Shown: piece after piece, positions 1 to 64,000 of the stretch
Layout: every line of letters begins with the position of its first letter
How positions within the stretch are numbered: position 1 is the stretch's first letter
IMG/VR virus record: IMGVR_UViG_3300020438_000007
Coordinates: 62,001 to 126,000 of that record
Length of the DNA stretch: 64,000 bases
Reading direction: 5' to 3' (one strand)
Position numbers and translations under genes: made by a program
The notes under the pieces: model-generated
The model's database searches: none
Told to the model about the DNA's origin: nothing
Seen by the model: the letters and a program-made list of their open reading frames with translations, nothing else

Positions 1-96
1 CCATTTTCTACTCTCTGCTTTTTCTCACAGTTTTCATATGTTTCTATGATAGATTTGCATAATGATTCATCAAAAACCTCATAGGTCTTGATGAAT

Positions 97-1098
97 TTAT
101 CCATAGCTAAAGGTATCCCCTGCAACCTTCTCCAACTTTGCCATAACTTCGTCAGTAAAATATTCTTCGGGGGAAGCCAGAATTTGTTTGGCATAGATCT
201 TCTTACCATTCATCTCATAACGACCAGCAACATTCTTCCACAGACCACCAAGTTCTCCTAGTTCTAGAAGACCATAGTATCTGTCAAGACCTCTCTCATC
301 ATAGTAAAGTCTGATAGCGACTTCCTTATTTTCTTTACTCAGACGCGACTTGTGCGTCTTAGCTTTAATAAGATTTCCAACGACTTCCGTTCCTTCCTTT
401 TCTTTAGCCTTTCTAAGATAAATGATTGTGCTCGCTGCATACTTGAGACCGCTGCCTCCGCCCATCTCTTTGGTGGGAACGTATGATCCGATGACATCAT
501 AGGTATGATTAGTAACTATTAGTGGAATCTTTGCCTGACCAAGTTTAAGAGTTAACATTCTAAATGCACCCTTGACAAGTTGAGATTTGGTCATGTCTCT
601 GACTTGTTTATCATCTAGTGCGTCACGAATCTCTTTCTCTGTGGATAACATACCAAGAGAATCCAATACAAACATACAAGGTTTGCGATTGTCCTCATCT
701 GTCTTAAGGTATATATCTACGGCTTTAAGTGCCTTCTGTCTAAACTCTTCGATTGTTACCACATTGACAACAACGAGCCTTTCGAGATCAACTCCTCTAG
801 ACTCAAGGAGTCCCCTATTGACAGCAGCTTCAGTATCAAAATAGAGACAATACCCATCAGGGTTAGTGTCAAGGAAATTTTTAACGACAGCGAGGCTGAA
901 GAAAGTTTTTCCAGTGCTAGACTCCCCAGCAATAGCAGTAATCTTATTCCGAGATACACCACCAAATATACTACCTGATACGAGTCCGTTAAAAATGTAC
1001 GAACCTGTGTCAATAAATTCTTCAGTCGATTCTGCCTCGGAGGCAAGGTGGGTGTACTCATCTCCTATCTCTTTGACTATTTCTTTTAAAAAATCCAT
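97..1098 (-). CDS. uvsX: RecA-like recombinase UvsX
   Basis: Walker A GESSTGKT, YFDTEAA, VLDSLG, MGGGSGLKYAAS; T4-like replication module. Confidence 0.96.
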   Translation of the reverse strand: MDFLKEIVKEIGDEYTHLASEAESTEEFIDTGSYIFNGLVSGSIFGGVSRNKITAIAGESSTGKTFFSLAVVKNFLDTNPDGYCLYFDTEAAVNRGLLESRGVDLERLVVVNVVTIEEFRQKALKAVDIYLKTDEDNRKPCMFVLDSLGMLSTEKEIRDALDDKQVRDMTKSQLVKGAFRMLTLKLGQAKIPLIVTNHTYDVIGSYVPTKEMGGGSGLKYAASTIIYLRKAKEKEGTEVVGNLIKAKTHKSRLSKENKEVAIRLYYDERGLDRYYGLLELGELGGLWKNVAGRYEMNGKKIYAKQILASPEEYFTDEVMAKLEKVAGDTFSYG

Positions 1099-1113
1099 AA
1101 TGATTCACTTCTA

Positions 1114-1773
1114 TTATAATTCTACCACAGACCACAATAAATTACCAGCAATTGATATTCTTGGTTCATTTGTGTTATAAAATGGATACACTTGATGATG
1201 TAATGTCGATGGAAATAACATCAGGGTGCCTTCCATTTCTGGACTCATGAAGATAGGATACTCAATGGTATTCCCTAGAATATCATTGTAGGTAAACTGA
1301 AAATCAGATGCAGCTTTAGAATGGAATGGTAGGTTGTGTTGATCCTCATGGTGTGTGGGGATCTTCATCCAGATCACAAATGATGTAATCCCTGAGTGGG
1401 CGTGTTCTGGATTGAACTCAGTTTGATATTGGTAGTTTACCCACCAATTCATTCTAAGTTCTGTTGTATATTTTAGATCTAAACTTGGGTCAAGATCTAT
1501 AGGAGGAAAGTAATGCTTTGGGTCTTCATCTATCAACTGTTGTGTTAGAGGACCTACAACTTCATCTTTGAATTTGTTAGCGTCGTCTTTCAATCCTAGA
1601 CTGCCAGTTATATTTCCAGCAAGTCTGTAACTGTAATCGTTACTATTATTGACATTATCTTTCTCCGCCTGTTTAACCACAGACCAAAGATAAGTCATCC
1701 ACTTATCATTAAGTTTAGTCTTATACAATGGCATATTGGGTAATTTAAACCCTTCCCATGCTATGTCACTCAT
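1114..1773 (-). CDS. Putative 2OG-Fe(II) oxygenase (TIGR02466-like)
   Basis: NPEHAHSG..SFVIWM, EGTLMLFPSTLHHQVYP, RISIAGN: H-x-H...H...R-x-S jelly-roll pattern. Confidence 0.75.
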   Translation of the reverse strand: MSDIAWEGFKLPNMPLYKTKLNDKWMTYLWSVVKQAEKDNVNNSNDYSYRLAGNITGSLGLKDDANKFKDEVVGPLTQQLIDEDPKHYFPPIDLDPSLDLKYTTELRMNWWVNYQYQTEFNPEHAHSGITSFVIWMKIPTHHEDQHNLPFHSKAASDFQFTYNDILGNTIEYPIFMSPEMEGTLMLFPSTLHHQVYPFYNTNEPRISIAGNLLWSVVEL

Positions 1774-1912
1774 CTCTCTTTGGATAATAAACTTCTACAT
1801 AAGATTCACACTTAGGACATGAAAGATTAGTTACGAAACTATACTCCTCAGCAAAGGGACAATCAGTATCCCCTCCCCATATGAGTTCAGTGTTGCAGTG
1901 CCAACAATTCAT
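1766..1912 (-). CDS. 48-aa Zn-ribbon-like micro-protein (not in ORF track)
   Basis: Hand translation MNCWHCNTELIWGGDTDCPFAEEYSFVTNLSCPKCESYVEVYYPKRDE; CxxC...CxxC; stop/start overlaps with both neighbours. Confidence 0.75.
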   Translation of the reverse strand: MNCWHCNTELIWGGDTDCPFAEEYSFVTNLSCPKCESYVEVYYPKRDE

Positions 1913-1992
1913 TTCTTAAAAACTCCAAGTTTTGCTAGTAGATATACTGACAATATTGTCCAGAATACAACTTCTAATCCTATATTATTCAT
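1909..1992 (-). CDS. 27-aa single-TM micro-protein (not in ORF track)
   Basis: Hand translation MNNIGLEVVFWTILSVYLLAKLGVFKK; ATGA overlaps at both ends. Confidence 0.65.
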   Translation of the reverse strand: MNNIGLEVVFWTILSVYLLAKLGVFKK

Positions 1993-2456
1993 AGACCTAC
2001 TATTTTTCTTTGTCTTTCAAAGTAGTTGTGGAGCAACCATGAACTACTATTTTTCTTATCGGTTCCGCCTACACCAAACTCCATCTCTACTCTGGGATCA
2101 TCACCAAACTGATCCATCTCTGGTGTATTACCTTTACCACGATCACCTCCATTGGCAAAGACAACAGTTTGTGCGATCTCTAAACATCTTTCGATGGCAT
2201 GACACGCAGAACCGTGTTCATCATCCTCTACGGTAATCACGGCATCAACAACATCCAAGTGACGAATGATCTCTGCACGTTCTTTCCATGACATGAAGTA
2301 TTGTCCTTTCTTCTTAGTCAACCATTCTTCCGTGTTTAACCCCACTACTAGGTAATTTGTAAGATCTTTTGCTTGCTCGAAGTAAGCAATGTGGCCACTA
2401 TGAAGAGGATCAAAACCGCCTGTGACTAGAGTAAGTATTCTTTTCTTAGTCATCAA
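1989..2456 (-). CDS. Cytidylyltransferase-like nucleotidyltransferase (HxGH family)
   Basis: VTGGFDPLHSGH, LVVGLN, ERAEII, FANGGDR motifs. Confidence 0.88.
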   Translation of the reverse strand: MMTKKRILTLVTGGFDPLHSGHIAYFEQAKDLTNYLVVGLNTEEWLTKKKGQYFMSWKERAEIIRHLDVVDAVITVEDDEHGSACHAIERCLEIAQTVVFANGGDRGKGNTPEMDQFGDDPRVEMEFGVGGTDKKNSSSWLLHNYFERQRKIVGL

Positions 2457-2610
2457 ACTCTCCTTTTCTAGCTAAATATACTTTAACATTATTATAATGC
2501 TTTTCTATACTTTGTGCAAACCAATTTGCTGGATCTCTTGATTCAAAAACTTTCATCTGTGATTCAGAAAATATGCCGTTGTCTGTCCAACATACAATGT
2601 AACGTGTCAT
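2446..2610 (-). CDS. 54-aa hypothetical protein (not in ORF track)
   Basis: Hand translation MTRYIVCWTDNGIFSESQMKVFESRDPANWFAQSIEKHYNNVKVYLARKGEFDD; ATGA overlap with gp43 stop; fills the gap exactly. Confidence 0.7.
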   Translation of the reverse strand: MTRYIVCWTDNGIFSESQMKVFESRDPANWFAQSIEKHYNNVKVYLARKGEFDD

Positions 2611-5111
2611 GCGAAGAAGGATTCAAGTGTATTCTTACGTTCGGTCTCCCAACCGATACAATCTAGAATAACCTTTACAGGTTCTAGGAATGATTTGCTA
2701 AATTGCAATTCATAGTCTACATGTTTATCTAGGTCGAGTTCAGTTGGGAAATCTTGAATGAAAGATATAACATTTTCGTGCATCCAATTAGGTGTCTTCA
2801 AGTAACAGAACTTGATCTTCTCACCATTATTAATCGCGGCATACTTATTGTCTATCCCCTTCTTCTTTGTATAGTGATTGTATAGGATGGCACCACGAAC
2901 ATGAATAGGACAACCCTTGTTATACATGTCAGAAGATGACTTCCACTTCTCCACGTTGGATACACTACGAGGGAATGCCACTTCTTCTGGTGGTAATGAT
3001 TTGAATTTAGTTCGACACTCCTCAATATAATCAATCACTTCATCCTCTGTTCCATTCATCAGTAAAGTAAAAGCATCTTTCAAGAACTTACGACATGGTG
3101 CAGGCGTAGAAGTTTTGATTGCTTCAATACCCATGATCTTAAGTTTAGCATCTTCATATCTAACTCCCTCACTATCCCATACGTTTAGAATATATCTTTT
3201 CTTTGCAGTCCATATACCAGTTGAAGCGATGTTCTCTCGCTTCATGATCATCTTTTGGTCGTAGGCGTTAACGTAGTCTGCCAGTTCTTGGTAAGAACTT
3301 TCAATATAAGGTTCAAGTTCCATCTCACAGACTTTATTAAGGAACGTGACAATGCCTTCAGTAGTTTTCTCTCTCCCCTCGTATACACGGTCAACCAAAG
3401 GACCCATATGCAAGTAAATAGAATCGGTATCACTAGCAATAACATAATCAATATCTTTTGTTTTTAAAATGGTATTCATCTTCTGGTTTATTTTATTCTC
3501 AATCCATCGGATTGATACTTGTCCAGATAGGGTAATGGCTTCTGCGTTCGCAAGTTTATAATAGCGAAAGTATTGATTACCAATAGCACCATAAGCACTG
3601 TTAAGGGCAATCTTCTTGGACATTTGGACGTTGTTGCATCTTGCAATCTCCTTTTCAAGTTCTTTAGTAGGGGTTTTTTCATAGGCTTGTTTTGCTTTGA
3701 TCATCCTCTTCTTGAAGATGACACGTTCATTATACATCTTCTCCATCAACTCAGGTAGGAAACCTTTCTTGTCCTTACTAAACATTGCACCGTTGGCACA
3801 AACTGCATATTCCTTATACATCTCAAAAGTAATCTCTTGATTGAGAAGTTTATCCACTGTGGCACTAGGATGTCTCTTTTCCTGTAATGTTTCTGGGGAG
3901 ATATTGTATTGCATAATCAAATGCGGATACAGTGAGTTCAAGTCAAAAGATACCACCCATTCATATCTACCAGGCTTAGGTTCTTTGACATACGCACCAG
4001 CATATTTCTCATCTTTCTTGTTACGATCCTTCTGTGGGATCACAATGTTTTTCTTTTTGAGATAGTTGTAGATGATCGCATCCCATGTACGAACTTGAAA
4101 CGCAACATCAGTAAAGTTGATCTTTGCATCATATGCTCGAGTACAACATAGGTCAATCAACTTGAGTTTATCCTCAAGACGGTCAACCAGTTCCACGTCA
4201 ACGATGTTGTAATCTACAAACTTCTGCCAGTTCTTTGTATAGAACTCACGGAATGTATCAAACTCACTGTGATCCAACTTCTTTTGACCGAGTTCCACCA
4301 TGGCAATATGATCCAATTTGAAACTCTCTTGGTTTGAAGTTGCAGGAGATTTCTTGTATAGATCCAAGTAATCAATTACAGATACGCCTGCAATATCAAA
4401 GACGATATTTGCACGACCCATTATTGTGATTTCATTCTTTCTTACAATGCCCCAAGGAGAGAACTTCTTGGCCACCTTCTCACCCATGAGACGTTCTACC
4501 CTACCCACAAGGTAAGGGATATCATACAGTTCACAGTTCCACCCTGTAATGACCTCAGGCGTGTGTTTCTGCCACCAGTCTAGGAATGTATAGATCAGAC
4601 CTTCCTCGTTGTGGCAGTCAATGTAAGAGTAGTTCTTTCTGTTTGGATTGGTCTGGTATGGACGTGATCCAAAGGTAGTAATTCTTTTAGTATTGTAATC
4701 CTGTATTGTGATCAGTAGAAGTTCTTCTGCAACATTAAAGACATCAGGGAAACCACTCTCCGCAGCAACCTCGATGTCAATAGTAACTAGATTAATTTTG
4801 CTTAGATCAAACTTGATATCATCCTCTGGATAATTATCAGAGATATATTGATGTACATATCTCTCATTACCAAAAATATTAAAGTTTTGTACTTGCGAAT
4901 ACTTGTCGATAAACTGCCTACAATCCTTGATTGTGCCAGGTTTGATCGGCTCTACAGATTGACCGTCAAGAGTCTTCCACTTACTTCTTTTCTTTGTAGG
5001 TACATAAAAGGTAGGATGAAACTCCTCCCTGTCACTAAAATGTTTTCCATTTTCATATCCCCTGACCAACATACTGTTGCCGATCTGGAAAACATTAGTG
5101 TAGAATTTCAT
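2607..5111 (-). CDS. gp43: Family B DNA polymerase gp43
   Basis: DIEV exonuclease motif, SFDLNSLYP, KIALNSAYG, SDTDS; 834 aa with no visible intein. Confidence 0.98.
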   Translation of the reverse strand: MKFYTNVFQIGNSMLVRGYENGKHFSDREEFHPTFYVPTKKRSKWKTLDGQSVEPIKPGTIKDCRQFIDKYSQVQNFNIFGNERYVHQYISDNYPEDDIKFDLSKINLVTIDIEVAAESGFPDVFNVAEELLLITIQDYNTKRITTFGSRPYQTNPNRKNYSYIDCHNEEGLIYTFLDWWQKHTPEVITGWNCELYDIPYLVGRVERLMGEKVAKKFSPWGIVRKNEITIMGRANIVFDIAGVSVIDYLDLYKKSPATSNQESFKLDHIAMVELGQKKLDHSEFDTFREFYTKNWQKFVDYNIVDVELVDRLEDKLKLIDLCCTRAYDAKINFTDVAFQVRTWDAIIYNYLKKKNIVIPQKDRNKKDEKYAGAYVKEPKPGRYEWVVSFDLNSLYPHLIMQYNISPETLQEKRHPSATVDKLLNQEITFEMYKEYAVCANGAMFSKDKKGFLPELMEKMYNERVIFKKRMIKAKQAYEKTPTKELEKEIARCNNVQMSKKIALNSAYGAIGNQYFRYYKLANAEAITLSGQVSIRWIENKINQKMNTILKTKDIDYVIASDTDSIYLHMGPLVDRVYEGREKTTEGIVTFLNKVCEMELEPYIESSYQELADYVNAYDQKMIMKRENIASTGIWTAKKRYILNVWDSEGVRYEDAKLKIMGIEAIKTSTPAPCRKFLKDAFTLLMNGTEDEVIDYIEECRTKFKSLPPEEVAFPRSVSNVEKWKSSSDMYNKGCPIHVRGAILYNHYTKKKGIDNKYAAINNGEKIKFCYLKTPNWMHENVISFIQDFPTELDLDKHVDYELQFSKSFLEPVKVILDCIGWETERKNTLESFFA

Positions 5112-5368
5112 GCAGTTGCCAGTTTCAAATAAGAATCAATGAGTTCTCGGTGGGGTTCCACCAATGTTACTATTTTATCAGAACATATCATAATTTCAAC
5201 GTCGTCTGTTACCTTCTTTAACCAAGGCGACATATCATCACCCTCAAGTTCATAAGGTGATACAAGTTTGCAGTTTGGATCTCCAATATCAACAGCACCG
5301 ACTTCCTCTATCTTTGAGATAATAACGGCGCCATTAACTAGGATTAGTATCTTTACTTCCTGTTCCAT
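5108..5368 (-). CDS. Conserved hypothetical protein (possible Sm-like fold)
   Basis: KILILVNGAVIISKIEEV start; coupled to gp43 by ATGA overlap. Confidence 0.6.
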   Translation of the reverse strand: MEQEVKILILVNGAVIISKIEEVGAVDIGDPNCKLVSPYELEGDDMSPWLKKVTDDVEIMICSDKIVTLVEPHRELIDSYLKLATA

Positions 5369-5669
5369 AAATTTTAGTCTCGTAAGATTGTTTTACCATA
5401 GGTTTTGGTTCTACTATCGCAACGACCCAGCTGGGATCAATAGATATCTTTTTCTCATCAGATAAAGGCATCCAAGGATAGTATTGTACACTGTACTGTG
5501 TTTCTTCTTCCTCTTTTCCTTCTGTAAGTAACACAGGTGATTCAACCAACTTACAACAGTAAGCGTTTTCAAGAACGATGAAGATAGGTTTTTGATCCTC
5601 ATCTACAAGTTCTTTCACATCTGCGATGACTTCTTCGTTAGATTTTAGTAGAACTAGTTTGACGGTCAT
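5334..5669 (-). CDS. Conserved hypothetical protein (possible Sm-like fold)
   Basis: KLVLLKSNEEVIADVKEL...YPWMP...VVAIVEP. Confidence 0.65.
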   Translation of the reverse strand: MTVKLVLLKSNEEVIADVKELVDEDQKPIFIVLENAYCCKLVESPVLLTEGKEEEETQYSVQYYPWMPLSDEKKISIDPSWVVAIVEPKPMVKQSYETKIYGTGSKDTNPS

Positions 5670-5691
5670 TGCACCAGTATATAGTTTGTAA

Positions 5692-5762
5692 AGCGGATGG
5701 GTGGTATTGCACCACCGTTTACAAGTTGGAAACCTGTCGTAATACTTTTATACGACACCCGC
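5692..5762 (-). tRNA. tRNA-Gly(UCC) with non-canonical D- and T-loops
   Basis: Folds as GCGGGTG/CATCCGC acceptor stem, GTA/TAC D-stem, ACAGG-TTTCCAA-CTTGT anticodon arm, GGTGG-TGCAATA-CCACC T-arm; U73 discriminator; no encoded CCA. Confidence 0.85.
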
Positions 5763-5764
5763 AT

Positions 5765-6000
5765 GAAAGACCATCTGCCCGACTCTCTTGAGTTGCATCT
5801 TAGGTCTTGAAAGAAAGAGGGGAGGTTGGGTTCCTGTGTACCAACAAAGAATGGGCATTACTACAGAGTAAATACATTCTTGCCTGAGACCCGACTGGTA
5901 AGTCGATTCTGCTTTCGCAGCAGCACCACCTGTGTCTCATCACCTTAACCAGCAGTATGCCAGTAAGTTTATTCAGTCACTCCCAATGTTGCGTCCAACA
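5765..6000 (-). ncRNA. Structured cyanophage ncRNA, manA/CfrI-like
   Basis: ORF-free; GGGAG(5984-5980)/CTCCC(5824-5820) closing stem; hairpins TGTTG-GACG-CAACA and GCTGC-GAAA-GCAG; own sigma70 promoter. Family name is from memory, not a search. Confidence 0.6.
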
Positions 6001-6005
6001 AACTT

Positions 6006-6034
6006 ATTATAGTACGGTCTGTGTGGAGTGTCAA
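6006..6034 (-). promoter_or_regulatory. Consensus sigma70 (early) promoter for ncRNA + tRNA
   Basis: TTGACA-17 nt-TATAAT on the minus strand. Confidence 0.85.
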
Positions 6035-6729
6035 CCCCCTTTGATAAATCCATTTTTCTCTAACCATTCCCCAGTCATAGGGGTGGGTGTGTAGACTTCC
6101 CACATGTTACCATTAGCACATGCTTTCAATGCGTTCATAGTCATGTTCTCAGTCTTCCCTGCCCAAAATGCTTCTTTCTCCCAAGGAATTGCACTGGGAG
6201 TTGCAGCATAAGTTTTAGTGGCAATGTTTTGCCAGATCTGAGGTACTTTTTCCTCATCCAGAATGATAGCAATCATACTATTATTGATAGTGCCTGCCAT
6301 ACAATCTTGTGCAGCGTGCCATCCTTCATGTCGCATGACACTCATGAGTGTACTAGGACGACCCATGAATGCTTTGTTCAAGAAGAAAGCATTACTAACT
6401 GTGTGATACACTCCACGATTTCCTACAGGAAAATATTTTTCATCTGCCAGATAAACCCTTACTCCCACTTGGTTAAGTGCCACCAACATCTCATTGAACT
6501 CGTCAGCAACAGTATTGAAACTAGCAGTATTGTTGTAGTTATTAGAAACATCAAGGAGAGAGAATACTTCTTCCACATCTTCAGTACATTCCCGAAGAAT
6601 CATACATCCCATTGCATCAGCACTGTGCCATCCTTTAGTAATCTTACCTTCGATGGGTTTAGGCAATGGATTTGCTAGTACAGGTACGCTCAATGCAAGA
6701 CCAATACATGTAGCAATGAACTTTTTCAC
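6031..6729 (-). CDS. Putative exported zincin-like metallopeptidase
   Basis: Signal-peptide-like MKKFIATCIGLALSVPVLA; HEGWH (HExxH); GTG start. Confidence 0.6.
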   Translation of the reverse strand: MKKFIATCIGLALSVPVLANPLPKPIEGKITKGWHSADAMGCMILRECTEDVEEVFSLLDVSNNYNNTASFNTVADEFNEMLVALNQVGVRVYLADEKYFPVGNRGVYHTVSNAFFLNKAFMGRPSTLMSVMRHEGWHAAQDCMAGTINNSMIAIILDEEKVPQIWQNIATKTYAATPSAIPWEKEAFWAGKTENMTMNALKACANGNMWEVYTPTPMTGEWLEKNGFIKGG

Positions 6730-6784
6730 GGATTACTCCCAAAATATGCCTACATTATACCACAAAAAAAGACCCCTGCATTGA

Positions 6785-7357
6785 TTAAGTGACACCAAGA
6801 TATAAAATATTACCAGCAATCATACATCTACCACCAACTTCCGAGTCTGGAACCTCATGTGATTGGTGTCCAGCAAAAAGTATTAGTCTACCTTCTATAA
6901 CTTGAATATCAATTCCTTCTACTCTTAATGGTGAACTGCCTTCTGGTGCATTAAGATAATATCCAAATGATAAAGAGTATGGCCAGTGATTGTGCATCAC
7001 TGCTCCTCCACCTTTAGGGTAACTCATTCCCCAATAATCAGCAATCTTAAATTTTTTAGAAGACTCAGGACTTTCGTTATATGCTGAGTTAGTCCATCTA
7101 GACATCTCATGAACCGATTCTACTAATATACTTTCTATCCAATCAAATAATATATGATGTTCTGGCAGATCTCTTTCGTTACCTGTGTAGAATTTTGTTT
7201 TTAATGCTTCACCATTTACACTGGTGTTTGCCCTATCAGTTATCCACTTGATCAATGGATCTCCTATCTGTTCTGAATACGGACATTCGCATATTACAGG
7301 TTCAAATGGAGAAGTCAATCCAGGCAGTTTGTTGTATTTTAGTTTACTTATATCCAC
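6785..7357 (-). CDS. Putative 2OG-Fe(II) oxygenase (TIGR02466-like); start uncertain
   Basis: HNHWPYSLSFGYYL, EGRLILFAGHQSHEVP, RCMIAGN. The track's N-terminus (7390) reads through a terminator, so GTG at 7357 or a later start is more likely. Confidence 0.7.
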   Translation of the reverse strand: MDISKLKYNKLPGLTSPFEPVICECPYSEQIGDPLIKWITDRANTSVNGEALKTKFYTGNERDLPEHHILFDWIESILVESVHEMSRWTNSAYNESPESSKKFKIADYWGMSYPKGGGAVMHNHWPYSLSFGYYLNAPEGSSPLRVEGIDIQVIEGRLILFAGHQSHEVPDSEVGGRCMIAGNILYLGVT

Positions 7358-7383
7358 AAAAAAAAACCCTCCGTTAGGAGGGT
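7358..7383 (-). terminator. Rho-independent terminator after hsp20
   Basis: ACCCTCC-TAAC-GGAGGGT followed by a T-tract. Confidence 0.8.
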
Positions 7384-7403
7384 GATCCATCTCGAACTAC
7401 TAT

Positions 7404-7411
7404 TATTTATA
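7404..7411 (-). promoter_or_regulatory. T4-type late promoter TATAAATA
   Basis: Exact consensus overlapping the hsp20 stop codon. Confidence 0.5.
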
Positions 7412-7838
7412 GGTAGTTAATTCGAGCATGATGTTCTGGTACTATTTTACCTAGTTTAATTGTGAGAAGTCCATCTGCAAAATCTACATCCTTAACTGTA
7501 ATGTCTTCTGACAATGCCCAGGCTCTCTGGAAAGATCTCTGAGCCAAACCTCTGTGTAGGTACTCAGATTCTTCTTCTGTTTTCTCTTTCTTGCCCTCTA
7601 CAACAATCCTTCCATACTCTGTGTAGACATTAACTTCCTCTTTACTGAATCCAGCAAGTGCAATCTCTAGTCTAGAATCTACATTGTTTATCTGTACAAG
7701 ATTATATGGTGGGTAATTAGTAGTGGAATCAAAATTAAAGAACTGGTTGAAGTAGTCGTCCATACCGACGCTGTTCTTCATGATCTTGTCAACTAGTGTT
7801 CCCAGATCCTCAGTATGATATCTTTGAATGTTCGTCAT
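7407..7838 (-). CDS. hsp20: Small heat shock protein Hsp20
   Basis: NYPPYNL, LEIALAGF, HRGLAQRSFQR, DGLLTI alpha-crystallin motifs; AAGGAG RBS. Confidence 0.95.
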   Translation of the reverse strand: MTNIQRYHTEDLGTLVDKIMKNSVGMDDYFNQFFNFDSTTNYPPYNLVQINNVDSRLEIALAGFSKEEVNVYTEYGRIVVEGKKEKTEEESEYLHRGLAQRSFQRAWALSEDITVKDVDFADGLLTIKLGKIVPEHHARINYL

Positions 7839-7905
7839 GTTTCTCCTTTTAAAGCGAGTTTAGTTTTGTCCCTTACGGCGACATTACTAATTATACGATG
7901 AGCAT

Positions 7906-7931
7906 AAAAAAAGAGGGTTGTATAAACCCTC
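7906..7931 (-). terminator. Rho-independent terminator after regA
   Basis: GAGGGTT-TATAC-AACCCTC + T7. Confidence 0.8.
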
Positions 7932-7951
7932 AAAGATCATAGTGGTAACCG

Positions 7952-8413
7952 TCAGTCTGCCTTGACGAACGTGCTTTGTGAGGATTGTACTACCTTTTTC
8001 TTCTTACCAATATTATACTTAGTTTCTAAAGTCCAGTCTCCTTTATCCTTATAAGAAAGAACTTTGATTTGATTCAAAGGAGCAACATCTACAATTTGTT
8101 CTGGTCTGAGAATAGTAATCAATCCCCAATCTGATAGCAGAGTGATGATTCTATTCCTACGTTGAACATCATTGATAGAAAGATTAGCGGACTTTCCATC
8201 CAATGCAAACAATTCTTTGAAATGAACGATATAGTATCTACCTTGTTTGTGCAGAATATGGCACGATTGATAAATCTTTTTTTCTTTGCGTGAAGCAACA
8301 CCGATTCTCGTCAGAGTTTCTCTTACCTTTAGGAAATCATCTGGTTCGTTAAGTGTGACTTCGATCATTTGATCTTGTGACCAAGCAATCTCAGGTTCTG
8401 TAAACCCACTCAT
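7952..8413 (-). CDS. regA: Translational repressor RegA
   Basis: DDFLKVRETLTRIGVAS, QSCHILHKQGRYYIVHFKELF. Confidence 0.95.
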   Translation of the reverse strand: MSGFTEPEIAWSQDQMIEVTLNEPDDFLKVRETLTRIGVASRKEKKIYQSCHILHKQGRYYIVHFKELFALDGKSANLSINDVQRRNRIITLLSDWGLITILRPEQIVDVAPLNQIKVLSYKDKGDWTLETKYNIGKKKKVVQSSQSTFVKAD

Positions 8414-8790
8414 CCTGTACCTCCAACGTCAATGCGTTCTTTAATAAAATTCAACTGCTCTTTGGTTAAGATTTTCAACGCTTGCATTGCTTTATCATTA
8501 CTATAACCATAGTATTGTTTCACAACGTCAAGATCTTTGATCTTATCTTTGCGGAGCCAAGGAGAGAATCTCTTCTTCTTCCTGATGCTATTTAGATAAA
8601 AGTGATATTGAAGATCCTTTGATAGGTGATGATTGATATTCATTTCATTAGCAAACATAATACAATCAGTATGTGCTGACATACATTTGTTCACAATGAA
8701 TGGTGGATACTTCTTGATCGCTTCGGGGTCATCCTTCGTAAGATCCTGTTTGGTGAGGTTTACAGAGTTCAACCAGTCTTTTAGTTCCAT
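8410..8790 (-). CDS. gp62: Clamp loader small subunit gp62
   Basis: YPPFIVNKCMS, QYHFYLNSIRKKKRFSPW, YYGYSNDKA; position between gp44 and regA. Confidence 0.92.
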   Translation of the reverse strand: MELKDWLNSVNLTKQDLTKDDPEAIKKYPPFIVNKCMSAHTDCIMFANEMNINHHLSKDLQYHFYLNSIRKKKRFSPWLRKDKIKDLDVVKQYYGYSNDKAMQALKILTKEQLNFIKERIDVGGTG

Positions 8791-8972
8791 TCTTTTTTCA
8801 CTTTAAAGTACATTTTATAGTATCGTCCTTTCATTTCTTCAAGGACTTTCATGTCATCACCAAATCCCATATACTTGAGATTTTGATATGTTCCCTCAAG
8901 GTCACTAATAAGCAACAAAATATTAACGGGAGATATCTCTCTGCCACCGTACTGATATTCTTCAGGTGTCAT
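8781..8972 (-). CDS. Hypothetical protein
   Basis: 63-aa ORF packed between neighbours. Confidence 0.55.
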   Translation of the reverse strand: MTPEEYQYGGREISPVNILLLISDLEGTYQNLKYMGFGDDMKVLEEMKGRYYKMYFKVKKEWN

Positions 8973-8975
8973 TAG

Positions 8976-10118
8976 TCATCGTATGATATCAATCTCGTCA
9001 GGGTTTTTGTTCCAAGTTTCCAACTTGGTTCTTAGTCTTCCGTCTTCTCTGAGCGCTTCGTAGCGACGAGAAGCTTTTTTTCTCCACCAAGAAACAATCT
9101 GATCAACAGAGAATCTATCATAGTTTTCAGCTTTAACCAAAGTATCTTGCTCTCCCAAGATAACTTCTCTAGCATTCTTGAAACCATAGGTAGACATATA
9201 GAAACGTTTCTGTTCAGTTAGATCCTTGGCAGATTTAATCGCAGTGTTGAATGATTCTAGTTTATCTCTATCCTGTAAGGACTTTTTGATAACAGAAATC
9301 ATCTTTGTCTGGATCTTTAGTTTTCTACTAGAGGCATCTTCCTTTACTAAACATTTATTATTATTCCTTGCTATAAACCATTTGTTCAATTCTTGGAATA
9401 TAGAGTCATGTAACAGTGGGGTAAAGTCACTAACAGTCAAACCCTTGTATCTCATGTATGGTTTCAGTCCATCATACTGTGATGATGATTTAGTAGATCC
9501 ATACAATGAAGTAGTTTCAAACAAACAAATATCTGTATTATATTTTGCATTAAGTTCTTCTCTTGCTTGATGAGAACAACATAACATTGCTAAGAGTTTG
9601 CCACCAAGGTAGTTAAAACCAAATGGTTGAGTAGGTACAATGATGAAACCCATGATTGCATGGCGGTTAAACCGACCCAAATCAGGTACATCACCCAACC
9701 AATCATTCCTTGGTTTAGAATTGATGGTGGGAGAACCGAACCTTATGAATCCGATAACCTTCCCTGTGTTCTCTTCTTTAACAATCCACTTGAGTGATTT
9801 GCCTGGGATACAACTTTCAAAAGCATGAGACATTGTGATCTGCAATCTTTCATTGAAGAACTCATTAGTCAATCCACCAGGCTGGCCAGCACTATAAATT
9901 TTAATCCTCATGTCAGAAGGGTGCATATCAAACTTGCCGAAGAGATCATCCTCAGTTGCACCACCACCCCCATCAAAGAACGCTGATAGATCAGAGGGTT
10001 GCTGTGCTATCCTATCTAATTTTACATTACGAAGATATTCATCGATCCTTCCTGTATTAGAAAAGTAATCAATAAATTTATCTGCTGCGTATACAGCTTC
10101 ACTTTCAGTTAATATCAT
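8976..10118 (-). CDS. DUF4338/Mom-like GNAT-fold protein
   Basis: GFIRFGSP, VPTQPFGFNYLGGKLLA, FETTSLYG..SSQYDGL..YMRYKGLT resemble recalled DUF4338/Mom-type motifs. Confidence 0.55.
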   Translation of the reverse strand: MILTESEAVYAADKFIDYFSNTGRIDEYLRNVKLDRIAQQPSDLSAFFDGGGGATEDDLFGKFDMHPSDMRIKIYSAGQPGGLTNEFFNERLQITMSHAFESCIPGKSLKWIVKEENTGKVIGFIRFGSPTINSKPRNDWLGDVPDLGRFNRHAIMGFIIVPTQPFGFNYLGGKLLAMLCCSHQAREELNAKYNTDICLFETTSLYGSTKSSSQYDGLKPYMRYKGLTVSDFTPLLHDSIFQELNKWFIARNNNKCLVKEDASSRKLKIQTKMISVIKKSLQDRDKLESFNTAIKSAKDLTEQKRFYMSTYGFKNAREVILGEQDTLVKAENYDRFSVDQIVSWWRKKASRRYEALREDGRLRTKLETWNKNPDEIDIIR

Positions 10119-10356
10119 CGATCATATAATCAGTCATGGGAGGAGGTGGAACTAAAGGTGCATAGTATCCTCTGGGTGAAATTGGTACTTGCAACATGTC
10201 AATGGTTTCCTCAAACCATCTGTTCATTGATCTTGCCATTTTATTGTATGAGGTTCCAACAAAGAGTTGGCCTACAAGTACAGATGTTGTTGCAGTTCCC
10301 CAGAACAGATAGTAGAATTTGCTTTTAACTTGATGTCGTACTTTTTTCTTAGTCAT
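10105..10356 (-). CDS. Hypothetical membrane protein (start MTKKK)
   Basis: Basic N-terminus followed by a hydrophobic helix; the track's upstream extension overlaps the next gene. Confidence 0.55.
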   Translation of the reverse strand: MTKKKVRHQVKSKFYYLFWGTATTSVLVGQLFVGTSYNKMARSMNRWFEETIDMLQVPISPRGYYAPLVPPPPMTDYMIDDIN

Positions 10357-10573
10357 TTGATAACTCCAGATAAAATTTAGTTTGATCTGTTGGTGCGTTC
10401 TCATAGAATGAGATATCACCATAAGTTTTGTGGTCTTTGTATCCAACCATACGACCTTTCGTATTTTGGATTGCTCCCATCATAGCAATGATCAGGAAGA
10501 CTGTAGGTGGTCCAATGATAAGGGCACCTCCAATCACATAGTAAGTCAGTAGTTCGATTAAATCTGTAGTCAT
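10349..10573 (-). CDS. Small membrane protein
   Basis: TM segment YYVIGGALIIGPPTVFLIIAMMG. Confidence 0.6.
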   Translation of the reverse strand: MTTDLIELLTYYVIGGALIIGPPTVFLIIAMMGAIQNTKGRMVGYKDHKTYGDISFYENAPTDQTKFYLELSND

Positions 10574-11517
10574 TTGAATTCACACTCCACCATAATTTCT
10601 GTTAGACATGCTAACAGGTTAATTTCTTGATCTGCTACGAACGCGATCTGATACTGATACTTAGCAATAATGAGCACAGCAGCAGCAATACTAGGACCTT
10701 CAAGGGACTCAAAAAGAGCATCGTAGATACGACGCAATAGTACAGAAGGATCATTATCCAAGTTATTGACAGCCCACTTACGAACCTCTTTAAAGTTCTT
10801 ACCTTTAAGATTTTTGATAAGGTCATTTATGTTTACCTCAGAAAAACTGGCAAGAATAGATGAATCAATCCTACCACTTGTAGAATGTCGTTGACACTCA
10901 TTAAGAACACGTCTCCAGTCAGGGAAGTGCTTATTAATAAGTTCTACTAGTACCTTGTTATCATATTCAACACCTTCTGTAACCAAGATTTGTTGGAGAC
11001 GTTTGAAGAATTGGGCTGCAATTCCCTGTCTGTCTTTTCCCTTAATTCCGAACTCGACCACTGCACATCTGGAGTGGAGAGGTTCGATGATTCTATTCTT
11101 GAAGTTACAGGTGAAGATGAATCTACAGTTCTTATAAAATGCCTCAATATTCGCCCGTAAGAGGAGTTGTACATCATGGGTTGTGTTGTCAGCCTCGTCA
11201 ATAATGATGACTTTGTGCTTTGCATCCATCCCTTGAAGTGATACGGTCGAAGCAAAGTTCTTTGCTTGATTCCGTACCGTGTCAAGAAATCGTCCTTCAT
11301 CGGACCCATTGATGACATAACAATCAACTCCTAGTTCTGCACATAACGCTTTTGCAACTGTAGTCTTACCAACGCCAGGAGGTCCTGACAACAAAAGATT
11401 GGGAATCTCTCCCTTCTTTAGAAACTCTTTGAATGTTTTCTTTGTACTCTCTGGGAGAATACATTCATCAATAGTTTTTGGGCGATACTTCTCTACCCAA
11501 ATAAATTCATCCCTCAT
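10570..11517 (-). CDS. gp44: Clamp loader large subunit gp44
   Basis: WVEKYRP, GPPGVGKT, IIDEAD, LHSRC (RFC family). Confidence 0.97.
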   Translation of the reverse strand: MRDEFIWVEKYRPKTIDECILPESTKKTFKEFLKKGEIPNLLLSGPPGVGKTTVAKALCAELGVDCYVINGSDEGRFLDTVRNQAKNFASTVSLQGMDAKHKVIIIDEADNTTHDVQLLLRANIEAFYKNCRFIFTCNFKNRIIEPLHSRCAVVEFGIKGKDRQGIAAQFFKRLQQILVTEGVEYDNKVLVELINKHFPDWRRVLNECQRHSTSGRIDSSILASFSEVNINDLIKNLKGKNFKEVRKWAVNNLDNDPSVLLRRIYDALFESLEGPSIAAAVLIIAKYQYQIAFVADQEINLLACLTEIMVECEFK

Positions 11518-11743
11518 TAGTTCCCCTTAAAAGCATTGCTGGTTTGATCAACTCAAGACATTTTTCGGCCGTGGTTAGACCTTTCATTTGTGCTACATAG
11601 TCTTCCCAAGTTGGAAGATCTGTCTCTCCACTCAGGTTAGCAAGTAAATTGATCTCAGCAATCTTCCTAAGAGATTCCTCGTCCATCAAACTGACGGTAT
11701 ATTTTACGAACTCAAGAGCGAGTTCTTCCTTTTTTTTACTCAT
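11507..11743 (-). CDS. Hypothetical protein
   Basis: 78-aa ORF in operon. Confidence 0.55.
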   Translation of the reverse strand: MSKKKEELALEFVKYTVSLMDEESLRKIAEINLLANLSGETDLPTWEDYVAQMKGLTTAEKCLELIKPAMLLRGTNEG

Positions 11744-11745
11744 AA

Positions 11746-11970
11746 TTAAATAAATCCTTTGGATTTTTTCTTTGGTTTGTCTAGAACCTCAATAACTGGG
11801 AGTTCAAACTTATGTGCATTGTTCCACCAATGCTCTTGAACTTCTTCCCATGATTCTACCACAATAGAATGGTCTTTGTAAACTATCTTATAATGATGCC
11901 TGTCATAGGGTTCGTTACTTGTCTGTGAGAAGTAACGTGGATCAGTCTTTTCAATTAAGTTAGTCACCAA
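11746..11970 (-). CDS. Conserved hypothetical protein
   Basis: 74-aa ORF, PYDRHHYKIVY..WEEVQEHWW, KKKSKGF tail. Confidence 0.6.
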   Translation of the reverse strand: MVTNLIEKTDPRYFSQTSNEPYDRHHYKIVYKDHSIVVESWEEVQEHWWNNAHKFELPVIEVLDKPKKKSKGFI

Positions 11971-12122
11971 GTTTTACTGTGTGTGTTGACATCACCTTCA
12001 ACATGATTATGTTGTATCTCATCTATGTGAGCGTGGTCAATAGATTCAATATGCAGATGCTCTAAAGAGTTTGCAATTCTTTCAAGTGCAGATGCAATAC
12101 GATCTGCGTCCATAGTGTTCAT
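11964..12122 (-). CDS. 52-aa His-repeat micro-protein (not in ORF track)
   Basis: Hand translation MNTMDADRIASALERIANSLEHLHIESIDHAHIDEIQHNHVEGDVNTHSKTW. Confidence 0.7.
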   Translation of the reverse strand: MNTMDADRIASALERIANSLEHLHIESIDHAHIDEIQHNHVEGDVNTHSKTW

Positions 12123-12129
12123 AATTTAG

Positions 12130-12663
12130 TCAGATCCAATCTGGTTTTCTGGATGGGTCACGAAGATAATTAGATGCAACCCAAGGTTTGCTCCTAATGT
12201 AACGTTTGTAAGCAGTGAGAGTGTCAATGCTTGTGTCATATTTAAACTCATCTGGTCCTGCAAATGCGTAATCTTGAACGTAACTGTAGCATGTAATCGC
12301 TTCGTCTGCGAACCGATGAAAGATTTTCTTCGCTTCAAACAACGTCTTGCGACATCCATGTTCTTTCCCATAACGATGGGTGTACTCTGTTGACAATGCA
12401 CATCCATGTTGAATCAACCATGCTGTGTTGAACAAACTTTTGCCTGCCCATTGTGTACATGGATGATTACGGAAAGCACCTTTACTTGTTTTGTATGGAG
12501 TACCATCCTTCTTGTGTAGGAGATCATCACCCCAATCAAAATACCAATGTGAGAACACAATGGAAAGCATTTGACATGTTTCCAATGGCATCTTGACCAC
12601 ATGTTTGTCAGGTAATACCTGAGCAGACTTTTGTGGACTGTCATCTGTCACAAAGATGTTCAT
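12130..12663 (-). CDS. Pyrimidine dimer DNA glycosylase / endonuclease V-like
   Basis: MNIF...DKHVVKMPLETCQMLS, HPCTQW, EYTHRYGKEH. Confidence 0.8.
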   Translation of the reverse strand: MNIFVTDDSPQKSAQVLPDKHVVKMPLETCQMLSIVFSHWYFDWGDDLLHKKDGTPYKTSKGAFRNHPCTQWAGKSLFNTAWLIQHGCALSTEYTHRYGKEHGCRKTLFEAKKIFHRFADEAITCYSYVQDYAFAGPDEFKYDTSIDTLTAYKRYIRSKPWVASNYLRDPSRKPDWI

Positions 12664-13124
12664 TCTTCTAACCTCCAGCTCTTCCTCATTGTAACATAAG
12701 TTTCACTTTTGGCAACGATGTCACGAACCTTTTTAAATATGCGAGCAGACTCTGCATACTTACTTGTCATGTGATCTTCTTCTTGTGGTAATATTTCTTT
12801 CGTTCCTTTCTTGTACTTTTGACCTGTATTATGGTTAGCGTATCTTCTTGATCTAGTAAATCCCATCTCTAAAAATTTACGACACATATCCATACCAATA
12901 AAATCCTTACCATCCCTATAATCTAGGTACATGGAAAAGATTTTGTTAGATGATTTTACGGCTTCATCTGGATTTCTAAATCTCCAATGAGCACAAATAG
13001 TGTCAGTATAAGGGCGAACCAATAGTACTCCCTGTTCTCCCCTTCCAATACGATAAAGTTTGCGATTTTCTTCATCTGAAAAATCGAGACTCTTATAATC
13101 GAGTTCATAATCAAATTCTTTCAT
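12660..13124 (-). CDS. DUF4385-family protein
   Basis: YRIGRGEQGVLLVRPY, HWRF, MDMCRKFLEMGFTRSRRYANH. Confidence 0.85.
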   Translation of the reverse strand: MKEFDYELDYKSLDFSDEENRKLYRIGRGEQGVLLVRPYTDTICAHWRFRNPDEAVKSSNKIFSMYLDYRDGKDFIGMDMCRKFLEMGFTRSRRYANHNTGQKYKKGTKEILPQEEDHMTSKYAESARIFKKVRDIVAKSETYVTMRKSWRLEE

Positions 13125-13142
13125 AATAAAATAGTAAGTTAA

Positions 13143-13310
13143 CTAAGCTCTTTTTCTTTTTTGCTTAATTGAAATTACGGATATAATTGCTGCGGTTGCA
13201 AAAACAACTGCGGCTGACGCAAGAAGATTTGTGGGATCAAATAATACGTCGGGTTGTGCTTCCCAAGTGCCTGGCAGTGTGTAGACACTTGGATGTGATG
13301 CAAATAACAT
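13143..13310 (-). CDS. 55-aa C-terminal-TM micro-protein (not in ORF track)
   Basis: Hand translation MLFASHPSVYTLPGTWEAQPDVLFDPTNLLASAAVVFATAAIISVISIKQKRKRA; TAATG overlap with gp45. Confidence 0.65.
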   Translation of the reverse strand: MLFASHPSVYTLPGTWEAQPDVLFDPTNLLASAAVVFATAAIISVISIKQKRKRA

Positions 13311-13985
13311 TAGTCCTCCCATGTGAGATCTGGTTCCAAAGCTATATAGTAGGTGAGGTCATACTCAGATGAGGTAAACTGTGACAAAAGTTTACGAGAG
13401 ATCTTGACATCATATGTGCCTGGAACAATCTTAATGTTTTCTACCTTGAAGTGTAATCCAAAAGTATTAGTAGTTTCTCCTACAACGATAGAGAAATCAT
13501 TTGATGTATCGTTCTTACGATCAGAAACAACCATCTTGATTTCTTTACCATCACCCACAACGGAAAGATCTGTTAGATGGTAGACCGCTGCAGCCTTTAG
13601 AAGACGATCAAGTTGAGAACTCTTGAGAGGGAACTCAACATCTACAGATGGAAGAGTGATTGATTTATCAGGAGGAGAGACAATAACACTTGGATCAGCA
13701 AAGAAATACTTAGACTTCTGTTTACCTTCTTTGATATTGACGAAACTTTGTCCTGTAAAGTTTAATTCTGGATCTTGAAAAAGACCAAGAGAGTTCAAGA
13801 ACTGACTAAGATCATAAACACCAAACTCTTGAGGAATGTCTTCATCAATATTTGCCTCTGCAAGAATGTTTTTCATTACAGAAATAGTTCTCAAGGACTT
13901 ACCTTGCTTGAATAAGATAGACTGATTGATAGAAGCAAAGTTCTTCAACAGGTTAATAGTTCTATCGGAAAGTTTCATAGGAATC

Positions 13986-14002
<17 letters not shown>
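13310..14002 (-). CDS. gp45: Sliding clamp gp45
   Basis: LKNFASINQSI, FGVYDLSQFL, YYIALE; upstream of gp44. Confidence 0.96.
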
Positions 14003-16675
<2,673 letters not shown>

Positions 16676-16753
16676 TGTTTGTTCTTGTCTATGTATACAT
16701 TATAATGGAAGTAGAGATGGAATCAACCACCTCTATGCCAGTTTGTCAACTGG
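16676..16753 (-). promoter_or_regulatory. Early promoter cassette (palindromic upstream box + sigma70-like promoter)
   Basis: CCAGTT-GACA-AACTGG (16753-16738), TTGATT-16-TATAAT, leader ATAGACAAGAACAAACAATG. Confidence 0.65.
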
Positions 16754-16754
16754 T

Positions 16755-19010
16755 CTATGCGATGTAGGTCATGAACTGTCCTAGAACTTTCTTGTTCATT
16801 TTCTTTGCAGAAAGTGATTTCTTGAAAGCGGACTTGATCTGTGCTTTAGTCGCATCTTCTTTCACTTCAAAACTAGAATCAGAGTTGAGTGCGGATGAGG
16901 ATAATCCAAAGTAAGCATGGTATCCACCACCATCAGTGATCATCAGAGATTTTGTTTTTCTCCACTGTTCCATGATGGACTTGTGTTTGTCGTAATCGAA
17001 GTCAACATAACGTCGAACGAAACTGTTGCAATCACGACTCTCAATAACTCGGATGCCAAGGAAGTTGACGTTAGGGAAACGACCCTTGAGTTGATTGAGT
17101 AGGGAAGAGGTCAACTCATAGTATGCGTCTGCACAGTGATAAGTTTTACCATTTGTATCACGAATGAATACGTTACCATGTGTAGTAGAACGTGTTCCTA
17201 AGTATGGTTCTTCACCCGCTCTGTTCTTAAACTCTTTGTGGAATTTAAGAGGATGTGCTTCACCATCAGTAAGAGTGATGCACTGAATTTTTTGAACTCC
17301 TGTTTTCTTTTGGAACTGAGGAATGAGTTGATTCAAAGAGAGAAGTGCTTCATTCAAAGGAGTTCCAGATAAACCCAAACGATGTGGGCACTGGTAAAAC
17401 ATGTGAGATGCCCAACGGCCACGACTGTCAAGACAATTTGTGACTCTCCAGATGTTCATCATTTGAGTTTCTAGATCTCCTTTCTTACAATCACTAGTTA
17501 GAAACTCAACCATTGAAAACATGCCTTCAACATAGAGTTGACCATCTATTTTTTCGTGATGATCTTTAGGATATGAATAACCTCTGTAGTTACCCATCTC
17601 ATCAAACTCTTTCTCTCCACGATTCCACTCATTAGTGAAAGCAAATACTTGGAAAGGAATTTGAACTTTCTTACAGAACCAGATCAAATTGAACAACTGT
17701 TTGATTGTATCCAAGAGAACATTACTCATAGATCCAGACCAATCAAGGACAAAGATAAGTCCATGATTCTTACCGTCAGGTAGAGTGGTGATCTTTTTGA
17801 ATAAATCTTCGTTGTACTTATATGAGTGAAGCTTTGAGCAATCAAGAACACCTGTCTTTGATACTGTAGCACGAGCATATGCGTCAGCAGACTTCTTACA
17901 CTCAAACTCTTTTACAAGATAGTTGACTTCTTTCTGTGCAGAACGACGGAAGAGTCTGTACTCATTGTCAACACTTGCATAAAGATTCAGAGGAAGACGA
18001 TAGTTGTCCGCCTGTTGGATCTCATCATCGTAGTTTTTTTGTTGTTGGGCCCACCACTGTTCAAGGTAAGAATGAACCTCTGCATTTTTAGCATGAAGAG
18101 TTTTTAGATTTAGAGTAGGAATAGTGCAGTACTCAGTATCGTACATACTTTGTATTGCTTTCTTATCATTCAAGTTCTCCAAGTTGTCTGAGAGAGTCTT
18201 GTCAGTGATAGTCTCAAAGTCACTATGTTCTCCACCACCGTAAGGATTGTACTCAGGCTCTTCATACTCAGTAGTATCTTCTCCCAAGTCAGGACGCTCA
18301 TCATCAAACTCTCCTTGGCCAGAAGGAATAGAATCACCCTCTCCTTCTTGATCAGTTTCTTTTGCATCGATAAGATCTTCTAGAGTTAAATCTCCACCAC
18401 CTTGACCCATTGTGATGTTGTCAATGTTTAACGACATCTCAAGTGATTCTGCATTTTGATTCTTCATAAACTCATGAAGTTCAAAAGCAAGATCTAGAAC
18501 CTGATCAAAAGTATCTGTTTTGGATGCAGCGTCACGAAAATATTCTTCATCATAAACAAAAGGAACATCAATAAACTTACCAACCTTATGGTAGATGTTG
18601 ATACGATCAGGAAGATTCATATCTTCAACATCATTCTTCTCTAGTTCAAAGAAATCTTGATCGGAAAGTTCGCTGTATCCCATATAGAATGTCTTGACGA
18701 TACCAGCATACTTACGTTTCATCAACTTCTCAATACGAGCATCCTCAAGGATGTTCACAAATGACATAGGAACATCTGGATATTTTAGTTTCCAGTTCAC
18801 ATTGGGTGTGAATAGTGCATGGCCAACCTCATGACCTACCAGAAGGTCGTATACGGTCGCAGAGGCCTTCTCCCACATTGGAAGGGTAAGAACTCTACGT
18901 TCTACATCAAAGGAGGCTGTAGGGACTTTCTTGTTCTCGATGATTAAATCTTCGGTAGCAAGGAGTTTAGCGAGTTGACCTTTAACTTCGTAATTAACCT
19001 TTGTAAGCAT
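16755..19010 (-). CDS. Metallopeptidase-like + vWA domain protein (CobT-like partner)
   Basis: HEVGH (HExxH), NILEDARIE, acidic linker, MIDAS motif LDWSGSM and TDGE. Confidence 0.82.
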   Translation of the reverse strand: MLTKVNYEVKGQLAKLLATEDLIIENKKVPTASFDVERRVLTLPMWEKASATVYDLLVGHEVGHALFTPNVNWKLKYPDVPMSFVNILEDARIEKLMKRKYAGIVKTFYMGYSELSDQDFFELEKNDVEDMNLPDRINIYHKVGKFIDVPFVYDEEYFRDAASKTDTFDQVLDLAFELHEFMKNQNAESLEMSLNIDNITMGQGGGDLTLEDLIDAKETDQEGEGDSIPSGQGEFDDERPDLGEDTTEYEEPEYNPYGGGEHSDFETITDKTLSDNLENLNDKKAIQSMYDTEYCTIPTLNLKTLHAKNAEVHSYLEQWWAQQQKNYDDEIQQADNYRLPLNLYASVDNEYRLFRRSAQKEVNYLVKEFECKKSADAYARATVSKTGVLDCSKLHSYKYNEDLFKKITTLPDGKNHGLIFVLDWSGSMSNVLLDTIKQLFNLIWFCKKVQIPFQVFAFTNEWNRGEKEFDEMGNYRGYSYPKDHHEKIDGQLYVEGMFSMVEFLTSDCKKGDLETQMMNIWRVTNCLDSRGRWASHMFYQCPHRLGLSGTPLNEALLSLNQLIPQFQKKTGVQKIQCITLTDGEAHPLKFHKEFKNRAGEEPYLGTRSTTHGNVFIRDTNGKTYHCADAYYELTSSLLNQLKGRFPNVNFLGIRVIESRDCNSFVRRYVDFDYDKHKSIMEQWRKTKSLMITDGGGYHAYFGLSSSALNSDSSFEVKEDATKAQIKSAFKKSLSAKKMNKKVLGQFMTYIA

Positions 19011-19087
19011 TTGTTTTCTTGTCTATACACATATGATAATCGATCCTGTGCCAATTACAACCATGAGTGTGCCAGCCTGTCAACTGT
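19011..19087 (-). promoter_or_regulatory. Early promoter cassette, second copy
   Basis: ACAGTT-GACA-GGCTGGCAC, TTGTAA-16-TATCAT, leader ATAGACAAGAAAACAAATG. Confidence 0.6.
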
Positions 19088-19328
19088 CCCCTGACCATCT
19101 TATAGCTGTATCTAATGCTTTCTTTGCAGTATTCTGCATTTTTATAACTTTACTCTCATAGGTAATCGTAAATCCTAGAAGATCTCCTTCGGGATCATTT
19201 GGCATACCTACAGGTTGAACAAAAAATATTCCAGCATGTGCCACTGTTCTCCATTCCATATCAATAAAACCCAACTCTCTTAGAGCACACTCAAGTTTTA
19301 GTGAATGACATCCATCTATTAGTATCAT
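19080..19328 (-). CDS. Conserved hypothetical protein
   Basis: 82-aa ORF downstream of gp46. Confidence 0.6.
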   Translation of the reverse strand: MILIDGCHSLKLECALRELGFIDMEWRTVAHAGIFFVQPVGMPNDPEGDLLGFTITYESKVIKMQNTAKKALDTAIRWSGDS

Positions 19329-19349
19329 ACGGGCCCGAAACCTGTGCTA

Positions 19350-21074
19350 CTATGTAGAATACGTCACTTTTGAGAACCCATTCATCTTTTCAAATGTAAT
19401 CATATTATCTAATCTATCTGTTAACTCATCTACCTTATGAGAGATCATAAAGATGTAAGCATCCTTGATGACATATCTGATAATCTTCACAAATTCATCT
19501 GTACCATTACTATCCAGAGAACTGTCAAATATTTCGTCAAGGATGAGGATGTTTGTGGATGATGAGTTCTTCATCTTTGCAATATCACGCCATGTGAATA
19601 GTATAGCAAGGTCAATTCGCATCTTCTCTCCCTCAGAGAAAGATTCATAACTGAATTTCTCATGAATAGGCGACTTGATACACTCATTGAACTGTTCATC
19701 CAATGTAAAATTGATATAGAAGTCCATCATTTGAAGATACTTATTGATCTTCTGATTCATGATAGGCAAATACCTCTTCATAATCTTTGCCTTGACACCA
19801 GAGTCTTTCATCATGGCGTTTGCGAAGTCTAAGTATTCAATATCTTGGGTGTGATCTGCTTTATTTGTTTCTACTAGTGTTAAATCATTCTTGAGGTTTC
19901 TAAGCGTGGCTCTTTCAGTATTTCTATTTGCAATTTGTTCGGTAATGTCTTGAACTTCTTGTTCATAATTGCGGACTTGTCGTTGATATTCAGAAATTTT
20001 AAAATTGTTTGTTGAAATGTCATGCGTTAGTGTTGAGATCTGCTTAGAAACATCTATAAACCTGGCTTCTTTTTTTTGTTCTGAGTTTATAGACTTTTGA
20101 AGTTCTTTGTAAGCGGAGTTAATCTCCTTTACCTTCCCTTCGATATCCCCAATCTTATTTAAGCGAAAGTCTTCCTCTATTTTTTGTTCACAGGTAGGGC
20201 ATGATACGTTTTCCTTGAAGAACTGGTGTTCTTTGGTGATAATCTTAATCTTCTGTTCCAGTTTGCCCTTGACATTGTTGAATTTCTTAAGAGAAGATGA
20301 AGCAGATGTAAGAGTTTCTAATTCTGGTTCATATTTTTCTCTAATGTCCGCAGATGTCTGGTCATTTTCATACATTAAGGATGAGGTATCCTTCAAAAGT
20401 GTATCAATTTTACCTCGAATGTCTGTTATTTTCTTCTTGCCTGTCTTGTCTAGATCAGAAATGAAACTTTTTTGCATTTCAATCTTCTCTTCAACCAATT
20501 CTTTCTTGATTGTGAGTTCTCGGATCTCCGTATTCGCTTTACTCATCTTCTCACGAAGAATTTTTGCCATTCCAGAGAAAATTTTAATGTCCAGAACGTC
20601 TTCTACAATCTCTCTACGGTGAGTTTGACTCAACTGCATAAAGGGAACAAAGGTTGCAGCACCTAAAATAGTAGTTTGAGTAAAGGATTTATAGTTTAGT
20701 CGTAAAATATTATCTTCTAGGTGTTGTTGTTGATCATTTGAATTAGCAAATTGATCTTGCTTCTTACCATCAATGTAAATTTCAAACAAAGTTGGTTTCA
20801 TACCTCTAACAATGGTATAAATCTTACCTTGAATCTCAAACTCAATATTAACTTCGCACTCTTTATCATTCACAGTGTTGACTAACTGTGCTTTTTTAAT
20901 CTTTCTGAATGGTTTGTTGTATAAAACAAATGTCAGAGCGTCCAATATCGTGGACTTCCCTGCACCATTAGCACCGACTATCAAATTTGTAGGAGACTTT
21001 TGGAAACTAACAATTATAAACTGGTTACCAGTAGATAAAAAGTTACGCCACCGTATCGTCTTGAATGTTATCAT
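19350..21074 (-). CDS. gp46: Recombination endonuclease ATPase subunit gp46 (Rad50/SbcC-like)
   Basis: GANGAGKST, CPTC zinc hook, FSEGE signature, ILDEIFDSSLD. Confidence 0.96.
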   Translation of the reverse strand: MITFKTIRWRNFLSTGNQFIIVSFQKSPTNLIVGANGAGKSTILDALTFVLYNKPFRKIKKAQLVNTVNDKECEVNIEFEIQGKIYTIVRGMKPTLFEIYIDGKKQDQFANSNDQQQHLEDNILRLNYKSFTQTTILGAATFVPFMQLSQTHRREIVEDVLDIKIFSGMAKILREKMSKANTEIRELTIKKELVEEKIEMQKSFISDLDKTGKKKITDIRGKIDTLLKDTSSLMYENDQTSADIREKYEPELETLTSASSSLKKFNNVKGKLEQKIKIITKEHQFFKENVSCPTCEQKIEEDFRLNKIGDIEGKVKEINSAYKELQKSINSEQKKEARFIDVSKQISTLTHDISTNNFKISEYQRQVRNYEQEVQDITEQIANRNTERATLRNLKNDLTLVETNKADHTQDIEYLDFANAMMKDSGVKAKIMKRYLPIMNQKINKYLQMMDFYINFTLDEQFNECIKSPIHEKFSYESFSEGEKMRIDLAILFTWRDIAKMKNSSSTNILILDEIFDSSLDSNGTDEFVKIIRYVIKDAYIFMISHKVDELTDRLDNMITFEKMNGFSKVTYST

Positions 21075-21330
21075 AATCTTTTGGCGGAATCACAATGTCA
21101 TCAGGTGTGATAATAACGTATTTGTATTTGTGTTTTTTGCAGGTTTCAACAGCTAGCATATCATCTATTTCTACAACTGTCAATACCGTGGATTCATTTG
21201 CTTCTAGAAGCCCTGCGTATCTAGTAGCATCATCTTCTTGCTGGAAAAGATAAAGAGCCTTCTGACCGTCATCATTTGTGACAGCATAAGCTCCTTCTCC
21301 TTCGTGATCAACAAGTGATAAGATGTACAT
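21043..21330 (-). CDS. DUF3110-like conserved protein
   Basis: EGAYAV, LYLFQQEDDATRYAGLLEA; position between gp47 and gp46. Confidence 0.6.
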   Translation of the reverse strand: MYILSLVDHEGEGAYAVTNDDGQKALYLFQQEDDATRYAGLLEANESTVLTVVEIDDMLAVETCKKHKYKYVIITPDDIVIPPKDYDNIQDDTVA

Positions 21331-22373
21331 TAATCCGCTTCGCAAGCCTCTAAGTAGACTTCCTTGAGAAGTTTTTTGACTCTCTCCTTTTCTAATTCAA
21401 AGTCAGAGTCCTCGATGTATTTATTTAAAAGCGTGAGAGTATCCTCAACTTTCTCACCATCAAGATCTACTTCCTTGTCATTGATCTCGGTATTTTCCAC
21501 TACCTTCAGATCTATTATACCAGCTTTCAGAATTTTTTCAAGGAACTTGTCATATTCTAACTGACTCTTTCTAGATCTGACAAATAATTTTACAATCTTA
21601 TCTTTATATAAGTGTGCCTTGAATGTTGCAGCAGGGGTAGAATCGAAGTATATCTTCTCGTATATTGTATATGGGTTTTCTACAAACTCAATCTCTCCTG
21701 TTTCTGTGTCTAATATATTAAATCCTCTCTTATCTCCACAGTCATTCCAATATATTTGATAAGGATTGCCTAGGTAAAATACCTGACCATCATTACTTCT
21801 GGTGTGATAATGTCCTGAGAATACTGTAGGAAACTTAGCAATGATACCCTTATCAATACCACCTTGCTGTTTCATGCCTGGATATAATTCAAATCCATTT
21901 AGTTCCAAATGACTAAATGCCATCTTTGCATCTGATCTTTCTATCGCTGCAAGAGTCTCTTGATAGTTATCATCACATATCCAAGGCAACATCATTGCTT
22001 TGAATCCATCTATATCATATGTGTCTGGTGATGAGATGGGAGTGATATTGTCGTAATGTTCTAGGAGTGCATCAATTGAGTTGATCTTGTTTGTATTCTT
22101 ATAGTAAACGTCATGATTACCTACAAGTTGCCAAACTTTCACGCCCAGATTTTTAAACTTATCATATACATGTTGTTTTGCCCAGTCTAAAGACCAGTAA
22201 TCTATATTCTTTCTATTGTCAAAGGCATCTCCCATATGGATGCAATACTTGATACCTCTCTTCTCTAGTTCTGGAAAGAATATATCGTCATAAAATTTTT
22301 GAAAGAAGTCATGAAAGACCTTATTACCTCGTCTACCGCCGAAGTGTGTGTCTGTTATGATTGCAATCTTCAC
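21330..22373 (-). CDS. gp47: Recombination endonuclease nuclease subunit gp47 (Mre11/SbcD-like)
   Basis: TDTHFG, GDAFD, VGNHD, FSGHYH metallophosphoesterase motifs. Confidence 0.96.
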   Translation of the reverse strand: MKIAIITDTHFGGRRGNKVFHDFFQKFYDDIFFPELEKRGIKYCIHMGDAFDNRKNIDYWSLDWAKQHVYDKFKNLGVKVWQLVGNHDVYYKNTNKINSIDALLEHYDNITPISSPDTYDIDGFKAMMLPWICDDNYQETLAAIERSDAKMAFSHLELNGFELYPGMKQQGGIDKGIIAKFPTVFSGHYHTRSNDGQVFYLGNPYQIYWNDCGDKRGFNILDTETGEIEFVENPYTIYEKIYFDSTPAATFKAHLYKDKIVKLFVRSRKSQLEYDKFLEKILKAGIIDLKVVENTEINDKEVDLDGEKVEDTLTLLNKYIEDSDFELEKERVKKLLKEVYLEACEAD

Positions 22374-22594
22374 TTCTTGAACTCTCCTTTCTCATAATCA
22401 AATCTAGGGTGAGGTTCAGAAGGAACCCAAGGTTTTTTAGATTCATTACCGATGACTATAAATCTATCAGCAGCAAATGTCCCTGCCAAACTGATCGTAA
22501 TCTCTTCACCTTCAACCCAATTCATAGATCCATCTTTCTTAGTGTGATTCATCAACTCTTGGATCTTGTCAATCATTTCTTGTGTTAACTTCAT
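22370..22594 (-). CDS. Conserved hypothetical protein
   Basis: 74-aa ORF coupled between gp55 and gp47. Confidence 0.6.
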   Translation of the reverse strand: MKLTQEMIDKIQELMNHTKKDGSMNWVEGEEITISLAGTFAADRFIVIGNESKKPWVPSEPHPRFDYEKGEFKK

Positions 22595-23076
22595 TGATTC
22601 ATCTTTGTTTGAACTGCTTCTTTTATAGAGTTATAGTCACTAGCATTACCGCCGAAAGGATCGTCAACGTGCATAACCTCATCGTACCCCGACTTCTCAA
22701 TGATCTTTTCACGGATCTCCATTTGCTTTTTCTCTTTCTGTATACGTCTTAGGAAAGCGTAATGTATGATCTGAGTGAAGTAAGCAAAGGGATTCGTAGA
22801 TTTTTCTGGATTGAAGTTATGTATGTACTGGACACAGTTCTCGATGCCATCAGATATCATGTCCTCACGGAACATGTAGTTTACAAAGTTTGGCTTATAT
22901 GATAAGTGCGTAGCAATTTTTACAAAACACTCTCCAAGGTAATTAGTGATGCGTGGTTTTGTATCACCCGCTACCTCCGCCGCTTTTACATCTGCTTTAT
23001 ATTGAACGATCGCATACAGGAACTCTTTGTTGTTAACGTAGTGTTCAGACCGTTTTCGAGTACCTTTTGCGGGCAT
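22591..23076 (-). CDS. gp55: Late-transcription sigma factor gp55
   Basis: HYVNNKEF, NFVNYMFREDMISDGIENC, NPFAYFTQIIHYAFLRRIQKEKKQ. Confidence 0.95.
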   Translation of the reverse strand: MPAKGTRKRSEHYVNNKEFLYAIVQYKADVKAAEVAGDTKPRITNYLGECFVKIATHLSYKPNFVNYMFREDMISDGIENCVQYIHNFNPEKSTNPFAYFTQIIHYAFLRRIQKEKKQMEIREKIIEKSGYDEVMHVDDPFGGNASDYNSIKEAVQTKMNQ

Positions 23077-23101
23077 CTATATTACCTCTTGTGTTACTTT
23101 T

Positions 23102-23130
23102 ATTATACCTCAAAACGAGATACTTGACAA
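23102..23130 (-). promoter_or_regulatory. sigma70-type promoter for gp55
   Basis: TTGTCA-17-TATAAT on the minus strand. Confidence 0.7.
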
Positions 23131-23152
23131 GTCATGTAAATGTGTGTACAAT
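23124..23152 (+). promoter_or_regulatory. Divergent (antisense) sigma70-type promoter
   Basis: TTGACA-17-TACAAT on the plus strand, sharing its -35 with the gp55 promoter. Confidence 0.6.
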
Positions 23153-23177
23153 AACTCTGTAAGGGTTCAAGGGAATG

Positions 23178-23594
23178 CTATGAAGCTTCAGATGTTTCAT
23201 CTTTCTTATATAGCTTCTCAAGACTTTCTCTGGCCTTCTCAACTGAAATTACATATCCCATCTTTTTTGTTACCTTTATCTTCTCGCCAGATCCCCCATT
23301 GAGATTAGAGAAAATAAATTTCTGATAATACTTTACTACATCTGAGTCTTCGCGTGCCTCAACAACAGTAATTACTCTGTCCATAGGAATAATAATAATA
23401 TTGTCAACAGGCATACTTCTCAACCATGGCATCATGCGGAGACCTTCATGTCTCCCATCCATGCTTATTGTTTCAATTTCTACAGGATCACTTATAATTA
23501 AAACCGTGCGACCATTTTCTTCAGACGGCATGACTTCACCAAAGATTTCCTCTCCCGATACTAATTTGATTGAGGCGTAGAAATCTTCTTCCAT
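23178..23594 (-). CDS. Conserved hypothetical protein (possible Sm-like fold)
   Basis: IKLVSGEEIFGEV...MMPWL..IIPMDRVITV; between uvsW and gp55. Confidence 0.65.
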   Translation of the reverse strand: MEEDFYASIKLVSGEEIFGEVMPSEENGRTVLIISDPVEIETISMDGRHEGLRMMPWLRSMPVDNIIIIPMDRVITVVEAREDSDVVKYYQKFIFSNLNGGSGEKIKVTKKMGYVISVEKARESLEKLYKKDETSEAS

Positions 23595-23792
23595 TTAATC
23601 TTTTCCTGTAGTAGTTTTGTTTATAATACTGTTGATAAGTAGTCTATATTCATATTTAGTCACTCACAAAAGGTGTGATTTGTATTAGCATTGATATTAA
23701 GAAACGCTCTGCCAGTTAAACAAATAACAGTTCTAAGTAATCTTCATTAAATCTTTCGATTAGTTCTATCAGGGATTCCTCAAATAAGACTT

Positions 23793-25247
23793 TTATTTTA
23801 AGTAAACAGTTCTAATTTCATAATCAAAGTTTTCCTCATTGTATATTTTAACACGTTCCATCAAATGATTCAATGTGTAGTTCTTTTTATTATTGACTGT
23901 GATGTCATCTGCGATATCATATAACATTGCTTTGTTTTTGTTCTTTCCTTTTCTAAGTACCCTACCAATACTTTGTAGATTTCTAATTCTAGATTTGCTA
24001 GGTGATGCAAAAATGACATTATGTAAGTTTTTAATGTTAATTCCTGTAGAAAAAGTTCCATAAGACGCAACAATGATAGCGTCTGCTTCTCTATCAACGA
24101 TAGATCTAACCTCTTCCCTCTCTTCACTATCCACACCTCCATGAACATAAAAGACTTTTCTATCGTTATCGTTGTTGATTAAATTATATAGTGGTTCACC
24201 ATGAGCTTCTACTCTACTGAATAGGACTAGGGTGTTACCCTTCAAACTTAAAGTAAGATTTCTAATGAACAAGTTTCTCTTCTCATGTTCTATGATATAA
24301 TTCATCTCTTCCCTATAATCATCAAAGGGAATTGCTGGATGCTTTAACAATATAATTCTAATATCCAACTTGGCGAGTTGACCTTTCTTTTGCAGATCTG
24401 ATGTCTGAGTTACTTTGTAAGAAGGACCAAACAATCCTTCTAGTACCCATTTGTGTGTCTGTGACCCACTCAGAGTTCCAGTAAATCCATACCTATACTT
24501 AGTATCTCTCATCTTAGACATGATACCAATCAGAGATTTGGACTTGAATTGATGCGCTTCGTCTCCTATAATCACATCAAACTGAGCAAAGAATGTCTTA
24601 TCCATAGTATAGATAGACTGCCATGTTGATATGGTCACACGTTGTTGTGTAGTCTTTTTCCTACCTGCATAGACCTTATGACAATATTTCTCGACATCCC
24701 ATCCGTAATCTATAAAGTCCTTATACATCTGTTCTACGAGAGAGGTAGTGGGGACGACTAATAATATTCTTCTCTTTCTCCCTACATGATATCTCGCAAC
24801 GGCATATATCATCAGGGACTTGCCTGACCCAGTTGGAGATATAATTAATCTTCTATTGTATTTGAGTGCATCGTATACACCATCTACTTGATAATCTCTA
24901 GGTTTGAAACTAGAAATTGCAGTCATATAATCTTTCACGCCTTCTAATGATATCTCCTCATTCTCTTCAAAAGGAGTACCATAGGTTTCATTATTTTTGA
25001 ACTCTACACTGTAATTTGCTTTTCTTGCCCAAGCAATAACTTTATCCAATAATCCCACATACAACTCACCTGTTGCAGTAGAGAACAGTCTGATCTTACC
25101 ATCCCAATGTCTGTTCCTATACTGAGGCATATACTTGGCGCCTGGAACATCAAAGGTAAAATAGTCTGACAGTTCTTGTTGTACATGGGGTGGTGCATCT
25201 ACTGTGAGATGTACCTCATTCTTCTTAACAATAATAAGATCACTCAT
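23793..25247 (-). CDS. uvsW: SF2 helicase UvsW
   Basis: PRDYQ, PTGSGKS, DEAH, TGT, QSIGRVLR. Confidence 0.96.
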   Translation of the reverse strand: MSDLIIVKKNEVHLTVDAPPHVQQELSDYFTFDVPGAKYMPQYRNRHWDGKIRLFSTATGELYVGLLDKVIAWARKANYSVEFKNNETYGTPFEENEEISLEGVKDYMTAISSFKPRDYQVDGVYDALKYNRRLIISPTGSGKSLMIYAVARYHVGRKRRILLVVPTTSLVEQMYKDFIDYGWDVEKYCHKVYAGRKKTTQQRVTISTWQSIYTMDKTFFAQFDVIIGDEAHQFKSKSLIGIMSKMRDTKYRYGFTGTLSGSQTHKWVLEGLFGPSYKVTQTSDLQKKGQLAKLDIRIILLKHPAIPFDDYREEMNYIIEHEKRNLFIRNLTLSLKGNTLVLFSRVEAHGEPLYNLINNDNDRKVFYVHGGVDSEEREEVRSIVDREADAIIVASYGTFSTGINIKNLHNVIFASPSKSRIRNLQSIGRVLRKGKNKNKAMLYDIADDITVNNKKNYTLNHLMERVKIYNEENFDYEIRTVYLK

Positions 25248-25672
25248 AATCCATTCGTAAATCGCTGCCACTCAATGGCATTTTTAATTTGATACGTTCG
25301 ATTCTGTATAACCTTGAGAATACTTTCTAGATAATCTAACATGATCTGATAGTATTCTATCTTTGCAGTACACCTGATAAGTTCTGGATCTGCGTCAAAA
25401 TATTTGTCTAAGTCTGCTTTTAAAACTTTATAGTCAAAAGGTTTTTCTACATATACTTCTGGCGATGACTTACCTGTATAGTATTGCCACTTCTCCTTCT
25501 TTAAAATTTTGTACTGAGTTTCCTGAGCCTTCTGTAGTGTCAGGATGTTGGTGTAAATTTTGTAGTACTTTGCGTGTAAGGCGGGGATTTTTGTTGACTC
25601 ATTGTGTAATAATTCATTATCAATTATGGAATCTTTATCCCATAAATTTTGTATAAATTCAAGATTCATCAC
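25244..25672 (-). CDS. uvsY: Recombination mediator UvsY
   Basis: LHAKYY, KWQYYTGK, LKADLDKYFDAD, RTYQIKNAIEW. Confidence 0.92.
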   Translation of the reverse strand: MMNLEFIQNLWDKDSIIDNELLHNESTKIPALHAKYYKIYTNILTLQKAQETQYKILKKEKWQYYTGKSSPEVYVEKPFDYKVLKADLDKYFDADPELIRCTAKIEYYQIMLDYLESILKVIQNRTYQIKNAIEWQRFTNGL

Positions 25673-26225
25673 CTAATAGACTCTCCACATTAAAAATAGT
25701 ATATTTGAAAGTAGCAGTCGCTACAATATAATTTATATCAGTTGCATCAGCTGTAAATTGAACTGGTGTCAAAGAAGTTGGGAACATATCTTTGAAATCA
25801 ACCTTAGCGATAGGAAGGAAACTACTGTTGTAAACTAGTATTGTTCCGTCTGATCTGGCAGCTTGCAACAGATTTGTCTCTTGAGGATCCAAACTGATTG
25901 CCTCTGATAAAGACTCAGGAAATCCAAGAGCTCTCATCCACTGTTCGATCTGTAGATAGTTCTCTAAGTTTTCATCTATAAAGAATTCTACATCCAGATC
26001 ACCATACTGCAACTTATCGCCAGGAACAGGAATGTCTCTGAGATATGTGCTTTGGATTGCAGCACCTAACGTTATGTTTGGTAAGGATACTGACTTGGAA
26101 AAGAAATCAACCTTTGGAGCTTTCTGTAAGGAGAATTTGAATCCAGCTGGAGACAGAAAATTCCTATTTTTGATTTGTCTATCAAAGAGGTCAGATCCTG
26201 CAACCTCCGTGTAATCTCTGCTCAT
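25659..26225 (-). CDS. gp3: Tail tube terminator / tail completion protein gp3
   Basis: NFLSPAGFKF, PVPGDKLQYGDL, FIDENLENYL, MFPTSL. Confidence 0.85.
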   Translation of the reverse strand: MSRDYTEVAGSDLFDRQIKNRNFLSPAGFKFSLQKAPKVDFFSKSVSLPNITLGAAIQSTYLRDIPVPGDKLQYGDLDVEFFIDENLENYLQIEQWMRALGFPESLSEAISLDPQETNLLQAARSDGTILVYNSSFLPIAKVDFKDMFPTSLTPVQFTADATDINYIVATATFKYTIFNVESLLGDES

Positions 26226-26240
26226 GGGTTTTATCTTTAT

Positions 26241-26864
26241 TTATTCAGCAAAGTCGGGGTCTTCACAGACATCTGAAAGTTCAGAAGCCATATTACCACC
26301 TATTTCCGCTCCTTGGTTCCCGCCAAACATAGCGACCCAACCAGCAGCAAGCCACCCAACAAAGGGAATCCCCATAACGGCAGGAGCAACAGCAGCACCC
26401 ACACTAGTCCCAACAACCCTGCCTGTCTGTTTGCCTCCACCGACCGCCTCGATACACTCGACTTGTTGGGCAGTGAGCTTTCCCGACTGATTTCCTCCGT
26501 TGGTATCATCTTGCCAAGACCTTGCGTTGGATGTAGGTCCTCCTTGGTGATGAGCGCCGTCCATAGCGTACTCTTCCACGACTGTGATTTTATTATTACC
26601 CAGTCCCAGAAAGCCAGCCTTTACATTCTTATCCCTTTCCACACGCATAACTGTAGGGTCATTACCCTTATAGTCAATGCGATATCCATCTTTTCCTACT
26701 TCAGCTCTATAAGAGGTGTAGTCACCTACAGGCAAATTTATATTTGGTAGTTTAGATCCTCTTTGACTTAACATACCTATCATACCGATATGTGATACTG
26801 CCAAGAGACTACCAACCGTGCCTATAGAGATCCACTTCCACTTACTTCCGTTTGGTTGTGTCAT
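26241..26864 (-). CDS. Glycine-zipper membrane protein
   Basis: N-terminal TM; C-terminal GTSVGAAVAPAVMGIPFVGWLAAGWVAMFGGNQGAEIGG. Confidence 0.65.
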   Translation of the reverse strand: MTQPNGSKWKWISIGTVGSLLAVSHIGMIGMLSQRGSKLPNINLPVGDYTSYRAEVGKDGYRIDYKGNDPTVMRVERDKNVKAGFLGLGNNKITVVEEYAMDGAHHQGGPTSNARSWQDDTNGGNQSGKLTAQQVECIEAVGGGKQTGRVVGTSVGAAVAPAVMGIPFVGWLAAGWVAMFGGNQGAEIGGNMASELSDVCEDPDFAE

Positions 26865-26899
26865 GATTTCACACAATATAGTGCTTACTATATAGGCAC

Positions 26900-26925
26900 A
26901 AAAAAAGAGACCCTTTCGGGTCTCT
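26900..26925 (-). terminator. Rho-independent terminator after gp23
   Basis: AGAGACCC-GAAA-GGGTCTCT + T-tract. Confidence 0.85.
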
Positions 26926-26948
26926 CTGTAAGATATGTAATATCTAAA

Positions 26949-28355
26949 TCACATAAGGTTAGCAACCTTAACACGTCTGTAGTAACGGTTAGCGTTGGAA
27001 AGAAGTCTTCCAAGACCTTGGTTAGATACGTTACCTTCGGCAAATGGGTTTGCAACGATTCCGTAACGAGTCTTAAACCCGATTTTTGGTTGGAAGGTGT
27101 CCTGACCCACGGCACGAACCATCTGAAGAGGAACGTAAGGGCAGTAGAACAGTCCAGCGTCATAAGGGTTAGTACCCTTGTAACCGACAACGTAGTACTG
27201 ATTAGCGTCGTTGTTTGCAGCGAAAGGATCGATGTAAACTTTGTACTTACCAGCAAGTGTACCAGCAAATGTATTGCCAGTGTCGTCAACGTTTAAGTTA
27301 GCGTTAAGTGCAGGGGTGTAATCAAGGATTCCCGCCATTGTAAGGGCAGAAGCAACGTCAGCAGAACAAAGGACAACGTTACCCTTCCCTCTACGAGTTC
27401 TTTGTGCGATTTGGTTCGCATCTCTTTCGATCTGGAATAGAAGTCCTTTGAACTTCTCAACTGACCAACGACCGTTGGAGTCAGTGTCAAGGTCGAATGT
27501 ACCAGCAGTTGCAGTGTTGATTGTTGCACCTTGCTCAGCAACCTTATAGATTGTACGGATGACTTCGCGGTTGATCTCTGCAAGAATCTCTGTGGAGAGA
27601 ATGTTTGCGAGTTCAGACTCAGCGTTTAATCCGTGAATTGCCTTAAGGTCTTGAGCCAATTCTAAACTGTACTCAGCTTTGAGTGCTCTGGACTTCGCAG
27701 TCACAGTAACTTTCTCAATACTGAACGCCATCTCTTGGAAAGCATTTCCAGCAGCGTCTCCTAGTGCCTCAGAATCACCTGTCTGCATACCTTGACCAAC
27801 AGAGTAGTCAGTGGTAGTTGCAGAACCAACGGGGTTAAGAACGCCTGGGTTCGTGCCGTTAGGTCCAGATGTAGTACCGAAACCAGCGGCAACATCGGTC
27901 ATGCCACCTGTAAGGTTCTGGGAGGAGTTCTGTCCAGAGAAGCTTGTATCTGGTTCGTCGAATAGAGCCTCAGTTCCACTCTGATTAGTGAATCTGGATC
28001 TCATTGCGAAGATAAGTCCTGTAGGACCAGACATTGGTTGAACACCAGCAAGGTCATATGCGACCAAGTTAGGCATTGCACGTCTGATAAGACTAATCAA
28101 CACAGGGTCGAAACCAGCAACAGGACCACCTGCAGCTGAACCGCCACTAAATCCACCAGTTCCAGCGGAGTTAGTAGGAGATGCTTCTGTCAAAGACTGG
28201 AAAGCATTCTCTTCTCTGAGCATTTGCTCTTGGTTTTCGAGAAGAACCGCAGTAACGTTCCTTCTGTGTGAATCTTTAATTGGATCTGACCCTTCGTGAT
28301 CTAGAAGGGGGGCCCACTTTTCAGTGAGTTGTTGATAATTGATGTTTTGTTGCAT
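26949..28355 (-). CDS. gp23: Major capsid protein gp23
   Basis: FDPVLISLIRRAMP, GVQPMSGPTGLIFAMRSR, KSRALKAEYSLELAQDL, FQPKIGFKTRYG. Confidence 0.98.
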   Translation of the reverse strand: MQQNINYQQLTEKWAPLLDHEGSDPIKDSHRRNVTAVLLENQEQMLREENAFQSLTEASPTNSAGTGGFSGGSAAGGPVAGFDPVLISLIRRAMPNLVAYDLAGVQPMSGPTGLIFAMRSRFTNQSGTEALFDEPDTSFSGQNSSQNLTGGMTDVAAGFGTTSGPNGTNPGVLNPVGSATTTDYSVGQGMQTGDSEALGDAAGNAFQEMAFSIEKVTVTAKSRALKAEYSLELAQDLKAIHGLNAESELANILSTEILAEINREVIRTIYKVAEQGATINTATAGTFDLDTDSNGRWSVEKFKGLLFQIERDANQIAQRTRRGKGNVVLCSADVASALTMAGILDYTPALNANLNVDDTGNTFAGTLAGKYKVYIDPFAANNDANQYYVVGYKGTNPYDAGLFYCPYVPLQMVRAVGQDTFQPKIGFKTRYGIVANPFAEGNVSNQGLGRLLSNANRYYRRVKVANLM

Positions 28356-28394
28356 CGGTCTGTAAGAGTTGTTTACTTAAAAATTAACGAATTC

Positions 28395-29483
28395 CTATTT
28401 CATACGTCCTAGTGCATCAAGATATGCAGCCATAGATCCAGTTGATGGTTCTACATGTTCTGCTTCTTCTTTGAGTTCTTGAGGTGCAGACGTGGCAGTT
28501 GCTTGAGACTTATTACCTTTGAAGTATGACTCCTTAAGGGTCTCCAGTTTTCCACGATAGGATTCTTCACTTTCAAACTCAACACTTTCTGCGAGGGTTT
28601 GTAGTTTCTCTTTTTGAGATACTGCAAGACCTTCAGCAACATCATTTAGGATAGTGGAGGCAGTTGACTTACCAAGTCTTTGGTTGAGTGCAACATTCTT
28701 CTCTATCTGCTCGTTGAGCTTCGTCTCCATTTCATCAAGCTTGTCTACCATATTTTCTAGTACATCATATTTATCTTCAGGTAAGGTTACATAATGTGTT
28801 TCAAAAAGATTTTTCATGCCTTCCATGAAGGATTCAGTCATTTCGGATTTAATGCCTTTCTCGATAGCGATAGCATTTTCCTCCATCCATTCTTGGGCGA
28901 CATATTCGAGGTATGAGTCGGTTCTCTCAGTGAGTTCGACTTTGATTTCCTCAACCTGTTCGTTGAGTGCTTTCTCATACTCTTCGTTTAACTGATTCTC
29001 GATATCTGTGATCTTAGCATTGATAGATGCCTCGAAAATCACCTTAGCCTTTTCTCTGAATTCCTCAGAAAGGTCTTCTCCAGAAAGAAGTGCGTTAACA
29101 TCTTCCTCGATAGCACTGTTGAGATCGATCTTCTCTTTCTCTTCAGTTGCTTCCTCTTCCGCGACAACCTCTTGGGATTCGTCGGCTTCTGCCTCTTCGG
29201 CATACTTTGGTGCAGTAGGCATTGGGTCAGCTTTACCAGCGTTTTTAGTAATTACGTCTTTAACTTGCTTAATAGTAACGGTTGGCGTTTTAAGCATGTT
29301 GCTGTTGTCATCAGGCTTTGAGTTCTCAGGCGTAGGACCACCAAGATCTTCAACGGAACCTTGACCATCAGGAACGTAATTGGGAGTAGAGGGCATTGGA
29401 TCACCTTTGCCTGCTCCACTATTTACAGCGGTATTAGATTGCTGTGTCTTTACATCCATTTCTTGTAAATCTCCACGGGACAT
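28395..29483 (-). CDS. gp22: Prohead scaffolding protein gp22
   Basis: Acidic coiled coil, EEFREKAKVIFEA, DSYLEYVAQEW; between gp21 and gp23. Confidence 0.92.
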   Translation of the reverse strand: MSRGDLQEMDVKTQQSNTAVNSGAGKGDPMPSTPNYVPDGQGSVEDLGGPTPENSKPDDNSNMLKTPTVTIKQVKDVITKNAGKADPMPTAPKYAEEAEADESQEVVAEEEATEEKEKIDLNSAIEEDVNALLSGEDLSEEFREKAKVIFEASINAKITDIENQLNEEYEKALNEQVEEIKVELTERTDSYLEYVAQEWMEENAIAIEKGIKSEMTESFMEGMKNLFETHYVTLPEDKYDVLENMVDKLDEMETKLNEQIEKNVALNQRLGKSTASTILNDVAEGLAVSQKEKLQTLAESVEFESEESYRGKLETLKESYFKGNKSQATATSAPQELKEEAEHVEPSTGSMAAYLDALGRMK

Positions 29484-29543
29484 TTTGAACTCTCCGTCGT
29501 AAAACGTGTTTAGATATCGTATAATCTATGTTTATTTATTAAA

Positions 29544-30278
29544 TCAAAGATTTGATAAGAAGTTTTGGAAGATTTCCAACTTCTTCTCGTCAAGTTGACC
29601 TTGATCTACTAGTTTATTTATAGTTTTTTGAGTCTTCTCAATGACTTCCTCCACTGCCCTTTCAGGCTCAGCAACCGCAATCGCAGGGTGAGTCATAGTC
29701 TTTTGTTCTACAACTGCAATCTGTGACTGTTTTGCCTTTAGGATTCCTGCCTCCCAAACCCAATCAACTCCTTCCATGATGCCATTGACGAAAGCGTCAG
29801 GGGCAGAAGGATCTGCTACTATATCAGCAGCAGTGGCAAGCATAAAGTCTTCACCGACAACTTTGTAGCCTTCGCTAGTGTCTTTAAGACTTCCCATACC
29901 TCTTGATGATACTCCAAGAGTAACACCGTCATCTAATAGTGACTGTGCAATCTTACCCATTGGTGTATTGAGGATTTGTGCTTTACCAACAAAATTGGTT
30001 CCTTCTCTATGAAGGTCTACAATCTTGTGGGATACTCTGTCTAAGTTTACAGTAGGACCTTCTGGGTGACCTAACTCACCAAGAGCACGACCTTTGCCAA
30101 CAAACGCTTCGTTATATCTGCTTACCTCTTTTTCAAGAGTTTCTACTGGATAAAAACGTCCGTTTCTGTTCTTAAGGTTTCCTTGTAAAAAGATACCCTC
30201 AATAAACATATTCCTCTTACCGTCTTTTTCTTCGATAAGAACCTTAGCGGTTTCGATCTCTTCTGTGATGAGTTTCAT
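29544..30278 (-). CDS. gp21: Prohead protease gp21
   Basis: KNRNGRFYP, GELGHP, GVSSRGMGS, DIVADPSAPDA. Confidence 0.96.
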   Translation of the reverse strand: MKLITEEIETAKVLIEEKDGKRNMFIEGIFLQGNLKNRNGRFYPVETLEKEVSRYNEAFVGKGRALGELGHPEGPTVNLDRVSHKIVDLHREGTNFVGKAQILNTPMGKIAQSLLDDGVTLGVSSRGMGSLKDTSEGYKVVGEDFMLATAADIVADPSAPDAFVNGIMEGVDWVWEAGILKAKQSQIAVVEQKTMTHPAIAVAEPERAVEEVIEKTQKTINKLVDQGQLDEKKLEIFQNFLSNL

Positions 30279-30279
30279 G

Positions 30280-30582
30280 TTAAGCCTCAGGTTGTTCCTC
30301 TTCTACTGCATCATCAACTGGTTCTGTCTCTGCGACAGGTTCTTCAACTTCTGCTGTATCCTCAACAGAACTGGGTGTGCCAGGAGATTCTTCTTCTTCT
30401 GGCTCTTCCTCAGTGTTTAGATGAGGATTAGGTCCACCAAACATGTCAGCGGTGACTGCTGGTTTCACTATGTCAACGTTCTCTGCTGCCTTAGCATACA
30501 GTAGATCCTTGATCTTGTCATGTATGTCGGTTGCAGATCCGTCTTGGCCTGCAGCGATCATATCAAGTAAATCATTATCCAT
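30280..30582 (-). CDS. Acidic prohead core protein (gp67-like)
   Basis: Very acidic 100-aa ORF between gp20 and gp21. Confidence 0.55.
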   Translation of the reverse strand: MDNDLLDMIAAGQDGSATDIHDKIKDLLYAKAAENVDIVKPAVTADMFGGPNPHLNTEEEPEEEESPGTPSSVEDTAEVEEPVAETEPVDDAVEEEQPEA

Positions 30583-30611
30583 TTATTGTCAATATAGAAT
30601 TAGACTAGTAT

Positions 30612-30619
30612 TATTTATA
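30612..30619 (-). promoter_or_regulatory. T4-type late promoter TATAAATA
   Basis: Exact consensus upstream of the prohead core gene. Confidence 0.75.
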
Positions 30620-32315
30620 TTTCGCCGCCGTTGGGCATCTCAGGAGCTTCTGTGGCACTACCATCTATGCCAGGATCTTCTGGCATTTGACCCATACTAG
30701 GATCAGGATTCATAGCACCGCCAGGCATCTGTTCTGGATGTACACCCATTTCTAGTTGTTGTACTTCCATAGGATCAGCAACTTTGCCATCCTTGATTTC
30801 CTGTGCCATTTGCTTGTCGATCTCGATGATCTCTTCATCCTTTTGCTTGAGAATATGTCTACGAACATAGTCCAGTGAGAAATATTTACCAATGTAAGGA
30901 TCGACAGCAGCGACTACTCCCAATCTTTCATTGATAAGTTCAGTCTCTTTGAGTTCTGCAAAATGGTTATCATATACAAAATCAAATTGTATATGATCTC
31001 CTAGTGTTTCCCAATCTTCTGGGGTGACAATGTTTTTTAGAATCAACTGAGTCTTCAGCATATCTAAGAATAGTCGAGAGAATCTCTTTCTCATTCTACC
31101 AACAAATTTGGTAAACTTGATCTCATCTCTCAGTATCTCAGATGACCTACCTAAGTTAAATCCATCACCTGATCCAGCAATACGAGATTCTGGAACTCCT
31201 AATGATCGATATAGTTTCTTTTGGAAGTATTCGATGTCACTAAGTTCTCCAAGATTTTGTCCACCTGGCAACGTAGTGATTTCAGTGCCTCGTCCACCTT
31301 CTCTTCTGGGTAACCAGAAGTCTTCGAGCATAGACATATGTTTTCTGTCATCTCTAATTTCTCCCGTTGATGCGTCATATACTAGTTTGTTTCTATAACG
31401 GTTCATCACCTCTTTGAGGTATTGTTCCGCTTTCTGTTTTGGTAAATTACCTACATCAATATAAAATATTCTTCTTTCTGGAGCACGACTTAACCTGTAG
31501 ATAACAAGAGCATCCTCAATCATTCTAAGTTGATTGAGTGCCTTGATTGACTTATGTAAGTAAGAAAGAATAGTTTGTTTGTTTCTATCAACTAAACCTG
31601 AGTGACAGAATGTGATAGCATCTGGTGCAATCTTTATTGGTCTCTGTTTAGTAGAGAAGGGAGTTTGACCTATACCACCTAGAGCATTTTTACTGTTAGT
31701 CGCACTAGGATCATATTGATAGTACTCTTCTATCTCTGGACTTTCTAGATCAGATGGATTATTTGCATTAACTTGTCTGATTGCTTGATTCAAAGTAGGA
31801 TCAGACTTTAATTTTCTTACTAACTTAATTTTAAGTGGATCAATATATCTAACTTCCTTAAGTCCTTCTTCTGGTTTCTTGATATCAATTACCTTATGGT
31901 AATATATTCTACCATCAACATACCAGTTTCTTAGAATCTCATGGCACTTAGTATCAAAGTTCATGACTTCCTTTACTGTCTTGAACTCATCTCTAATCAA
32001 TTCTTTAAGCTTCGCAGATGCTGGAAGATTCTCCAAATCGATTTCGACTGGAGAATCATTCTGATCTGAAACTATTGCTTCATTTATAATATCTTCAATG
32101 GCACTGTCCACTTCTGGATGAAGTGCCATCTCACGATATCTTTTTATTAACTCAAACTCTGACTTGAATACACCGTCAATGTCAACGTACTGCCCATAAA
32201 ATCCGCTAGAGACATAATAGTCTGACGAATCCTCGTTAGATTGGGGTACAGGAGAGACAACGTTCTTTTTTTGTTCGTCATCCTTCTGGATTTTAAATCC
32301 AAATAATTTAGCCAT
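30615..32315 (-). CDS. gp20: Portal protein gp20
   Basis: YREMALHPEVDSAI, WYVDGRIYY, YRLSRAPERRIFYIDVGNLP, EDFWLPRREGGRGTEI. Confidence 0.98.
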   Translation of the reverse strand: MAKLFGFKIQKDDEQKKNVVSPVPQSNEDSSDYYVSSGFYGQYVDIDGVFKSEFELIKRYREMALHPEVDSAIEDIINEAIVSDQNDSPVEIDLENLPASAKLKELIRDEFKTVKEVMNFDTKCHEILRNWYVDGRIYYHKVIDIKKPEEGLKEVRYIDPLKIKLVRKLKSDPTLNQAIRQVNANNPSDLESPEIEEYYQYDPSATNSKNALGGIGQTPFSTKQRPIKIAPDAITFCHSGLVDRNKQTILSYLHKSIKALNQLRMIEDALVIYRLSRAPERRIFYIDVGNLPKQKAEQYLKEVMNRYRNKLVYDASTGEIRDDRKHMSMLEDFWLPRREGGRGTEITTLPGGQNLGELSDIEYFQKKLYRSLGVPESRIAGSGDGFNLGRSSEILRDEIKFTKFVGRMRKRFSRLFLDMLKTQLILKNIVTPEDWETLGDHIQFDFVYDNHFAELKETELINERLGVVAAVDPYIGKYFSLDYVRRHILKQKDEEIIEIDKQMAQEIKDGKVADPMEVQQLEMGVHPEQMPGGAMNPDPSMGQMPEDPGIDGSATEAPEMPNGGEI

Positions 32316-32341
32316 TAACTCACTACTGGGCTGTTCCTAGT

Positions 32342-32349
32342 TATTTATA
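32342..32349 (-). promoter_or_regulatory. T4-type late promoter TATAAATA
   Basis: Exact consensus 27 nt upstream of gp20. Confidence 0.8.
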
Positions 32350-32377
32350 AGTCTTTCTTGAGACTGTAAATAGGAAC

Positions 32378-33052
32378 CTACTCATCTACTCCTATGTTTC
32401 CTGCTCCGCCTGTTCCACTACCAGACGAATCTTTTGTACCAAAGACGTTACCGCCATCACCGTTAAATACATCCCACCACTGAACTTGTAGGTCCACTGT
32501 GAACTCTTCAATAGAATCTGTTTGATCGTATGAAAGTTCAATCGCACTTACATTAGTTGGGAATGTTCCGTGGAATTTGTATGATCTAAGAATTGGTAAC
32601 GGTTGATCTGTAGGATCAAGTTTTCCTACACTTCCAAGGGGTGATCTACCGATTTGATCAACATACATATCAGTCTGATAATCGCCTGGTGTTACTTCTC
32701 CAGTTGCGTTATCATGTTTGTTGATAGCGTTCATCCATCTTTCAAAAGCATTTCTGATTTGGAAATCAGTATCGTTGATGATTGTGATTGTCCAAACATC
32801 GAATGTTCTATCACCAGCAATCTTTAAGTTCCTTCCTCTGAAAGGAACGTCAATTACATTGATGTTGGATGCTGGGAGATTCGCGGCCTTGACCATGAAT
32901 CTAGCCTTTTCTGTTGCACTGTCTTCGTTTAGTGCGCCAGGGAAAGCTAATCTAACCTCGAACAGATTGGGGCGAGCACCACCACCAACGAGCTTTGATT
33001 TAAAGTCGTCGATGGTTCTGGATTCTAACTTTGGATTATTTTTATTAGGCAT
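32378..33052 (-). CDS. gp19: Tail tube protein gp19
   Basis: GGARPNLFEV, VPFRGRNLKIAGDRTF, IEEFTV. Confidence 0.95.
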   Translation of the reverse strand: MPNKNNPKLESRTIDDFKSKLVGGGARPNLFEVRLAFPGALNEDSATEKARFMVKAANLPASNINVIDVPFRGRNLKIAGDRTFDVWTITIINDTDFQIRNAFERWMNAINKHDNATGEVTPGDYQTDMYVDQIGRSPLGSVGKLDPTDQPLPILRSYKFHGTFPTNVSAIELSYDQTDSIEEFTVDLQVQWWDVFNGDGGNVFGTKDSSGSGTGGAGNIGVDE

Positions 33053-33099
33053 GAGATTTTGAGACCTCTTCGTGTGTATTTAGTAAAGGGTTGAGTTAA

Positions 33100-35520
33100 T
33101 TAGGCGGAACCGACCACTTCATCGAAGCTGATTCCAGTTCTAGTTGCAACAAAGGTTAGACCAATGAAGTTGATAGAACGTGCAGGCTTCACAAAGATGT
33201 CTGCCTTAAAGGTATTCGAGTCAATAACATCGGGAGTGTTATTACTTTCATCGCAAATTACAACGAAGTCACTAACACCTCTCTTAGCTTTTACATCACG
33301 AAGATATGGTTCAACAATATTCAAGAAGTTTGTTCTTGTAAGATCATCATTGAACTCGAACAACTGCGATCTTGCAGCTCTTTCGATAACACCTTCGATT
33401 GTCAAGAACAAACGACGAACGTTGATTCTGTCAAAAGCAGATGCTTCTTTCTGTGCAGTCTTATCACCGAATAAGACAATACCAGAGCCAGGAGAGAAGA
33501 TAACAGGGTTAATTCTCTTAGGATAAAGAGCGTCTCTCTGTGCTTGAGATGGGTTGTATGCAAGTTTAATTGCATTGTTGATTGTTCCTCTAGTTGCACC
33601 AGCGGGTGAGAACCAAGGGAATGAGTTGATGGAAGTTCTTGCCATCAATCCAGCGATGTCACCATTCAGAGGAATATATCTGAATGTGTTATTGAATCTG
33701 TCAAATGTATACTTGTAACCAGAATCAAATACACCGTAAGATGTTGAAGTTAAACTATCGTAGAACTGAATGATACTTGCAGTTTGTTGGTCAGTGTCAG
33801 TTTTACCAATAACACCGTCTCTATAAGGTGAGATACATGCAACACAATCTTTTCTAGTAGATGCGATAGATAACAATTTGTTTGCCTTAGCTTGTGCCTC
33901 GTAAATGGATGCACCATTTGAAGGACCTTGGATAAGGAAGTTAACTGAATATTCAGCAGGGTTATCAAGAACCTGATAGGAACTAATAACTTCACCCAAT
34001 GTACAATTATATCTGTCAATTGCACCGTAATCCATTCCACTAGCAAGGGAGAATGTGTTAGGACCTGAACCGTTAAAGGTAACTCCTTGACTTTTTTGTC
34101 CCCAAACACCAGTTGAATCTACTGTGTATCCACCCAGTGATGTATGCTTCAGACCAAGGCCTGGTTGAGCAACACCAGCAAAGATTTGATTAGAGAACTG
34201 TGCAAGGTAATCTTTGTAGAAGATGTTAGTAGAAGGAGAAATCTGAGCATCAGTAGCCTTAGATAATCCAGTCCACTTCTCTACAATGTTACCAGAAGTA
34301 CCAGTTACTTTACCTGTGTCGTCAACAACGACAACATGCACTTCGTCATGTTTAGAACTTCTTTCCTTAGCATATTCAGAAGTTGTAGGTCTAGAAGCAA
34401 TCTGACTCCAACGAATAGATTGGTTTGTAAGTCCAAGAGTCTGTTGGTTATACCAATCAACAACAGTGTTACCTTCTCTGAGATAGATACCACTCTCGAT
34501 ACCAGACATTACTTGGAATGATGTGTTCGCAAATGCAACAGTTGCCGCAGTGTCCATGATGACAACTGGAGAACCACCAGTGGTTGCATAGGAAACAATA
34601 GTACCAGAGTAAGTTCCGTTAAGAGATCTGATTGTGTCGCCAGGTGCAGTCTTGAGTGTGTTTAGATCTGTTCCAAATACGATCTCTGTAGAACCAATAC
34701 CGACCGCGGCATTGAACTGAGTTCTTTCAATTTGAACAGAGTTACCAGAAGCGTTAAAGATCTTAAGCTTGTTTGCATGGTTTACTGTGTAATCGTTACC
34801 ATCATTTGCGTCAAAGATTGTCTGACTATATCCTTGGAAAGAATTAATTTCTGATCCTTCCTCGTAGTCTGTAGAAGTCCAGACATCATTAGTTACGTCG
34901 TGTTTTGAAACAACTTTAACATCAACGAAACCAGCACCGATTCCAGTAAGAATACCTTTTAAGTAACCTGTTTGAACACCAACTGTTCCATCTGTATTTG
35001 CGACTTGAGCTGAGAACCCAGCGGTAAGAGCGAATCCAACGGATAATCCTTCTGTTCCGATTGCAACTCTTTGGTCAGCCTGTGCGTCGATGGTACAGAT
35101 CTTAAGATCATTTGCCCAAGAGCCAGGTGATCTTGCAGCGTAATGCCAAGATGTGGGTGACGTATGATTGTTGTAATAGTCTTCCTGTGAATTAACTTGT
35201 AAGTTAGTAACCGCAGCACCAACAGGTACGTTAGCGTTAGAAAGAAATGTGTTGCTGCTTCTTAGCACTCTAAGAACACCACCATATGAAAGGTAGGCGG
35301 ATGCAGTCATCCAGTACTCGTATTGAGCATCGGCAGAATAGGGTTTACCAAACGTCTTAAGTAAGTCGGCTTCAGTCTCGATCAATACTGGTGTATTGAC
35401 AGGTCCTTTTGCGAAAGGTCCCGCGATAGCACCTACTTGATCAGCAATGCCGTCAATTCTTCCAACGGTTAAGTCAACCTCTCTTACCTTAACGCCTGGA
35501 GATACTAGATTAAGCGCCAT
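33100..35520 (-). CDS. gp18: Tail sheath protein gp18
   Basis: VSPGVKVREVD, PWFSPAG, FDRINVRRLF, IFVKPARSINFI. Confidence 0.97.
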   Translation of the reverse strand: MALNLVSPGVKVREVDLTVGRIDGIADQVGAIAGPFAKGPVNTPVLIETEADLLKTFGKPYSADAQYEYWMTASAYLSYGGVLRVLRSSNTFLSNANVPVGAAVTNLQVNSQEDYYNNHTSPTSWHYAARSPGSWANDLKICTIDAQADQRVAIGTEGLSVGFALTAGFSAQVANTDGTVGVQTGYLKGILTGIGAGFVDVKVVSKHDVTNDVWTSTDYEEGSEINSFQGYSQTIFDANDGNDYTVNHANKLKIFNASGNSVQIERTQFNAAVGIGSTEIVFGTDLNTLKTAPGDTIRSLNGTYSGTIVSYATTGGSPVVIMDTAATVAFANTSFQVMSGIESGIYLREGNTVVDWYNQQTLGLTNQSIRWSQIASRPTTSEYAKERSSKHDEVHVVVVDDTGKVTGTSGNIVEKWTGLSKATDAQISPSTNIFYKDYLAQFSNQIFAGVAQPGLGLKHTSLGGYTVDSTGVWGQKSQGVTFNGSGPNTFSLASGMDYGAIDRYNCTLGEVISSYQVLDNPAEYSVNFLIQGPSNGASIYEAQAKANKLLSIASTRKDCVACISPYRDGVIGKTDTDQQTASIIQFYDSLTSTSYGVFDSGYKYTFDRFNNTFRYIPLNGDIAGLMARTSINSFPWFSPAGATRGTINNAIKLAYNPSQAQRDALYPKRINPVIFSPGSGIVLFGDKTAQKEASAFDRINVRRLFLTIEGVIERAARSQLFEFNDDLTRTNFLNIVEPYLRDVKAKRGVSDFVVICDESNNTPDVIDSNTFKADIFVKPARSINFIGLTFVATRTGISFDEVVGSA

Positions 35521-35606
35521 TTTTGTATTCCTCTTGGATCTCAGTTGTTTATCTGTTATTATTTAGAAAAATGACCTTTTCTGTGGGGAAATCGTACATG
35601 AACCCT

Positions 35607-35816
35607 CTACCAGTCAGGATAAACATCTAGTCGTTCTTTCTTTCTTTTCTTCTTTACTCTATCGATAGTACAGGATTTACACTCATATGAGTATGATGAT
35701 GGCAATACCCCTCGACTCTTTCTAGTCAAGTAAAATCCTTCTGTCAGGGGATATGTCCTATTACAAACCCTACACTTTCTCTCATGTAAAAATAAAATAG
35801 GATCATCTAAGTCCAT
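35607..35816 (-). CDS. Small Zn-finger-like protein
   Basis: CRVC...CKSC; probable start MDLDD overlapping the gp17 stop. Confidence 0.65.
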   Translation of the reverse strand: MDLDDPILFLHERKCRVCNRTYPLTEGFYLTRKSRGVLPSSYSYECKSCTIDRVKKKRKKERLDVYPDW

Positions 35817-37474
35817 CAGAGGTAATCCCACATGAATGATCTATCACCATATTCGTCTACATTCCATCTAGTTCCTTGTTCATCTACAAATGAAGTTTCC
35901 TCAGATATACCGTCATTAAGAAATCCAAATGGTGCCATGTCTGATTCTATCTGATCTCTTTGATCATCATAGACTCTCTTCCGTATATCATCATCTGTCA
36001 TTTCTTTGAAATAATCTTGCATCACTAACCATGCAAATATCACCAGACACATAGCAAGGTCATCGTTACATCCTTCTTCTGCCTCAAATGAATTTGCTTT
36101 TTCAATAAAAGTTGTAAGTTCTGCAATGATATTGTAATCATTGATAAGTAATTTATCGGATTCAATAAGTGTCTTTAGGTTCAAAGAGCCAATTTTCTTT
36201 ACAGTCTTGGACATCTTAACTCCTAGTTGTACCTTACTTCCAGAGAATCCTTGTCCCAATACTTGTCCAGCTCTACCTCTTACCGCAGTCATCAGAACGT
36301 TTTCATATTCCAAGTCATAAAATAGTATAGATGCAATTTGATCTCCTATATCATTTACCTCACATAGGATGAAAGCATTATTGTATGCCGTAGCAAATTC
36401 TTTAATGACTGTTGGAAATAACATTGGTTTTATAGTGTTATTTCTATACTTTGCAACTACTTTGTATGGAAATGTAGTAGTGTCGAATACAATAAAAGCA
36501 GAGTAATCTTTCTCTACACCCCTTGCAACGTCTACCGTAATTGAATAATTGTGTTTATCTATTGGGTTTTCGTATATCTCCCCACCTCTCTTTCCAGTAT
36601 TGATTGGTTCATCATATATCATAGACTTCAACTTGGCAGGAGCAATCAATGTATCAACAGATCCTAAGAACTCACACTCAAACTCAACACGAAACTGTGA
36701 TTCTGATGTGTTCTTGATCGTCTGTTCTTTCCATGCTTCATCTCTGCCTGGCACTTCTGACCAGTGAACGTCTGTGGTGACGTACTCGTTCCTACCCAGT
36801 TCTGCATCATGCCACAGTCGGTAAAAGTGATTCATACCACGAGGGGTAGAAACAATAATTACCTTAGTAGACTTACCAGAACTAATAGTAGGATATACAC
36901 TACTAAAGAAATCATCTGCTAAATGGTTTGCAACGAACGCAAATTCGTCTAAGAATATAATGTTGAATGACATACCTCGAACAGCTGATGCAGAGGTAGA
37001 TGCGGCAATGATCTTGGATTTATTTTCCAATTCCATTGATCCTTTGTTCCATGCAATGATACCCTGTTGCATCCACTTGGGTAAGTTCTCGTATGCAATC
37101 TGCAATCTACCAAGTAAATCTCGTGCAGTCGCTGCCTTGTTTGCAAGGATACCTATTGTGACACTATCGTTGAAGATGGCGTAGTGTAAAAGATAAGATA
37201 CCACAGTAGTTGACTTACCTGACTGTCGAGGCATCTTACAGATATTAAATCTGTTATTATGAAAATTATTAACTAACTTCTCTTGGAAGTCATACATCTT
37301 GAATGGTACTAGACCTTCATCCAAGTTAATGATCTGTACATACTTCTGTGCAAAATACACAGGATCTTGAGCACACTTTAAAAACTCAGATACTTGTTTC
37401 TTAGTAAAGTTCTGAGCAACGTTTGCTTTTTTTAGATTAGGATTTCCAAGGTATTGTGCATTATCAACTGGCAT
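35816..37474 (-). CDS. gp17: Terminase large subunit gp17
   Basis: PRQSGKST, LDEFAF, STPRG, DVARG, NDDLAM. Confidence 0.98.
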   Translation of the reverse strand: MPVDNAQYLGNPNLKKANVAQNFTKKQVSEFLKCAQDPVYFAQKYVQIINLDEGLVPFKMYDFQEKLVNNFHNNRFNICKMPRQSGKSTTVVSYLLHYAIFNDSVTIGILANKAATARDLLGRLQIAYENLPKWMQQGIIAWNKGSMELENKSKIIAASTSASAVRGMSFNIIFLDEFAFVANHLADDFFSSVYPTISSGKSTKVIIVSTPRGMNHFYRLWHDAELGRNEYVTTDVHWSEVPGRDEAWKEQTIKNTSESQFRVEFECEFLGSVDTLIAPAKLKSMIYDEPINTGKRGGEIYENPIDKHNYSITVDVARGVEKDYSAFIVFDTTTFPYKVVAKYRNNTIKPMLFPTVIKEFATAYNNAFILCEVNDIGDQIASILFYDLEYENVLMTAVRGRAGQVLGQGFSGSKVQLGVKMSKTVKKIGSLNLKTLIESDKLLINDYNIIAELTTFIEKANSFEAEEGCNDDLAMCLVIFAWLVMQDYFKEMTDDDIRKRVYDDQRDQIESDMAPFGFLNDGISEETSFVDEQGTRWNVDEYGDRSFMWDYL

Positions 37475-37477
37475 GAT

Positions 37478-37729
37478 TTAAGAGTCAATTACTAATAGTG
37501 GTTTCGTAGGGTCTTTATCACTGGCATCAAAGTATAAAACTTTACTGCTTGGATATACTTTGTTCAGTTCATACTGAACATTCTTTTTCAAAGGTCTTGC
37601 TCTTTGAGGAAAGAACATCTGAATAAACTTAGTTTGGCCTCTGAACTGAAAAGTAATAGTATAGGTTGCCCCATACTTATTCAATCTCTGCCAGTTACCT
37701 TCTTCGCTGATTGATTTGAAACTTTTCAT
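37478..37729 (-). CDS. Conserved hypothetical protein
   Basis: 83-aa ORF between gp16 and gp17. Confidence 0.6.
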   Translation of the reverse strand: MKSFKSISEEGNWQRLNKYGATYTITFQFRGQTKFIQMFFPQRARPLKKNVQYELNKVYPSSKVLYFDASDKDPTKPLLVIDS

Positions 37730-38163
37730 TGGTTTTCCTTTTTCATTTGTTTCAACATTTTTTGTAAGTCAGCAGTGCTTCCTACAAATAAAGAGTTGTT
37801 AGTTACATTAGTGGTGTTCTTGTCTTTAACTTCATCGATATCCTTCATTTTTTTCTGGAGATCAATTAGTTTGTCTGCCGTGTCTGCAACGTGTTTGATA
37901 AGTTGACCAGCAACTTCATATGCCCTTGCGGAATCAGACTGTTGTGCCACATCTAATGCACCGTCTACTGCTTCTTGTCCTTTCTCTACTAAAGAATATA
38001 ACTGAGCTCTACTGTATTTGTAGTCCTTCTCTACGTCTTCTTGATCAGACTTGAGGTGTTTAGGACTAGTTCTTGTAGGTTTGGCAATAGGTTCTTTCTG
38101 TATTATTTCAGAAGAAACCTCTAGTGCCTCATCTATAGAGTCAAAGTTTTCATCTTCAATCAT
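37726..38163 (-). CDS. gp16: Terminase small subunit gp16
   Basis: DYKYSRAQL, ARAYEVAGQLIK, NNSLFVGSTADLQKML. Confidence 0.93.
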   Translation of the reverse strand: MIEDENFDSIDEALEVSSEIIQKEPIAKPTRTSPKHLKSDQEDVEKDYKYSRAQLYSLVEKGQEAVDGALDVAQQSDSARAYEVAGQLIKHVADTADKLIDLQKKMKDIDEVKDKNTTNVTNNSLFVGSTADLQKMLKQMKKENQ

Positions 38164-39242
38164 AGTTCAACATCCCTGTTTTGGGTTTCAGAATATACGG
38201 TTCCGTCTGATTTGAAATCTGTGACACTTTCACCGAATCCAAAATCATCACCAAACTCAATTACATTATCGATGACCTTAGTATCATCTTGTGCATTGAT
38301 AGCATTAATAGAAATATTTATGTCATGAGATACAATTTCACTATTGTACTCACCTCTTCTAACTGTTAATCTATTGCCTGACACACCTCTAATCAACATC
38401 TTCTCGTCATCGATTTGAATGTAATTACCTTTACTGAAAAGAGTTGCATCGTTGACATCAAATGCGGTCACTACAGTATCGATAACCTCATTCGTTCTAG
38501 CGGTATCATCTTTATCATAATCTTTGACTGCAATAGGAACAGCAGTATATCTCTGTTGTCTTGTTGCAATCTTGATGTTTTGTGTATCTGAATAGTAATC
38601 TGTCTGTACCTTCCTGATAAGTCCGTCACTACTATTGTTAACAGGCCCGAATAGATATGTCTTACAAACAAATGACAATGTATATACTAATGCTCTTCTG
38701 GTAAGAAAGTCATCTTCATAATTATCTTCCATCTGGATTCCCTCCAGAGTGATAGGCATATCTCTTTTCTCTCCAATGATATCTACCAAATCAATCGTAA
38801 GATTAAATGCTGGTTGGAAGTAAGGAAGTATCTGTTCTAAAATCTGTATCGCATCCTCATTTAATTTTGCAAGGATACTGAGTTGCATATTAATATTGTA
38901 AGGAACTGGCATGAATGACTTAACCAGTTTCTTCGTATCTTTATTGACCGACTTGAAAGATTGCATGGTAGATACCTTTCGTGTCGCATCATAATTCATA
39001 CCAACAACTTCAAAAGACATCCTCGGTAGAGTAAGTGTCGTACCGACACCATCCTGATAATCTCTACCTTGATTCACTCTAGCTAAGAATTTCTGCTGAG
39101 GTCCATATGATACTGGCACCTTCAACACACTGACTGTCTTTCCTGACTTGTCGGTATGTTGTATTTCTATATTATTAAAGAGTGTTCCGAAAGACACGAT
39201 TGTCTTCCGAATAATCTCATGATAGAAGTGATTCGTTAACAT
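38160..39242 (-). CDS. gp15: Tail sheath stabilizer gp15
   Basis: FYHEIIRK, VPVSYGP, LPRMSFE, QILEQILPYFQP. Confidence 0.93.
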   Translation of the reverse strand: MLTNHFYHEIIRKTIVSFGTLFNNIEIQHTDKSGKTVSVLKVPVSYGPQQKFLARVNQGRDYQDGVGTTLTLPRMSFEVVGMNYDATRKVSTMQSFKSVNKDTKKLVKSFMPVPYNINMQLSILAKLNEDAIQILEQILPYFQPAFNLTIDLVDIIGEKRDMPITLEGIQMEDNYEDDFLTRRALVYTLSFVCKTYLFGPVNNSSDGLIRKVQTDYYSDTQNIKIATRQQRYTAVPIAVKDYDKDDTARTNEVIDTVVTAFDVNDATLFSKGNYIQIDDEKMLIRGVSGNRLTVRRGEYNSEIVSHDINISINAINAQDDTKVIDNVIEFGDDFGFGESVTDFKSDGTVYSETQNRDVEL

Positions 39243-39266
39243 AATATTAGCACTTTATGAAACTAT

Positions 39267-41555
39267 TTAGAATTCCCCAAAAGGATTTCTTTCTGAGAAG
39301 TCTATAATTTGATCTGCCTCTGTCTCTATTTCGTCATTTGCAGCGAAAGGAGTGTCGTTGAAAGACTCATCAGTAGAGAGGATTCTGTAACTTGCAGCAG
39401 CACCAACAATTATCTCACCGACTCCAAAGGATCCAGATGATGCAACAACTTTGAGGATGTTGTTTGCAGTATCCCAGTTAGCAACATATGCACTCGTACC
39501 TGTAGATACTCCTTTGACTATCTCGTCAACATCAAACTCACCAAAGAAGTTAGATGTTACGGAACTGATAGCAACGTATGCAGTTGTGTTGGTATAACCA
39601 GCACCAGCATTACTATATCTAATCTCCTTAACTGTACCAGCAGTGCTTACTACTGCTTCTGCTTGTGCGTTTTGTAGGAGAGGTATAGTTTCACTAGACT
39701 GTTGAATGTATACAGAAGTAATACCAACTGTAGGAGTAAATGTATAACCACTACCACCAGTAGTGAGTCCTATAGGTCCTAGAACCGCTTCGGAAACTAT
39801 GGCAGTTGCAGCTGCACCAGATACAGGATTACCGCCACTAAATGCAACTAATGGTGGTGTAGTATATCCTGTGCCTGGATTTGTCAGTAGGATTCTATCA
39901 ATAGATTGATTAGGAACACCAGACCTAGTTGTCATGATTGCAACAGCAGTTGCCTGAGCTCCAAGATCGGGTTCGTCAATAGTCATGATAGGAACTGAAG
40001 TATATCCCCATCCCTCATATTCTATTGTCAACGAAGAAACGACTCTATTCGCATTTGTTGTTGATGTGACTACAGGTTGTTCATTATCTAACTTGCGAAT
40101 AAACTGTGCAGTGGTTCCTGTTTGTGCATCTGTCTCCTGAGATGTCTCAGAGCCTGGAACTTGTGATGCAGTAGAACCTCTGAGTGCATTATCACCAGTC
40201 AAGTTAAGAGTGATATGATCTAAGTAACCTTCCCATGATGAAGTCTGAGATGGAATGAAACCTTGTCCTGAAGCATCAGCACCTATCTTCAGGAGATCAC
40301 CAGCAAAGAACATAATTGGGTTCGCTGTGTTAAGACTGTTACTTACAGTTCCATTTACAGATATAGTTGCGTCAGTATTATATTGTTCTACTCGTATGAA
40401 GTTCCAAGCATTTAGATTGAGTTGTGTAGTATTTTCTATAGATCCAGAACCAGAAGCAAATATTATGCCACCTGTTTCTCTATGATAAATCTTGAATCTA
40501 TCAGTCCACATGATTGTTCCACCATTGAATGCTGGATCAAATTTAGTTGGGTATAACCAGAAACTTAGTGACAGTCTACCGTTACCAGTATCTCTAGAGT
40601 CAACGTTATTTGTAAACTTAAAGTTTGCACCAATAACATCTGTTATGGATGTATGATGTAAGGAGTTATTACCAAACTGAATCTGAGCAGAAGTTGTTTT
40701 GTTTGGTGGAGTAAAAGTTATATTAGGAACACTAAGATAATTTGATCCAGATTCAGTCAGAGTTACAGTATCAATAGCACCTTCATCGATAGTTACTGTA
40801 CCAGTTGCTCGGTTTCCTCTAGTTGGTTTGAAGATCTGTATAGAAGGAGTTCCTTTATAGTTACCATCATCTATAAGTTGTAATCGTTGAATTGATTTCA
40901 CGCCTGGAACTGTAGAGGCTAGAGAAACATATGCTAAAGCGTCCTCATTACCTTCTCTCTCTAACCTGAGAGTGATCATATTGCCGCGAGATACGATTGA
41001 GTCATCAATATCCTCACCATTCTTATCAGTAAGTCCATCAGGTAGATCGACAACTTCGTCTTCTGGTTCAAAGATCTCACATCTAAACTCATACATGAAG
41101 AGTTCATTTAACTGGTAGAAAGGAACTTTTCTTTCAATATATTTAATTTCAAATAAAGCATTGTCAAGAGGTAAATATATCAAATCTCCTTCATTTGGAT
41201 GAGCAGCGTTTGCCCTTTCTCCTTCTGGGAACTGCTTTATGAATGGAGTGATGAAATCATCATATCTTTCTTTAGATACTACAAGAGTGATCTCATCCTG
41301 ATCTCTGACACCAAACTTGGTTAGAACATCAGAAGGAGTTCCGAATCCGTCTACGTTAGTAAGGTATGCTTCCAATCTAAAACTATCATCAAACTTAGAC
41401 GCAGTAATCTCTCTGATCACTGTGTTCTGGTTAATGATTTTTCTAGGAAGATACAATACATCCTGTCCGAACAACTGTAAGTGTTCGTTCACCAAGTCTT
41501 GAACTAGTCTCTGTTCACTTGGTGATCCATGTAAAAAGAAGGGAGATAAAGGCAT
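39267..41555 (-). CDS. gp14: Neck protein gp14 with large inserted repeat/lectin region
   Basis: gp14 core (EQRLVQDL, YLPR, HPNEGDLIY, FYQL, FSERNPFG) split by GxGY repeats and a LamG-like segment. Confidence 0.85.
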   Translation of the reverse strand: MPLSPFFLHGSPSEQRLVQDLVNEHLQLFGQDVLYLPRKIINQNTVIREITASKFDDSFRLEAYLTNVDGFGTPSDVLTKFGVRDQDEITLVVSKERYDDFITPFIKQFPEGERANAAHPNEGDLIYLPLDNALFEIKYIERKVPFYQLNELFMYEFRCEIFEPEDEVVDLPDGLTDKNGEDIDDSIVSRGNMITLRLEREGNEDALAYVSLASTVPGVKSIQRLQLIDDGNYKGTPSIQIFKPTRGNRATGTVTIDEGAIDTVTLTESGSNYLSVPNITFTPPNKTTSAQIQFGNNSLHHTSITDVIGANFKFTNNVDSRDTGNGRLSLSFWLYPTKFDPAFNGGTIMWTDRFKIYHRETGGIIFASGSGSIENTTQLNLNAWNFIRVEQYNTDATISVNGTVSNSLNTANPIMFFAGDLLKIGADASGQGFIPSQTSSWEGYLDHITLNLTGDNALRGSTASQVPGSETSQETDAQTGTTAQFIRKLDNEQPVVTSTTNANRVVSSLTIEYEGWGYTSVPIMTIDEPDLGAQATAVAIMTTRSGVPNQSIDRILLTNPGTGYTTPPLVAFSGGNPVSGAAATAIVSEAVLGPIGLTTGGSGYTFTPTVGITSVYIQQSSETIPLLQNAQAEAVVSTAGTVKEIRYSNAGAGYTNTTAYVAISSVTSNFFGEFDVDEIVKGVSTGTSAYVANWDTANNILKVVASSGSFGVGEIIVGAAASYRILSTDESFNDTPFAANDEIETEADQIIDFSERNPFGEF

Positions 41556-42374
41556 TTATCCAATCATGTCTAGGGGTGGCATTGCATATTCTTGCATTAA
41601 CTTCTCATCGAGTTTCTCTAACTCCATGACCGCATCGTCATATAACTGTCTACCATTTAGTTCTAATCCGCCAGGCAATTTAACACCAGTAAACTTAATG
41701 AGATTCTGACCCCATTGTCGTTTTATCAAAGATGTGGTATACTGTTTAAGCCAGACATCATTATATACATTTGATTCGCTTTCGGGATCAACAACTCGAA
41801 AACAATCTATAATCATAAAATGATTCTCAGTTAGTTCATTTACATTGATATCCATGTATAATCTACTATTCTTCTTGTTAAATCTTACCTGAACATCAGG
41901 ATTAAGCATGTAATCAAGAGTTTCCAAGTATGATTTTGTCATGGAATAATTTAATAAATCGACCGCTCCGTAGTAGTATAAATCATTAAGGAAGATTTGA
42001 TATTTAATATTGAACATACCCGCCGAAATGGTGGATGAGTCCATTTTAAATACCTTATTGACTGCAATAACAGTGTCTGGCAGTGGAAGGTAGTTTGCAG
42101 ATTCAGTATAGTCGATAGAAGAAATGCCACCAGCTGTGCTAGATGCAGTTGTAGTAGAAGAAATGCCCAGCATGGTTTGTTTCTCTTCTTTAGTAATCTT
42201 ATGCTTTAAGAATACTCTATCAATACCTTCTCCATGTCTTTCATGAAACAACTGGATGGCATCGTCGATTAGATCATCTATCTGATCATCGTCAACATTG
42301 ATCTCAAGAACAGGTTTTCCTAGTTTCCTAAGAGCATATTCTTTCAATCCATCTTTACTGGTGGGTTTTGCCAT
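41556..42374 (-). CDS. gp13: Neck protein gp13
   Basis: LRKLGKPVLEINV, KRQWGQNLIKF, LPGGLELNG, YAMPP. Confidence 0.94.
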   Translation of the reverse strand: MAKPTSKDGLKEYALRKLGKPVLEINVDDDQIDDLIDDAIQLFHERHGEGIDRVFLKHKITKEEKQTMLGISSTTTASSTAGGISSIDYTESANYLPLPDTVIAVNKVFKMDSSTISAGMFNIKYQIFLNDLYYYGAVDLLNYSMTKSYLETLDYMLNPDVQVRFNKKNSRLYMDINVNELTENHFMIIDCFRVVDPESESNVYNDVWLKQYTTSLIKRQWGQNLIKFTGVKLPGGLELNGRQLYDDAVMELEKLDEKLMQEYAMPPLDMIG

Positions 42375-42411
42375 TCCCTCTATTCATAAGTTCTCCGAAG
42401 TATTTAGTTAT

Positions 42412-43110
42412 ATGAAAAAGTATTTTATTGATGAAGAAGAAACATTTGCAATTAGTGACGAGTTAGGCGCAAGAGTAGAACTCATGGGATGGCAAGAAAT
42501 TCCCATAGTTTACGTTGATAATTTCTACAAGAATCCAGACAAGGTAAGGAATCTAGCACTCAGATGTCCAGGCACAAATAACCCTAGAATATGTGGAGGA
42601 GTGCCTGGAGTTAGGGTAGATATGAATATGAATTTAGATCATATGCACGATGTATTCAAACAAATTGCAAAAAATGTGTATGGACTGACAATAAAAGAAG
42701 ATCCTCAATTTGATCAAGCATGTTTAAATATTCCCTTTTCTGTCAACGTAACTCAATCAAAAGATAGAGTCAAAATACCTCATGTAGACTACCCACCAGA
42801 AACTAAAGGTAGAGGATGGGCTGGGTTAATATATCTAAACAAAGGTAAAGAATGTAAGGGTGGTACTGGGTTTTATACATATAAAGGGCAACAAGTTAAT
42901 CCATTCCAAGATGGAATTTGGACAGAAGATTTTGTTGATGATACTATAGGTCCTTGGGACTTAATACATCTAGCAGAAATGAAGTACAATAGAATGATAT
43001 TGTACCCTGATAATATTCTCCATGGCGCATATGATAAGCCTGGTTTCTTTGAAGGAGAGGACTATAGGTTGGCCCAAGTATTCTTTATACCACTACATTT
43101 TTTCTCATGA
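42412..43110 (+). CDS. DUF6445-family (2OG-Fe(II)-like) protein
   Basis: VDNFYKNPDKVR, PHVD, LIYLN, GGTGFY, MKYNRMILY, HG, RLAQVFF; probable start MKKYF at 42412. Confidence 0.7.
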   Translation: MKKYFIDEEETFAISDELGARVELMGWQEIPIVYVDNFYKNPDKVRNLALRCPGTNNPRICGGVPGVRVDMNMNLDHMHDVFKQIAKNVYGLTIKEDPQFDQACLNIPFSVNVTQSKDRVKIPHVDYPPETKGRGWAGLIYLNKGKECKGGTGFYTYKGQQVNPFQDGIWTEDFVDDTIGPWDLIHLAEMKYNRMILYPDNILHGAYDKPGFFEGEDYRLAQVFFIPLHFFS

Positions 43111-43940
43111 TTATTCTTACAGGATACAAAGGTTTTATAGGTCAAGCATTTGAAAAGAGAATAGATCCAGAAAATCTTTATAGAGTTGAAAAAGATGGTG
43201 CATTTGATTTCATAGATCAATATGATAAGTGGGATGAAGTAGAGTTTATTCTACATCAGGGAGCGCTCTCAAGCACTACTGAGACTGATGTAAATAAAAT
43301 TCACAAATACAATGTAGAGTTTTCAATCAAACTATTTGAGAAAGCAATAGAACACTCTATCCCAGTCAAATATGCTTCAAGTGCATCGGTCTATGGTAAG
43401 ATACATGCTGACTTTGGATACCTAAAAGGAACAATCAATCCATTAAATTTCTACGCACTGAGCAAAGCGACTGTAGATTATTGGGTTACAGATCACATGG
43501 ATGAGTTTAAATTGGTACAAGGATTTAGATACTTCAACGTATATGGAGAAGGTGAAGATCATAAAGGATCTCAAGCAAGTCCTATCAGTAAGTTTACCAA
43601 ACAAGCAAAAGAGAATGATGTCATCAAAATCTTTGAAGACTCAGAATATGCCTTTAGAGATTTTGTATGTGTAGATGATATAGTAGATGTTGTTCTAGAT
43701 AACACAGCAGGGAGTGGCATCTATGATGTTGGAACTGGTAATCCAGTCTCTTTCCAAGAGGTTGCGGAATTGGTTGCTAAGAAAGAAGGGGCAGATATTG
43801 AAGTAATCCCTTTCCCCAAACATCTAGAAGGTAAGTATCAAGAATACACATGTGCAGATACCTCTTGGTATGATCACGATTATAAATCAGTATCCGAATA
43901 TCTTAAATTACCAGCAACAACCACTCTGCCATCACATTGA
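43107..43940 (+). CDS. hldD: ADP-L-glycero-D-manno-heptose 6-epimerase-like SDR
   Basis: TGYKGFIG, HQGALSSTTETD, YASSASVYG, YALSK, FRYFNVYG, EDHKG, GKYQEYTCAD. Confidence 0.8.
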   Translation: MIILTGYKGFIGQAFEKRIDPENLYRVEKDGAFDFIDQYDKWDEVEFILHQGALSSTTETDVNKIHKYNVEFSIKLFEKAIEHSIPVKYASSASVYGKIHADFGYLKGTINPLNFYALSKATVDYWVTDHMDEFKLVQGFRYFNVYGEGEDHKGSQASPISKFTKQAKENDVIKIFEDSEYAFRDFVCVDDIVDVVLDNTAGSGIYDVGTGNPVSFQEVAELVAKKEGADIEVIPFPKHLEGKYQEYTCADTSWYDHDYKSVSEYLKLPATTTLPSH

Positions 43941-44338
43941 TTTTTTGGTACAGAATGTGACTCATCTTGGAAAATGACACACATTCCTTCATGTGGTTGA
44001 ATACTATGTCCGTCAAAGTTTAAAGGAGAACTGCCTGGCGGAGTAGAAACATAGTAAACAAATGAGTAATCATTTTTACCATGTCTATGTTCATAAGCAA
44101 AATCACCGTAATTATATACAGCACCCCATAATTGATATTTTATTTTATCTGAATCTAATTCTAATTTTTCTACAACCCAATCTTTTAACTTAATAAAAGG
44201 TTTAGGATATGTATGGTATCCTGTATGTTTCTCTACTGCAAGATTACTAAACTCGTATGTGTCATGAGGCAAAAAATCTATCCATGACCTCAGTTCTTTG
44301 TTCAAAGATAAATCAGGATAATATACAATGTCAATCAT
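43880..44338 (-). CDS. Putative 2OG-Fe(II) oxygenase (TIGR02466-like)
   Basis: EHRHG..YSFVYYV, EGMCVIF..HSVP, RVVVAGN. Confidence 0.72.
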   Translation of the reverse strand: MIDIVYYPDLSLNKELRSWIDFLPHDTYEFSNLAVEKHTGYHTYPKPFIKLKDWVVEKLELDSDKIKYQLWGAVYNYGDFAYEHRHGKNDYSFVYYVSTPPGSSPLNFDGHSIQPHEGMCVIFQDESHSVPKNQCDGRVVVAGNLRYSDTDL

Positions 44339-44933
44339 GATACATGGGTATATCGTAGTTGTAGTTTATAAAGGCAGTTAGTATATACTTGTCATGTGAT
44401 ATATTTACGTTAGATCCGTGTGGAAACATCCAGTTGCATGGGAATAATAATATTTTACCCATTTCACATTTACATCCAATATTCCAATCAGGGAAGAATG
44501 TTTCTCCTCCCTCATCCACATCATTCAAATATATGATACAAGCAAATAATCTGGATATAGTTCCACCCTGTGCTTGATCTACATGTGTTTTAAATATACC
44601 CTCCCCCTTTGGATATACTCTAATTGTATAATCCAATATTGCAAGATCTGATGATGGTAATACTGGTAATCGTAATCTATAATTCAAATATGCTTTCTGA
44701 ATTATATTAGTCATTAAGTTTGCATACTTATGTCCAGCCTCAAACATAAACTGAGTGCAGTTCTTATGTTCTTTGTTTACTAACTTACCTTTATATTCTC
44801 CGTCTTTAAAATGTTCTACTTTACCATCATCATGTAATTCTTTATGATCCCAGAAATACTTTATTAACTCATCACACTGTTCCTGTGACAACACATCTCT
44901 TTCGACATATATCATGTCGGTGATCTTATCCAT
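44331..44933 (-). CDS. 2OG-Fe(II) oxygenase (prolyl-4-hydroxylase-like)
   Basis: HVD, IIYLNDVDEGGETFF, GKILLFP..WMFPH. Confidence 0.85.
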   Translation of the reverse strand: MDKITDMIYVERDVLSQEQCDELIKYFWDHKELHDDGKVEHFKDGEYKGKLVNKEHKNCTQFMFEAGHKYANLMTNIIQKAYLNYRLRLPVLPSSDLAILDYTIRVYPKGEGIFKTHVDQAQGGTISRLFACIIYLNDVDEGGETFFPDWNIGCKCEMGKILLFPCNWMFPHGSNVNISHDKYILTAFINYNYDIPMYHD

Positions 44934-45333
44934 CTATTAAATCGCCAGGCATAATCCTATGTGAATCTGAATCCATATGTTCTGTACTAAACTCAAACAG
45001 TTCAGTATCTTCCAGTGCAAACATACGATGCTTCAGGCCGATGGGAACATGAAACTTGTCCCCTCTTCTTAATATTGTTATCTCTGCTTTTTCTATATCG
45101 TCATCCCATCCATGAAAGAGTTTGATCTTTCCACTCTGAACAAAAAATACTTCGTCTTTTAATTTATGGAAGTGCCATGAACACTGTTTATCCTTTGCAA
45201 TAAACAATAGTTTACCACAATACTTCTCGCAGTTTGCAATCCATTTTTCATATCCCCATCCCTTCGGCACATATTTAACAGGTTCTGCCGCACGAGCATT
45301 ACGAGGTCTTCTACTTGGTCCAAAAGAAGTCAT
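44926..45333 (-). CDS. Cupin-fold protein (sugar isomerase-like)
   Basis: VPKGWGYE, SWHFHKLKDEVF..SG, HVPIGLKHR. Confidence 0.8.
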   Translation of the reverse strand: MTSFGPSRRPRNARAAEPVKYVPKGWGYEKWIANCEKYCGKLLFIAKDKQCSWHFHKLKDEVFFVQSGKIKLFHGWDDDIEKAEITILRRGDKFHVPIGLKHRMFALEDTELFEFSTEHMDSDSHRIMPGDLIDG

Positions 45334-45646
45334 CAGAGTTTACACCTTTGTCGTCAATAAAGAAATCAGCATGTGGTTTACCTAAGATTAAAGAATGATA
45401 TTTACATCCCCAATCACTAAGTTGTTTTTCCGTAAGATCAAATAACAGAACAGATGCCTTTGTACTTGCATCTGGATCATCACCGAATCGACCCATACCT
45501 CTAGCGGTAAAGTAGGTGATGTTATGACCTTCATCATATAACTTATTTATGATAGCAATCCGATCCTTCCACGGTTCTGCGGTGTGGTAATCCCTTCCTA
45601 CAGTTGGACTACAAATAGTGCCATCAATATCTACACAGTATCTCAT
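45311..45646 (-). CDS. Minimal HAD-superfamily phosphatase
   Basis: VDIDGT motif I, FTAR motif II, GKP..D.FIDDK motifs III/IV. Confidence 0.82.
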   Translation of the reverse strand: MRYCVDIDGTICSPTVGRDYHTAEPWKDRIAIINKLYDEGHNITYFTARGMGRFGDDPDASTKASVLLFDLTEKQLSDWGCKYHSLILGKPHADFFIDDKGVNSDDFFWTK

Positions 45647-45888
45647 ATTATTTCATCTCCTTCCACTTCTTCCATTTCTAATTCATGAACTTGATCATGA
45701 AATACTTCATGTTCTCCGATACGATAGAGATGTTTCATTTCGCCATCTTTATCTTCTCCCTCTCCCAAGTATTCAATATCATCACAACGATTTTCACGCA
45801 ACCACGCTTGCAGTCTGTGGTGCATTAGATCCGCCTTGCCTATCGACATTTTTTCCATTTCCTTCTCCGTATAGTGAGATAATATCAT
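45643..45888 (-). CDS. Hypothetical protein
   Basis: 81-aa ORF; its start may lie downstream of the track start because of the overlap with the kinase gene. Confidence 0.5.
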   Translation of the reverse strand: MILSHYTEKEMEKMSIGKADLMHHRLQAWLRENRCDDIEYLGEGEDKDGEMKHLYRIGEHEVFHDQVHELEMEEVEGDEII

Positions 45889-46627
45889 TCCCAGTTAGAT
45901 AGTAAGCGCCAGGATGTGTGACTGATATTGCAGCAGCTCTATTTGCTAAATCAATAGACTTCCGTATATCCTTTGTTCTTAAAAATTCATAGACTAGAGC
46001 TGCCATAAAGGTATCTCCAGCACCACATACATCAAAAACTTTGACTACCTGTGGGAGAAATTTTAAACCAGCCCATAATGCACCATCATTTCCAAGAGTG
46101 ACAATAAGATGAGTGTCATTAGGTAAATGGTCTTTGTCAAGGTCATTATATTCTTTCTTGTTTATTTTCCAGAATACATTATCTTTATGAAAAAGTCTAC
46201 GCTTCTTAGTGTCTACGAACACTGGTCTGTTAAAATTATGACATAGATTCCATAAATCATCTTCATTAAGGTATCCTTTGTCATAATCTGAAATAACAAT
46301 TGCATCAGGATCCATGTGCAACATTGCCATTTTCAATTCAGCATTTGCGATTCTACCCACCTTTGGAGTTTCATCTAAACGCAAGAACTGATAACCACTG
46401 GTAGTATCTATGAATCTTGTTTTAGTTATCTGTTCCCTCTGCGAAAGTAGAACAGTATTAACACCAAATGCCTTGAGATTCAATTCAGTGTTTGCAGCCA
46501 TACCTGGCCTCTCTTCTATTCTAGTTTGATCTAAAACAGGGACAGGTTGTTCTGGACTCAACCTAGTAGTTTTGCCAAAGACATACTTGTCTGTACACTT
46601 ATCACCTATAACAATTACATTAGCCAC
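45794..46627 (-). CDS. Heptose-7-phosphate kinase (HldE/RfaE domain I, PfkB family)
   Basis: RLSPEQPVPV, GMAANT, ISDYDKG, VDTK, VFDVCGAGDTF. Confidence 0.88.
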   Translation of the reverse strand: MANVIVIGDKCTDKYVFGKTTRLSPEQPVPVLDQTRIEERPGMAANTELNLKAFGVNTVLLSQREQITKTRFIDTTSGYQFLRLDETPKVGRIANAELKMAMLHMDPDAIVISDYDKGYLNEDDLWNLCHNFNRPVFVDTKKRRLFHKDNVFWKINKKEYNDLDKDHLPNDTHLIVTLGNDGALWAGLKFLPQVVKVFDVCGAGDTFMAALVYEFLRTKDIRKSIDLANRAAAISVTHPGAYYLTGNDIISLYGEGNGKNVDRQGGSNAPQTASVVA

Positions 46628-47015
46628 GAATCTTCTTTATGGTATCGGTTGTTGAATAATTTAGACGAGGTAAGAACCTTACTTCTTTGGCAAATTTTCT
46701 GCCAACTACATCTCCACCTTTCCAGTCATCTCCTAACAATAGTATATCAGGAGAGTATAATTTTATCAACCCCTCTAATTCTTTCCTATCGTTAAAGTAA
46801 AAAACTTCATCGATATATTTTATCGCTTGTAACATCGAAACTCTGTCACAAAGGTTATTGATGGGCTTAGTTTCACCCTTATCTTGACGTATCTTCTCAT
46901 CGGTATCTGTTGCTACTATTAGTTTATCTCCTAGAGATTTTCCAACTTTAAATAATTCTATATGGCCTGGGTGTAGAATATCGAATGTTCCATTACACCA
47001 TACTATTCTATTCAT
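46620..47015 (-). CDS. Heptose-1-phosphate adenylyltransferase (HldE/RfaE domain II)
   Basis: NGTFDILHPGH, KGETKPIN, GDDW, YSTT. Confidence 0.85.
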   Translation of the reverse strand: MNRIVWCNGTFDILHPGHIELFKVGKSLGDKLIVATDTDEKIRQDKGETKPINNLCDRVSMLQAIKYIDEVFYFNDRKELEGLIKLYSPDILLLGDDWKGGDVVGRKFAKEVRFLPRLNYSTTDTIKKIRG

Positions 47016-48499
47016 AATGTATCTATGGTCTCACTAAGATAAAGTGTTTGAATAACAGAGTCTGCTTGATTTTTAGGCAGAGTGTTCTCAATATAATTTG
47101 TTAATCTAGGTATGACAGATTGATCTGTTTTCCAATACTCTTTAGGATTGATATCATTTGTCATTAACTGTAGTAACCATACTTGCCAGTTAGTACCATC
47201 AAAGAATGAACCCAACTTTCCTGTTTGAGGAGTTTTTACATTGGGATCTTGAATATATTCCTCTATTATTTTTTGCATTGGTGATTTCTGATATTTAGAT
47301 CTAACATAATCCCAAAACTTGCCTTCCCTTCTACAGTAGGAATAGTGCATATTTACATAATCCACTGCACTCTCATAACTACACTTCATTTTAGCATCAT
47401 AGAGAGGTGATTCTACTCTACTATTAAAGTAACCACCATAAAGACTTTCATCCAAATATTCAACACCTCTAATCATCAGTGCAAGTCCTGTACTTTCTAA
47501 TGGTTCAATAAATCCAGCAGAAAGTCCAATAGGAACTACATTACCCTCCCAGAAGTTTTTGACATATTGAGGTTTCCAATCAAGCAATCTCATTTCATCT
47601 GGTTTGATTCTACCGTTCCAATGATCCGAGAAAGCTTGTCTTACTTCATCTGGATCATTGATATCTCGATTGAAACAATATCCTGTACCTATTCTAGATC
47701 TTGTAGGAATCTTCCATATCCAACCATGTTCCTGTGCAGGGCAAGCAGTATATGGATGTTGTTCTACTCTGTAATCTTCATACTTTACTCTACCAGCAAG
47801 AGCAGCATTTATAAACAATCTATCACCTAGATCAGTATTATCTTTACCAATTAGAAGTTGTTTCCAACCAGTACAATCTACAAATAAATCTCCAGTAATT
47901 ATTGATCCATCATCTAATACCAATTCTTTGATATTGGATTTAGTTATATCGTCTGCTTGTCCATCTCTAATAACATTTACTACATCAGATTGAATATATT
48001 TACAATAAGGTATAGTGTGTTTCATTAAAAACTGCACTAGCTTTCCACAGTCAATCTGAAAGGCGTATGAATCATGAGTATAATCTGTTTCTATTCTATT
48101 TGACCTAGAAGAGACATACATTGGAGAGATATTTTTTATATCATACTTATCTTGAAATGATTGCCATAGGTCATATAAAGGTACTTTAGAATCTCCTACA
48201 CTTGTAAAAGAAAAAGGATGCCAAATTTCTTCATCTTCATGACCCCAGCCAGGAAATAATATACCAGACTTAAATGTTGCATCTACTTCTTTCAACCATT
48301 CTTTAGGTTCATATCCCATTTGTCGCATGACATTTGGGAAACTAAGAAGGGTTGCTTCTCCTACACCAATTCTTTCTGGTTCAGACTTATCGATAATTAC
48401 TACTTCAAAATCTTTTGACCATCTACGAGCAAACCAAGATGCTGTAATCCATCCAGCAGTTCCTCCCCCAACAATAACTAATCTTTTAATTCTTTTCAT
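47012..48499 (-). CDS. Flavin-dependent (tryptophan) halogenase-like protein
   Basis: GGGTAGW, GVGEAT, ATFKSGI (catalytic Lys position), FVDCTG, GWIWKIP, FIEPLESTG. Confidence 0.88.
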   Translation of the reverse strand: MKRIKRLVIVGGGTAGWITASWFARRWSKDFEVVIIDKSEPERIGVGEATLLSFPNVMRQMGYEPKEWLKEVDATFKSGILFPGWGHEDEEIWHPFSFTSVGDSKVPLYDLWQSFQDKYDIKNISPMYVSSRSNRIETDYTHDSYAFQIDCGKLVQFLMKHTIPYCKYIQSDVVNVIRDGQADDITKSNIKELVLDDGSIITGDLFVDCTGWKQLLIGKDNTDLGDRLFINAALAGRVKYEDYRVEQHPYTACPAQEHGWIWKIPTRSRIGTGYCFNRDINDPDEVRQAFSDHWNGRIKPDEMRLLDWKPQYVKNFWEGNVVPIGLSAGFIEPLESTGLALMIRGVEYLDESLYGGYFNSRVESPLYDAKMKCSYESAVDYVNMHYSYCRREGKFWDYVRSKYQKSPMQKIIEEYIQDPNVKTPQTGKLGSFFDGTNWQVWLLQLMTNDINPKEYWKTDQSVIPRLTNYIENTLPKNQADSVIQTLYLSETIDTL

Positions 48500-48541
48500 G
48501 GTCTTCTTGATATGGATATTCGTATTCTTTTATCTCTCTCA

Positions 48542-50344
48542 TCAGTTCTTTACTTCGATCATAAGACCATGTTCAGGCAGATAGAGGTATTCTATCAAAC
48601 TGTTTGCAAGAGTCCTCAGAGCGTCATCTAGGGTCTCTACAAGAGGTTCTCCGCCTAGGTTGAAGGATGTATTGAAGATAATAGGACATCCTGTCTTCTC
48701 GTAGAAGGTATTGATTACATTATAGTAATTTGGATTCACTTCTTTAGTAACAGTCTGTATCCTACATGTATCATCAACATGAATAATTGCTGGAATCTTT
48801 TCTTTGATTCCTTCTTGACATTTAACTGCATACATCATAAATGGTGTATCATCCATACCACGAAGATCAAACCATTCATGCACATGTTCTTTCAATATTG
48901 ATCCAGCAAAAGGCCTGAAATATTCACGACGTTTGATGGCATTGACATGATCTTTTCCTTTAGGATCTCTAGGATCGTACATGATTGATCTGTTACCCAA
49001 TGCACGAGGGCCAGCTTCCGACTTACCTTGGAACATTGCAACAATATTTTTCTTCGTAATCAAATCAACTACGTCTTCATCTGTTGCCTCAAAGATCCTA
49101 GTTGCATCATAATAATTTGCAAGGTCTGTAATATACTCGGTATCATATTCATGTACAGGTCCATAGTATAGATCTGTCATGGGTGGATGAACTTTCGTAT
49201 TCTTACTTACTTTCTGGTAGTGCCAGTACGCAGCACCTATCGCTGTTCCAGCATCATTACTTACTGGTTCTACAAATAGATTAATACCTTCATCTTTTAG
49301 TTGTTCAAGATACCAATAGTTTGCAACACAGTTTAATCCATATCCACCAGAGAGAACAACATTCTTTTCTCCACTCATCTTAACTGCCTTACGAATCAAA
49401 TCCAGAACCATCTGTTCTGATTCTATTTGAATAGCATAAGCCATATCTCTACGGTTTTGTAATTTAGTAATATCCTTTACCGATTGCGTATCCATAGGTT
49501 CTCTTAGTTCTACGAATCTACCTTTGTTTACTATAGCACCATTAGGATAGGTAGGTACAATAAGATCTCGATTAGTGGTAGACCAATCACTCATCCCATC
49601 ATGGTCAGTGTAGATATCTGGTATCTTTAAATTCTGTTGACCGTAAGGGAAGAGTCCCATAGTTTTTCCAGCTTCAATAGGAGACCAACCACAATATTGT
49701 GTTACTGCCTCATAAGCTTTTACAATACCAGCAGTGTCATCTAAAATTAATTCATGAGTTCCCTCCTCATCTTCTCTACTAGATGGGAAATTAAATAATC
49801 TTACAGCACCATAAGGACCTCTACCTCCCTGATGTTTGTATAGAGTCTTGAACTTATCTGGATATTCACATTTGATAATCGTTTCTAGTTCCCATGTCAT
49901 CTCCTGTTCACCATCAATCTCCATAGGGATGAATGTTCCAGCACCATCTACAATGACAGATACTGCACTCTCAAATCCTGATCTAAAGAAAGCACAAGAT
50001 GAATGAAGTTTATGATGAATATGACTGTAATCTACAACTTGAGGATGTTTATAGATGTCTGCTTGACGATCAATAAGACCTAGTTTTCTTGCAAGAGAAA
50101 CGTAGATAGGTTCTCCTGTAAAATCATTAGATGCAGCCTGATCTAGAGGTTGTGTATGTGCAACTACAAGATAATCAAGTGTATCGGTGTAATCCAATAT
50201 CTTGATCATGGATGCCAAAGGACCTCCATCATATTTCTTTCTTGATAGTCTCTCCTCTTCAATGGAGAAAACTAGTTGTCCATCTTTCAGTAGGCATACA
50301 CCAGAGTTGTGACCTCTAGCGATTGCAGCAATCCATTGTGTCAT
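48542..50344 (-). CDS. O-carbamoyltransferase (NodU/CmcH/TobZ family)
   Basis: HNSG, EEERLSRKK, HHKLH, SGGYGLNC, NDAG, GPRALGNRS, RREYFRPFA, NTSFN. Confidence 0.92.
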   Translation of the reverse strand: MTQWIAAIARGHNSGVCLLKDGQLVFSIEEERLSRKKYDGGPLASMIKILDYTDTLDYLVVAHTQPLDQAASNDFTGEPIYVSLARKLGLIDRQADIYKHPQVVDYSHIHHKLHSSCAFFRSGFESAVSVIVDGAGTFIPMEIDGEQEMTWELETIIKCEYPDKFKTLYKHQGGRGPYGAVRLFNFPSSREDEEGTHELILDDTAGIVKAYEAVTQYCGWSPIEAGKTMGLFPYGQQNLKIPDIYTDHDGMSDWSTTNRDLIVPTYPNGAIVNKGRFVELREPMDTQSVKDITKLQNRRDMAYAIQIESEQMVLDLIRKAVKMSGEKNVVLSGGYGLNCVANYWYLEQLKDEGINLFVEPVSNDAGTAIGAAYWHYQKVSKNTKVHPPMTDLYYGPVHEYDTEYITDLANYYDATRIFEATDEDVVDLITKKNIVAMFQGKSEAGPRALGNRSIMYDPRDPKGKDHVNAIKRREYFRPFAGSILKEHVHEWFDLRGMDDTPFMMYAVKCQEGIKEKIPAIIHVDDTCRIQTVTKEVNPNYYNVINTFYEKTGCPIIFNTSFNLGGEPLVETLDDALRTLANSLIEYLYLPEHGLMIEVKN

Positions 50345-50348
50345 AATC

Positions 50349-51602
50349 TCAATCTTTCTTTTCTATAGTAATTGCATTTTCTTTATCAGATTTTAACAAA
50401 TTCTTGATTTCAGATTGGAAACCTTTGTTATTCTTTGGCTTCTTTGGTTTTGGAAGTTCCATAGTAAAGGTAGGTTTTGGAGCACCACTCATCGTTGGTA
50501 CACTGTCTCCTTTTCCTGATGGCAACCAATTTGATGTTCCTTGCATTGGTTGTGGTTGTTGCATGGGAGGTGCAATACCTTGTTGTGGTTGTTGAGGTTG
50601 GTTTGGTGGACAAGATTGTCCTTGCTGTTGTTGTGGAGGAACAAAAGTACCTGTGTATGCTTTCGATTTACCCAATCTCTTCCTACAAGATGCAACAATT
50701 TCATCAATATGTTTCTTACTTAGTTCCATCGATTCATCATTGAAACGATCTATTGTTTCGTCCATTGCAATTCTGATAGGAGCATATTCTCTACGTCCAT
50801 TTCCAACATCAATAATATCGAAGTCTTTGTGGCCTGGATAACTAATGTTTTCTGGATATGTGGAACCAATCACAACGGTTGCAGTCTTATCAAATGATCT
50901 TGCAATATGTTGACCCATACTGTCACATCCTAAGAAGTGATCAGCAATCTCAATCACAGCAGCCCAAACTCTCATATCACTAATTTGTGGTCTAGCAATA
51001 GGATATTTACCTTCATTCTCCTCAACAGCAAAGTGATGTTCACTCATTACAATTACTGCGTAATCTTTCTTTAGACTATTGATAATATCTACAGCTCCTG
51101 TAAGAGGCATACTTCTGGAAGTTGGATCTGCAATAAACTCTCCCATCTGTTGAATAGATCTGCCAAATGGTTGAATTACAATTACCTTGTCTTTTTTAGT
51201 AACAGATTTAATTTCTTCAACAATATTATAGGCAGTAATGACCTCTGTTTTATTGAGATTCAATGTGGGTTTAGGAAGTTTTCTAGGTTCTTTTAACCCA
51301 TTAATTGCCATATCATATGCTTGTGCTAAATTGCACTGTTGATTATAATAGTGCCACACTCTATATGGTTCTGGACTTTCGCAGTCCCTTTGTTTAATAT
51401 GTTCTTGGAATACTCTTTTATGCCAATGGTCGTAGACCTTATCATCTAATGTCGGATGTCCTTTAAAGAAGTCAGTTCCGCCCTCACAAATGATAACAAA
51501 ATCATCATGGGTTTCTGCATATTTTTCAAATGCTGGTATTGAACTTATTACTCTCCCTGCCCCACCATTGATGAAGAATGCTTTTGATCTCATAGTTCTC
51601 AT
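50349..51602 (-). CDS. GT9-like (heptosyltransferase-like) glycosyltransferase with Q/P-rich tail
   Basis: GGAGRVISSIP (cf. GGxGD...P), IQPFG, FLGCDSMGQHIA (cf. FIGNDSG.MH.A), VVIGST. Confidence 0.6.
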   Translation of the reverse strand: MRTMRSKAFFINGGAGRVISSIPAFEKYAETHDDFVIICEGGTDFFKGHPTLDDKVYDHWHKRVFQEHIKQRDCESPEPYRVWHYYNQQCNLAQAYDMAINGLKEPRKLPKPTLNLNKTEVITAYNIVEEIKSVTKKDKVIVIQPFGRSIQQMGEFIADPTSRSMPLTGAVDIINSLKKDYAVIVMSEHHFAVEENEGKYPIARPQISDMRVWAAVIEIADHFLGCDSMGQHIARSFDKTATVVIGSTYPENISYPGHKDFDIIDVGNGRREYAPIRIAMDETIDRFNDESMELSKKHIDEIVASCRKRLGKSKAYTGTFVPPQQQQGQSCPPNQPQQPQQGIAPPMQQPQPMQGTSNWLPSGKGDSVPTMSGAPKPTFTMELPKPKKPKNNKGFQSEIKNLLKSDKENAITIEKKD

Positions 51603-51620
51603 AATTCCTATAGTATATAG

Positions 51621-52280
51621 TCACATAAAAAATACCTGTGCCAGACGAGGATGTTCCTTAAACATCTTTCGATTTATGTCTGCTCCGTGGGTACATTCAG
51701 CTTCATACATTATCATTCTATTATATTTCATTGGACATGTAAACTGTATATCTTTTCGTATATTGTAATCACCATAGGCATGATCTGTCAGATATTTGTA
51801 AAAATCTGTTCCGCCTTCGCACTCCTCATCTTTGTTCAAATAAACTAGAGCGGCCCAACTAGAATTATCGTCTTTGTGATGAGTGTAACAATAGACAGTC
51901 TTAGTAAATCTTTCATTTATATCTTTGTTGGTAGTATGGTTGACCCAGAACTTTTGATTATCCCATCTATAATCAAACATTCCTTCACTAAATTGAATAT
52001 TAGTCCATTCCGAATGTTGGCAAAGTTCTTTGAAAACTGGTTTCAAAATCTCAATCATATCTGGTCTATCTTCAACAACTCTCGTTCCTATAAGACCGCC
52101 ACAATGTTCTTTGTCACCTGTTCTATCGCATGATAGAGCGTAATCCCTGACTTCATCAGGGTTCTTGTAGAAGTCATCTACTACAAATACTTTTCTCCAC
52201 TGGTAACCAGCGTCACTAAATCTATCGTAGTCATAACATTTTTTTATAAGAGAAATCTGAACAGGATTTATTTCAAACAT
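51621..52280 (-). CDS. DUF6445-family (2OG-Fe(II)-like) protein
   Basis: VDDFYKNPDEVR, HHKD, LVYLN, GGTDFY, MKYNRMIMY, RLAQVFF; paralogue of 42412..43110. Confidence 0.7.
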   Translation of the reverse strand: MFEINPVQISLIKKCYDYDRFSDAGYQWRKVFVVDDFYKNPDEVRDYALSCDRTGDKEHCGGLIGTRVVEDRPDMIEILKPVFKELCQHSEWTNIQFSEGMFDYRWDNQKFWVNHTTNKDINERFTKTVYCYTHHKDDNSSWAALVYLNKDEECEGGTDFYKYLTDHAYGDYNIRKDIQFTCPMKYNRMIMYEAECTHGADINRKMFKEHPRLAQVFFM

Positions 52281-52285
52281 GTAAT

Positions 52286-52313
52286 AAAAAAGATCCCCTT
52301 ATTAGGAGGATCT
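52286..52313 (-). terminator. Rho-independent terminator
   Basis: AGATCCTCC-TAATAA-GGGGATCT + T-tract. Confidence 0.7.
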
Positions 52314-52342
52314 TAGTAGGATATTTTATATATAAAAGTTTT

Positions 52343-53128
52343 TTAGATTGAATTAGGAGGTTGCCATGCTGTTGCTCCATCTGCATCGGATTCTGGGTCA
52401 GCAGGTGGATTTGCAAATCCAGGCTCAAATGGGAACATCAAGTCAGCAAAGTTTGGATGAACTCCAGCTGCAATCATCTTATTAGGAAGGTCCCTTAGTG
52501 CTTGGCGGTATGCTTTCCACTGGTCTTTAAGTGCATCAGGCATATCTTCTGCAAGTTGACCATCACTATTAGAAAGAACATTGTCTCTGTGACCTCTAAC
52601 ATGTTCCCATGTCTTGTCCTCATCAACACCGTTTAACTTCTGTCTAGGTGTGAAGTTGCCAATGGTAATATCGTTGGGCCCAGCAGAGCCAGGGTTTGCA
52701 ACTCTGATACTATCATAGTCAAAAAAGTCATCAGCGAATATAGTTGAAGAAAATGTAAACTGAGGATACACAGATCCATCTACCACTGGAGAGCCAGGAT
52801 GGTTCGTGTCTACACCAGCACCTCTGTCTTCTTCTTTCTCGTTTACAACAGGTCCTCTTAACTGACAGATAAGTGTATGTAAATCACTTGATGCACAGTC
52901 AACCTCGTACCATTGTACAACGTCAGCTGGTTTTGGACGACCATCTGCGATATCATCCTCTGTTAGAGGACCATATACTTCTCTTCCTTCTGCATTAATT
53001 TGCAGAAAAATCTTGTCTGGACCATCATAAGTTTGGTCTCTTTGGTTTCCATCAGATTTTGAGTGATCTGTAAGGAAAGCGTTCGGAAGATCTAACTTCC
53101 AGTTATGTGAAATAATTTTTGTTGCCAT
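52343..53128 (-). CDS. Tail fibre assembly chaperone-like protein
   Basis: C-terminal WEHVRGHRDNVLSNSD....WKAYRQALRDLP typical of tail assembly chaperones. Confidence 0.72.
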   Translation of the reverse strand: MATKIISHNWKLDLPNAFLTDHSKSDGNQRDQTYDGPDKIFLQINAEGREVYGPLTEDDIADGRPKPADVVQWYEVDCASSDLHTLICQLRGPVVNEKEEDRGAGVDTNHPGSPVVDGSVYPQFTFSSTIFADDFFDYDSIRVANPGSAGPNDITIGNFTPRQKLNGVDEDKTWEHVRGHRDNVLSNSDGQLAEDMPDALKDQWKAYRQALRDLPNKMIAAGVHPNFADLMFPFEPGFANPPADPESDADGATAWQPPNSI

Positions 53129-53160
53129 TGTGGATTTCTTCGGGTTTACTCCTTCGGCAC

Positions 53161-53168
53161 TATTTATA
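53161..53168 (-). promoter_or_regulatory. T4-type late promoter TATAAATA
   Basis: Exact consensus fused to a terminator T-tract, upstream of the chaperone gene. Confidence 0.78.
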
Positions 53169-53192
53169 AAAAAAGAGGGTCATAGACCCTCT
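53168..53192 (-). terminator. Rho-independent terminator after the Cys-rich triplet
   Basis: AGAGGGTC-TAT-GACCCTCT + T-tract. Confidence 0.75.
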
Positions 53193-53272
53193 AGTAGTCG
53201 GAATCTGCAACGCACATCCCTAAACAACGTATTTTATTTGTAGCAGTTCTCTTACAATGTCTGCAAAGAATC

Positions 53273-54064
53273 TTAGACGTAGGTGATTTTAACGAGTCCT
53301 CCTCCACCTTGACCGCCCTGTCCGCAACAACTACTTCCACAGTAGTTACTGTTTGCACCTTGTCCGCCGTGTCCATAGGGAACTGTCCAACAACCACATC
53401 TCATCCAACACTGTCTTTGTCCATATGAAACACCAAGAGTTCCGATGAATGGAGCACCTGTTGGTCTACCTTCGTTATAGTAACAGTGACAGTTGAATCC
53501 GTCAGGTCTGTATGAGTTACCACCGTGGTTGCCCATTCCGAAGTCTCCTCCGTGAGCGCCAGGTTGCATACAGCAAGTATGGAATTCAGAATAACAGTTT
53601 GCAGACCAGTCACCAGTTGCACAACCTCTAACACCACCTAAGGCACAGAAGTTAGATAGGTTATATCCATTTACATAGGAGTTACATCCGCAACATCCTG
53701 TACACTCTCTAGAACAACATCTATAAACACCAGCAGCACAGACACTGTATTGGCAACCAGACTTAGTACTAATAGTTTTAGTATTATAGTACCCTCCTCC
53801 AGCACCATGCCAGTTTTGACATCTGTTACATGAACATGCACCGTGTCCGTTACCTCCAGATCCCCATATCTCAAATGTAGCTCGTGTTACACCCGTTGGA
53901 ACTGTCCAAAGGCAACAACAGCCAGGTGTACAGTAACATGGATGTCCATAGACCCATTTTACACACCAGTTTGAGAAAGAACCCGCTTGAACCTTTGATG
54001 CTGGAATACTTCCATCCTCAAATGTCGAGGCATTAATTTGTTTATAACTTGAGTAAGTAGCCAT
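53273..54064 (-). CDS. Cys-rich Gly-rich fibre-tip-like protein, paralogue 3
   Basis: About 30 Cys in 263 aa; WTVPTGV..EIWGSGG...GGQGGGGLVKITY. Confidence 0.75.
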   Translation of the reverse strand: MATYSSYKQINASTFEDGSIPASKVQAGSFSNWCVKWVYGHPCYCTPGCCCLWTVPTGVTRATFEIWGSGGNGHGACSCNRCQNWHGAGGGYYNTKTISTKSGCQYSVCAAGVYRCCSRECTGCCGCNSYVNGYNLSNFCALGGVRGCATGDWSANCYSEFHTCCMQPGAHGGDFGMGNHGGNSYRPDGFNCHCYYNEGRPTGAPFIGTLGVSYGQRQCWMRCGCWTVPYGHGGQGANSNYCGSSCCGQGGQGGGGLVKITYV

Positions 54065-54073
54065 TTCTTCCCC

Positions 54074-54868
54074 TTAGAAGTATGTAATTTTGACGAGACC
54101 GCCACCGCCAGTACCGCCTTGTCCGCAGCACCCACCACAATATGTAGTCATAGCGCTCTGTCCGCCGTGACCGTAAGGTACGATCCAGCAACCACAACGA
54201 ATCCAACATTCTCTAATAGATTGAGTAACTTGTGTACCAATCAACGGTGCAGAAGTAGGTCTATGACCATAGTGGTAACAGTGACACCAACCTCTATAAG
54301 TATCATGTCTTGATGAAGACCAAGTACTGGTCTGGTTGCCCATTCCGAAGTCTCCGTTGTTTGAAGTAGGACCTAAACAACAGCAATTTTGTGCGTTACA
54401 AGCAGTTGACCAACTTGGGTTAGCGTTTCCACGGTTTCCACCTTTGGCACAGAAGTTAGATAAGTTGTATCCATTTACATAAGATGAACAACCTGTACAT
54501 CCATAACACTCTCTAGAGAGACATGGATAAACACCAGCCGCACAAATACTGTAAGAACAACCACCATTGGTTGTAATCATTTTGGAGTTGTAGTATCCTC
54601 CAGAAGCACCATGATAGTGCTGACATCTGTTACATGAACATGCACCAGTACCATTTCCTCCAGCACCCCACATCTGAATCCACATGTTTCCAACCCCAGT
54701 AGGGGCTGACCAGTTACAGCAACAGCCTGGTGAACAACGGCAGTTTGTACCGAATACCCATTTTACGCCGTAACTTTCGTTAGGAGATCCACTGAAACTT
54801 CCAGCGTCAAGGCTATTGTCCTCTAAGGAATCTCCACTGATTTTTTTGTATGATGAATAACTTGCCAT
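54074..54868 (-). CDS. Cys-rich Gly-rich fibre-tip-like protein, paralogue 2
   Basis: About 27 Cys in 264 aa; same scaffold. Confidence 0.75.
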   Translation of the reverse strand: MASYSSYKKISGDSLEDNSLDAGSFSGSPNESYGVKWVFGTNCRCSPGCCCNWSAPTGVGNMWIQMWGAGGNGTGACSCNRCQHYHGASGGYYNSKMITTNGGCSYSICAAGVYPCLSRECYGCTGCSSYVNGYNLSNFCAKGGNRGNANPSWSTACNAQNCCCLGPTSNNGDFGMGNQTSTWSSSRHDTYRGWCHCYHYGHRPTSAPLIGTQVTQSIRECWIRCGCWIVPYGHGGQSAMTTYCGGCCGQGGTGGGGLVKITYF

Positions 54869-54880
54869 TTTTGTTTAATC

Positions 54881-55666
54881 CTAGACGTAGGTAATTCGTA
54901 CAACACCAGAGCCGCCTTGGCCGCCCTGACCACAACAACTACTTCCGCAGTATGTAGTCTGAGCACCTTGACCACCTGTCGCATAAGGAGCAGTCCAACA
55001 ACCACATCTCATCCAACATTGTTCCAGCTGCACCTCGGTTCCAGCTGATAGGAACGGAGCTCCTGATCCTTCTTCACTTGTAACCGCACCAGTACAGTGA
55101 CAGTTCCAGTGACCTGACCAACCTTTTTGGTGAGGAGCCATTGCGAAGTCTCCACCCCATGTTCCAGGCGATGCACAGCACCAGTGTCTAGATGTACATC
55201 TAATTGACCAGTCGGGGTTTGCACAACCTCTTGCACCACCAATGGCACAGAAGCCACTTAAGTTGTAACCGTTAACGTATGAAGAACATCCATCACATCC
55301 GTTACACTCTCTTGAACAGCACCTGTAAACACCACCAGCACATACAGAATATGAGCAACCAGCAGCGGTACTGATTGTTTTAGTATTGTATGCACCTCCA
55401 GCAGCACCTTGATAGTGATGACATCTGTTACATGAACATGCACCATGTCCGTTACCACCAGCACCCCAGATTTCTAGGGTTAGTTTACCTACACCTGCTG
55501 GGACAGTCCAGTTACAGCAACAGCCAGGTGTGCAATAACATGGATGTCCATAGAACATCTTGACACAATAGTCAGGGGTGCCACCCGCCGCCAGCTTCGA
55601 GATTGGGATGGTTCCCGAAGCGATTTGGTCGGATCTTACTTTTTTATATGATCTATAGTTGGCCAT
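54881..55666 (-). CDS. Cys-rich Gly-rich fibre-tip-like protein, paralogue 1
   Basis: About 29 Cys in 261 aa; same scaffold. Confidence 0.75.
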   Translation of the reverse strand: MANYRSYKKVRSDQIASGTIPISKLAAGGTPDYCVKMFYGHPCYCTPGCCCNWTVPAGVGKLTLEIWGAGGNGHGACSCNRCHHYQGAAGGAYNTKTISTAAGCSYSVCAGGVYRCCSRECNGCDGCSSYVNGYNLSGFCAIGGARGCANPDWSIRCTSRHWCCASPGTWGGDFAMAPHQKGWSGHWNCHCTGAVTSEEGSGAPFLSAGTEVQLEQCWMRCGCWTAPYATGGQGAQTTYCGSSCCGQGGQGGSGVVRITYV

Positions 55667-55717
55667 TTACGATCCTTAAAGGGGTTGAATAAAAGTAATA
55701 ATGTAGATAATCAAGCA

Positions 55718-58700
55718 TTAGATGGAGAAGATTCTCCAACCGTATGTATCACCTGAGAAGATAAGTGTAAATGCGGCACTTTCTGTTTGAACAGTCAGGT
55801 CAGAAGCATCACCTTGGATGTTCTTACCGTTTCTTGCACAAACTAGTGCGTTAGAATCAAACGTCTTCGCAACGTCCATGAAAGTGACCTCATCACCCAA
55901 GTTAGGTGTTGCAGGCAAGGTCAATGTGACCTGGCCGCCACCTGTGTTAACAAAGTACTTAGTTCCAGCAACAACAGATCCACTTGAGGCAACTGTGGAG
56001 TACTGAGGTACACCAGGCTGAATCCATGCAGTACCGTTGTAGTACTCAAGAGCACCCAAGGTAGTGTTGAATCTTAAGCAACCAGTGTTGAACTCATCGT
56101 CGATACCGCCAGGTCTCTGACCTGTTGTACCAACTGGAGGTGTCATTGCCTTGGTTCCCATCTTCGCACGGGTTAAGAAACCTTTAGTTGCGAATTCAGT
56201 TGGACAAGCAGTGTTTGAGTTACCAGCGAGTGTCTCATCAGATGAGAATTCGTTGATCGCCTCACCGACCTGACCACCAATCGCACCAAGTCTCAATTCT
56301 GTCAAACCAGAAAGGTTGAACGCAGAAGCATCCAATGTAGCACGACCAGTCAACTGGTCAACGGAGAAGAAGTCTCCAACTCGGAAGTTACCACCTTGGT
56401 CGGTAGATACGAAGAACACCTTACCAGGTCCGAACACGTTAGTTTCTTGACCTTGGATAACGTTCGCCAAGTTGACGTTTGGATATCCAGTCTCAGTCTT
56501 GTTACCAGTACCAACTGCGAGGAAGTCATGTCCTGTTAGTCTTGCCTGTGAGAACAATGTTCTGATTTTAATATCGGAACTATTATTAGTACCGAGGTGT
56601 CGAGTATCCCATGTTCCATTTGACTTCTCAGGAGAGATCGTCAGAGTTGCACGGTTACTGAATACCGTTTGTACACCAGCGACTGATCCTGCTTGCCACT
56701 CATAGAAAGTGGATGCAACGGACACGCCCGTAATTGTGTTAATAATGTAGAACCTATCGTCAGCACCATATAGTGATGTCTGGAATCCGATAGCGTCACC
56801 GATTAATAGAGTAGCAGAAGTTTGGTCAACTTCTAGAATTGTACCTTTCTGTCCAGTTGTGGAAGATGCAGCTGCACCGACCGTGATTGAACCGACACCA
56901 GAACTCTGTTCTGCACCAGCACCGAACCAGATGATCTCACTGTCTACGAAACCAGTGGTTCCGATTCCAGCGTTACCGTATCCAGTCTGATACTTGAAGT
57001 AAATCTTATCAGCAGAGATCTGATCGTTCAAGAACCATCCAGTTGCCTTAGATGTCTGACCGAACATTGTAGCACCTAATGCCACTGTTCCAGACTTAGT
57101 TGTACCTTGAACTTCCATCATGTCACCGAAGACTTTTGCAGTTCTCGGAACTTCATCAGTTGAGAAACCAGATGAGATAACACCGTAGTCTCCGTAAGAG
57201 TTGTTTCCACCAACACCCCTGATTCTTGATCCACCACCTGAGTAGTAACCCCACTTAGCGTAGTATGTGAAACAGGAAACGATTTCAGCGATTGCACCCT
57301 TATCAAGGATGTAACCAGCACCGTCAGATGCAACGTGCGTAAACGCATCGAACACCATTGATTTTGCACCTGTGTCGTGTACACCACCATCGATGAATAC
57401 ACCAACACCACCACCACCGAATCTGCCACTTTCTGTTGCAGGGTCAGAGAAACAAGTACAGTCCTTAACGTAAGGTGACTTGTTATCGATAGGTGAATCT
57501 GGGTTCAAGGAGATGAACACACCAGCAGCGGTTGTACCGATACCAGTTCTTAAGTTTGCATTGTCTAACTCTAAAGGAGCGTTAGGATCATAGTAGAATC
57601 CTTCCATTCCTTTCATGGAGATTGCCTGAATGGTTGTCGCATCAGACATCTTAAACATGTGACTCCTGTTGTTAGGAGTTGTAGAGTCATCAGATGTTCC
57701 CTCTTTAGGAAGAACCTGTGAACCTCTAAGTGCGTTACCAACAATCGAAGTGAAAGGAGGAACTGTAACTGGTAACTGTTCGTAGAACTGAGACGCAGAC
57801 AGTTTCAAGATAGCAGGTGTTAGGTCTGTTACCTTACCGCCTTCAACGTATGTGTGGTTGATAGTTGAGATACCAACGTTAACTTTGAATGAGTCAGAGT
57901 TATCAACTTGAAGAACCTCATAGTAGGACTTAGAGACCTTATCAGGATACTTGGTTGTTGTTAGACCAACGAACGCAGTACCACCAGAAACATAGAGGTA
58001 ATCAGTAGTTGAAACACCTACGTTAAGAGTGATTGAGTTAGAGTCAGGAACACCTTGAACCAAGAATTCGTAAGAACCTTGAGTATGTACAGCAGGGAAC
58101 TTACCAGTGATTGTCTGGTTATCAGATGCAGTACCAACGTTGATTGTAATTGTGTTGGTAGTAACAGAAGTAATGTTTAGAGCAGTGTTGTATGCAGGGT
58201 CTGGGTTTCCATCTCCAGCAACAGCACGAGGATAAGCGTGATCAGTTGTGTATCCGTCCATTGAACAACGGAATGTTAAACCATCTTCCGCTAGTTTTAC
58301 AGAAGTACCAACTGTTAATGAGTGAGCACCAATTGTACAAACCATGTCACCAGTTGCTTGGTTATAAGAAACCGCAGTTGGTTGATGATTGATGATTGGA
58401 GAAGATCCAACGTTTACAGTGAATGTATCAGTTGTTGTACCTGTAATTGATAACTGTTGTCCTCTTGCAGGGTCTTTGCCAGGTCTAGGATATGTCTTCT
58501 GAGTGGCATTGTTGTTCATCGTACAGGTGAACGTAAATGCGTTATCCCCAATGGTAACTTTATCAGAAGTTGATAAACTATGACCAGTAAGGGTCATAGT
58601 GAAGTTACCATTTGAAGGATCGTATGTAGCACCTGTAGGTGTTACTGAAGATCCACCAACAATTGAAACGCCGTTTGCAGCGCAACTGTTGAATGTGTGA

Positions 58701-60157
58701 GCGTAGTCACCACCAGATTGGATGGCGTTTGCCTCAGCGGTTTTGAAGGTGTGAGCAAACTGTGCAGAACCTGTGTATTGAACACTTAAGTTTCTGATTC
58801 TAACAGTAGCACCAATTCCAATTTCAGGAGCACCACCAAGACCAATAGCAGTGATCGTTGCAAGACCAACCGCACCGTTGTAGGTCATACCCAAGACGGT
58901 GAATACGTTACCTCCAGATAGACACTCAAACTCGATGTCTTGTAACTGAACGAACGTACCAGTGTTTAACAGACCGTGACCAGGCGCAGTAACCGTTGCC
59001 ACACCAGTGGAAGCGGTATACACCATATTGGTGACATCTGTTGTAGGACGAGCAGATTGGCAAGCCGATTTAATAGTCTTAAACGCCAAGTTAGGTGCAA
59101 GACCATTGTTTCCGTCTAATCCGTCTTCGGAGTCAACGTAGTAAATTCTTGTTTGGTTACCTACAATCTCGTAGCCTGGCATTCCATTTGACTGAACTGC
59201 AAGTGCATAACCTGTAGAACCAATACCGATTCTTACATTACCTGAGTTGTAACTTAGTACGTCACCTTTGGTATTAAGAGCAGCGGATGAATCTCCTGAT
59301 GCAAGTACTTCCCAGAAGGTTCCAATACCAGCAGTAGGAAGAACATTCTTGTGAGAGTTACCAACAGAAACATAAGAATCTGAACCATATCTTGCAACAT
59401 GGCCTGGATGGTAGTCAAAGGTAGTGGAGAAACCGCCTTTGAAATTAAATCCCTTAACAAGTAAATCCCATACTTGTGTACCGTTGTAAGATTGTGGGAA
59501 GATTGATCCTAGACCAACCTGTAATGGAGAAACGTTAGTTGTAATACCGATTTTATGACGGTAGATATTACCACCATACTGTACTAAGTCTCCTCTGAAG
59601 TAAGTACCTTCTTGGTATGTTGAAGCCGCACCAGCAAGACCATCAGATAAGATGCTCCATCTTGCAGCTGGGTCTGTAGAAACACCCAAATACTGTGGAG
59701 GTTGGAATCCAGCAGTTGATGTGGATAACGCAACATAGGATGAACCGTTGTAGTTTACAACGTCACCTGATTGATATTCGGTAGTTAGATCCCACTCACC
59801 TTCGTTTTGGAATCCTTTTACATATTCTGAAACTTTCGTCTTATCGATGAAGGTTCCTTCTGATGTGTGAGCAGTGGTTACTCTGTAGACAACGTTACCG
59901 TATTTTACTAGATCGTTGATACGATAGTAAACTCCAGCAGCCCACTGTCCTTTTTGTTCTAGACCTTCAATATGGACGTTCCATTTGGAAAGGTCGTTAG
60001 CGTAAAAGTCACTGATGCTTCCTGTTGACGTGTGGTTTATAACCGCCACATAAGTGTTACCACCAAACTTGGCGATATCGTCAATCAAATAGGCTTTGGA
60101 TGTAGTCCAATCACCTGTCCAGTTGAATTTTACTCTTCCAAGTCTAAACTCAGCCAT
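55718..60157 (-). CDS. Large modular tail fibre / receptor-binding virion protein
   Basis: N-terminal W..x..Y...D.V.YGG..Y repeats, YYVD..G.D...G...AFKTI beta-helix entry, TxAxYxxxTG repeats, C-terminal LPATP..GD.V module. Confidence 0.8.
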   Translation of the reverse strand: MAEFRLGRVKFNWTGDWTTSKAYLIDDIAKFGGNTYVAVINHTSTGSISDFYANDLSKWNVHIEGLEQKGQWAAGVYYRINDLVKYGNVVYRVTTAHTSEGTFIDKTKVSEYVKGFQNEGEWDLTTEYQSGDVVNYNGSSYVALSTSTAGFQPPQYLGVSTDPAARWSILSDGLAGAASTYQEGTYFRGDLVQYGGNIYRHKIGITTNVSPLQVGLGSIFPQSYNGTQVWDLLVKGFNFKGGFSTTFDYHPGHVARYGSDSYVSVGNSHKNVLPTAGIGTFWEVLASGDSSAALNTKGDVLSYNSGNVRIGIGSTGYALAVQSNGMPGYEIVGNQTRIYYVDSEDGLDGNNGLAPNLAFKTIKSACQSARPTTDVTNMVYTASTGVATVTAPGHGLLNTGTFVQLQDIEFECLSGGNVFTVLGMTYNGAVGLATITAIGLGGAPEIGIGATVRIRNLSVQYTGSAQFAHTFKTAEANAIQSGGDYAHTFNSCAANGVSIVGGSSVTPTGATYDPSNGNFTMTLTGHSLSTSDKVTIGDNAFTFTCTMNNNATQKTYPRPGKDPARGQQLSITGTTTDTFTVNVGSSPIINHQPTAVSYNQATGDMVCTIGAHSLTVGTSVKLAEDGLTFRCSMDGYTTDHAYPRAVAGDGNPDPAYNTALNITSVTTNTITINVGTASDNQTITGKFPAVHTQGSYEFLVQGVPDSNSITLNVGVSTTDYLYVSGGTAFVGLTTTKYPDKVSKSYYEVLQVDNSDSFKVNVGISTINHTYVEGGKVTDLTPAILKLSASQFYEQLPVTVPPFTSIVGNALRGSQVLPKEGTSDDSTTPNNRSHMFKMSDATTIQAISMKGMEGFYYDPNAPLELDNANLRTGIGTTAAGVFISLNPDSPIDNKSPYVKDCTCFSDPATESGRFGGGGVGVFIDGGVHDTGAKSMVFDAFTHVASDGAGYILDKGAIAEIVSCFTYYAKWGYYSGGGSRIRGVGGNNSYGDYGVISSGFSTDEVPRTAKVFGDMMEVQGTTKSGTVALGATMFGQTSKATGWFLNDQISADKIYFKYQTGYGNAGIGTTGFVDSEIIWFGAGAEQSSGVGSITVGAAASSTTGQKGTILEVDQTSATLLIGDAIGFQTSLYGADDRFYIINTITGVSVASTFYEWQAGSVAGVQTVFSNRATLTISPEKSNGTWDTRHLGTNNSSDIKIRTLFSQARLTGHDFLAVGTGNKTETGYPNVNLANVIQGQETNVFGPGKVFFVSTDQGGNFRVGDFFSVDQLTGRATLDASAFNLSGLTELRLGAIGGQVGEAINEFSSDETLAGNSNTACPTEFATKGFLTRAKMGTKAMTPPVGTTGQRPGGIDDEFNTGCLRFNTTLGALEYYNGTAWIQPGVPQYSTVASSGSVVAGTKYFVNTGGGQVTLTLPATPNLGDEVTFMDVAKTFDSNALVCARNGKNIQGDASDLTVQTESAAFTLIFSGDTYGWRIFSI

Positions 60158-60197
60158 TTTTTCTCCGTGTAATTATCTGAGGGTTTTGGGATTTTAA

Positions 60198-60602
60198 TTA
60201 AGTTGGTCCGATGCTTTCATAAGCATAGTTAGGACCATTAAATCTTATAACGAAAAAGCCATCATCGTCTATGTAATAGTATAAGTTTCTTCGATCAAAG
60301 CGAATCTGTTGGTATTTATCATTCGGATCATCTATGAGTTTTTTCTCAGTAGCGATATCACTACGAATAACTGATGTTTTACCAACACCAACATCGTAAG
60401 TACCATAATCTAAACCATCACCGAATTCTGGTATAGCAGTTCCATCGTTACGATAGAATTCTCCTAATTCTGTTGAAGCAGCACTAACTTTAGAAAAAAG
60501 TAGCATCCCTTCTGCATCTCTTCTGAGTGCATACACGAAAAAACCCGACGATTCGGAGGGGTCAAACTGTCCAGAAATAGAATTACTTAGCGTAAGTGCC
60601 AT
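60198..60602 (-). CDS. Hypothetical virion-associated protein
   Basis: 134-aa ORF in the late structural operon. Confidence 0.6.
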   Translation of the reverse strand: MALTLSNSISGQFDPSESSGFFVYALRRDAEGMLLFSKVSAASTELGEFYRNDGTAIPEFGDGLDYGTYDVGVGKTSVIRSDIATEKKLIDDPNDKYQQIRFDRRNLYYYIDDDGFFVIRFNGPNYAYESIGPT

Positions 60603-60604
60603 TT

Positions 60605-61063
60605 TTAACTAGCCCTATTGTTGAATACTTTCCAAAGGGATCCATTCCAAATAAAAGTCACTGACGCACCCGAAACGTCCATGATGAAAGGAGAAGATTC
60701 TTTAACTAAATGTCCGTTTTCAAAACTGTATATTGATGTAACGTTAATAGGATGAATGCTAAAGAAGTTAGCAAAATCTTCGATCCATACCCAGTCACCA
60801 ACCGCACGAGGAGTTGGCATGGCAAGATCAAATCCATCAGGACTATTTTGGGAATCAACAGTATATTTTTGGTTTGTACTCAATGGATAAGTTCCAGATA
60901 CAAACGTCCATCTTGCTCTAGCAAGTTCAAATCCGCCAGGAGTAGCCCCGTCGTGTACAACAGCCGTATTCTTATCTGTGTCTACTGTTATCTCGGCTAG
61001 AGCTCCAGTAAAGTTAAAGTGTTCAGCTGTAGTTCCTTTTCTAAATTGAACCTGCTTGGTCAT
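60605..61063 (-). CDS. Mtd-N-like fibre attachment domain protein
   Basis: VQFRKGTTAEH..F.GALAEITVDTDK....VHDG.T.GG N-terminal motif. Confidence 0.7.
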   Translation of the reverse strand: MTKQVQFRKGTTAEHFNFTGALAEITVDTDKNTAVVHDGATPGGFELARARWTFVSGTYPLSTNQKYTVDSQNSPDGFDLAMPTPRAVGDWVWIEDFANFFSIHPINVTSIYSFENGHLVKESSPFIMDVSGASVTFIWNGSLWKVFNNRAS

Positions 61064-61096
61064 GAATCAGATGTCCAATAGTTATGCTTCTCCATT

Positions 61097-61104
61097 TATT
61101 TATA
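61097..61104 (-). promoter_or_regulatory. T4-type late promoter TATAAATA
   Basis: Exact consensus upstream of 60605..61063. Confidence 0.78.
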
Positions 61105-61108
61105 GGAT

Positions 61109-64000
61109 TTAGATTATGACAACATAAGTTCTACCTTCTTCGATGACCGCATACTCTGTTTCGGCATTACCAAAGGTGTTAACTTGACCAATTCCAACGT
61201 AAGTTGCCCGAGCGAGAGATTCCTTAGATCCAGCAAGTCCTTTGAATCTTCCTTGACTCTCGTACCCAGCAAAGGTAAAGGATTCGACAGCTGATCCACT
61301 TGTCTGGTAAAGAACTGCAACACCAATACCAATCGAAGGTGTGAAATCGACAAATGGGTGTACAAGAGGTGTATTGGAGAATGTAAATGTTCCAGATGTG
61401 CCTGGATCTTTGTCGTCTCCGTAGTATCCAAATACTTGGATTTGTTTTGTAGCACCAACACCAGAGATTGTAGTAATGCCAGATGTGCCTGGATCTCTGT
61501 CGTCTCCATAGTATCCGTAAACCTGATTGATTTCGGTAAGTGCAGATGCACCCTTGAGATCGAAGAGGACTGTGCCTTCCAGATCGTCCGCTGTAAATCT
61601 GACAATAGATGAACCAGAGAAGGTAGCAGTACCAACACCAATTTCTCTGAAGAATCCTTGTTCTCTTGCACTTCCAGAGAATGTAACAATACCAGAACCA
61701 GTGAAAGCTGGAGTGTAATCGATGTCTGGATGTGTAAGTTCTCCAGATAATGTGAATGTACCAGATGGAACGAAGTCTTGGAATACTTGGAAGTATCTTG
61801 TTTCTGCAACACCTGTGATATCTGTAAGAATTGATCTTGCAGCAGATGGTTCGACGGTTGCCTCTGCAGCACCACCAAGAATACTGAATGTACCAGAACC
61901 TGTTGGAGACAGTCTGATACCAGTAACAACTCTTTGATCGTTGCTGAGTGTAAGAGTTCCAGATCCGTTGAACTGGCGTTGACGGAAGGCAACACTTTCT
62001 CCAGACAGTGTAATTGTTGCAGTATCTTCTGGAGTCTGAGCAGAGAAGGATTCTTCTGCCGTTCCGTTGAATATAGAAGTTCCAGCGACAAGTTCTGCAG
62101 CAGCTGTTGCTTCTGCAATACCACCAACTGCGAATAGAGAACCAGAACCAACTTCGACGGATGATGTTGCTTCGTCTTGACCAGAACCACTGTAAGTAAA
62201 TGTGCCGCCGCCAGATGCTTGAACAGATGTTCTCTCGATTGTGAGAATACCACCTTCCTGACGAATAGTGATACCACCAGATGTGCCTGGATCTTTGTCG
62301 TCTCCATAGTATCCAAATACAGAAATTGGTCTTGCTTCTGCACCAGATGTCTGGAAGTCGAATAGGAGAGATCCAGCACCAAATTCTGTTGCAGGGATAA
62401 ATCTCTCTTTTGCACCAAACTCAACACCGTTAAGATCGCCAATTCCATCATCACCAATTTGACCATTGGCCTCAGTACCAATACCGAGAATGTAGATCGT
62501 ACCATCAGTAAGAATAGGAGCGTTGGTACGACCGATTGCCTTACCGTTAAGACTGATAATACCAGAGGTAGGATATTTGGGTACGAACCTTGTGGTAACA
62601 ATGCCAGGATCTCCGTACTCTCCTCCAGTACCGCCAGGCAAGAAGGTAAAACCTGTTTCGATACCAATGTTCCTTTCGATACCATAATGAGGTGTGAAGT
62701 CGATTTGTGGGTGATTGAGTTCTCCACTGAGTCGTAGAGTTGCCTTCTGAGATTGAGAAGCAAAGGCTGCACTGAGATCTGTATATCCACCACCAAAGAT
62801 GTGTAGGTAAGTTCCTTCTGGAGGATCGAAGCTCGATCTCTCGATAGATGCTCCAGAGAATGTAGTAATACCAGAAGCGGGTGGAACGATAATCCTTCTG
62901 TAGGTTGTAAACCCAACAGCTTGAGTTTGTTGAAGGGTGATATTTCCAGATCCAACAAAGTCTTTGGTGACACTCTCGTTTGCAGTATCGTAGATATCGA
63001 ATAGAACAGTTCCTTCTGGAGTCTGAGCAATGTATCTTTCTTCTGCACCACTAACGAAGTCGAATAGAGATGTTGTACTACTTGCAACTGCAACTCTCTC
63101 GACTCCAGTACCAGATACGATAAGTGAACCAGAACCAACCCAACTTGGGATGAACTGAGTAATCGTGTCCGAGATCTGTGGGAATACAAGTTTTCCGTAT
63201 GGGAAACGAGATTCTGTTGGTGCTGGCTCTGTAATGAATCCAGCATCTTCGTAACCCTGATTGATTTCTTGTGAATTGAAACCAGTGTAGTGTGGATATA
63301 AGAATTGATCGTATGCAGGTCCGCCAACAGAACTGATGCCAAGTTCACCGTAGTCTTGAGACACAGTGTTGTCATCAAATCCGATACCATATTGACTAGT
63401 CTTATCGAAGGAAGGTAATATCTCAACACCACCAGATCCTTGGTCGTATGTGAGACCACCGTTACTAAAGAGAACGTCTTGAGAGTATCTGTTGAGTTCG
63501 TCATCAAATGTTTCAGTACCAGAAGCCTGTCCAAGTATGTTGAGTCCGAATCCAAAGCTTGGGTCTCCAAGAATACCACCGTAGTTTTCGTTCTCAGTAC
63601 CAAAGAGTATAGAAGACTCATTGTAAGAATCTGTATTCTTCTCACCAGATGCCGCACCATTGACGAATAATGTTCCGCCAAACTCGTTTTCTTTGTGTTG
63701 TATAACTCTTGCGTATGTCTGATTCTCTTCTCTACCCTGACTGAAGGTTCCTGTACCAACACCAGAGATATGTGGTGCAAATACCTGACCAGCAGTACCA
63801 CCAAGATATGAGTAGTCTCCCTGTAAGTATGCCTTGGTACTGGATTCAACTGCACCACCGATACTGAATAATGTACCAGATCCTTCTGGTATGACTGGTG
63901 TAATAGACTCGTTACCAGTACCATTAATTGTAAATTGACCTTCTTCACCAAATACTGTATGTTGTGGAGCCTGTGATAACCATAGTTCTCCAGATATGAA
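61109..64000 (-). CDS. Giant Gly/Ser/Thr-rich virion structural protein, 5'-truncated by the window (>964 aa)
   Basis: Hand translation shows the frame of 61109..63364 continues without a stop to 64000 (FISGELWLSQAP...); repeated GSG-T(F/L) and GYYGDD.DPGTSG motifs. Confidence 0.85.
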   Translation of the reverse strand, partial: FISGELWLSQAPQHTVFGEEGQFTINGTGNESITPVIPEGSGTLFSIGGAVESSTKAYLQGDYSYLGGTAGQVFAPHISGVGTGTFSQGREENQTYARVIQHKENEFGGTLFVNGAASGEKNTDSYNESSILFGTENENYGGILGDPSFGFGLNILGQASGTETFDDELNRYSQDVLFSNGGLTYDQGSGGVEILPSFDKTSQYGIGFDDNTVSQDYGELGISSVGGPAYDQFLYPHYTGFNSQEINQGYEDAGFITEPAPTESRFPYGKLVFPQISDTITQFIPSWVGSGSLIVSGTGVERVAVASSTTSLFDFVSGAEERYIAQTPEGTVLFDIYDTANESVTKDFVGSGNITLQQTQAVGFTTYRRIIVPPASGITTFSGASIERSSFDPPEGTYLHIFGGGYTDLSAAFASQSQKATLRLSGELNHPQIDFTPHYGIERNIGIETGFTFLPGGTGGEYGDPGIVTTRFVPKYPTSGIISLNGKAIGRTNAPILTDGTIYILGIGTEANGQIGDDGIGDLNGVEFGAKERFIPATEFGAGSLLFDFQTSGAEARPISVFGYYGDDKDPGTSGGITIRQEGGILTIERTSVQASGGGTFTYSGSGQDEATSSVEVGSGSLFAVGGIAEATAAAELVAGTSIFNGTAEESFSAQTPEDTATITLSGESVAFRQRQFNGSGTLTLSNDQRVVTGIRLSPTGSGTFSILGGAAEATVEPSAARSILTDITGVAETRYFQVFQDFVPSGTFTLSGELTHPDIDYTPAFTGSGIVTFSGSAREQGFFREIGVGTATFSGSSIVRFTADDLEGTVLFDLKGASALTEINQVYGYYGDDRDPGTSGITTISGVGATKQIQVFGYYGDDKDPGTSGTFTFSNTPLVHPFVDFTPSIGIGVAVLYQTSGSAVESFTFAGYESQGRFKGLAGSKESLARATYVGIGQVNTFGNAETEYAVIEEGRTYVVII
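61392..62320. repeat. Three ~44-bp near-identical direct repeats (61392-61435, 61479-61522, 62277-62320)
   Basis: ccagatgtgcctggatctYtgtcgtctccRtagtatcc..; copies 1 and 3 are identical at 43/44 positions; encode GYYGDD(K/R)DPGTSG. Confidence 0.85.

What the first reader, a model, noticed from the sequence alone, without database searches (positions are those of the whole stretch)
5692..5762. tRNA-Gly(UCC) with loss of both D-loop GG and the TTC T-loop, resembling non-proteinogenic tRNA-Gly
Stems, anticodon and U73 match a bacterial glyT-type tRNA. The D-loop reads AAAAGT (no G18G19) and the T-loop reads TGCAATA, so G53-U-G-C replaces GT-psi-C. The same paired change is the known hallmark of Staphylococcus tRNA-Gly species reserved for peptidoglycan cross-bridge synthesis rather than translation. 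Inference: this may be an EF-Tu-evading glycyl donor for a tRNA-dependent transferase, or a decoy for host anticodon nucleases.
Basis: partly seen in the sequence, partly recalled or inferred. Interest (0 to 1): 0.7.

Follow-up and report, generated by a model that had tools for sequence, protein, structure and literature searches.

The report
Phage glycine tRNA with alternative elbow
This is a real, conserved phage glycine tRNA whose corner ("elbow") uses an A18/G55 contact instead of the near-universal G18/Ψ55, a design found in hundreds of phage tRNAs of almost every amino-acid type and not found in the bacterial genomes searched; it most likely still works in protein synthesis and is not a Staphylococcus-like cell-wall tRNA.

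Summary
A 71-nt tRNA-Gly(UCC) lies on the MINUS strand (5762->5692) with D-loop AAAAGUA and T-loop UGCAAUA. Only one tertiary contact is swapped, G18:U55 to A18:G55; G19 and C56, the exposed elbow pair, are kept.

It is not decay. In 183 related phage tRNA-Gly genes, 142 are A18+G55, 41 are G18+U55 and none is mixed. Stems covary strongly and the GlyRS identity set is invariant.

The Staphylococcus-type reading is mostly not supported:
- The same elbow occurs in 290 distinct phage tRNAs of nearly all isotypes, including Bacillus phage SPO1 tRNA-Met.
- Their T-stems follow the isotype-specific EF-Tu tuning of bacterial tRNAs.
- The family uses anticodons UCC, ACC and GCC, and the wobble base tracks the carriers' glycine codon usage.
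- Sister phages hold a canonical tRNA-Gly(UCC) at the same locus.
- The phage encodes no aminoacyl-tRNA transferase.

Best reading: a translating, GGA-reading phage tRNA built on a riboswitch/rRNA-type T-loop (UGNRA with an intercalating A). It is made from a consensus σ70 promoter behind a manA RNA leader. ARAGORN misses the whole class.

The parts
5692..5762 (-). tRNA-Gly(UCC), 71 nt, no encoded CCA. Acceptor 5762-5756 / 5699-5693; U73 = 5692.
   Evidence: RF00005 51.3 bits. Cloverleaf minimum free energy, z = -4.0. Identical copies in L048, L077 and L115. Stem covariation in 75 homologues.
5743..5749 (-). D-loop AAAAGUA (A14 A15 A16 A18 G19 U20 A21). A18 = 5746, G19 = 5745.
   Evidence: Read from the sequence. 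AG at positions 18-19 in 289 of 290 distinct alt-elbow tRNAs.
5728..5730 (-). Anticodon UCC, in the loop UUUCCAA (U33, A37 and A38 invariant in the family).
5705..5711 (-). T-loop UGCAAUA (U54 = 5711, G55 = 5710, C56 = 5709, A57, A58, U59, A60). Positions 54-58 read UGCAA, which fits the non-tRNA T-loop consensus UGNRA.
   Evidence: Consensus taken from bioRxiv 10.1101/2022.12.26.521914.
5763..5814 (-). 52-nt spacer between the manA RNA and the tRNA. It is absent in S-SSM7 and several relatives, where manA abuts tRNA G1.
   Evidence: Alignment with S-SSM7; upstream strings of relatives; Rfam coordinates in L012, L089 and L123.
5815..6000 (-). manA RNA motif (RF01745), the 5' leader of the transcription unit.
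   Evidence: 186.7 bits, E 1.8e-50. Depth 100-1400 in RNA libraries against 0-25 in the flanks.
6006..6034 (-). σ70-type promoter TTGACA-17-TATAAT (12 of 12 matches), ending 5 nt before the first base of manA.
   Evidence: The same hexamers are present in S-SSM7.
5334..5669 (-). 111-aa ORF of unknown function (phrog_431) starting 22 nt after the tRNA. No terminator lies between them, so it is probably co-transcribed. It is followed by an 86-aa ORF (phrog_483) and the gp43 DNA polymerase gene.
   Evidence: synteny with S-SSM7.

Best explanation
A functional phage-encoded elongator tRNA-Gly(UCC). Host RNA polymerase transcribes it from a consensus σ70 promoter as part of a manA-RNA / tRNA / small-ORF unit. 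RNase P and host 3'-end enzymes cut it out, the host adds CCA, and the host α2β2-type GlyRS charges it with glycine. It then reads GGA (and probably GGG) during translation of the AT-rich phage genome.

Its unusual feature is an alternative elbow. The inner D-loop/T-loop contact G18•Ψ55 is replaced by A18•G55, while the outer G19-C56 pair is kept. RNase P, ribosomal protein L5 and the L1 stalk stack on that outer pair. The T-loop thereby becomes the UGNRA type seen in riboswitches, RNase P RNA and rRNA, which takes an intercalating adenosine (here A18).

This architecture is a general, phage-borne alternative for tRNAs of almost all isotypes. It needs neither Ψ55 nor Gm18.

Shown: the sequence anatomy, the covariation, the distribution, the match between anticodon and codon usage, and the promoter. 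Inferred: processing, charging, decoding and the 3D geometry of the elbow. Why phages favour this elbow (freedom from host modification enzymes, or escape from elbow- or D-loop-reading nucleases) is open.
For: 1. Real, selected RNA. 91.0% of pair cells form standard pairs against 36-47% in slid controls. 17 pairs change on both sides, and 0 of 500 shuffles reach the observed values.

2. Coupled tertiary change. 142 A18+G55, 41 G18+U55, 0 mixed. G19:C56 is G-C in 75 of 75.

3. Charging and decoding elements are invariant: G1 C2 G3 / C70 G71 C72, U73, U33, C35, C36, A37, A38.

4. Only glycine anticodons occur in the family: UCC 56, ACC 80, GCC 6. The wobble base tracks codon usage: ACC carriers use GGU 71% and GGA 11%; variant-UCC carriers use GGA 27%; canonical-UCC carriers use GGA 30% (p about 5e-15, no phylogenetic correction). 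Five loci carry variant UCC plus variant GCC.

5. Same locus, either allele. S-SSM7, L012 and L086 have a canonical tRNA-Gly(UCC) behind manA, and L086 has the same 52-nt spacer as the window.

6. This genome is 39% GC and GGA is 34% of its glycine codons. Its other four tRNAs (Leu-UAA, Arg-UCU, Thr-UGU, Ile-UAU) also read A-ending codons.

7. The elbow is compatible with translation. There are 290 distinct alt-elbow tRNAs of nearly all isotypes, up to 19 in one locus, including SPO1 tRNA-Met. Their calculated EF-Tu ΔG follows bacterial class means: Ile -9.39 (class mean -9.4), Asn -9.56 (-9.4), Glu -10.02 (-10.4); Asp, His and Ala are tight, Val is weak.

8. Structural precedent. Non-tRNA T-loops are YGNRA with an almost exclusively adenosine intercalator (10.1101/2022.12.26.521914). 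The G19-C56 face is the recognition surface (PMC4810234). tRNAPyl lacks G18G19 and TΨC yet is used in translation (PMC1851642).

9. Expression signals. There is a 12-of-12 σ70 promoter. RNA-library contigs cover the tRNA in at least nine RNA libraries, while the downstream ORF reads 0 in several of them.

10. Virus-restricted. One hit in 185,579 species' genomes, and that hit is a mis-binned pelagimyophage contig. Cellular tRNA-Gly genes in 41 marine alphaproteobacterial genomes are all canonical.
Against: - The T-stem is predicted to bind EF-Tu weakly: -9.5 kcal/mol for the window, and a mean of -9.1 for 27 distinct marine variant tRNA-Gly. Compare -10.1 for canonical phage tRNA-Gly, about -11.0 for marine alphaproteobacterial tRNA-Gly and -10.8 for the bacterial class mean (PMC3239215). 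By the published criterion this is an outlier like the Staphylococcus NP tRNA. U51-A63 is held in 25 of 27 while pairs 49-65 and 50-64 vary.
- L118 and L008 carry a canonical and a variant tRNA-Gly(UCC) in tandem, which hints at non-redundant roles.
- No read-level evidence was available for a mature CCA-ended or aminoacylated species. The runs are held only as assembled contigs, and some contigs run on into the flanks.
- The codon-usage test is not corrected for phylogeny.
- The A18/G55 geometry is inferred by analogy, not modelled.
Confidence: 0.72

Rival explanations
1. One reading: a non-proteinogenic, EF-Tu-evading glycyl donor for an aminoacyl-tRNA-dependent transferase, analogous to the Staphylococcus NP tRNA-Gly.
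For: U55 and G18 are lost, as in the NP tRNAs (PMC13443448). The calculated EF-Tu ΔG of -9.5 equals the NP value and is 1.3-1.5 kcal/mol weaker than cellular tRNA-Gly. A weak 51-63 pair is conserved. Canonical and variant genes sit in tandem in L118 and L008. The gene lies apart from the genome's tRNA cluster.
Against: The elbow is not glycine-specific. G19-C56 is kept, whereas NP tRNAs have U19 (PMC4574755). The wobble base tracks codon usage and UCC+GCC pairs coexist. A canonical allele occupies the same locus in sister phages. The phage genome has no match to FemAB, Acetyltransf_6, LPG_synthase_C or Leu_Phe_trans, and the control genomes did give matches. The hosts (marine cyanobacteria, SAR11) are Gram-negative and are not known to build tRNA-dependent interpeptide bridges (general knowledge).
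Confidence: 0.07
2. Decoy or escape variant: the altered D-loop and T-loop exist mainly to resist or soak up a host tRNA-directed defence nuclease or modification enzyme. Translation may or may not continue.
For: The elbow is essentially confined to viruses. It has spread across phage families and isotypes. There is precedent: the PARIS nuclease AriB reads D-loop U16, and the T5 tRNA escapes through a D-loop substitution (PMC12409363). A18, G55 and variable N54 remove the substrates of TrmH, TruB and TrmA (inference from PMC7912444).
Against: Four of the five tRNAs in this genome keep the canonical elbow, so there is no genome-wide requirement. No nuclease that reads G18 or Ψ55 is known in these hosts. 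As a pure decoy it does not explain the match between anticodon and codon usage.
Confidence: 0.12
3. A processing handle only: a tRNA-like element that recruits RNase P or RNase Z to release the abundant manA RNA from the downstream mRNA, without being charged.
For: The manA 3' end abuts tRNA G1 in S-SSM7, L012, L089, L123 and others. The manA segment is far more abundant than its flanks in RNA libraries. No terminator lies between the tRNA and the next ORF.
Against: Most family members stand alone behind their own promoter, encode CCA and have no manA. The anticodon loop and the GlyRS identity set are invariant, which a mere handle would not need. The anticodon tracks codon usage.
Confidence: 0.06
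4. A decaying tRNA pseudogene.
For: ARAGORN does not call it. Its Infernal score is lower than that of its canonical homologue (51.3 against 62.2 bits).
Against: Perfect 18:55 coupling, 17 pairs with compensatory changes, an intact identity set, hundreds of conserved copies and a consensus promoter.
Confidence: 0.02

Closest known systems
Canonical tRNA-Gly(UCC) of Synechococcus phage S-SSM7 (annotated SSSM7_181) and T4-type phage tRNA-Gly
   Same: Same locus (hsp20 ... manA RNA, tRNA, two small ORFs, gp43), same anticodon loop UUUCCAA, same acceptor stem and U73, same conserved 3' flank.
   Different: S-SSM7 has D-loop AAUGGUA and T-loop UUCGAUU. All three non-acceptor stems differ by paired changes. 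Its 51-63 pair is C-G rather than U-A.
Staphylococcus non-proteinogenic tRNA-Gly(UCC) NP1-NP3
   Same: Glycine identity, loss of G18 and U55, weak calculated EF-Tu T-stem (-9.5).
   Different: The NP tRNAs also lose G19, have an extra 32-38 pair, belong to an organism with Fem transferases, and the trait is glycine-specific. Here G19-C56 is kept, the anticodon loop is the same as in canonical relatives, no transferase is present, and the elbow occurs in all isotypes.
Non-tRNA T-loops (FMN and cobalamin riboswitches, RNase P RNA, rRNA): consensus YGNRA with an intercalating adenosine; also the rRNA type GGAAG
   Same: Positions 54-58 here read UGCAA, which fits UGNRA and the optimum UGHAA. The partner base supplied by the D-loop is A18. 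Other family members read CGCRA or GGCAG (10.1101/2022.12.26.521914).
   Different: Those motifs sit in riboswitches and rRNA. Here the motif is built into a tRNA elbow that also keeps the tRNA-specific G19-C56 pair. The commonest phage type, A54...U58 (AGCGU), is not described in that consensus.
tRNAPyl
   Same: A translating tRNA that lacks G18G19 and TΨC. The Desulfitobacterium hafniense tRNAPyl has G55 (PMC1851642).
   Different: tRNAPyl has a 5-nt D-loop, a 6-bp anticodon stem, a 3-nt variable loop and no 19-56 pair. The phage tRNA is otherwise a standard 7/4/5/5 cloverleaf.
Bacillus phage SPO1 tRNA-Met (annotated in FJ230960 / NC_011421)
   Same: D-loop AAAAGUA with T-loop GGCGGUA, the same elbow class, in a cultured phage.
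   Different: Different isotype, host phylum and phage family.

Membership tests
tRNA (Rfam RF00005), bacterial-type tRNA-Gly | Cloverleaf of 7/4/5/5 base pairs scoring above the family threshold | tested here: met
   51.3 bits against a gathering score of 29. Minimum-free-energy cloverleaf. 91% of pair cells paired over 75 homologues.
tRNA (Rfam RF00005), bacterial-type tRNA-Gly | GlyRS identity set: G1-C72, C2-G71, G3-C70, U73, C35, C36 | tested here: met
   All are present and invariant in 75 distinct homologues. The identity set itself is taken from established knowledge.
tRNA (Rfam RF00005), bacterial-type tRNA-Gly | Conserved G18, G19 and T54-Ψ55-C56 | tested here: not met
   A18 and G55 replace G18 and U55. 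G19, U54 and C56 are present.
tRNA (Rfam RF00005), bacterial-type tRNA-Gly | Mature, CCA-ended, aminoacylated RNA in infected cells | not testable with these tools
   Only assembled contigs of the RNA libraries were available.
Staphylococcus-type non-proteinogenic tRNA-Gly | Lacks G18, G19 and U55 | tested here: inconclusive
   G18 and U55 are lost, but G19 (with its partner C56) is retained.
Staphylococcus-type non-proteinogenic tRNA-Gly | Weak EF-Tu T-stem (A49-U65, U50-A64, A51-U63; about -9.5 kcal/mol) | tested here: met
   G49-C65, G50-C64, U51-A63 calculates to -9.5 kcal/mol. This is a calculation only (table from PMC3239215).
Staphylococcus-type non-proteinogenic tRNA-Gly | Partner Fem-type aminoacyl-tRNA transferase in the same system | tested here: not met
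   No match to PF02388, PF13480, PF09924 or PF03588 in the 231-kb phage genome. Host genomes were not tested.
Staphylococcus-type non-proteinogenic tRNA-Gly | Trait restricted to glycine isoacceptors and decoupled from decoding | tested here: not met
   The same elbow occurs in nearly all isotypes, and the wobble base tracks codon usage.
Staphylococcus-type non-proteinogenic tRNA-Gly | [quoted passage not shown] | tested here: inconclusive
   U32 and A38 could pair, but canonical phage and cellular tRNA-Gly(GCC) genes have the same bases.
YGNRA-type T-loop with adenosine intercalator | Five-nucleotide loop Y-G-N-R-A closed by a base pair, with two bulged nucleotides following | tested here: met
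   U54 G55 C56 A57 A58, then U59 A60, closed by G53-C61 (consensus).
YGNRA-type T-loop with adenosine intercalator | An adenosine from the partner element stacks between loop positions 4 and 5 | not testable with these tools
   A18 is in the right place by sequence and covaries perfectly with G55. No 3D model was made.

The most novel reading that the evidence does not exclude
The A18•G55 elbow is a virus-specific tRNA architecture maintained by selection. It lets phage tRNAs of any isotype fold and translate without host Ψ55, m5U54 or Gm18 enzymes, and makes them poor substrates for host or rival-phage factors that read the canonical D-loop/T-loop corner. In the marine tRNA-Gly family it is combined with a deliberately weak EF-Tu T-stem, which would give that tRNA a distinct kinetic or regulatory role. 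The literature searched here does not describe it.
Probability: 0.3. Interest if true: 0.8.

Novelty: new variant of a known kind. Interest (0 to 1): 0.62.

Why it matters
G18, G19, Ψ55 and C56 are textbook near-universal tRNA nucleotides, and Ψ55 is called the most universally conserved tRNA modification.

Here a large, coherent class of phage tRNAs replaces G18•Ψ55 by A18•G55 with perfect coupling. These tRNAs keep every sign of being charged and used in decoding, and the class was not found in the cellular genomes searched.

If this is confirmed:
- It gives a natural test of what the inner elbow contact and its modifications are for.
- It supplies a ready-made tRNA scaffold that is independent of host modification enzymes.
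- It offers a sequence marker for viral tRNAs.
- It opens a new place to look for phage escape from tRNA-directed immunity.

There is also a practical point. ARAGORN missed 27 of 27 of these tRNA-Gly genes, Rfam's filtered scan missed many, and one is annotated as a protein in a cultured pelagiphage. Phage tRNA inventories and codon-compensation analyses are therefore biased.

Tried and rejected
- My first viral-contig pattern had two gaps miscounted by one base and found nothing. I corrected it.
- BLAST hits to Listeria phage A511-type tRNA-Gly are canonical (GG D-loop, UUCGAAU T-loop) and irrelevant.
- Searches of the phage genome for aminoacyl-tRNA transferases (FemAB, Acetyltransf_6, LPG_synthase_C, Leu_Phe_trans) were negative.
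- I sought read-level evidence for processed ends or added CCA in two run searches and two read layings. All the runs are stored as assembled contigs. They show presence in RNA libraries and a very abundant manA segment, but neither maturation nor its absence. Contig ends near the tRNA borders can reflect strain variation.
- Eight literature searches found no description of an A18/G55 phage tRNA elbow. That is not proof that none exists, because most subscription journals, including the older phage tRNA sequencing papers, are not in the library.
- I rejected a pseudogene reading on the covariation evidence.
- No 3D model of the elbow was attempted and tRNAscan-SE was not available.
- I did not run a protein-RNA complex prediction, because it gives no verdict for RNA.
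Full report
WHAT IS THERE

Infernal with Rfam finds one tRNA in the window, on the minus strand at 5762->5692 (RF00005, 51.3 bits, E 4.5e-08). ARAGORN finds none.

Read 5'->3', the RNA is a standard 7/4/5/5 cloverleaf with a 4-nt variable region. Its anticodon loop is UUUCCAA (anticodon UCC) and it has U73 and no encoded CCA. The D-loop is AAAAGUA and the T-loop is UGCAAUA. The thermodynamic minimum is the cloverleaf (-26.9 kcal/mol, z = -4.0).

One refinement matters. With a 7-nt D-loop the numbering is A14 A15 A16 A18 G19 U20 A21, so G19 is still present, and so are U54 and C56. What has changed is G18->A and U55->G, together with A57, U59 and A60.

CONTEXT

The window is bases 62,001-126,000 of a 230,739-bp viral record that is estimated 99% complete. 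It is a T4-like cyanomyovirus closest to Synechococcus phage S-SSM7.

On the minus strand the order is:
- hsp20, a 2OG-Fe(II) oxygenase and a protein of unknown function (phrog_591);
- a perfect σ70 promoter, TTGACA-17-TATAAT, at 6034->6006;
- a manA RNA motif at 6000->5815 (186.7 bits);
- a 52-nt spacer, then the tRNA;
- 22 nt later a 111-aa ORF (phrog_431), an 86-aa ORF (phrog_483) and the gp43 DNA polymerase gene.

No terminator follows the tRNA. The genome's other four tRNAs (Leu-UAA, Arg-UCU, Thr-UGU, Ile-UAU) are clustered about 160 kb away and have canonical GG D-loops and UUCRANU T-loops.

THE SISTER PHAGE

S-SSM7 has an annotated tRNA-Gly(UCC) at the same place, directly abutting manA. 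It has a canonical D-loop (AAUGGUA) and T-loop (UUCGAUU) and scores 62.2 bits. Relative to it, the window's D, anticodon and T stems differ by paired substitutions, while the acceptor stem, the anticodon loop and the 3' flank are conserved.

Contig L086 carries the S-SSM7-type canonical tRNA behind the same 52-nt spacer as the window. L012 has a canonical tRNA abutting manA. L018, L034, L072, L074 and L080 have the variant abutting manA. The two forms therefore behave as alleles of one locus.

A LARGE FAMILY, WITH A COUPLED CHANGE

Pattern scans of IMG/VR contigs recovered 183 tRNA-Gly genes in the same 71-nt frame from 175 loci.
- 142 combine an A18-G19 D-loop (AAAAGUA, AGAAGUA or AGAAGCA) with a G55 T-loop (GGCAGUA, AGCGUUA, UGCAAUA, UGCAUUA or UGCGUUA).
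- 41 combine a GG D-loop with UUCRANN.
- None is mixed.

In an ungapped alignment of 75 distinct sequences, the following are invariant: G1 C2 G3 G4, U8, G10, A14, G19, A21, U33, C35, C36, A37, A38, C56, the 3' acceptor strand CCGC, and U73.

The formal pair count gives 91.0% standard pairs, against 36-47% when partners are slid. Seventeen pairs change on both sides (335 cells), and no shuffle in 500 reaches the observed values. The T-stem is 98.9% paired, the anticodon stem 96.5% and the acceptor stem 100%. The 19:56 pair is G-C in 75 of 75. This excludes a pseudogene and shows that the 18:55 change is a coupled replacement of one tertiary contact.

The family occurs in two settings:
- cyanomyovirus contexts, behind manA and without encoded CCA;
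- pelagimyovirus-like contexts, standing alone behind a TTGACA-17-TATATT promoter with CCA encoded, next to hsp20, gp45 and gp44, sometimes with an alpha-type tmRNA.

In cultured Pelagibacter phage Mosig it is unannotated, and a "hypothetical protein" is called over it.

IS IT A STAPHYLOCOCCUS-LIKE NON-PROTEINOGENIC tRNA?

The Staphylococcus NP tRNAs lack G18, G19 and U55 and have an extra 32-38 pair. They carry A49-U65, U50-A64 and A51-U63, which lowers EF-Tu affinity. Their calculated value is -9.5 kcal/mol against a class mean of -10.8 (PMC13443448, PMC4574755, PMC7826273, PMC3239215).

I applied the same published ΔΔG table.
- The window's T-stem gives -9.5 kcal/mol.
- 27 distinct marine variant tRNA-Gly sequences give a mean of -9.12 (range -9.5 to -8.1).
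- 31 canonical phage tRNA-Gly sequences give -10.1.
- The 51-63 pair is U-A in 25 of 27 variants, and G-C or C-G in 27 of 31 canonical forms.
- Cellular tRNA-Gly genes from 41 marine alphaproteobacterial genomes are all canonical and calculate to about -11.0.

Everything else points the other way:

(i) The elbow is not specific to glycine. I scanned for the same D-loop and T-loop with a non-glycine anticodon. Parsing gave 277 cloverleaf tRNAs in 121 loci. They cover Ile, His, Gln, Glu, Pro, Val, Phe, Lys, Trp, Thr, Met, Cys, Asp, Ala, Asn, Arg and Leu, with up to 19 in one locus. One of them is the annotated tRNA-Met of Bacillus phage SPO1 (100% identity). Pooled with the glycine set, there are 290 distinct alt-elbow tRNAs, and 289 have AG at positions 18-19.

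(ii) These tRNAs look tuned for EF-Tu. Their calculated ΔG by isotype follows the bacterial class means: Ile -9.39 (class mean -9.4), Asn -9.56 (-9.4), Gln -9.51 (-9.1), Glu -10.02 (-10.4). Asp, His and Ala are tight and Val is weak.

(iii) The glycine family uses anticodons UCC, ACC and GCC, never a non-glycine one and never CCC. Loci with ACC use GGU for 71% and GGA for 11% of glycine codons. Loci with variant UCC use GGA for 27%, like loci with canonical UCC at 30% (Mann-Whitney p about 5e-15, not corrected for phylogeny). Five loci carry a variant UCC and a variant GCC tRNA together.

(iv) This phage is 39% GC, GGA is 34% of its glycine codons, and all five of its tRNAs read A-ending codons.

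(v) G19-C56 is retained. This is the flat face that RNase P, protein L5 and the L1 stalk stack on (PMC4810234).

(vi) The phage genome has no match to FemAB, Acetyltransf_6, LPG_synthase_C or Leu_Phe_trans, and the control genomes did give matches.

Two observations remain unexplained by a plain translation role: the weak T-stem, and the tandem canonical plus variant tRNA-Gly(UCC) in L118 and L008.

HOW THE ELBOW PROBABLY WORKS (INFERENCE)

Outside tRNA, T-loops in FMN and cobalamin riboswitches follow YGNRA (UGNRA 88.7%, CGNRA 10.9%, optimum UGHAA). They take an almost exclusively adenosine intercalator between loop positions 4 and 5. tRNA is the exception, with U at position 2. An rRNA type, GGAAG, is also known (bioRxiv 10.1101/2022.12.26.521914).

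The window's positions 54-58 read UGCAA, and the D-loop base that would intercalate between 57 and 58 is A18 instead of G18. Across the 290 alt-elbow tRNAs the 54:58 combinations are A:U 109, G:G 93, U:A 48, C:A 22 and U:U 10. The U:A and C:A classes fit YGNRA, and the G:G class (GGCAG) resembles the rRNA type. The commonest class, A54:U58, is not covered by that consensus.

So the phage elbow looks like a tRNA that has adopted the generic T-loop/receptor solution while keeping the tRNA-specific outer pair. tRNAPyl shows that a translating tRNA can do without G18G19 and TΨC (PMC1851642).

A consequence, again by inference, is that TruB (Ψ55), TrmH (Gm18) and often TrmA (m5U54) have no substrate in these tRNAs.

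DISTRIBUTION

A scan of one genome for each of 185,579 prokaryotic species for the variant tRNA-Gly found a single hit. It lies on a 10.8-kb contig of a marine alphaproteobacterial MAG. That contig carries a T4-type sliding clamp and clamp loader next to the tRNA, so it is mis-binned phage DNA.

A generic elbow pattern in 401 alphaproteobacterial genomes gave only that contig plus two matches that are not tRNAs. The reversed-pattern control gave seven matches. Within what was searched, the architecture is viral.

EXPRESSION

At least nine RNA libraries from several studies hold the tRNA segment. In several of them the tRNA is covered at depth 12-23 while the downstream ORF is at 0. The manA segment reaches depths of 100-1400.

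Some contigs join the tRNA to manA or to the 3' flank, as expected for a precursor. All the data are assembled contigs, summed over related phages, and DNA carry-over cannot be excluded. This is consistent with transcription but says nothing about maturation.

DETECTION

ARAGORN called 31 of 31 canonical and 0 of 27 variant tRNA-Gly genes. Rfam's filtered gathering-mode scan missed most GGCAGUA-type members.

VERDICT

The Staphylococcus analogy captures a real resemblance (loss of G18 and U55, weak calculated EF-Tu T-stem). It fails the tests for membership and for a non-translational role.

The best-supported reading is a translating, GGA-reading phage tRNA-Gly built on an alternative A18•G55 elbow (confidence about 0.7). 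The reason phages favour this elbow, and the meaning of the weak T-stem in the marine glycine family, remain open.

I found no description of this elbow class in the searchable literature, which is suggestive but not conclusive.

Noticed in passing
window 5815-6034 (minus strand); also L007:3101-3301, L012:1-169, L089:3075-3263, L123:2977-3167: The manA RNA motif starts 5 nt after a perfect σ70 promoter and serves as the 5' leader of a tRNA. In S-SSM7 and several contigs its 3' end abuts tRNA G1, so RNase P cleavage would define the manA 3' end. In RNA libraries the manA segment is 10-100 times deeper than its flanks. That fits a stable free RNA as well as, or better than, a cis-acting leader.
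   Followed up: partly
L128:1503-1576 (Pelagibacter phage Mosig EXVC030M, MT647606, record about 7781-7854): An alt-elbow tRNA-Gly with anticodon ACC and encoded CCA lies behind a TTGACA-17-TATATT promoter. It is not annotated, and a 31-codon 'hypothetical protein' (Mosig_000011) is called over it.
   Followed up: yes
L130-L212 (viral contigs): tRNA-Gly with anticodon ACC (A34) is common in pelagimyophage-like contigs (80 copies). From my own knowledge this anticodon is very unusual for bacterial-type tRNA-Gly. The carriers use GGU for 71% of their glycine codons.
   Followed up: partly
L347 / L348 (NHEU02000038.1, MAG Alphaproteobacteria bacterium TMED93): This 10.8-kb contig, binned into a bacterial MAG, carries a T4-type clamp loader (phrog_168) and sliding clamp (phrog_223) beside an alt-elbow tRNA-Gly(ACC). 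It is almost certainly a mis-binned pelagimyophage fragment.
   Followed up: yes
L118:7499-7651 and L008:850-1002: A canonical tRNA-Gly(UCC) and an alt-elbow tRNA-Gly(UCC) sit in tandem 11 nt apart, both with encoded CCA, in a pelagiphage-like contig. The reason for keeping both is unexplained.
   Followed up: no
L006:1239-1590 (own genome, about 194.2 kb); L042:13025-13456, L050:9545-9981, L118:8203-8608: ARAGORN calls a permuted tmRNA in this cyanophage genome. Pelagiphage-like contigs carry an alphaproteobacterial-type permuted tmRNA, in L042 and L050 immediately followed by a glutamine riboswitch aptamer.
   Followed up: no
L216 (IMGVR_UViG_3300021957_000076), L257 (Bacillus phage SPO1): L216 holds at least 10 alt-elbow tRNAs of different isotypes, and one other locus holds 19. 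SPO1's annotated tRNA-Met has the same elbow (AAAAGUA with GGCGGUA).
   Followed up: partly
own genome, G000:C1:229958-230029 (outside the window): A tRNA with anticodon UAU (Ile, reads AUA) is among the four clustered canonical tRNAs. All five phage tRNAs read A-ending codons.
   Followed up: partly

What the first reader, a model, noticed from the sequence alone, without database searches (positions are those of the whole stretch)
8976..10118. Mom/DUF4338-like GNAT in the replisome operon: candidate tRNA-dependent DNA hypermodification with the atypical tRNA-Gly
The 380-aa gene sits between gp44 and gp62. Its motifs (PFGFNYLGGKLLA; ETTSLYG..SSQYDGL..MRYKGLT) resemble DUF4338/DruA and parallel the C-terminal motif of Mu Mom-type GNATs. 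Mom is reported (from memory, to be verified) to modify adenine using Gly-tRNA-Gly. A non-canonical tRNA-Gly(UCC) lies ~3.2 kb away in the same module. Inference: enzyme plus dedicated glycyl-donor tRNA could form an undescribed base-modification system.
Basis: inference. Interest (0 to 1): 0.65.

Follow-up and report, generated by a model that had tools for sequence, protein, structure and literature searches.

The report
Phage DruA-like acyltransferase beside odd tRNA-Gly
A marine T4-like phage carries, inside its DNA-replication operon, a conserved DruA-family acyltransferase of unknown target. An overlooked, oddly built glycine tRNA lies 3.2 kb away, but the evidence does not show that the two work together as a Mom-like DNA-modification system.

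Summary
The ORF at 8976-10118(-) is a real, widely conserved 380-aa gene. It matches Pfam DruA (formerly DUF4338) at E 6e-11. A confident model (pLDDT 90.9) has a GNAT fold.

A tRNA-Gly(UCC) lies at 5692-5762(-). ARAGORN misses it and Rfam scores it 51 bits. Its D-loop lacks GG and its T-loop reads UGC instead of TΨC, as in the staphylococcal non-proteogenic tRNAGly.

Mom's use of Gly-tRNAGly is published (Nat Commun 2026). However, this protein is not a Mom-family member: it has no Pfam Mom hit and hhalign gives probability 0.14%. The Mom structure is only one of about 50 tied GNAT matches.

- **For a gene-tRNA link:** the odd tRNA occurs only in gene-positive phage isolates and near a DruA-family gene in four lineages, once 58 nt downstream.
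- **Against a link:**
  - 18 of 26 close gene loci have no tRNA-Gly.
  - S-SSM7 has a canonical tRNA-Gly at the same spot.
  - Three contigs have the tRNA without the gene.
  - The anticodon fits the genome's other A-ending-codon tRNAs.

Best reading: an acyl-CoA-type GNAT, plausibly marking replicating DNA, with an independently useful decoding tRNA nearby. The tRNA-donor idea remains a testable minority hypothesis (about 0.12).

The parts
8976..10118 (-). DruA-family (PF14236, formerly DUF4338) GNAT-fold gene, 380 aa, stop codon included
9129..9923 (-). GNAT core with helical insertions (residues about 66-330)
   Evidence: Model residues 66-331 are spanned by the structural matches. Secondary structure.
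9597..9629 (-). Near-invariant loop Q164-P-F-G167...G172-G173-K174, between strand 154-162 and helix 172-180. By order of secondary-structure elements this is the beta4-alpha3 (CoA pyrophosphate loop) position of GNATs.
   Evidence: These residues are conserved in at least 90% of 63 diverse family members. Secondary structure. The positional assignment is an inference.
9474..9518 (-). Conserved E201-T-T-S-L-Y-G...S213-x-Y215 segment after strand 199-203. Y215 is the only fully invariant residue.
   Evidence: Alignment A5.
8979..8990 (-). Extreme C-terminus D-I-I-R. A hydrophobic-hydrophobic-Arg end is conserved across the family, distant members included.
   Evidence: C-termini of the A5 members and of the Mosig, HTVC008M and L110 homologues.
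5692..5762 (-). Atypical tRNA-Gly(UCC). It carries G1-C72, C2-G71, G3-C70, U73, C35 and C36. The D-loop is AAAAGUA (no GG), the T-loop is UGCAAUA (G55, no T-Psi-C), and no CCA is encoded.
   Evidence: Rfam tRNA 51.3 bits. Missed by ARAGORN. Sequence parsed. Covariation over 27 distinct relatives: 94.9% of cells paired, 16 of 21 pairs with two-sided changes, 0 of 500 shuffles as high.
5815..6000 (-). manA RNA motif directly upstream of the tRNA
   Evidence: Rfam RF01745, 186.7 bits against a cut-off of 55.2.
10570..11517 (-). gp44 clamp-loader large subunit (upstream neighbour)
   Evidence: ORF. Orthologue annotated in S-SSM7. tblastn marker matches.
8410..8790 (-). gp62 clamp-loader small subunit (downstream neighbour)
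   Evidence: ORF. S-SSM7 annotation. Pfam Phage_clamp_A on the L310 orthologue.
2607..5111 (-). gp43 DNA polymerase. The tRNA always lies about 650 nt upstream of it in window-like phages.

Best explanation
The ORF encodes a DruA-family GNAT-fold acyltransferase that marine T4-like phages carry inside the clamp-loader/replisome operon.

Shown:
- It is a real, conserved gene and a member of the Pfam DruA family.
- It has a GNAT core (residues about 66-330) with helical insertions, an acidic N-terminal helical hairpin (pI 4.1) and a basic C-terminal helical region (pI 9.7).
- The C-terminus ends in a family-wide conserved hydrophobic-hydrophobic-Arg.
- A near-invariant Q-P-F-G...G-G-K loop and a T-T-S-L-x-G...S-x-Y segment are conserved across the family.

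Inferred:
- The enzyme takes an acyl group from an acyl-CoA bound at that glycine-rich loop.
- It transfers the group to a nucleic-acid-associated target, most plausibly a base (adenine N6) in newly replicated phage DNA.
- This would make it an 'orphan' modification enzyme that protects the genome from host defences, as phage orphan methyltransferases do.

The neighbouring tRNA-Gly(UCC) is genuine and belongs to an overlooked structural class (A18/G55 elbow). It is best explained as a decoding tRNA for GGA/GGG that occupies the same replication-module hot spot. It is not an obligatory glycyl donor for this enzyme.
For: Family and fold:
- Pfam DruA 42.4 bits.
- AF2 pLDDT 90.9 and pTM 0.86.
- Foldseek finds CoA-dependent GNATs.
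- The nearest named cluster by language-model features is PF22559 GNAT-phage-like.
- Aravind's group calls DUF4338 a GNAT domain (PMC10853773).

CoA-type loop: Q164, G167, G172, G173 and K174 are conserved in at least 90% of 63 diverse members. They lie between strand 154-162 and helix 172-180.

Leads towards a DNA target:
- The gene sits in the gp44-gp62 operon.
- In pelagiphages it lies next to gp43.
- A viral cluster of 235 proteins fuses DruA to ParB_N, and P0259 shows the same architecture.
- The C-terminal region is basic.
- A PacBio 'm6A' signal at CAGCTGNC appears only in cells with Druantia type I, which has no methylase domain (preprint 10.1101/2024.04.14.589459).

tRNA as a decoder:
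- The genome's four other tRNAs (Leu-UAA, Arg-UCU, Thr-UGU, Ile-UAU) all read A-ending codons.
- GGA is 34% of the Gly codons in the window.
- S-SSM7 has a canonical tRNA-Gly(UCC) at the same position.
- The same scaffold carries Thr and Gln anticodons inside phage tRNA arrays.
- 18 of 26 gene loci lack any tRNA-Gly.
Against: - No substrate, donor or product was tested. DNA as the target rests on context, domain fusions and one preprint's indirect signal.
- The loop departs from the classic Q/R-x-x-G-x-G/A motif (N at the last position), and its beta4-alpha3 assignment comes from element order, not from a residue-level superposition.
- The atypical tRNA is found only in DruA-positive isolates.
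- It lies near a DruA-family gene in four lineages with three different arrangements, once only 58 nt downstream.
- Its D-loop is invariant while the stems covary.
- Its G55 T-loop mirrors the staphylococcal non-ribosomal tRNAGly.
- In this genome only the Gly tRNA has that build.

The last five points fit a functional link better than coincidence.
Confidence: 0.42

Rival explanations
1. The DruA-like GNAT would be a Mom-like, tRNA-dependent DNA aminoacyl-transferase that moves glycine from Gly-tRNAGly to a DNA base. The A18/G55 tRNA-Gly would be a dedicated, poorly ribosome-competent glycyl donor, analogous to the staphylococcal non-proteogenic tRNAGly used by FmhB/FemAB.
For: - Mom is a GNAT that uses Gly-tRNAGly on dsDNA (PMC13219725).
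- A Mom protein is the best named phage match in BFVD.
- A GenBank record annotates the S-SCSM2R orthologue as 'methylcarbamoylase mom'.
- The tRNA has all GlyRS identity elements plus UGC in the T-loop and no GG in the D-loop, as in the non-proteogenic tRNAGly.
- Among about 470 marine T4-like records, the atypical tRNA occurs only in Mosig and HTVC008M, both DruA-positive. Their relative Melnitz is not among the 31 DruA-positive records nor among the atypical-tRNA hits, though its genome was not scanned on its own.
- 15 of 16 Mosig-type loci and 8 of 8 HTVC008M-type loci with enough flank carry the tRNA.
- In L110 the tRNA starts 58 nt after the gene's stop.
- The D-loop is invariant across more than 45 distinct sequences.
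Against: - There is no sequence relation to Mom.
- The Mom match is tied with generic GNATs.
- Equivalents of Mom's essential R111, S124, D149 and R151 could not be identified.
- A CoA-type glycine-rich loop is conserved, whereas the Mom family has none at the corresponding place.
- Most gene-positive phages have no tRNA-Gly nearby, and 14 of 17 gene-positive isolates lack the atypical tRNA.
- S-SSM7 has a canonical tRNA at the same spot.
- L101, L150 and L096 have the tRNA without the gene at the locus.
- Within the pelagiphages both features look like conserved core synteny, so independent co-occurrences number about two.
- The T-stem is G-C rich, unlike the weak A-U pairs of the staphylococcal tRNAs.
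Confidence: 0.12
2. The protein is an acetyl-CoA-dependent protein N-acetyltransferase that modifies a phage replisome protein or a host protein (host takeover). It has no nucleic-acid substrate, and the tRNA is unrelated.
For: Nearly all top structural matches are protein or small-molecule N-acetyltransferases: NatA, Naa50, Naa60, RimI, PCAF, p300 and phosphinothricin acetyltransferase. The glycine-rich loop is conserved. The gene sits in an operon with clamp-loader subunits.
Confidence: 0.2
3. The protein is a counter-defence decoy or antagonist. As a phage copy of DruA, it would interfere with Druantia type I-like systems by mimicking or titrating their components rather than by catalysis.
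For: It is homologous to a defence-system component. Phold authors noted DruA-like proteins in six Synechococcus phages. Phages often carry defence-gene homologues.
Against: Catalytic-looking residues are near-invariant across phage and non-phage members, which argues for retained enzymatic function. Neighbouring genes are replication genes, not druB-E. Whether the hosts (marine Synechococcus, SAR11) carry Druantia type I was not tested here.
Confidence: 0.08
4. The protein is a TacT/AtaT-like aminoacyl-tRNA acetyltransferase. It would use acetyl-CoA to block host Gly-tRNAGly and shut off host translation. The phage's tRNA-Gly(UCC), with its altered elbow, would escape modification and sustain phage translation.
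Against: This is purely inferential. Most gene-positive phages have no own tRNA-Gly. GGT is the commonest Gly codon, so a UCC tRNA would need to read all four codons. There is no specific similarity to TacT or AtaT.
Confidence: 0.05

Closest known systems
DruA (PF14236, formerly DUF4338) of the Druantia type I anti-phage system
   Same: The Pfam model is matched above its cut-off, and PADLOC DruA models are matched weakly. The predicted structure superposes on DruA clusters at TM 0.92 and 0.81. The conserved loop and T-T-S-L-x-G...S-x-Y residues are shared across the family.
   Different: The gene is encoded by a lytic T4-like phage inside the clamp-loader operon, with no druB-E neighbours. 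Only profile positions 78-180 of 297 are matched. It belongs to a distinct 370-380-aa phage subfamily (phrog_19197). DruA's own biochemical function is unknown.
Mom of phage Mu (PF25680), a tRNA-dependent DNA adenine glycyl-transferase
   Different: There is no sequence or profile similarity. Equivalents of Mom's essential R111, S124, D149 and R151 were not identified. The DruA family keeps a glycine-rich CoA-type loop that the Mom family lacks. Mom is a late gene under Com control, whereas this gene is in the replisome operon. The protein is 380 aa against Mom's 241 aa.
Staphylococcal non-proteogenic tRNAGly(UCC) used by FmhB/FemA/FemB
   Same: Both have the UCC anticodon, full GlyRS identity elements, TGC in place of TTC in the T-loop (no Psi55) and no G18-G19 pair of guanines in the D-loop. 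In the staphylococcal case the D and T arms are the discriminating elements for a GNAT-fold transferase.
   Different: This is a different lineage (marine phages). The T-stem pairs are G-C, G-C/U and U-A rather than the weak A-U, U-A, A-U. The elbow change looks compensated (A18/G55 with G19-C56 kept). No Fem-type tandem-GNAT enzyme is present. Non-ribosomal use has not been tested.
Ordinary cyanophage tRNAs for A/U-ending codons
   Same: The tRNA sits with other phage tRNAs that read A-ending codons. S-SSM7 has a canonical tRNA-Gly(UCC) at the identical position.
   Different: It is not recognised by ARAGORN. The HTVC008M copy was missed by the tRNAscan-based census of PMC7029224, which lists 0 tRNAs. 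The Mosig copy is annotated as a CDS. The D-loop is invariant across cyanophage and pelagiphage lineages.

Membership tests
DruA / PF14236 (DUF4338) | Match to the Pfam family model above the gathering score | tested here: met
   42.4 bits against a cut-off of 27, E 6.3e-11, residues 103-204 on profile positions 78-180 of 297. Homologues from Mosig and HTVC008M also match.
DruA / PF14236 (DUF4338) | Same predicted fold as DruA proteins | tested here: met
   ESM Atlas DruA clusters at TM 0.92 (367 residues aligned) and 0.81.
Druantia type I system | Encoded in an operon with druB, druC, druD and druE | tested here: not met
   The neighbours are gp44, a small ORF, gp62, regA and hsp20. This is a phage replisome operon.
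GNAT superfamily | Mixed alpha/beta GNAT core fold | tested here: met
GNAT superfamily | Q/R-x-x-G-x-G/A pyrophosphate-binding loop between beta4 and alpha3 | tested here: inconclusive
   Q164-P-F-G167-F-N followed by G172-G173-K174 is near-invariant and lies between strand 154-162 and helix 172-180. The last motif position is N, and no residue-level superposition or CoA docking was available.
Mom / PF25680 | Match to the Mom family model or profile | tested here: not met
   No PF25680 hit at E<=1. hhalign of the family alignment against Mu Mom gives probability 0.25%. Against a 33-member Mom alignment it gives probability 0.14%.
Mom / PF25680 | Essential residues R111, S124, D149, R151 and the HTH-like insertion (residues 175-209) | tested here: inconclusive
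   The structural match covers model residues 66-323 and Mom residues 20-232, but the tools return no residue-level alignment. A helical insertion exists (helices 238-298). Equivalents of the catalytic residues were not identified.
Mom / PF25680 | Uses Gly-tRNAGly to modify adenine in dsDNA | not testable with these tools
   This needs biochemistry or nucleoside LC-MS.
Fem / aminoacyl-tRNA transferases (FemX, FemA) | Tandem GNAT domains with a specific structural match | tested here: not met
tRNA (Rfam RF00005), glycine acceptor | Cloverleaf supported by covariation, plus the GlyRS identity set (G1-C72, C2-G71, G3-C70, U73, C35, C36) | tested here: met
   51.3 bits against a cut-off of 29. 94.9% of cells paired, 16 of 21 pairs with two-sided changes, 0 of 500 shuffles as high. 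Identity elements read from the sequence and compared with the set listed in PMC7826273.
Non-proteogenic tRNAGly (staphylococcal type) | TGC/TGT instead of TTC in the T-loop, and no G18-G19 | tested here: met
   The T-loop is UGCAAUA and the D-loop is AAAAGUA. The feature is defined in PMC7826273.
Non-proteogenic tRNAGly (staphylococcal type) | Weak EF-Tu T-stem pairs A49-U65, U50-A64, A51-U63, and poor EF-Tu and ribosome binding | tested here: not met
   The pairs here are G-C, G-C (G-U in relatives) and U-A. Binding itself cannot be tested with these tools.

The most novel reading that the evidence does not exclude
DruA-family GNATs would be a second lineage, independent of Mom, of enzymes that aminoacylate or acylate adenine in DNA. 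This would include both the phage copies and DruA of Druantia type I, whose unexplained PacBio 'm6A' signal would be this mark. The A18/G55 tRNA-Gly family of marine T4-like phages would be a dedicated non-ribosomal glycyl donor recognised through its invariant D-loop.
Probability: 0.12. Interest if true: 0.9.

Novelty: new variant of a known kind. Interest (0 to 1): 0.55.

Why it matters
DruA is a functionally uncharacterised component of a widespread defence system. Its phage-borne relatives are abundant in the ocean, with thousands of metagenomic homologues.

If the family modifies DNA, three things would follow:
- It would add a second GNAT route to DNA hypermodification besides Mom.
- It would explain how a methylase-less Druantia type I marks self DNA.
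- It would reveal an anti-restriction mark in dominant cyanophages and SAR11 phages.

Separately, the A18/G55 tRNA-Gly class is missed by standard tRNA finders. HTVC008M is published as having 0 tRNAs, and Mosig's copy is annotated as a protein. Phage tRNA censuses in marine viromes are therefore incomplete.

The parallel with the staphylococcal cell-wall tRNAGly makes a non-ribosomal role directly testable.

Tried and rejected
1. The first AF2 run, on 40 close homologues, gave pLDDT 52.9 and was discarded. A diverse alignment from the exhaustive profile search fixed this.
2. A sequence search of the PDB with the family profile found only chance hits at E>0.7.
3. hhalign against Mu Mom and against the Mom family found no relation.
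4. NCBIfam found no family.
5. I considered that the conserved C-terminal D-I-I-R might be a sliding-clamp-binding tail. I rejected this because the hydrophobic-hydrophobic-Arg end is also kept in distant, non-T4-like members. No complex prediction was run.
6. I tried to find a longer contig for the exception L101 by exact protein look-up. It returned only the same 8.5-kb contig.
7. L084 was dropped as an exception because it carries host-like smpB and glycine dehydrogenase genes next to gp62 and may be chimeric.
8. The RNA-library data were only assembled contigs. They cover the gene exactly (8178-10041) but cannot prove transcription, ends or strand.
9. Context look-ups for the ParB_N-DruA fusion and for a 736-aa relative gave short, uninformative contigs.
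10. blastn with the window tRNA could not detect the canonical S-SSM7 tRNA. A covariance model (R1) was needed.
Full report
**What is there**

The window is part of a 230,739-bp, 99%-complete viral record. It is a T4-like cyanomyovirus closest to Synechococcus phages S-SSM7 and S-SSM6a. The protein under study is 90.8% identical to theirs, and gp43 is 92.6% identical.

The ORF at 8976-10118(-) encodes 380 aa. Reading along the minus strand, the gene order is as follows:
- gp45 (13310-14002)
- gp44 (10570-11517)
- a 113-aa ORF (10105-10446)
- this gene
- a 63-aa ORF (8781-8972)
- gp62 (8410-8790)
- regA, hsp20, a 2OG-Fe(II) oxygenase and a 232-aa ORF
- a manA RNA motif (5815-6000)
- a tRNA (5692-5762)
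- two small DUF6561 ORFs
- gp43 (2607-5111)

**The gene is real and belongs to the DruA family**

The word-index search found 6,708 relatives. The exhaustive profile search found 834 clusters at 50% identity. PHROGs has a full-length family of unknown function, phrog_19197, matched at E 2e-203. Pfam DruA (PF14236, the former DUF4338) is matched above its cut-off, at 42.4 against 27 bits. PADLOC DruA models match weakly.

In the phage isolate collection the family occurs in 31 records, about 17 distinct phages. All are marine T4-like: cyanophages plus the SAR11 phages HTVC008M and Mosig. These sit among roughly 470 cyanophage and pelagiphage records that carry a related gp43.

The resemblance has been noticed before:
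- The Phold preprint lists DruA-like proteins in six Synechococcus phages.
- One GenBank record labels the orthologue 'methylcarbamoylase mom'.
- Aravind's group calls DUF4338 a GNAT domain.

**Fold**

A first model from close homologues failed, with pLDDT 52.9. With a 63-sequence alignment spanning 21-91% identity, AlphaFold2 gave pLDDT 90.9 and pTM 0.86.

Foldseek found CoA-dependent GNATs: malonyl-CoA decarboxylase, a tandem GNAT, p300 and PCAF. In BFVD the best matches are uncharacterised giant-virus proteins, and a Mom protein is rank 9 at E 2.5e-3. The ESM Atlas search gave a DruA cluster at TM 0.92. It also gave a largely viral cluster of 235 DruA proteins fused to ParB_N at TM 0.81. 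P0259 shows that architecture.

The 'no GNAT fold' refutation therefore fails: the fold is GNAT.

**Is it a Mom?**

Silva et al. (Nat Commun 2026, PMC13219725) show that Mom transfers glycine from Gly-tRNAGly to N6 of adenine in dsDNA. R111, S124, D149 and R151 are essential, as is an HTH-like insertion.

Membership fails on sequence, though:
- There is no PF25680 hit.
- hhalign against Mu Mom gives probability 0.25%.
- hhalign against a 33-member Mom alignment gives probability 0.14%.

The structural similarity is at superfamily level and does not stand above ordinary acetyltransferases. The tools return no residue-level superposition, so the catalytic residues could not be mapped.

The DruA family keeps a near-invariant Q164-P-F-G167...G172-G173-K174 loop between strand 154-162 and helix 172-180. 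By order of secondary-structure elements this is the beta4-alpha3 loop. There, GNATs bind the CoA pyrophosphate through the established Q/R-x-x-G-x-G/A motif. The Mom family has no such glycine-rich loop. This is an inference, but it favours an acyl-CoA donor.

Other conserved features are T202-T-S-L-x-G207, S213, the invariant Y215, W345, and a C-terminal hydrophobic-hydrophobic-Arg end kept even in distant members.

**The tRNA**

ARAGORN finds nothing in the window, while Rfam's tRNA model scores 51.3 bits. The 71-nt RNA has these features:
- acceptor stem GCGGGUG/CAUCCGC
- U73
- anticodon UCC
- D-loop AAAAGUA, with no GG
- T-loop UGCAAUA, with G55 instead of Psi55
- no encoded CCA

It carries the bacterial GlyRS identity set listed in PMC7826273. 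That paper states that the staphylococcal non-proteogenic tRNAGly genes have TGC or TGT instead of TTC in the T-loop, so the parallel is real. The T-stem pairs differ, however, from the weak A-U pairs held responsible for poor EF-Tu binding.

The exact 17-nt D-arm occurs in 98 IMG/VR contigs. Twenty-seven distinct relatives support the cloverleaf: 94.9% of cells are paired, 16 of 21 pairs show two-sided changes, and 0 of 500 shuffles reach this.

All but four of these contigs carry glycine tRNAs, with anticodon UCC or the unusual ACC. One carries a Thr(UGU) and one a Gln(UUG) version, each inside an ordinary phage tRNA array. In two contigs the 17-mer is not part of a tRNA.

A second tRNA-Gly(GCC) in some pelagiphage contigs shows the same coupled change. 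D-loop AG or GA goes with T-loop UGC, while GG goes with UUC in a relative. This suggests a compensated A18/G55 tertiary pair with G19-C56 retained.

The class is overlooked. HTVC008M is tabulated with 0 tRNAs, and Mosig's copy is annotated as a hypothetical CDS.

**Do gene and tRNA go together?**

Evidence for an association:
- Among isolates, the atypical tRNA is found only in Mosig and HTVC008M, both DruA-positive. Their relative Melnitz is not among the 31 DruA-positive records nor among the atypical-tRNA hits, though its genome was not scanned on its own.
- HTVC008M has two DruA paralogues flanking the tRNA.
- In IMG/VR, window-like cyanophage contigs with enough flank carry the gene 3-6.4 kb upstream of the tRNA (15 or more loci).
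- Mosig-type loci have the tRNA 4.7-7.9 kb downstream in 15 of 16 cases.
- HTVC008M-type loci have it 7.3-8.4 kb upstream in 8 of 8 cases.
- In a fourth lineage (L098, L110, L124) the order is gp43, DruA-like, tRNA, with only 58 nt between stop codon and tRNA.

Evidence against:
- Of 26 loci with a complete gene-to-gp43 interval, 18 have no tRNA-Gly. Four have the atypical one and four a canonical one.
- S-SSM7 has a canonical tRNA-Gly(UCC) at the same site.
- Related canonical tRNAs occur in gene-negative S-CAM1 and S-SKS1.
- L101, L150 and L096 carry the atypical tRNA next to gp43 but lack the gene at its usual place.
- The tRNA's constant partner is gp43, not the GNAT.
- Within the pelagiphages both features look like core synteny, so the number of independent co-occurrences is small.

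A translational role also fits the rest of the genome. Its other four tRNAs (Leu-UAA, Arg-UCU, Thr-UGU, Ile-UAU) are canonical and read A-ending codons. GGA makes up 450 of the 1,312 Gly codons in the window.

**Leads on function**

The gene is embedded in replication genes in every lineage. Viral ParB_N fusions exist. The C-terminal third is basic, with pI 9.7. A 2024 preprint reports a PacBio 'm6A' signal at CAGCTGNC only in cells carrying Druantia type I, and notes that the system has no methylase domain. An N6-adenine acylation by DruA could give such a signal, but that is my inference and is untested.

Contigs from RNA libraries match the gene exactly over 8178-10041. This shows presence in RNA libraries, not proven transcription.

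**Verdict**

- **Observation:** confirmed.
- **Interpretation:** partly supported. The DruA family, the GNAT fold and the Mom biochemistry are right. Mom membership and the dedicated-donor link are not shown.
- **Most likely mechanism (0.42):** a CoA-type GNAT that marks replicating DNA, or another nucleic-acid-associated target, as counter-defence, with the tRNA as an unusual decoder.
- **tRNA-dependent Mom-like model:** about 0.12.
- **Protein acetyltransferase:** about 0.2.
- **Decoy:** 0.08.
- **Aminoacyl-tRNA acetylase with a resistant tRNA:** 0.05.

The gene is a phage variant of a known but uncharacterised family. I found no description of this tRNA class in the few papers I checked.

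Noticed in passing
window 5815-6000 (-), boundary at 5766/5767: A manA RNA motif (186.7 bits) lies 52 nt upstream of the tRNA. In three RNA libraries this bin has by far the highest summed contig depth. Many contigs from other phages match manA down to 5766/5767 and then diverge, 4-5 nt before the tRNA 5' end. The tRNA therefore looks like a cassette downstream of a conserved manA. In S-SSM7, manA abuts the canonical tRNA directly.
   Followed up: partly
L179:1606-1676 (HTVC008M, NC_020484 91140-91210); L001:7782-7852 (Mosig): Both SAR11 myophages carry an unannotated tRNA-Gly(ACC) of the same odd build. An A34 glycine anticodon is itself unusual. HTVC008M is published as having 0 tRNAs, and Mosig's copy is annotated as the hypothetical CDS Mosig_000011.
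   Followed up: partly
NC_020484 86143-87255 and 99535-100659: HTVC008M encodes two DruA-family paralogues, one Mosig-type and one window-type, on either side of the replication module and the tRNA.
   Followed up: partly
L252:17489-17560, L293:21153-21224 against L296:11104-11175: A second phage tRNA-Gly(GCC) shows the same coupled change. D-loop AG or GA goes with T-loop UGC, while a relative keeps GG with UUC. This looks like a compensated tertiary pair (A18/G55 for G18/Psi55).
   Followed up: partly
L094:2148-2218; L112:1290-1360: The identical D-arm and a G55 T-loop also occur with Thr(UGU) and Gln(UUG) anticodons inside phage tRNA arrays. L112 lies in a 209-kb contig with at least 12 other tRNAs.
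   Followed up: partly
L084:3-2688: A phage contig carries host-like smpB and a 790-aa glycine dehydrogenase (gcvP-like) directly upstream of gp62. It is either a chimeric assembly or captured host genes.
   Followed up: no
ESM Atlas cluster; P0259 / L307:114-1919: A largely viral cluster of 235 proteins fuses a ParB_N domain to DruA. Klosneuvirus-like giant viruses (Faunusvirus, Yasminevirus, Dasosvirus) also have structural relatives.
   Followed up: partly
window 8979-8990 (-): The protein's last residues (D-I-I-R) form a hydrophobic-hydrophobic-Arg C-terminus that is conserved down to about 25% identity, including Mosig-type and longer relatives. This suggests the free C-terminus has a functional role.
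   Followed up: partly
window 8781-8972 (-): A 63-aa ORF fills a 185-nt gap between the GNAT gene and gp62. In S-SSM7 the two genes overlap and no such ORF exists.
   Followed up: no
G000:C1:229717-230029 (-); G000:C1:194429-194477 (-): A cluster of four canonical tRNAs (Leu-UAA, Arg-UCU, Thr-UGU, Ile-UAU) lies outside the window. A sub-threshold tRNA-like match (26.5 bits) at about 194.4 kb was not called by ARAGORN.
   Followed up: partly
L101:321-842: In one window-like contig a PNP_UDP_1-like (nucleoside phosphorylase or nucleosidase) gene occupies the slot next to gp62 where the DruA-like gene usually sits.
   Followed up: no

What the first reader, a model, noticed from the sequence alone, without database searches (positions are those of the whole stretch)
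42412..52280. Candidate self-contained heptosyl/carbamoyl modification system beside the tail-fibre genes
The 10-kb island encodes heptose kinase, adenylyltransferase, 6-epimerase, HAD phosphatase, cupin, GT9-like transferase, O-carbamoyltransferase, halogenase and four 2OG/DUF6445 oxygenases. It sits between neck and fibre genes. Such genes are usually called LPS-modification AMGs, but marine Synechococcus LPS is reported to lack heptose. Bacterial Aah/TibC enzymes do heptosylate Ser/Thr-rich adhesins using ADP-heptose. Inference: the phage may build a carbamoylated/hydroxylated heptose glycan on its own Ser/Thr-rich fibres, or add a foreign sugar to the host surface for superinfection exclusion.
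Basis: partly seen in the sequence, partly recalled or inferred. Interest (0 to 1): 0.75.

Follow-up and report, generated by a model that had tools for sequence, protein, structure and literature searches.

The report
Phage heptose-sugar module beside tail fibres
A marine cyanophage carries, next to its tail-fibre genes, a conserved gene set that most likely makes an activated seven-carbon sugar, attaches it and carbamoylates it. The genes were already known as "LPS genes" of unknown role, and what the sugar is attached to is still open.

Summary
Window 42412-52280, from a relative of Synechococcus phage S-SSM7, encodes every enzyme type listed, between the neck genes gp13/gp14 and the fibre genes.

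- **Core and extras.** Seven genes form a conserved core: a GT9-like transferase, an O-carbamoyltransferase, a heptose-1-P adenylyltransferase, a heptose-7-P kinase, a small HAD phosphatase, a cupin and an HldD-like epimerase. They keep one order in 22 of 23 loci that span them, across several cyanophage genera, always downstream of fibre genes. The halogenase and the 2OG oxygenases vary in number and are optional.
- **Selection.** dN/dS is 0.03-0.23 for the core genes, so they are not filler DNA.
- **Missing isomerase.** No GmhA isomerase exists in six complete phage genomes. Each has one metal-binding cupin whose fold best matches the type II phosphomannose-isomerase domain, so it probably replaces GmhA.
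- **The 417-aa protein.** It has a GT9 heptosyltransferase fold and the ADP-heptose motif, but an Arg sits where WaaC has its catalytic Asp.
- **Fibre link elsewhere.** Relatives of this transferase lie beside tail-fibre genes in unrelated Vibrio and Aeromonas phages and on one metagenomic contig.

The best reading is tail-fibre glycosylation with carbamoyl-heptose. Host-surface modification remains a strong rival. DNA glycosylation is unlikely.

The parts
42412..43110 (+). DUF6445 protein (2OG-oxygenase-like, HxD...H); flanks the module in most S-SSM7-like loci
   Evidence: Pfam PF20043 E 4e-15; phrog_1644; conserved at this position
43107..43940 (+). HldD-like SDR, putative ADP-glycero-manno-heptose 6-epimerase (core gene)
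   Evidence: TIGR02197 E 8.4e-62, below the equivalog cut-off; GxxGxxG and YxxxK are readable; present in all 23 spanning loci
43880..44338 (-). Small 2OG-Fe(II) oxygenase (variable accessory gene)
   Evidence: PF13759/PF13640, weak; phrog_81; present or absent across loci
44331..44933 (-). 2OG-Fe(II) oxygenase, P4H-type (variable accessory gene)
   Evidence: PF13640 E 6e-9; phrog_61; variable across loci
44926..45333 (-). Metal-binding cupin (core gene); proposed sedoheptulose-7-P isomerase replacing GmhA
   Evidence: The HxH..E..H motif is invariant. The model has pLDDT 83. The top 17 Swiss-Prot fold hits are the type II PMI domain of ManC/XanB/AlgA. There is one copy in each of 6 phage genomes that lack a SIS isomerase. 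dN/dS is 0.03-0.10.
45311..45646 (-). 111-aa HAD phosphatase (core gene); proposed heptose-1,7-bisphosphate 7-phosphatase (GmhB analogue); misnamed 'phosphoheptose isomerase' in RefSeq relatives
   Evidence: PDB 9iqw E 6.4e-16 and 1xpj E 5.7e-5; TIGR01689; motifs DxDGT, T47, K90 and DD98-99 are invariant
45643..45888 (-). 81-aa conserved ORF of unknown function; overlaps the kinase 3' end
   Evidence: phrog_2020 E 1.4e-20; conserved in many loci
45794..46627 (-). PfkB-family kinase, HldE domain I-like (heptose-7-P 1-kinase; core gene)
   Evidence: TIGR02198 E 1.9e-38, against ribokinase 1.5e-13; the N-terminal 'RLSPEQPVPV' and the 'GAGD' motif are readable
46620..47015 (-). HldE domain II-like nucleotidyltransferase (heptose-1-P adenylyltransferase; core gene)
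   Evidence: TIGR02199 E 2e-29, with TagD 8e-22 as runner-up. The HxGH and STT motifs are readable. There is no STTR5 Arg (PMC11573728). dN/dS is 0.03-0.06.
47012..48499 (-). Flavin-dependent halogenase, VirX1/PrnA-like (variable accessory gene; 0-2 copies in spanning loci, up to 3 elsewhere)
   Evidence: PF04820 E 1e-82; PDB VirX1 6qgm E 1.8e-48; copy number
48542..50344 (-). NodU/TobZ/NovN-type O-carbamoyltransferase (core gene); always directly after the GT9-like gene
   Evidence: PF16861 E 1e-59 and PF02543; PDB NovN, GdmN and TobZ E 1e-44 to 1e-49; adjacent in 43/43 loci
50349..51602 (-). GT9-like glycosyltransferase (phrog_8954; residues 1-320) with a Q/P-rich tail (residues about 320-417); core gene
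   Evidence: AF2 pLDDT 96. The top 30 PDB hits and top 20 Swiss-Prot hits are all GT9 heptosyltransferases. 41/61 relatives hit PF01075. The D227/H232 motif aligns with WaaC D261/H266, and R17 aligns with WaaC D13.
51621..52280 (-). DUF6445 protein (2OG-oxygenase-like), immediately upstream of the GT9-like gene
   Evidence: PF20043/PF13640; phrog_1644; atlas neighbours are 2OG-FeII_Oxy_3
52290..52314 (-). Terminator-like hairpin between the fibre-chaperone-like gene and the island
   Evidence: 9-bp stem followed by a T-run; an RNA-library contig spans it
52343..53128 (-). Tail-fibre assembly chaperone-like protein, preceded by a T4 late-promoter-like TATAAATA at 53161-53168
   Evidence: PF16778 E 2e-10; phrog_4912; motif found
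53273..55666 (-). Three Cys/Gly-rich paralogues (27-30 Cys each), candidate fibre-tip adhesins and candidate acceptors
   Evidence: Composition; alignment; PF21722; the family is found only in phages that carry the GT9-like gene
55718..60157 (-). 1479-aa tail fibre protein
   Evidence: Orthologue of S-SSM7 SSSM7_113 'tail fiber protein'; S+T 20%, Gly 13%

Best explanation
The island is a late-region glycosylation module built around seven conserved genes.

Step 1 (inferred from homology): five enzymes turn the pentose-phosphate/Calvin-cycle intermediate sedoheptulose-7-phosphate into ADP-L-glycero-beta-D-manno-heptose. The cupin acts as a type-II-PMI-like ketose/aldose isomerase in place of GmhA. 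The PfkB kinase makes the 1,7-bisphosphate. The small HAD phosphatase removes the 7-phosphate. The HldC-like enzyme adds AMP. The HldD-like SDR epimerises C6.

Step 2 (fold and motif shown, activity inferred): the GT9-like enzyme transfers the heptose.

Step 3 (inferred from invariable adjacency and from the Pseudomonas WapO precedent): the NodU/TobZ-type enzyme O-carbamoylates the heptose, probably at O7.

Step 4 (inferred from gene neighbourhood only): the acceptor is most likely the phage's own tail-fibre apparatus. The candidates are the adjacent Cys/Gly-rich tip proteins or the 1479-aa fibre, which would give a carbamoyl-heptosylated receptor-binding organelle.

The halogenase and the 2OG/DUF6445 oxygenases are lineage-variable decorations or serve unrelated functions.
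For: - **Gene identities:**
- **Conserved order:** 22 of 23 spanning loci share the core order and the 23rd has all seven genes. The carbamoyltransferase follows the GT9-like gene in 43/43 loci. Fibre genes lie upstream in 39/39. The same order holds in P-SSM2, S-CAM3 and S-SSM7, three genera.
- **Purifying selection:** dN/dS 0.03-0.23 for the core genes, compared with 0.08-0.09 for gp13.
- **GT9 fold and motif:** fold plus the conserved ADP-heptose motif.
- **Isomerase gap:** no SIS isomerase and exactly one cupin in 6/6 complete phage genomes. The cupin's best Swiss-Prot fold matches are the PMI domain of ManC/XanB/AlgA, rmsd 1.3-2.5 A. Its 3His/Glu site is invariant.
- **Phosphatase precedent:** 1xpj-type small HADs dephosphorylate sugar 1,n-bisphosphates in other phage sugar pathways (PMC13326640).
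- **Host supply:** gmhA is absent from 121 of 151 sampled picocyanobacterial genomes.
- **Fibre link elsewhere:** GT9-like relatives without heptose-synthesis genes in the fetched neighbourhoods sit beside tail-fibre genes in Vibrio N4-like phages, in Aeromonas phage HJ05 and on a metagenomic contig after three Collar-domain genes. Vibrio and Aeromonas are known to make heptose themselves (established knowledge).
- **Co-occurrence:** the Cys/Gly-rich family is found only in phages that carry the GT9-like gene.
- **Chemical precedent:** 7-O-carbamoyl-heptose made by a GT9 enzyme plus the carbamoyltransferase WapO in Pseudomonas (PMC8005017).
- **RNA libraries:** island sequence is present in seawater RNA libraries at depths like the neighbouring fibre gene.
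Against: - No activity, product or acceptor has been measured.
- All heptose enzymes score below the NCBIfam equivalog cut-offs, so the sugar or the nucleotide could differ.
- The closest folds of the transferase are LPS/LOS heptosyltransferases, not the protein-modifying BAHTs.
- The catalytic Asp of WaaC is an Arg here.
- A terminator-like hairpin separates the island from the fibre genes.
- In S-SM2 and P-TIM68 the same five sugar genes sit in large polysaccharide-type clusters far from structural genes.
- Synteny among the 45 cyanophage loci partly reflects common descent, and linkage alone could explain the co-occurrence with the Cys-rich genes.
- The cupin's top PDB hit is the CapF C3-epimerase domain, so it may modify the nucleotide sugar rather than isomerise S7P.
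- The RNA-library signal cannot exclude contaminating DNA.
Confidence: 0.42

Rival explanations
1. Host-envelope remodelling. The module makes ADP-heptose, and the GT9-like enzyme adds carbamoyl-heptose to a host glycolipid or polysaccharide (LPS core, O-chain or an Und-PP-linked precursor) during infection. This would block superinfection or stop progeny from re-adsorbing to debris. It is the classical 'LPS AMG' reading.
For: - The closest folds are LPS/LOS heptosyltransferases; 13 such entries rank ahead of the protein-modifying BAHTs.
- Carbamoyl-heptose is known from the LPS core (PMC8005017).
- The same five sugar genes sit in multi-GT polysaccharide-like clusters in S-SM2 and P-TIM68.
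- A terminator-like hairpin separates the island from the fibre genes.
- In temperate phages, receptor-modifying genes commonly lie beside tail-fibre genes (established knowledge, e.g. P22 gtr).
Against: - Cyanobacterial LPS is reported to lack Kdo and heptose, the canonical GT9 acceptors (PMC4515613).
- The catalytic Asp13 equivalent is replaced.
- The GT9-like gene is embedded among tail genes in strictly lytic-type lineages: T4-like, N4-like and a myovirus.
- It co-occurs with a fibre-tip-like protein family.
Confidence: 0.3
2. Small-molecule (natural-product-like) pathway. The heptose, carbamoyl, halogenase and oxygenase genes together build a soluble halogenated, carbamoylated heptoside during infection.
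For: - The nearest solved relatives of the carbamoyltransferase are antibiotic-tailoring enzymes: NovN, GdmN, TobZ.
- The halogenase is related to VirX1 and tryptophan halogenases.
- ADP-heptose feeds natural products such as septacidin in bacteria (PMC11461863).
Against: - Halogenase and 2OG genes vary from 0 to 3 copies while the sugar core is constant.
- No scaffold-forming enzyme (NRPS, PKS and the like) was seen in the island.
- GT9-like relatives occur alone beside fibre genes in other phages.
Confidence: 0.08
3. DNA hypermodification. The heptose is transferred to a hydroxymethylated or hydroxylated pyrimidine in phage DNA, as in metagenomic phage clusters that make 5-heptosyl-hydroxymethylcytosine.
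For: - Phage pathways that put heptose on 5hmC exist, using a HAD-like/kinase enzyme, a cytidylyltransferase and a GT-B enzyme (bioRxiv 10.1101/2023.12.21.572611).
- Small 1xpj-type HADs occur in DNA-arabinosylation pathways (PMC13326640).
- Several 2OG oxygenases are present.
Against: - The whole genome has no C5-cytosine methyltransferase, no ThyA/dCMP-hydroxymethylase family member and no Tet_JBP match. The Tet_JBP control did not ring, so that absence is weak.
- The transferase is GT9-like, not T4 beta-GT-like.
- It sits in the structural module.
Confidence: 0.03
4. Sub-rival on the cupin. It is not the isomerase but a CapF/RmlC-style epimerase or ketoisomerase that, together with the SDR, reshapes the NDP-heptose. 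The phage would then depend on a host GmhA.
For: - The top PDB fold hit is the Zn-binding cupin domain of CapF, a C3-epimerase fused to an SDR.
- The cupin and the SDR are neighbours.
- About 13-20% of picocyanobacterial genomes do have a GmhA-like gene.
Against: - Most sampled host-family genomes lack gmhA, so the kinase would have no substrate there.
- The Swiss-Prot fold ranking is led by 17 type II PMI domains.
- Five genes match five required activities one to one.
Confidence: 0.3

Closest known systems
Bacterial ADP-L-glycero-beta-D-manno-heptose pathway (GmhA, HldE or HldA/HldC, GmhB, HldD)
   Same: The kinase, the adenylyltransferase and the 6-epimerase are the best family matches. The kinase and nucleotidyltransferase are split, as in HldA/HldC organisms. 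The pathway needs five activities and the cassette has five genes.
   Different: There is no SIS-type GmhA. The phosphatase is a 111-aa 1xpj/9iqw-type HAD, not GmhB. All scores fall below the equivalog cut-offs. A PMI-like cupin is an obligate member of the cassette.
GT9 LPS/LOS heptosyltransferases (WaaC, WaaF, WaaQ, OpsX)
   Same: GT-B fold, with top structural hits at E 1e-9 to 1e-11. The C-terminal D-[ST]-G-x-x-H-x-A donor motif is conserved.
   Different: This protein has no Pfam GT9 hit of its own. The catalytic Asp13 position is Arg. It has a Q/P-rich C-terminal tail. It is phage-encoded in the tail-fibre region, and the host is reported to lack the Kdo/heptose core.
Autotransporter heptosyltransferases (TibC, Aah, BAHTCr)
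   Same: GT9-related fold that uses ADP-heptose to modify a protein. They are structural hits at E 1e-7 to 1e-9.
   Different: The phage protein lacks the roughly 90-residue N-terminal extension; BAHT alignments start at residues 86-123. There is no sign of the iron-binding Cys cluster. LPS enzymes rank slightly higher.
Pseudomonas inner-core 7-O-carbamoyl-heptose (WaaF/WaaC plus carbamoyltransferase WapO, PA5005)
   Same: A GT9 enzyme paired with a NodU-family carbamoyltransferase acting on heptose (PMC8005017).
   Different: That is a chromosomal LPS-core system with a lipid A-Kdo acceptor. Here it is a phage module with an unknown acceptor. Orthology of the carbamoyltransferase to WapO was not tested.
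Cyanophage 'LPS gene' clusters (T4-GC 302-308) of P-SSM2, S-SSM7 and S-SM2
   Same: These are the same genes. The window is 84% identical in DNA to S-SSM7 over 95% of the island. Co-occurrence of GC304, 305, 307 and 308 was already noted (PMC3037559).
   Different: The literature left the function open ('stuffer DNA' or LPS). It did not recognise the GT9-like fold, the HAD or cupin identities, or the fibre association in unrelated phages.
Virion glycosylation by phage- or virus-encoded GTs (mycobacteriophages, chloroviruses)
   Same: GT genes placed next to the structural genes whose products they modify (recalled from the literature, not tested here).
   Different: Those systems use hexose-type sugars from host nucleotide-sugar pools. 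Heptose and carbamoylation are not described there.

Membership tests
ADP-heptose biosynthesis pathway | SIS-domain sedoheptulose-7-P isomerase (GmhA) | tested here: not met
   No PF13580 match in the window's own genome or in 5 related complete phage genomes. The controls rang.
ADP-heptose biosynthesis pathway | HldE domain I / HldA kinase (PfkB fold, GAGD motif; the best family match is the heptose-7-P kinase) | tested here: met
   TIGR02198 E 1.9e-38, far ahead of ribokinase at 1.5e-13. At 132 bits it is below the 345-bit equivalog cut-off. The motifs are readable.
ADP-heptose biosynthesis pathway | HldE domain II / HldC heptose-1-P adenylyltransferase | tested here: inconclusive
   TIGR02199 E 2e-29 is the best match, but TagD cytidylyltransferase follows at 8e-22 and both are below cut-off. 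The nucleotide specificity was not determined, and there is no STTR5 Arg.
ADP-heptose biosynthesis pathway | GmhB-type HAD 7-phosphatase | tested here: not met
   No GmhB family hit. The protein belongs to the short 1xpj/9iqw/TIGR01689 HAD group and its catalytic motifs are intact. The same chemistry is plausible.
ADP-heptose biosynthesis pathway | HldD NADP-dependent 6-epimerase (SDR) | tested here: met
   TIGR02197 E 8.4e-62, against GalE at 7e-12. At 209 bits it is below the 275-bit cut-off.
Glycosyltransferase family 9 | GT-B fold closest to known heptosyltransferases | tested here: met
   The top 30 PDB hits and top 20 Swiss-Prot hits are all GT9 enzymes, probability 1.0.
Glycosyltransferase family 9 | Donor-binding motif D-[ST]-G-x-x-H-[LIV]-A (WaaC D261/H266) | tested here: met
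   D227 and H232 are invariant in 61 family members and align with WaaC and WaaF.
Glycosyltransferase family 9 | N-terminal catalytic Asp (WaaC D13) | tested here: not met
   It aligns with the near-invariant R17. That alignment segment is by itself non-significant, but the position agrees with the model's beta1-loop-alpha1.
Glycosyltransferase family 9 | Pfam PF01075 match above the gathering score | tested here: not met
   No hit for this protein, even at E 10. 41 of 61 relatives give hits at E up to 0.1 (best 1.2e-8), some below the gathering score.
Autotransporter heptosyltransferases (BAHT: TibC/Aah) | N-terminal extension and iron-binding Cys cluster; dodecamer | tested here: not met
   The BAHT alignments start at their residues 86-123 while the query starts at residues 1-5. 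The oligomeric state is not testable here.
NodU/CmcH/TobZ O-carbamoyltransferases | Carbam_trans_N (Kae1-like) plus Carbam_trans_C (YrdC-like) domains | tested here: met
   PF02543 E 5.6e-25 and PF16861 E 1.3e-59. PDB NovN, GdmN and TobZ at E 1e-44 to 1e-49.
Type II phosphomannose isomerase (cupin domain of AlgA/XanB/ManC) | Cupin fold with His/Glu metal site; closest structural relatives are PMI domains | tested here: met
   The top 17 Swiss-Prot fold hits have rmsd 1.3-2.5 A over 110-119 residues. H54, H56, E61 and H102 are invariant.
Type II phosphomannose isomerase (cupin domain of AlgA/XanB/ManC) | Sequence membership (PF01050) and isomerase activity | tested here: not met
   No PF01050 hit, only a weak Lyx_isomer hit at 0.011. 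Some related viral clusters carry PF01050 in 13-36% of their members. Activity is not testable here.
Flavin-dependent halogenases | Trp_halogenase domain with GxGxxG and WxWxIP motifs | tested here: met
   PF04820 E 1e-82. 'GGGTAGW' and 'WIWKIP' are readable. VirX1 at 1.8e-48.

The most novel reading that the evidence does not exclude
Cyanophages of several genera carry a fully self-sufficient ADP-heptose pathway in which a PMI-like cupin has replaced GmhA. They use it, with a new fibre-associated branch of GT9 enzymes (Arg in place of the catalytic Asp) and an O-carbamoyltransferase, to put carbamoyl-heptose on their own Cys/Gly-rich receptor-binding fibre tips. As far as my literature searches show, this would be the first heptosylated virion. 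The same transferase family would do this job in unrelated Vibrio and Aeromonas phages, using the host's ADP-heptose.
Probability: 0.28. Interest if true: 0.8.

Novelty: new variant of a known kind. Interest (0 to 1): 0.58.

Why it matters
These genes are abundant in the ocean. The searches found more than 3,000 GT9-like and about 8,000 cupin homologues in public metagenomes, and for twenty years they have been filed as 'LPS genes' of unknown use.

If the module decorates tail fibres, it adds a post-translational layer to host recognition and host range in the viruses that control marine Synechococcus and Prochlorococcus. It would also link phage redirection of the pentose-phosphate pathway to virion construction, because S7P is the precursor.

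A cupin that replaces GmhA would be a new enzyme solution for a pathway that is a drug target and an innate-immune signal source in bacteria.

If instead the target is the host surface, it would be a clear case of a lytic phage installing a foreign sugar on its host.

Tried and rejected
1. **'Stuffer DNA' (suggested in PMC3037559): rejected.** dN/dS is 0.03-0.23 and the gene order is conserved.
2. **GmhA elsewhere in the genome: not found**.
3. **DNA 5hmC-type glycosylation: made unlikely.** C5-methyltransferase, ThyA-like and Tet_JBP genes are absent. The Tet_JBP control did not ring, so that part is weak.
4. **Membership in the TibC/Aah family: rejected**.
5. **Direct sequence searches of the 417-aa protein: gave nothing.** Pfam, NCBIfam and PDB phmmer had no useful hits. 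Only the family profile and the fold search worked.
6. **Context look-ups of four distant GT9-like representatives: uninformative.** The contigs were 1-3 kb.
7. **The 9iqw structure:** it could not be linked to a paper.
8. **Promoter scan:** no more sigma-70-like sites than in shuffled sequence. TATAAATA is not enriched window-wide.
9. **Metatranscriptome contigs:** they show the island in RNA libraries but cannot prove transcription or operon structure.
10. **STTR5 hallmark for CTP/UTP promiscuity:** absent in the nucleotidyltransferase, but this does not settle specificity.
11. **Cupin homologue search:** it returned only close, mostly viral relatives, so there was no independent cellular context for the cupin.

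Full report
**What the window is.** The flagged stretch is 84% identical in DNA, over 95% of its length, to Synechococcus phage S-SSM7, a T4-like cyanomyovirus (Kyanoviridae, Lipsvirus). The gene order is the same apart from a few insertions and deletions. The window lies in a 230,739-bp viral record judged 99% complete.

**Check of the observation.**
- DUF6445 proteins: 42412-43110(+) and 51621-52280(-).
- HldD-like SDR: 43107-43940(+).
- Two 2OG oxygenases: 43880-44338(-) and 44331-44933(-).
- Cupin: 44926-45333(-).
- 111-aa HAD phosphatase: 45311-45646(-).
- HldE-domain-I-like PfkB kinase: 45794-46627(-).
- HldE-domain-II-like nucleotidyltransferase: 46620-47015(-).
- Flavin halogenase: 47012-48499(-).
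- NodU/TobZ-type O-carbamoyltransferase: 48542-50344(-).
- 417-aa protein with no Pfam or NCBIfam hit: 50349-51602(-).

On one side lie gp13, gp14 and gp15. On the other lie a fibre-assembly-chaperone-like gene, three Cys/Gly-rich paralogues (27-30 Cys each) and a 1479-aa fibre. The heptose enzymes are clearly closest to their E. coli counterparts, but all score below the NCBIfam equivalog cut-offs.

**The 417-aa protein is GT9-like.**
- An exhaustive search found 406 representative clusters of relatives.
- Of 61 aligned members, 41 give matches to Pfam GT9 at E up to 0.1.
- The family profile's best PDB hits are WaaF and WaaC.
- An AlphaFold model with pLDDT 96 matches only GT9 heptosyltransferases in the top 30 PDB and top 20 Swiss-Prot hits.
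- The invariant D227/H232 motif aligns with the ADP-heptose-binding D261/H266 of WaaC.
- The catalytic Asp13 of WaaC corresponds to a near-invariant Arg (R17).
- LPS/LOS enzymes rank slightly ahead of the protein-modifying TibC/Aah group, whose N-terminal extension the phage protein lacks.

The Aah/TibC analogy is one of possible mechanism, not of family membership.

**Core versus accessory genes.** I fetched 42 related viral loci and three annotated phages, then mapped all window genes onto them.
- Twenty-three loci span from the GT9-like gene to the epimerase.
- Twenty-two of them carry GT9-like, carbamoyltransferase, adenylyltransferase, kinase, HAD, cupin and epimerase in the same order.
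- The remaining locus has all seven, with the HAD-cupin pair inverted.
- The carbamoyltransferase directly follows the GT9-like gene in 43/43 loci.
- Fibre genes lie upstream in 39/39 loci.
- Between the fixed genes, halogenases (0-2 copies in spanning loci, three in L016), 2OG oxygenases (0-3) and a second carbamoyltransferase (0-1) come and go.

P-SSM2 (Salacisavirus) and S-CAM3 (Charybdisvirus) have the same core, flanked on both sides by tail-fibre genes. The five sugar-nucleotide genes also occur without the GT9-like and carbamoyltransferase pair. In P-TIM68 and S-SM2 they sit inside large sugar clusters with other glycosyltransferases, away from structural genes. Sullivan et al. had already noted that T4-GCs 304, 305, 307 and 308 co-occur, and asked whether these 'LPS genes' are functional or stuffer DNA (PMC3037559). 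Pairwise dN/dS of 0.03-0.23 for the core genes, compared with 0.08-0.09 for the essential gp13, answers that: they are maintained by selection.

**Is the pathway self-contained?**
- No SIS-domain GmhA is encoded in this genome or in five related complete genomes. Each has exactly one copy of the cupin.
- The cupin keeps an invariant HxH...E...H metal site and is the most constrained gene of the island.
- Its model's 17 best Swiss-Prot matches are all the C-terminal cupin domain of ManC/XanB/AlgA, rmsd 1.3-2.5 A. By established knowledge this is the type II phosphomannose-isomerase domain.
- Fructose-6-P to mannose-6-P is the hexose counterpart of the GmhA reaction. I therefore propose that the cupin is the missing sedoheptulose-7-P isomerase, so that five genes cover five activities.
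- The caveat is that the best PDB hit is the CapF cupin, a C3-epimerase domain. A sugar-nucleotide-modifying role cannot be excluded.

The 111-aa protein is annotated 'phosphoheptose isomerase' in RefSeq relatives. It is in fact a HAD phosphatase with all four catalytic motifs invariant, related to PDB 9iqw and 1xpj. HADs of this type remove the distal phosphate from a sugar 1,5-bisphosphate in phage DNA-arabinosylation pathways (PMC13326640). That is the same logic as GmhB. A Science study, which I read only through commentaries, reports functional NDP-heptose enzymes in viruses, with the phosphatase 'absent' and the purpose unknown (PMC11461863, PMC11573728). The nucleotidyltransferase here lacks the STTR5 arginine that marks CTP/UTP-promiscuous enzymes.

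**Host side.** Reviews state that cyanobacterial LPS lacks heptose and Kdo (PMC4515613). I sampled 151 genomes of the family that contains Synechococcus RCC307. Thirty have a GmhA-like match, and about 20 have a strong HldE-like kinase. These are mostly the same genomes, with the two genes a few kb apart. RCC307, Prochlorococcus SS51 and Synechococcus PH41509 have none. Heptose is therefore foreign to most, but not all, potential hosts.

**What is the acceptor?** This cannot be settled from sequence. The evidence that leans towards the fibres is as follows.
- The module sits in the late structural region, co-directional with the fibre genes, in three or more cyanophage genera.
- Members of the same GT9-like family (phrog_8954) lie between tail-fibre or tail genes in N4-like Vibrio phages. 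One lies directly after a fibre-like gene and before the sheath gene in Aeromonas myophage HJ05. One occurs as a GT8-GT9-like fusion right after three Collar-domain genes on a metagenomic contig.
- No heptose-synthesis genes appear in the fetched neighbourhoods of those loci, which fits the cyanophage cassette being a donor supply for hosts that lack ADP-heptose. Vibrio and Aeromonas are known to make heptose themselves (established knowledge).
- The Cys/Gly-rich tip-like family is detectable only in phages that carry the GT9-like gene, out of 50,697 records.

The evidence that leans towards the host envelope is as follows.
- The nearest folds are LPS/LOS heptosyltransferases.
- The chemical precedent for carbamoyl-heptose I found is the Pseudomonas LPS core (WapO; PMC8005017).
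- The cassette is used in polysaccharide-like clusters in S-SM2 and P-TIM68.
- A terminator-like hairpin at 52290-52314 lies between the chaperone-like gene and the island.

DNA glycosylation with heptose exists in other phages (bioRxiv 10.1101/2023.12.21.572611). This genome, however, has no C5-methyltransferase, no ThyA-like hydroxymethylase and no Tet_JBP match, and the transferase is not beta-GT-like.

**Expression.** Four seawater RNA libraries from two studies contain exact-match contigs across the halogenase, carbamoyltransferase, GT9-like, DUF6445 and chaperone-like genes. Depths are similar to or above the neighbouring fibre-region gene, and one contig spans the hairpin. Contaminating DNA cannot be excluded, so this is consistent with transcription but does not prove it.

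**Verdict.** The choice between virion and host-surface acceptor is open, with a modest lean to the fibres. The genes themselves are known. New here are:
- the assignment of the GT9-like fold, with its Asp-to-Arg change;
- the HAD and cupin reassignments, with the cupin-for-GmhA hypothesis;
- the separation of core from accessory genes;
- the fibre association of the transferase family in unrelated phages.

Noticed in passing
window 53273-54064, 54074-54868, 54881-55666 (- strand): Three tandem paralogues (60-65% identical) with 27-30 cysteines and 17-19% glycine each and a Gly_rich_2 domain. They may be alternative fibre-tip adhesins. Among 50,697 phage records the family was detectable only in phages that also carry the GT9-like gene.
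   Followed up: partly
L001, L002, L003, L046, L047 (RefSeq annotations of S-SSM7, P-SSM2, S-CAM3, P-TIM68, S-SM2); window 45311-45646 and 44926-45333: Likely misannotations that propagate through cyanophage records. 'Phosphoheptose isomerase' is a small HAD phosphatase. 'Cysteine dioxygenase' is the PMI-like cupin. 'Minor coat protein' is a DUF6445 2OG-oxygenase-like protein.
   Followed up: yes
window 51554-51556 (codon of R17 of the GT9-like protein); alignment A1: The position of the WaaC catalytic Asp13 is a near-invariant Arg inside a G-rich loop ('GGAGRV..IPAL') that looks like the MurG G-loop. E78-P79-Y80 and D159 are invariant or nearly so, with no assigned role. This hints at a different catalytic base or a phosphate-bearing acceptor.
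   Followed up: partly
window 50349-50642: The GT9-like protein ends in a Gln/Pro-rich, probably disordered tail of about 100 residues with a basic terminus. The tail is variable in length or absent in relatives (335-420 aa).
   Followed up: no
window 53161-53192 and 52290-52314 (- strand): There are two strong terminator-like hairpins. The first is immediately followed by a T4 late-promoter-like TATAAATA upstream of the chaperone-like gene. The second separates that gene from the island.
   Followed up: partly
Host-family genomes G010, G013, G037, G061, G069, G119 and others: About 13% of 151 sampled picocyanobacterial genomes carry a GmhA-like and an HldE-like gene within a few kb of each other. 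A minority of hosts therefore may make heptose, contrary to the general statement that cyanobacterial LPS lacks it.
   Followed up: partly
L132:5270-6946: A 558-aa fusion of a GT8 domain with a GT9-like domain sits directly downstream of three phage tail Collar-domain genes on an 8.8-kb metagenomic contig.
   Followed up: partly
window 45643-45888 vs 45794-46627: A conserved 81-aa ORF (phrog_2020) overlaps the 3' end of the kinase ORF by 95 nt in another frame. The last roughly 25 residues of the kinase ORF may not be real coding sequence.
   Followed up: no
window 39267-41555: The gp14 neck protein is 762 aa and carries a Laminin_G_3 (concanavalin-like lectin) domain, a carbohydrate-binding-type fold on the neck.
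   Followed up: no
L016, L017, L018-L020, L025, L034-L037: Relatives carry two or three divergent halogenase paralogues in tandem (36-65% identical to the window's copy) at the same insertion point between the carbamoyltransferase and the adenylyltransferase.
   Followed up: no
L046 (P-TIM68) and L047 (S-SM2): In these phages the five-gene heptose cassette is embedded in a cluster with a transketolase-like protein, a Zn alcohol dehydrogenase, a class II aldolase (S-SM2 only) and other glycosyltransferases. This suggests a different, possibly more elaborate, sugar product.
   Followed up: no
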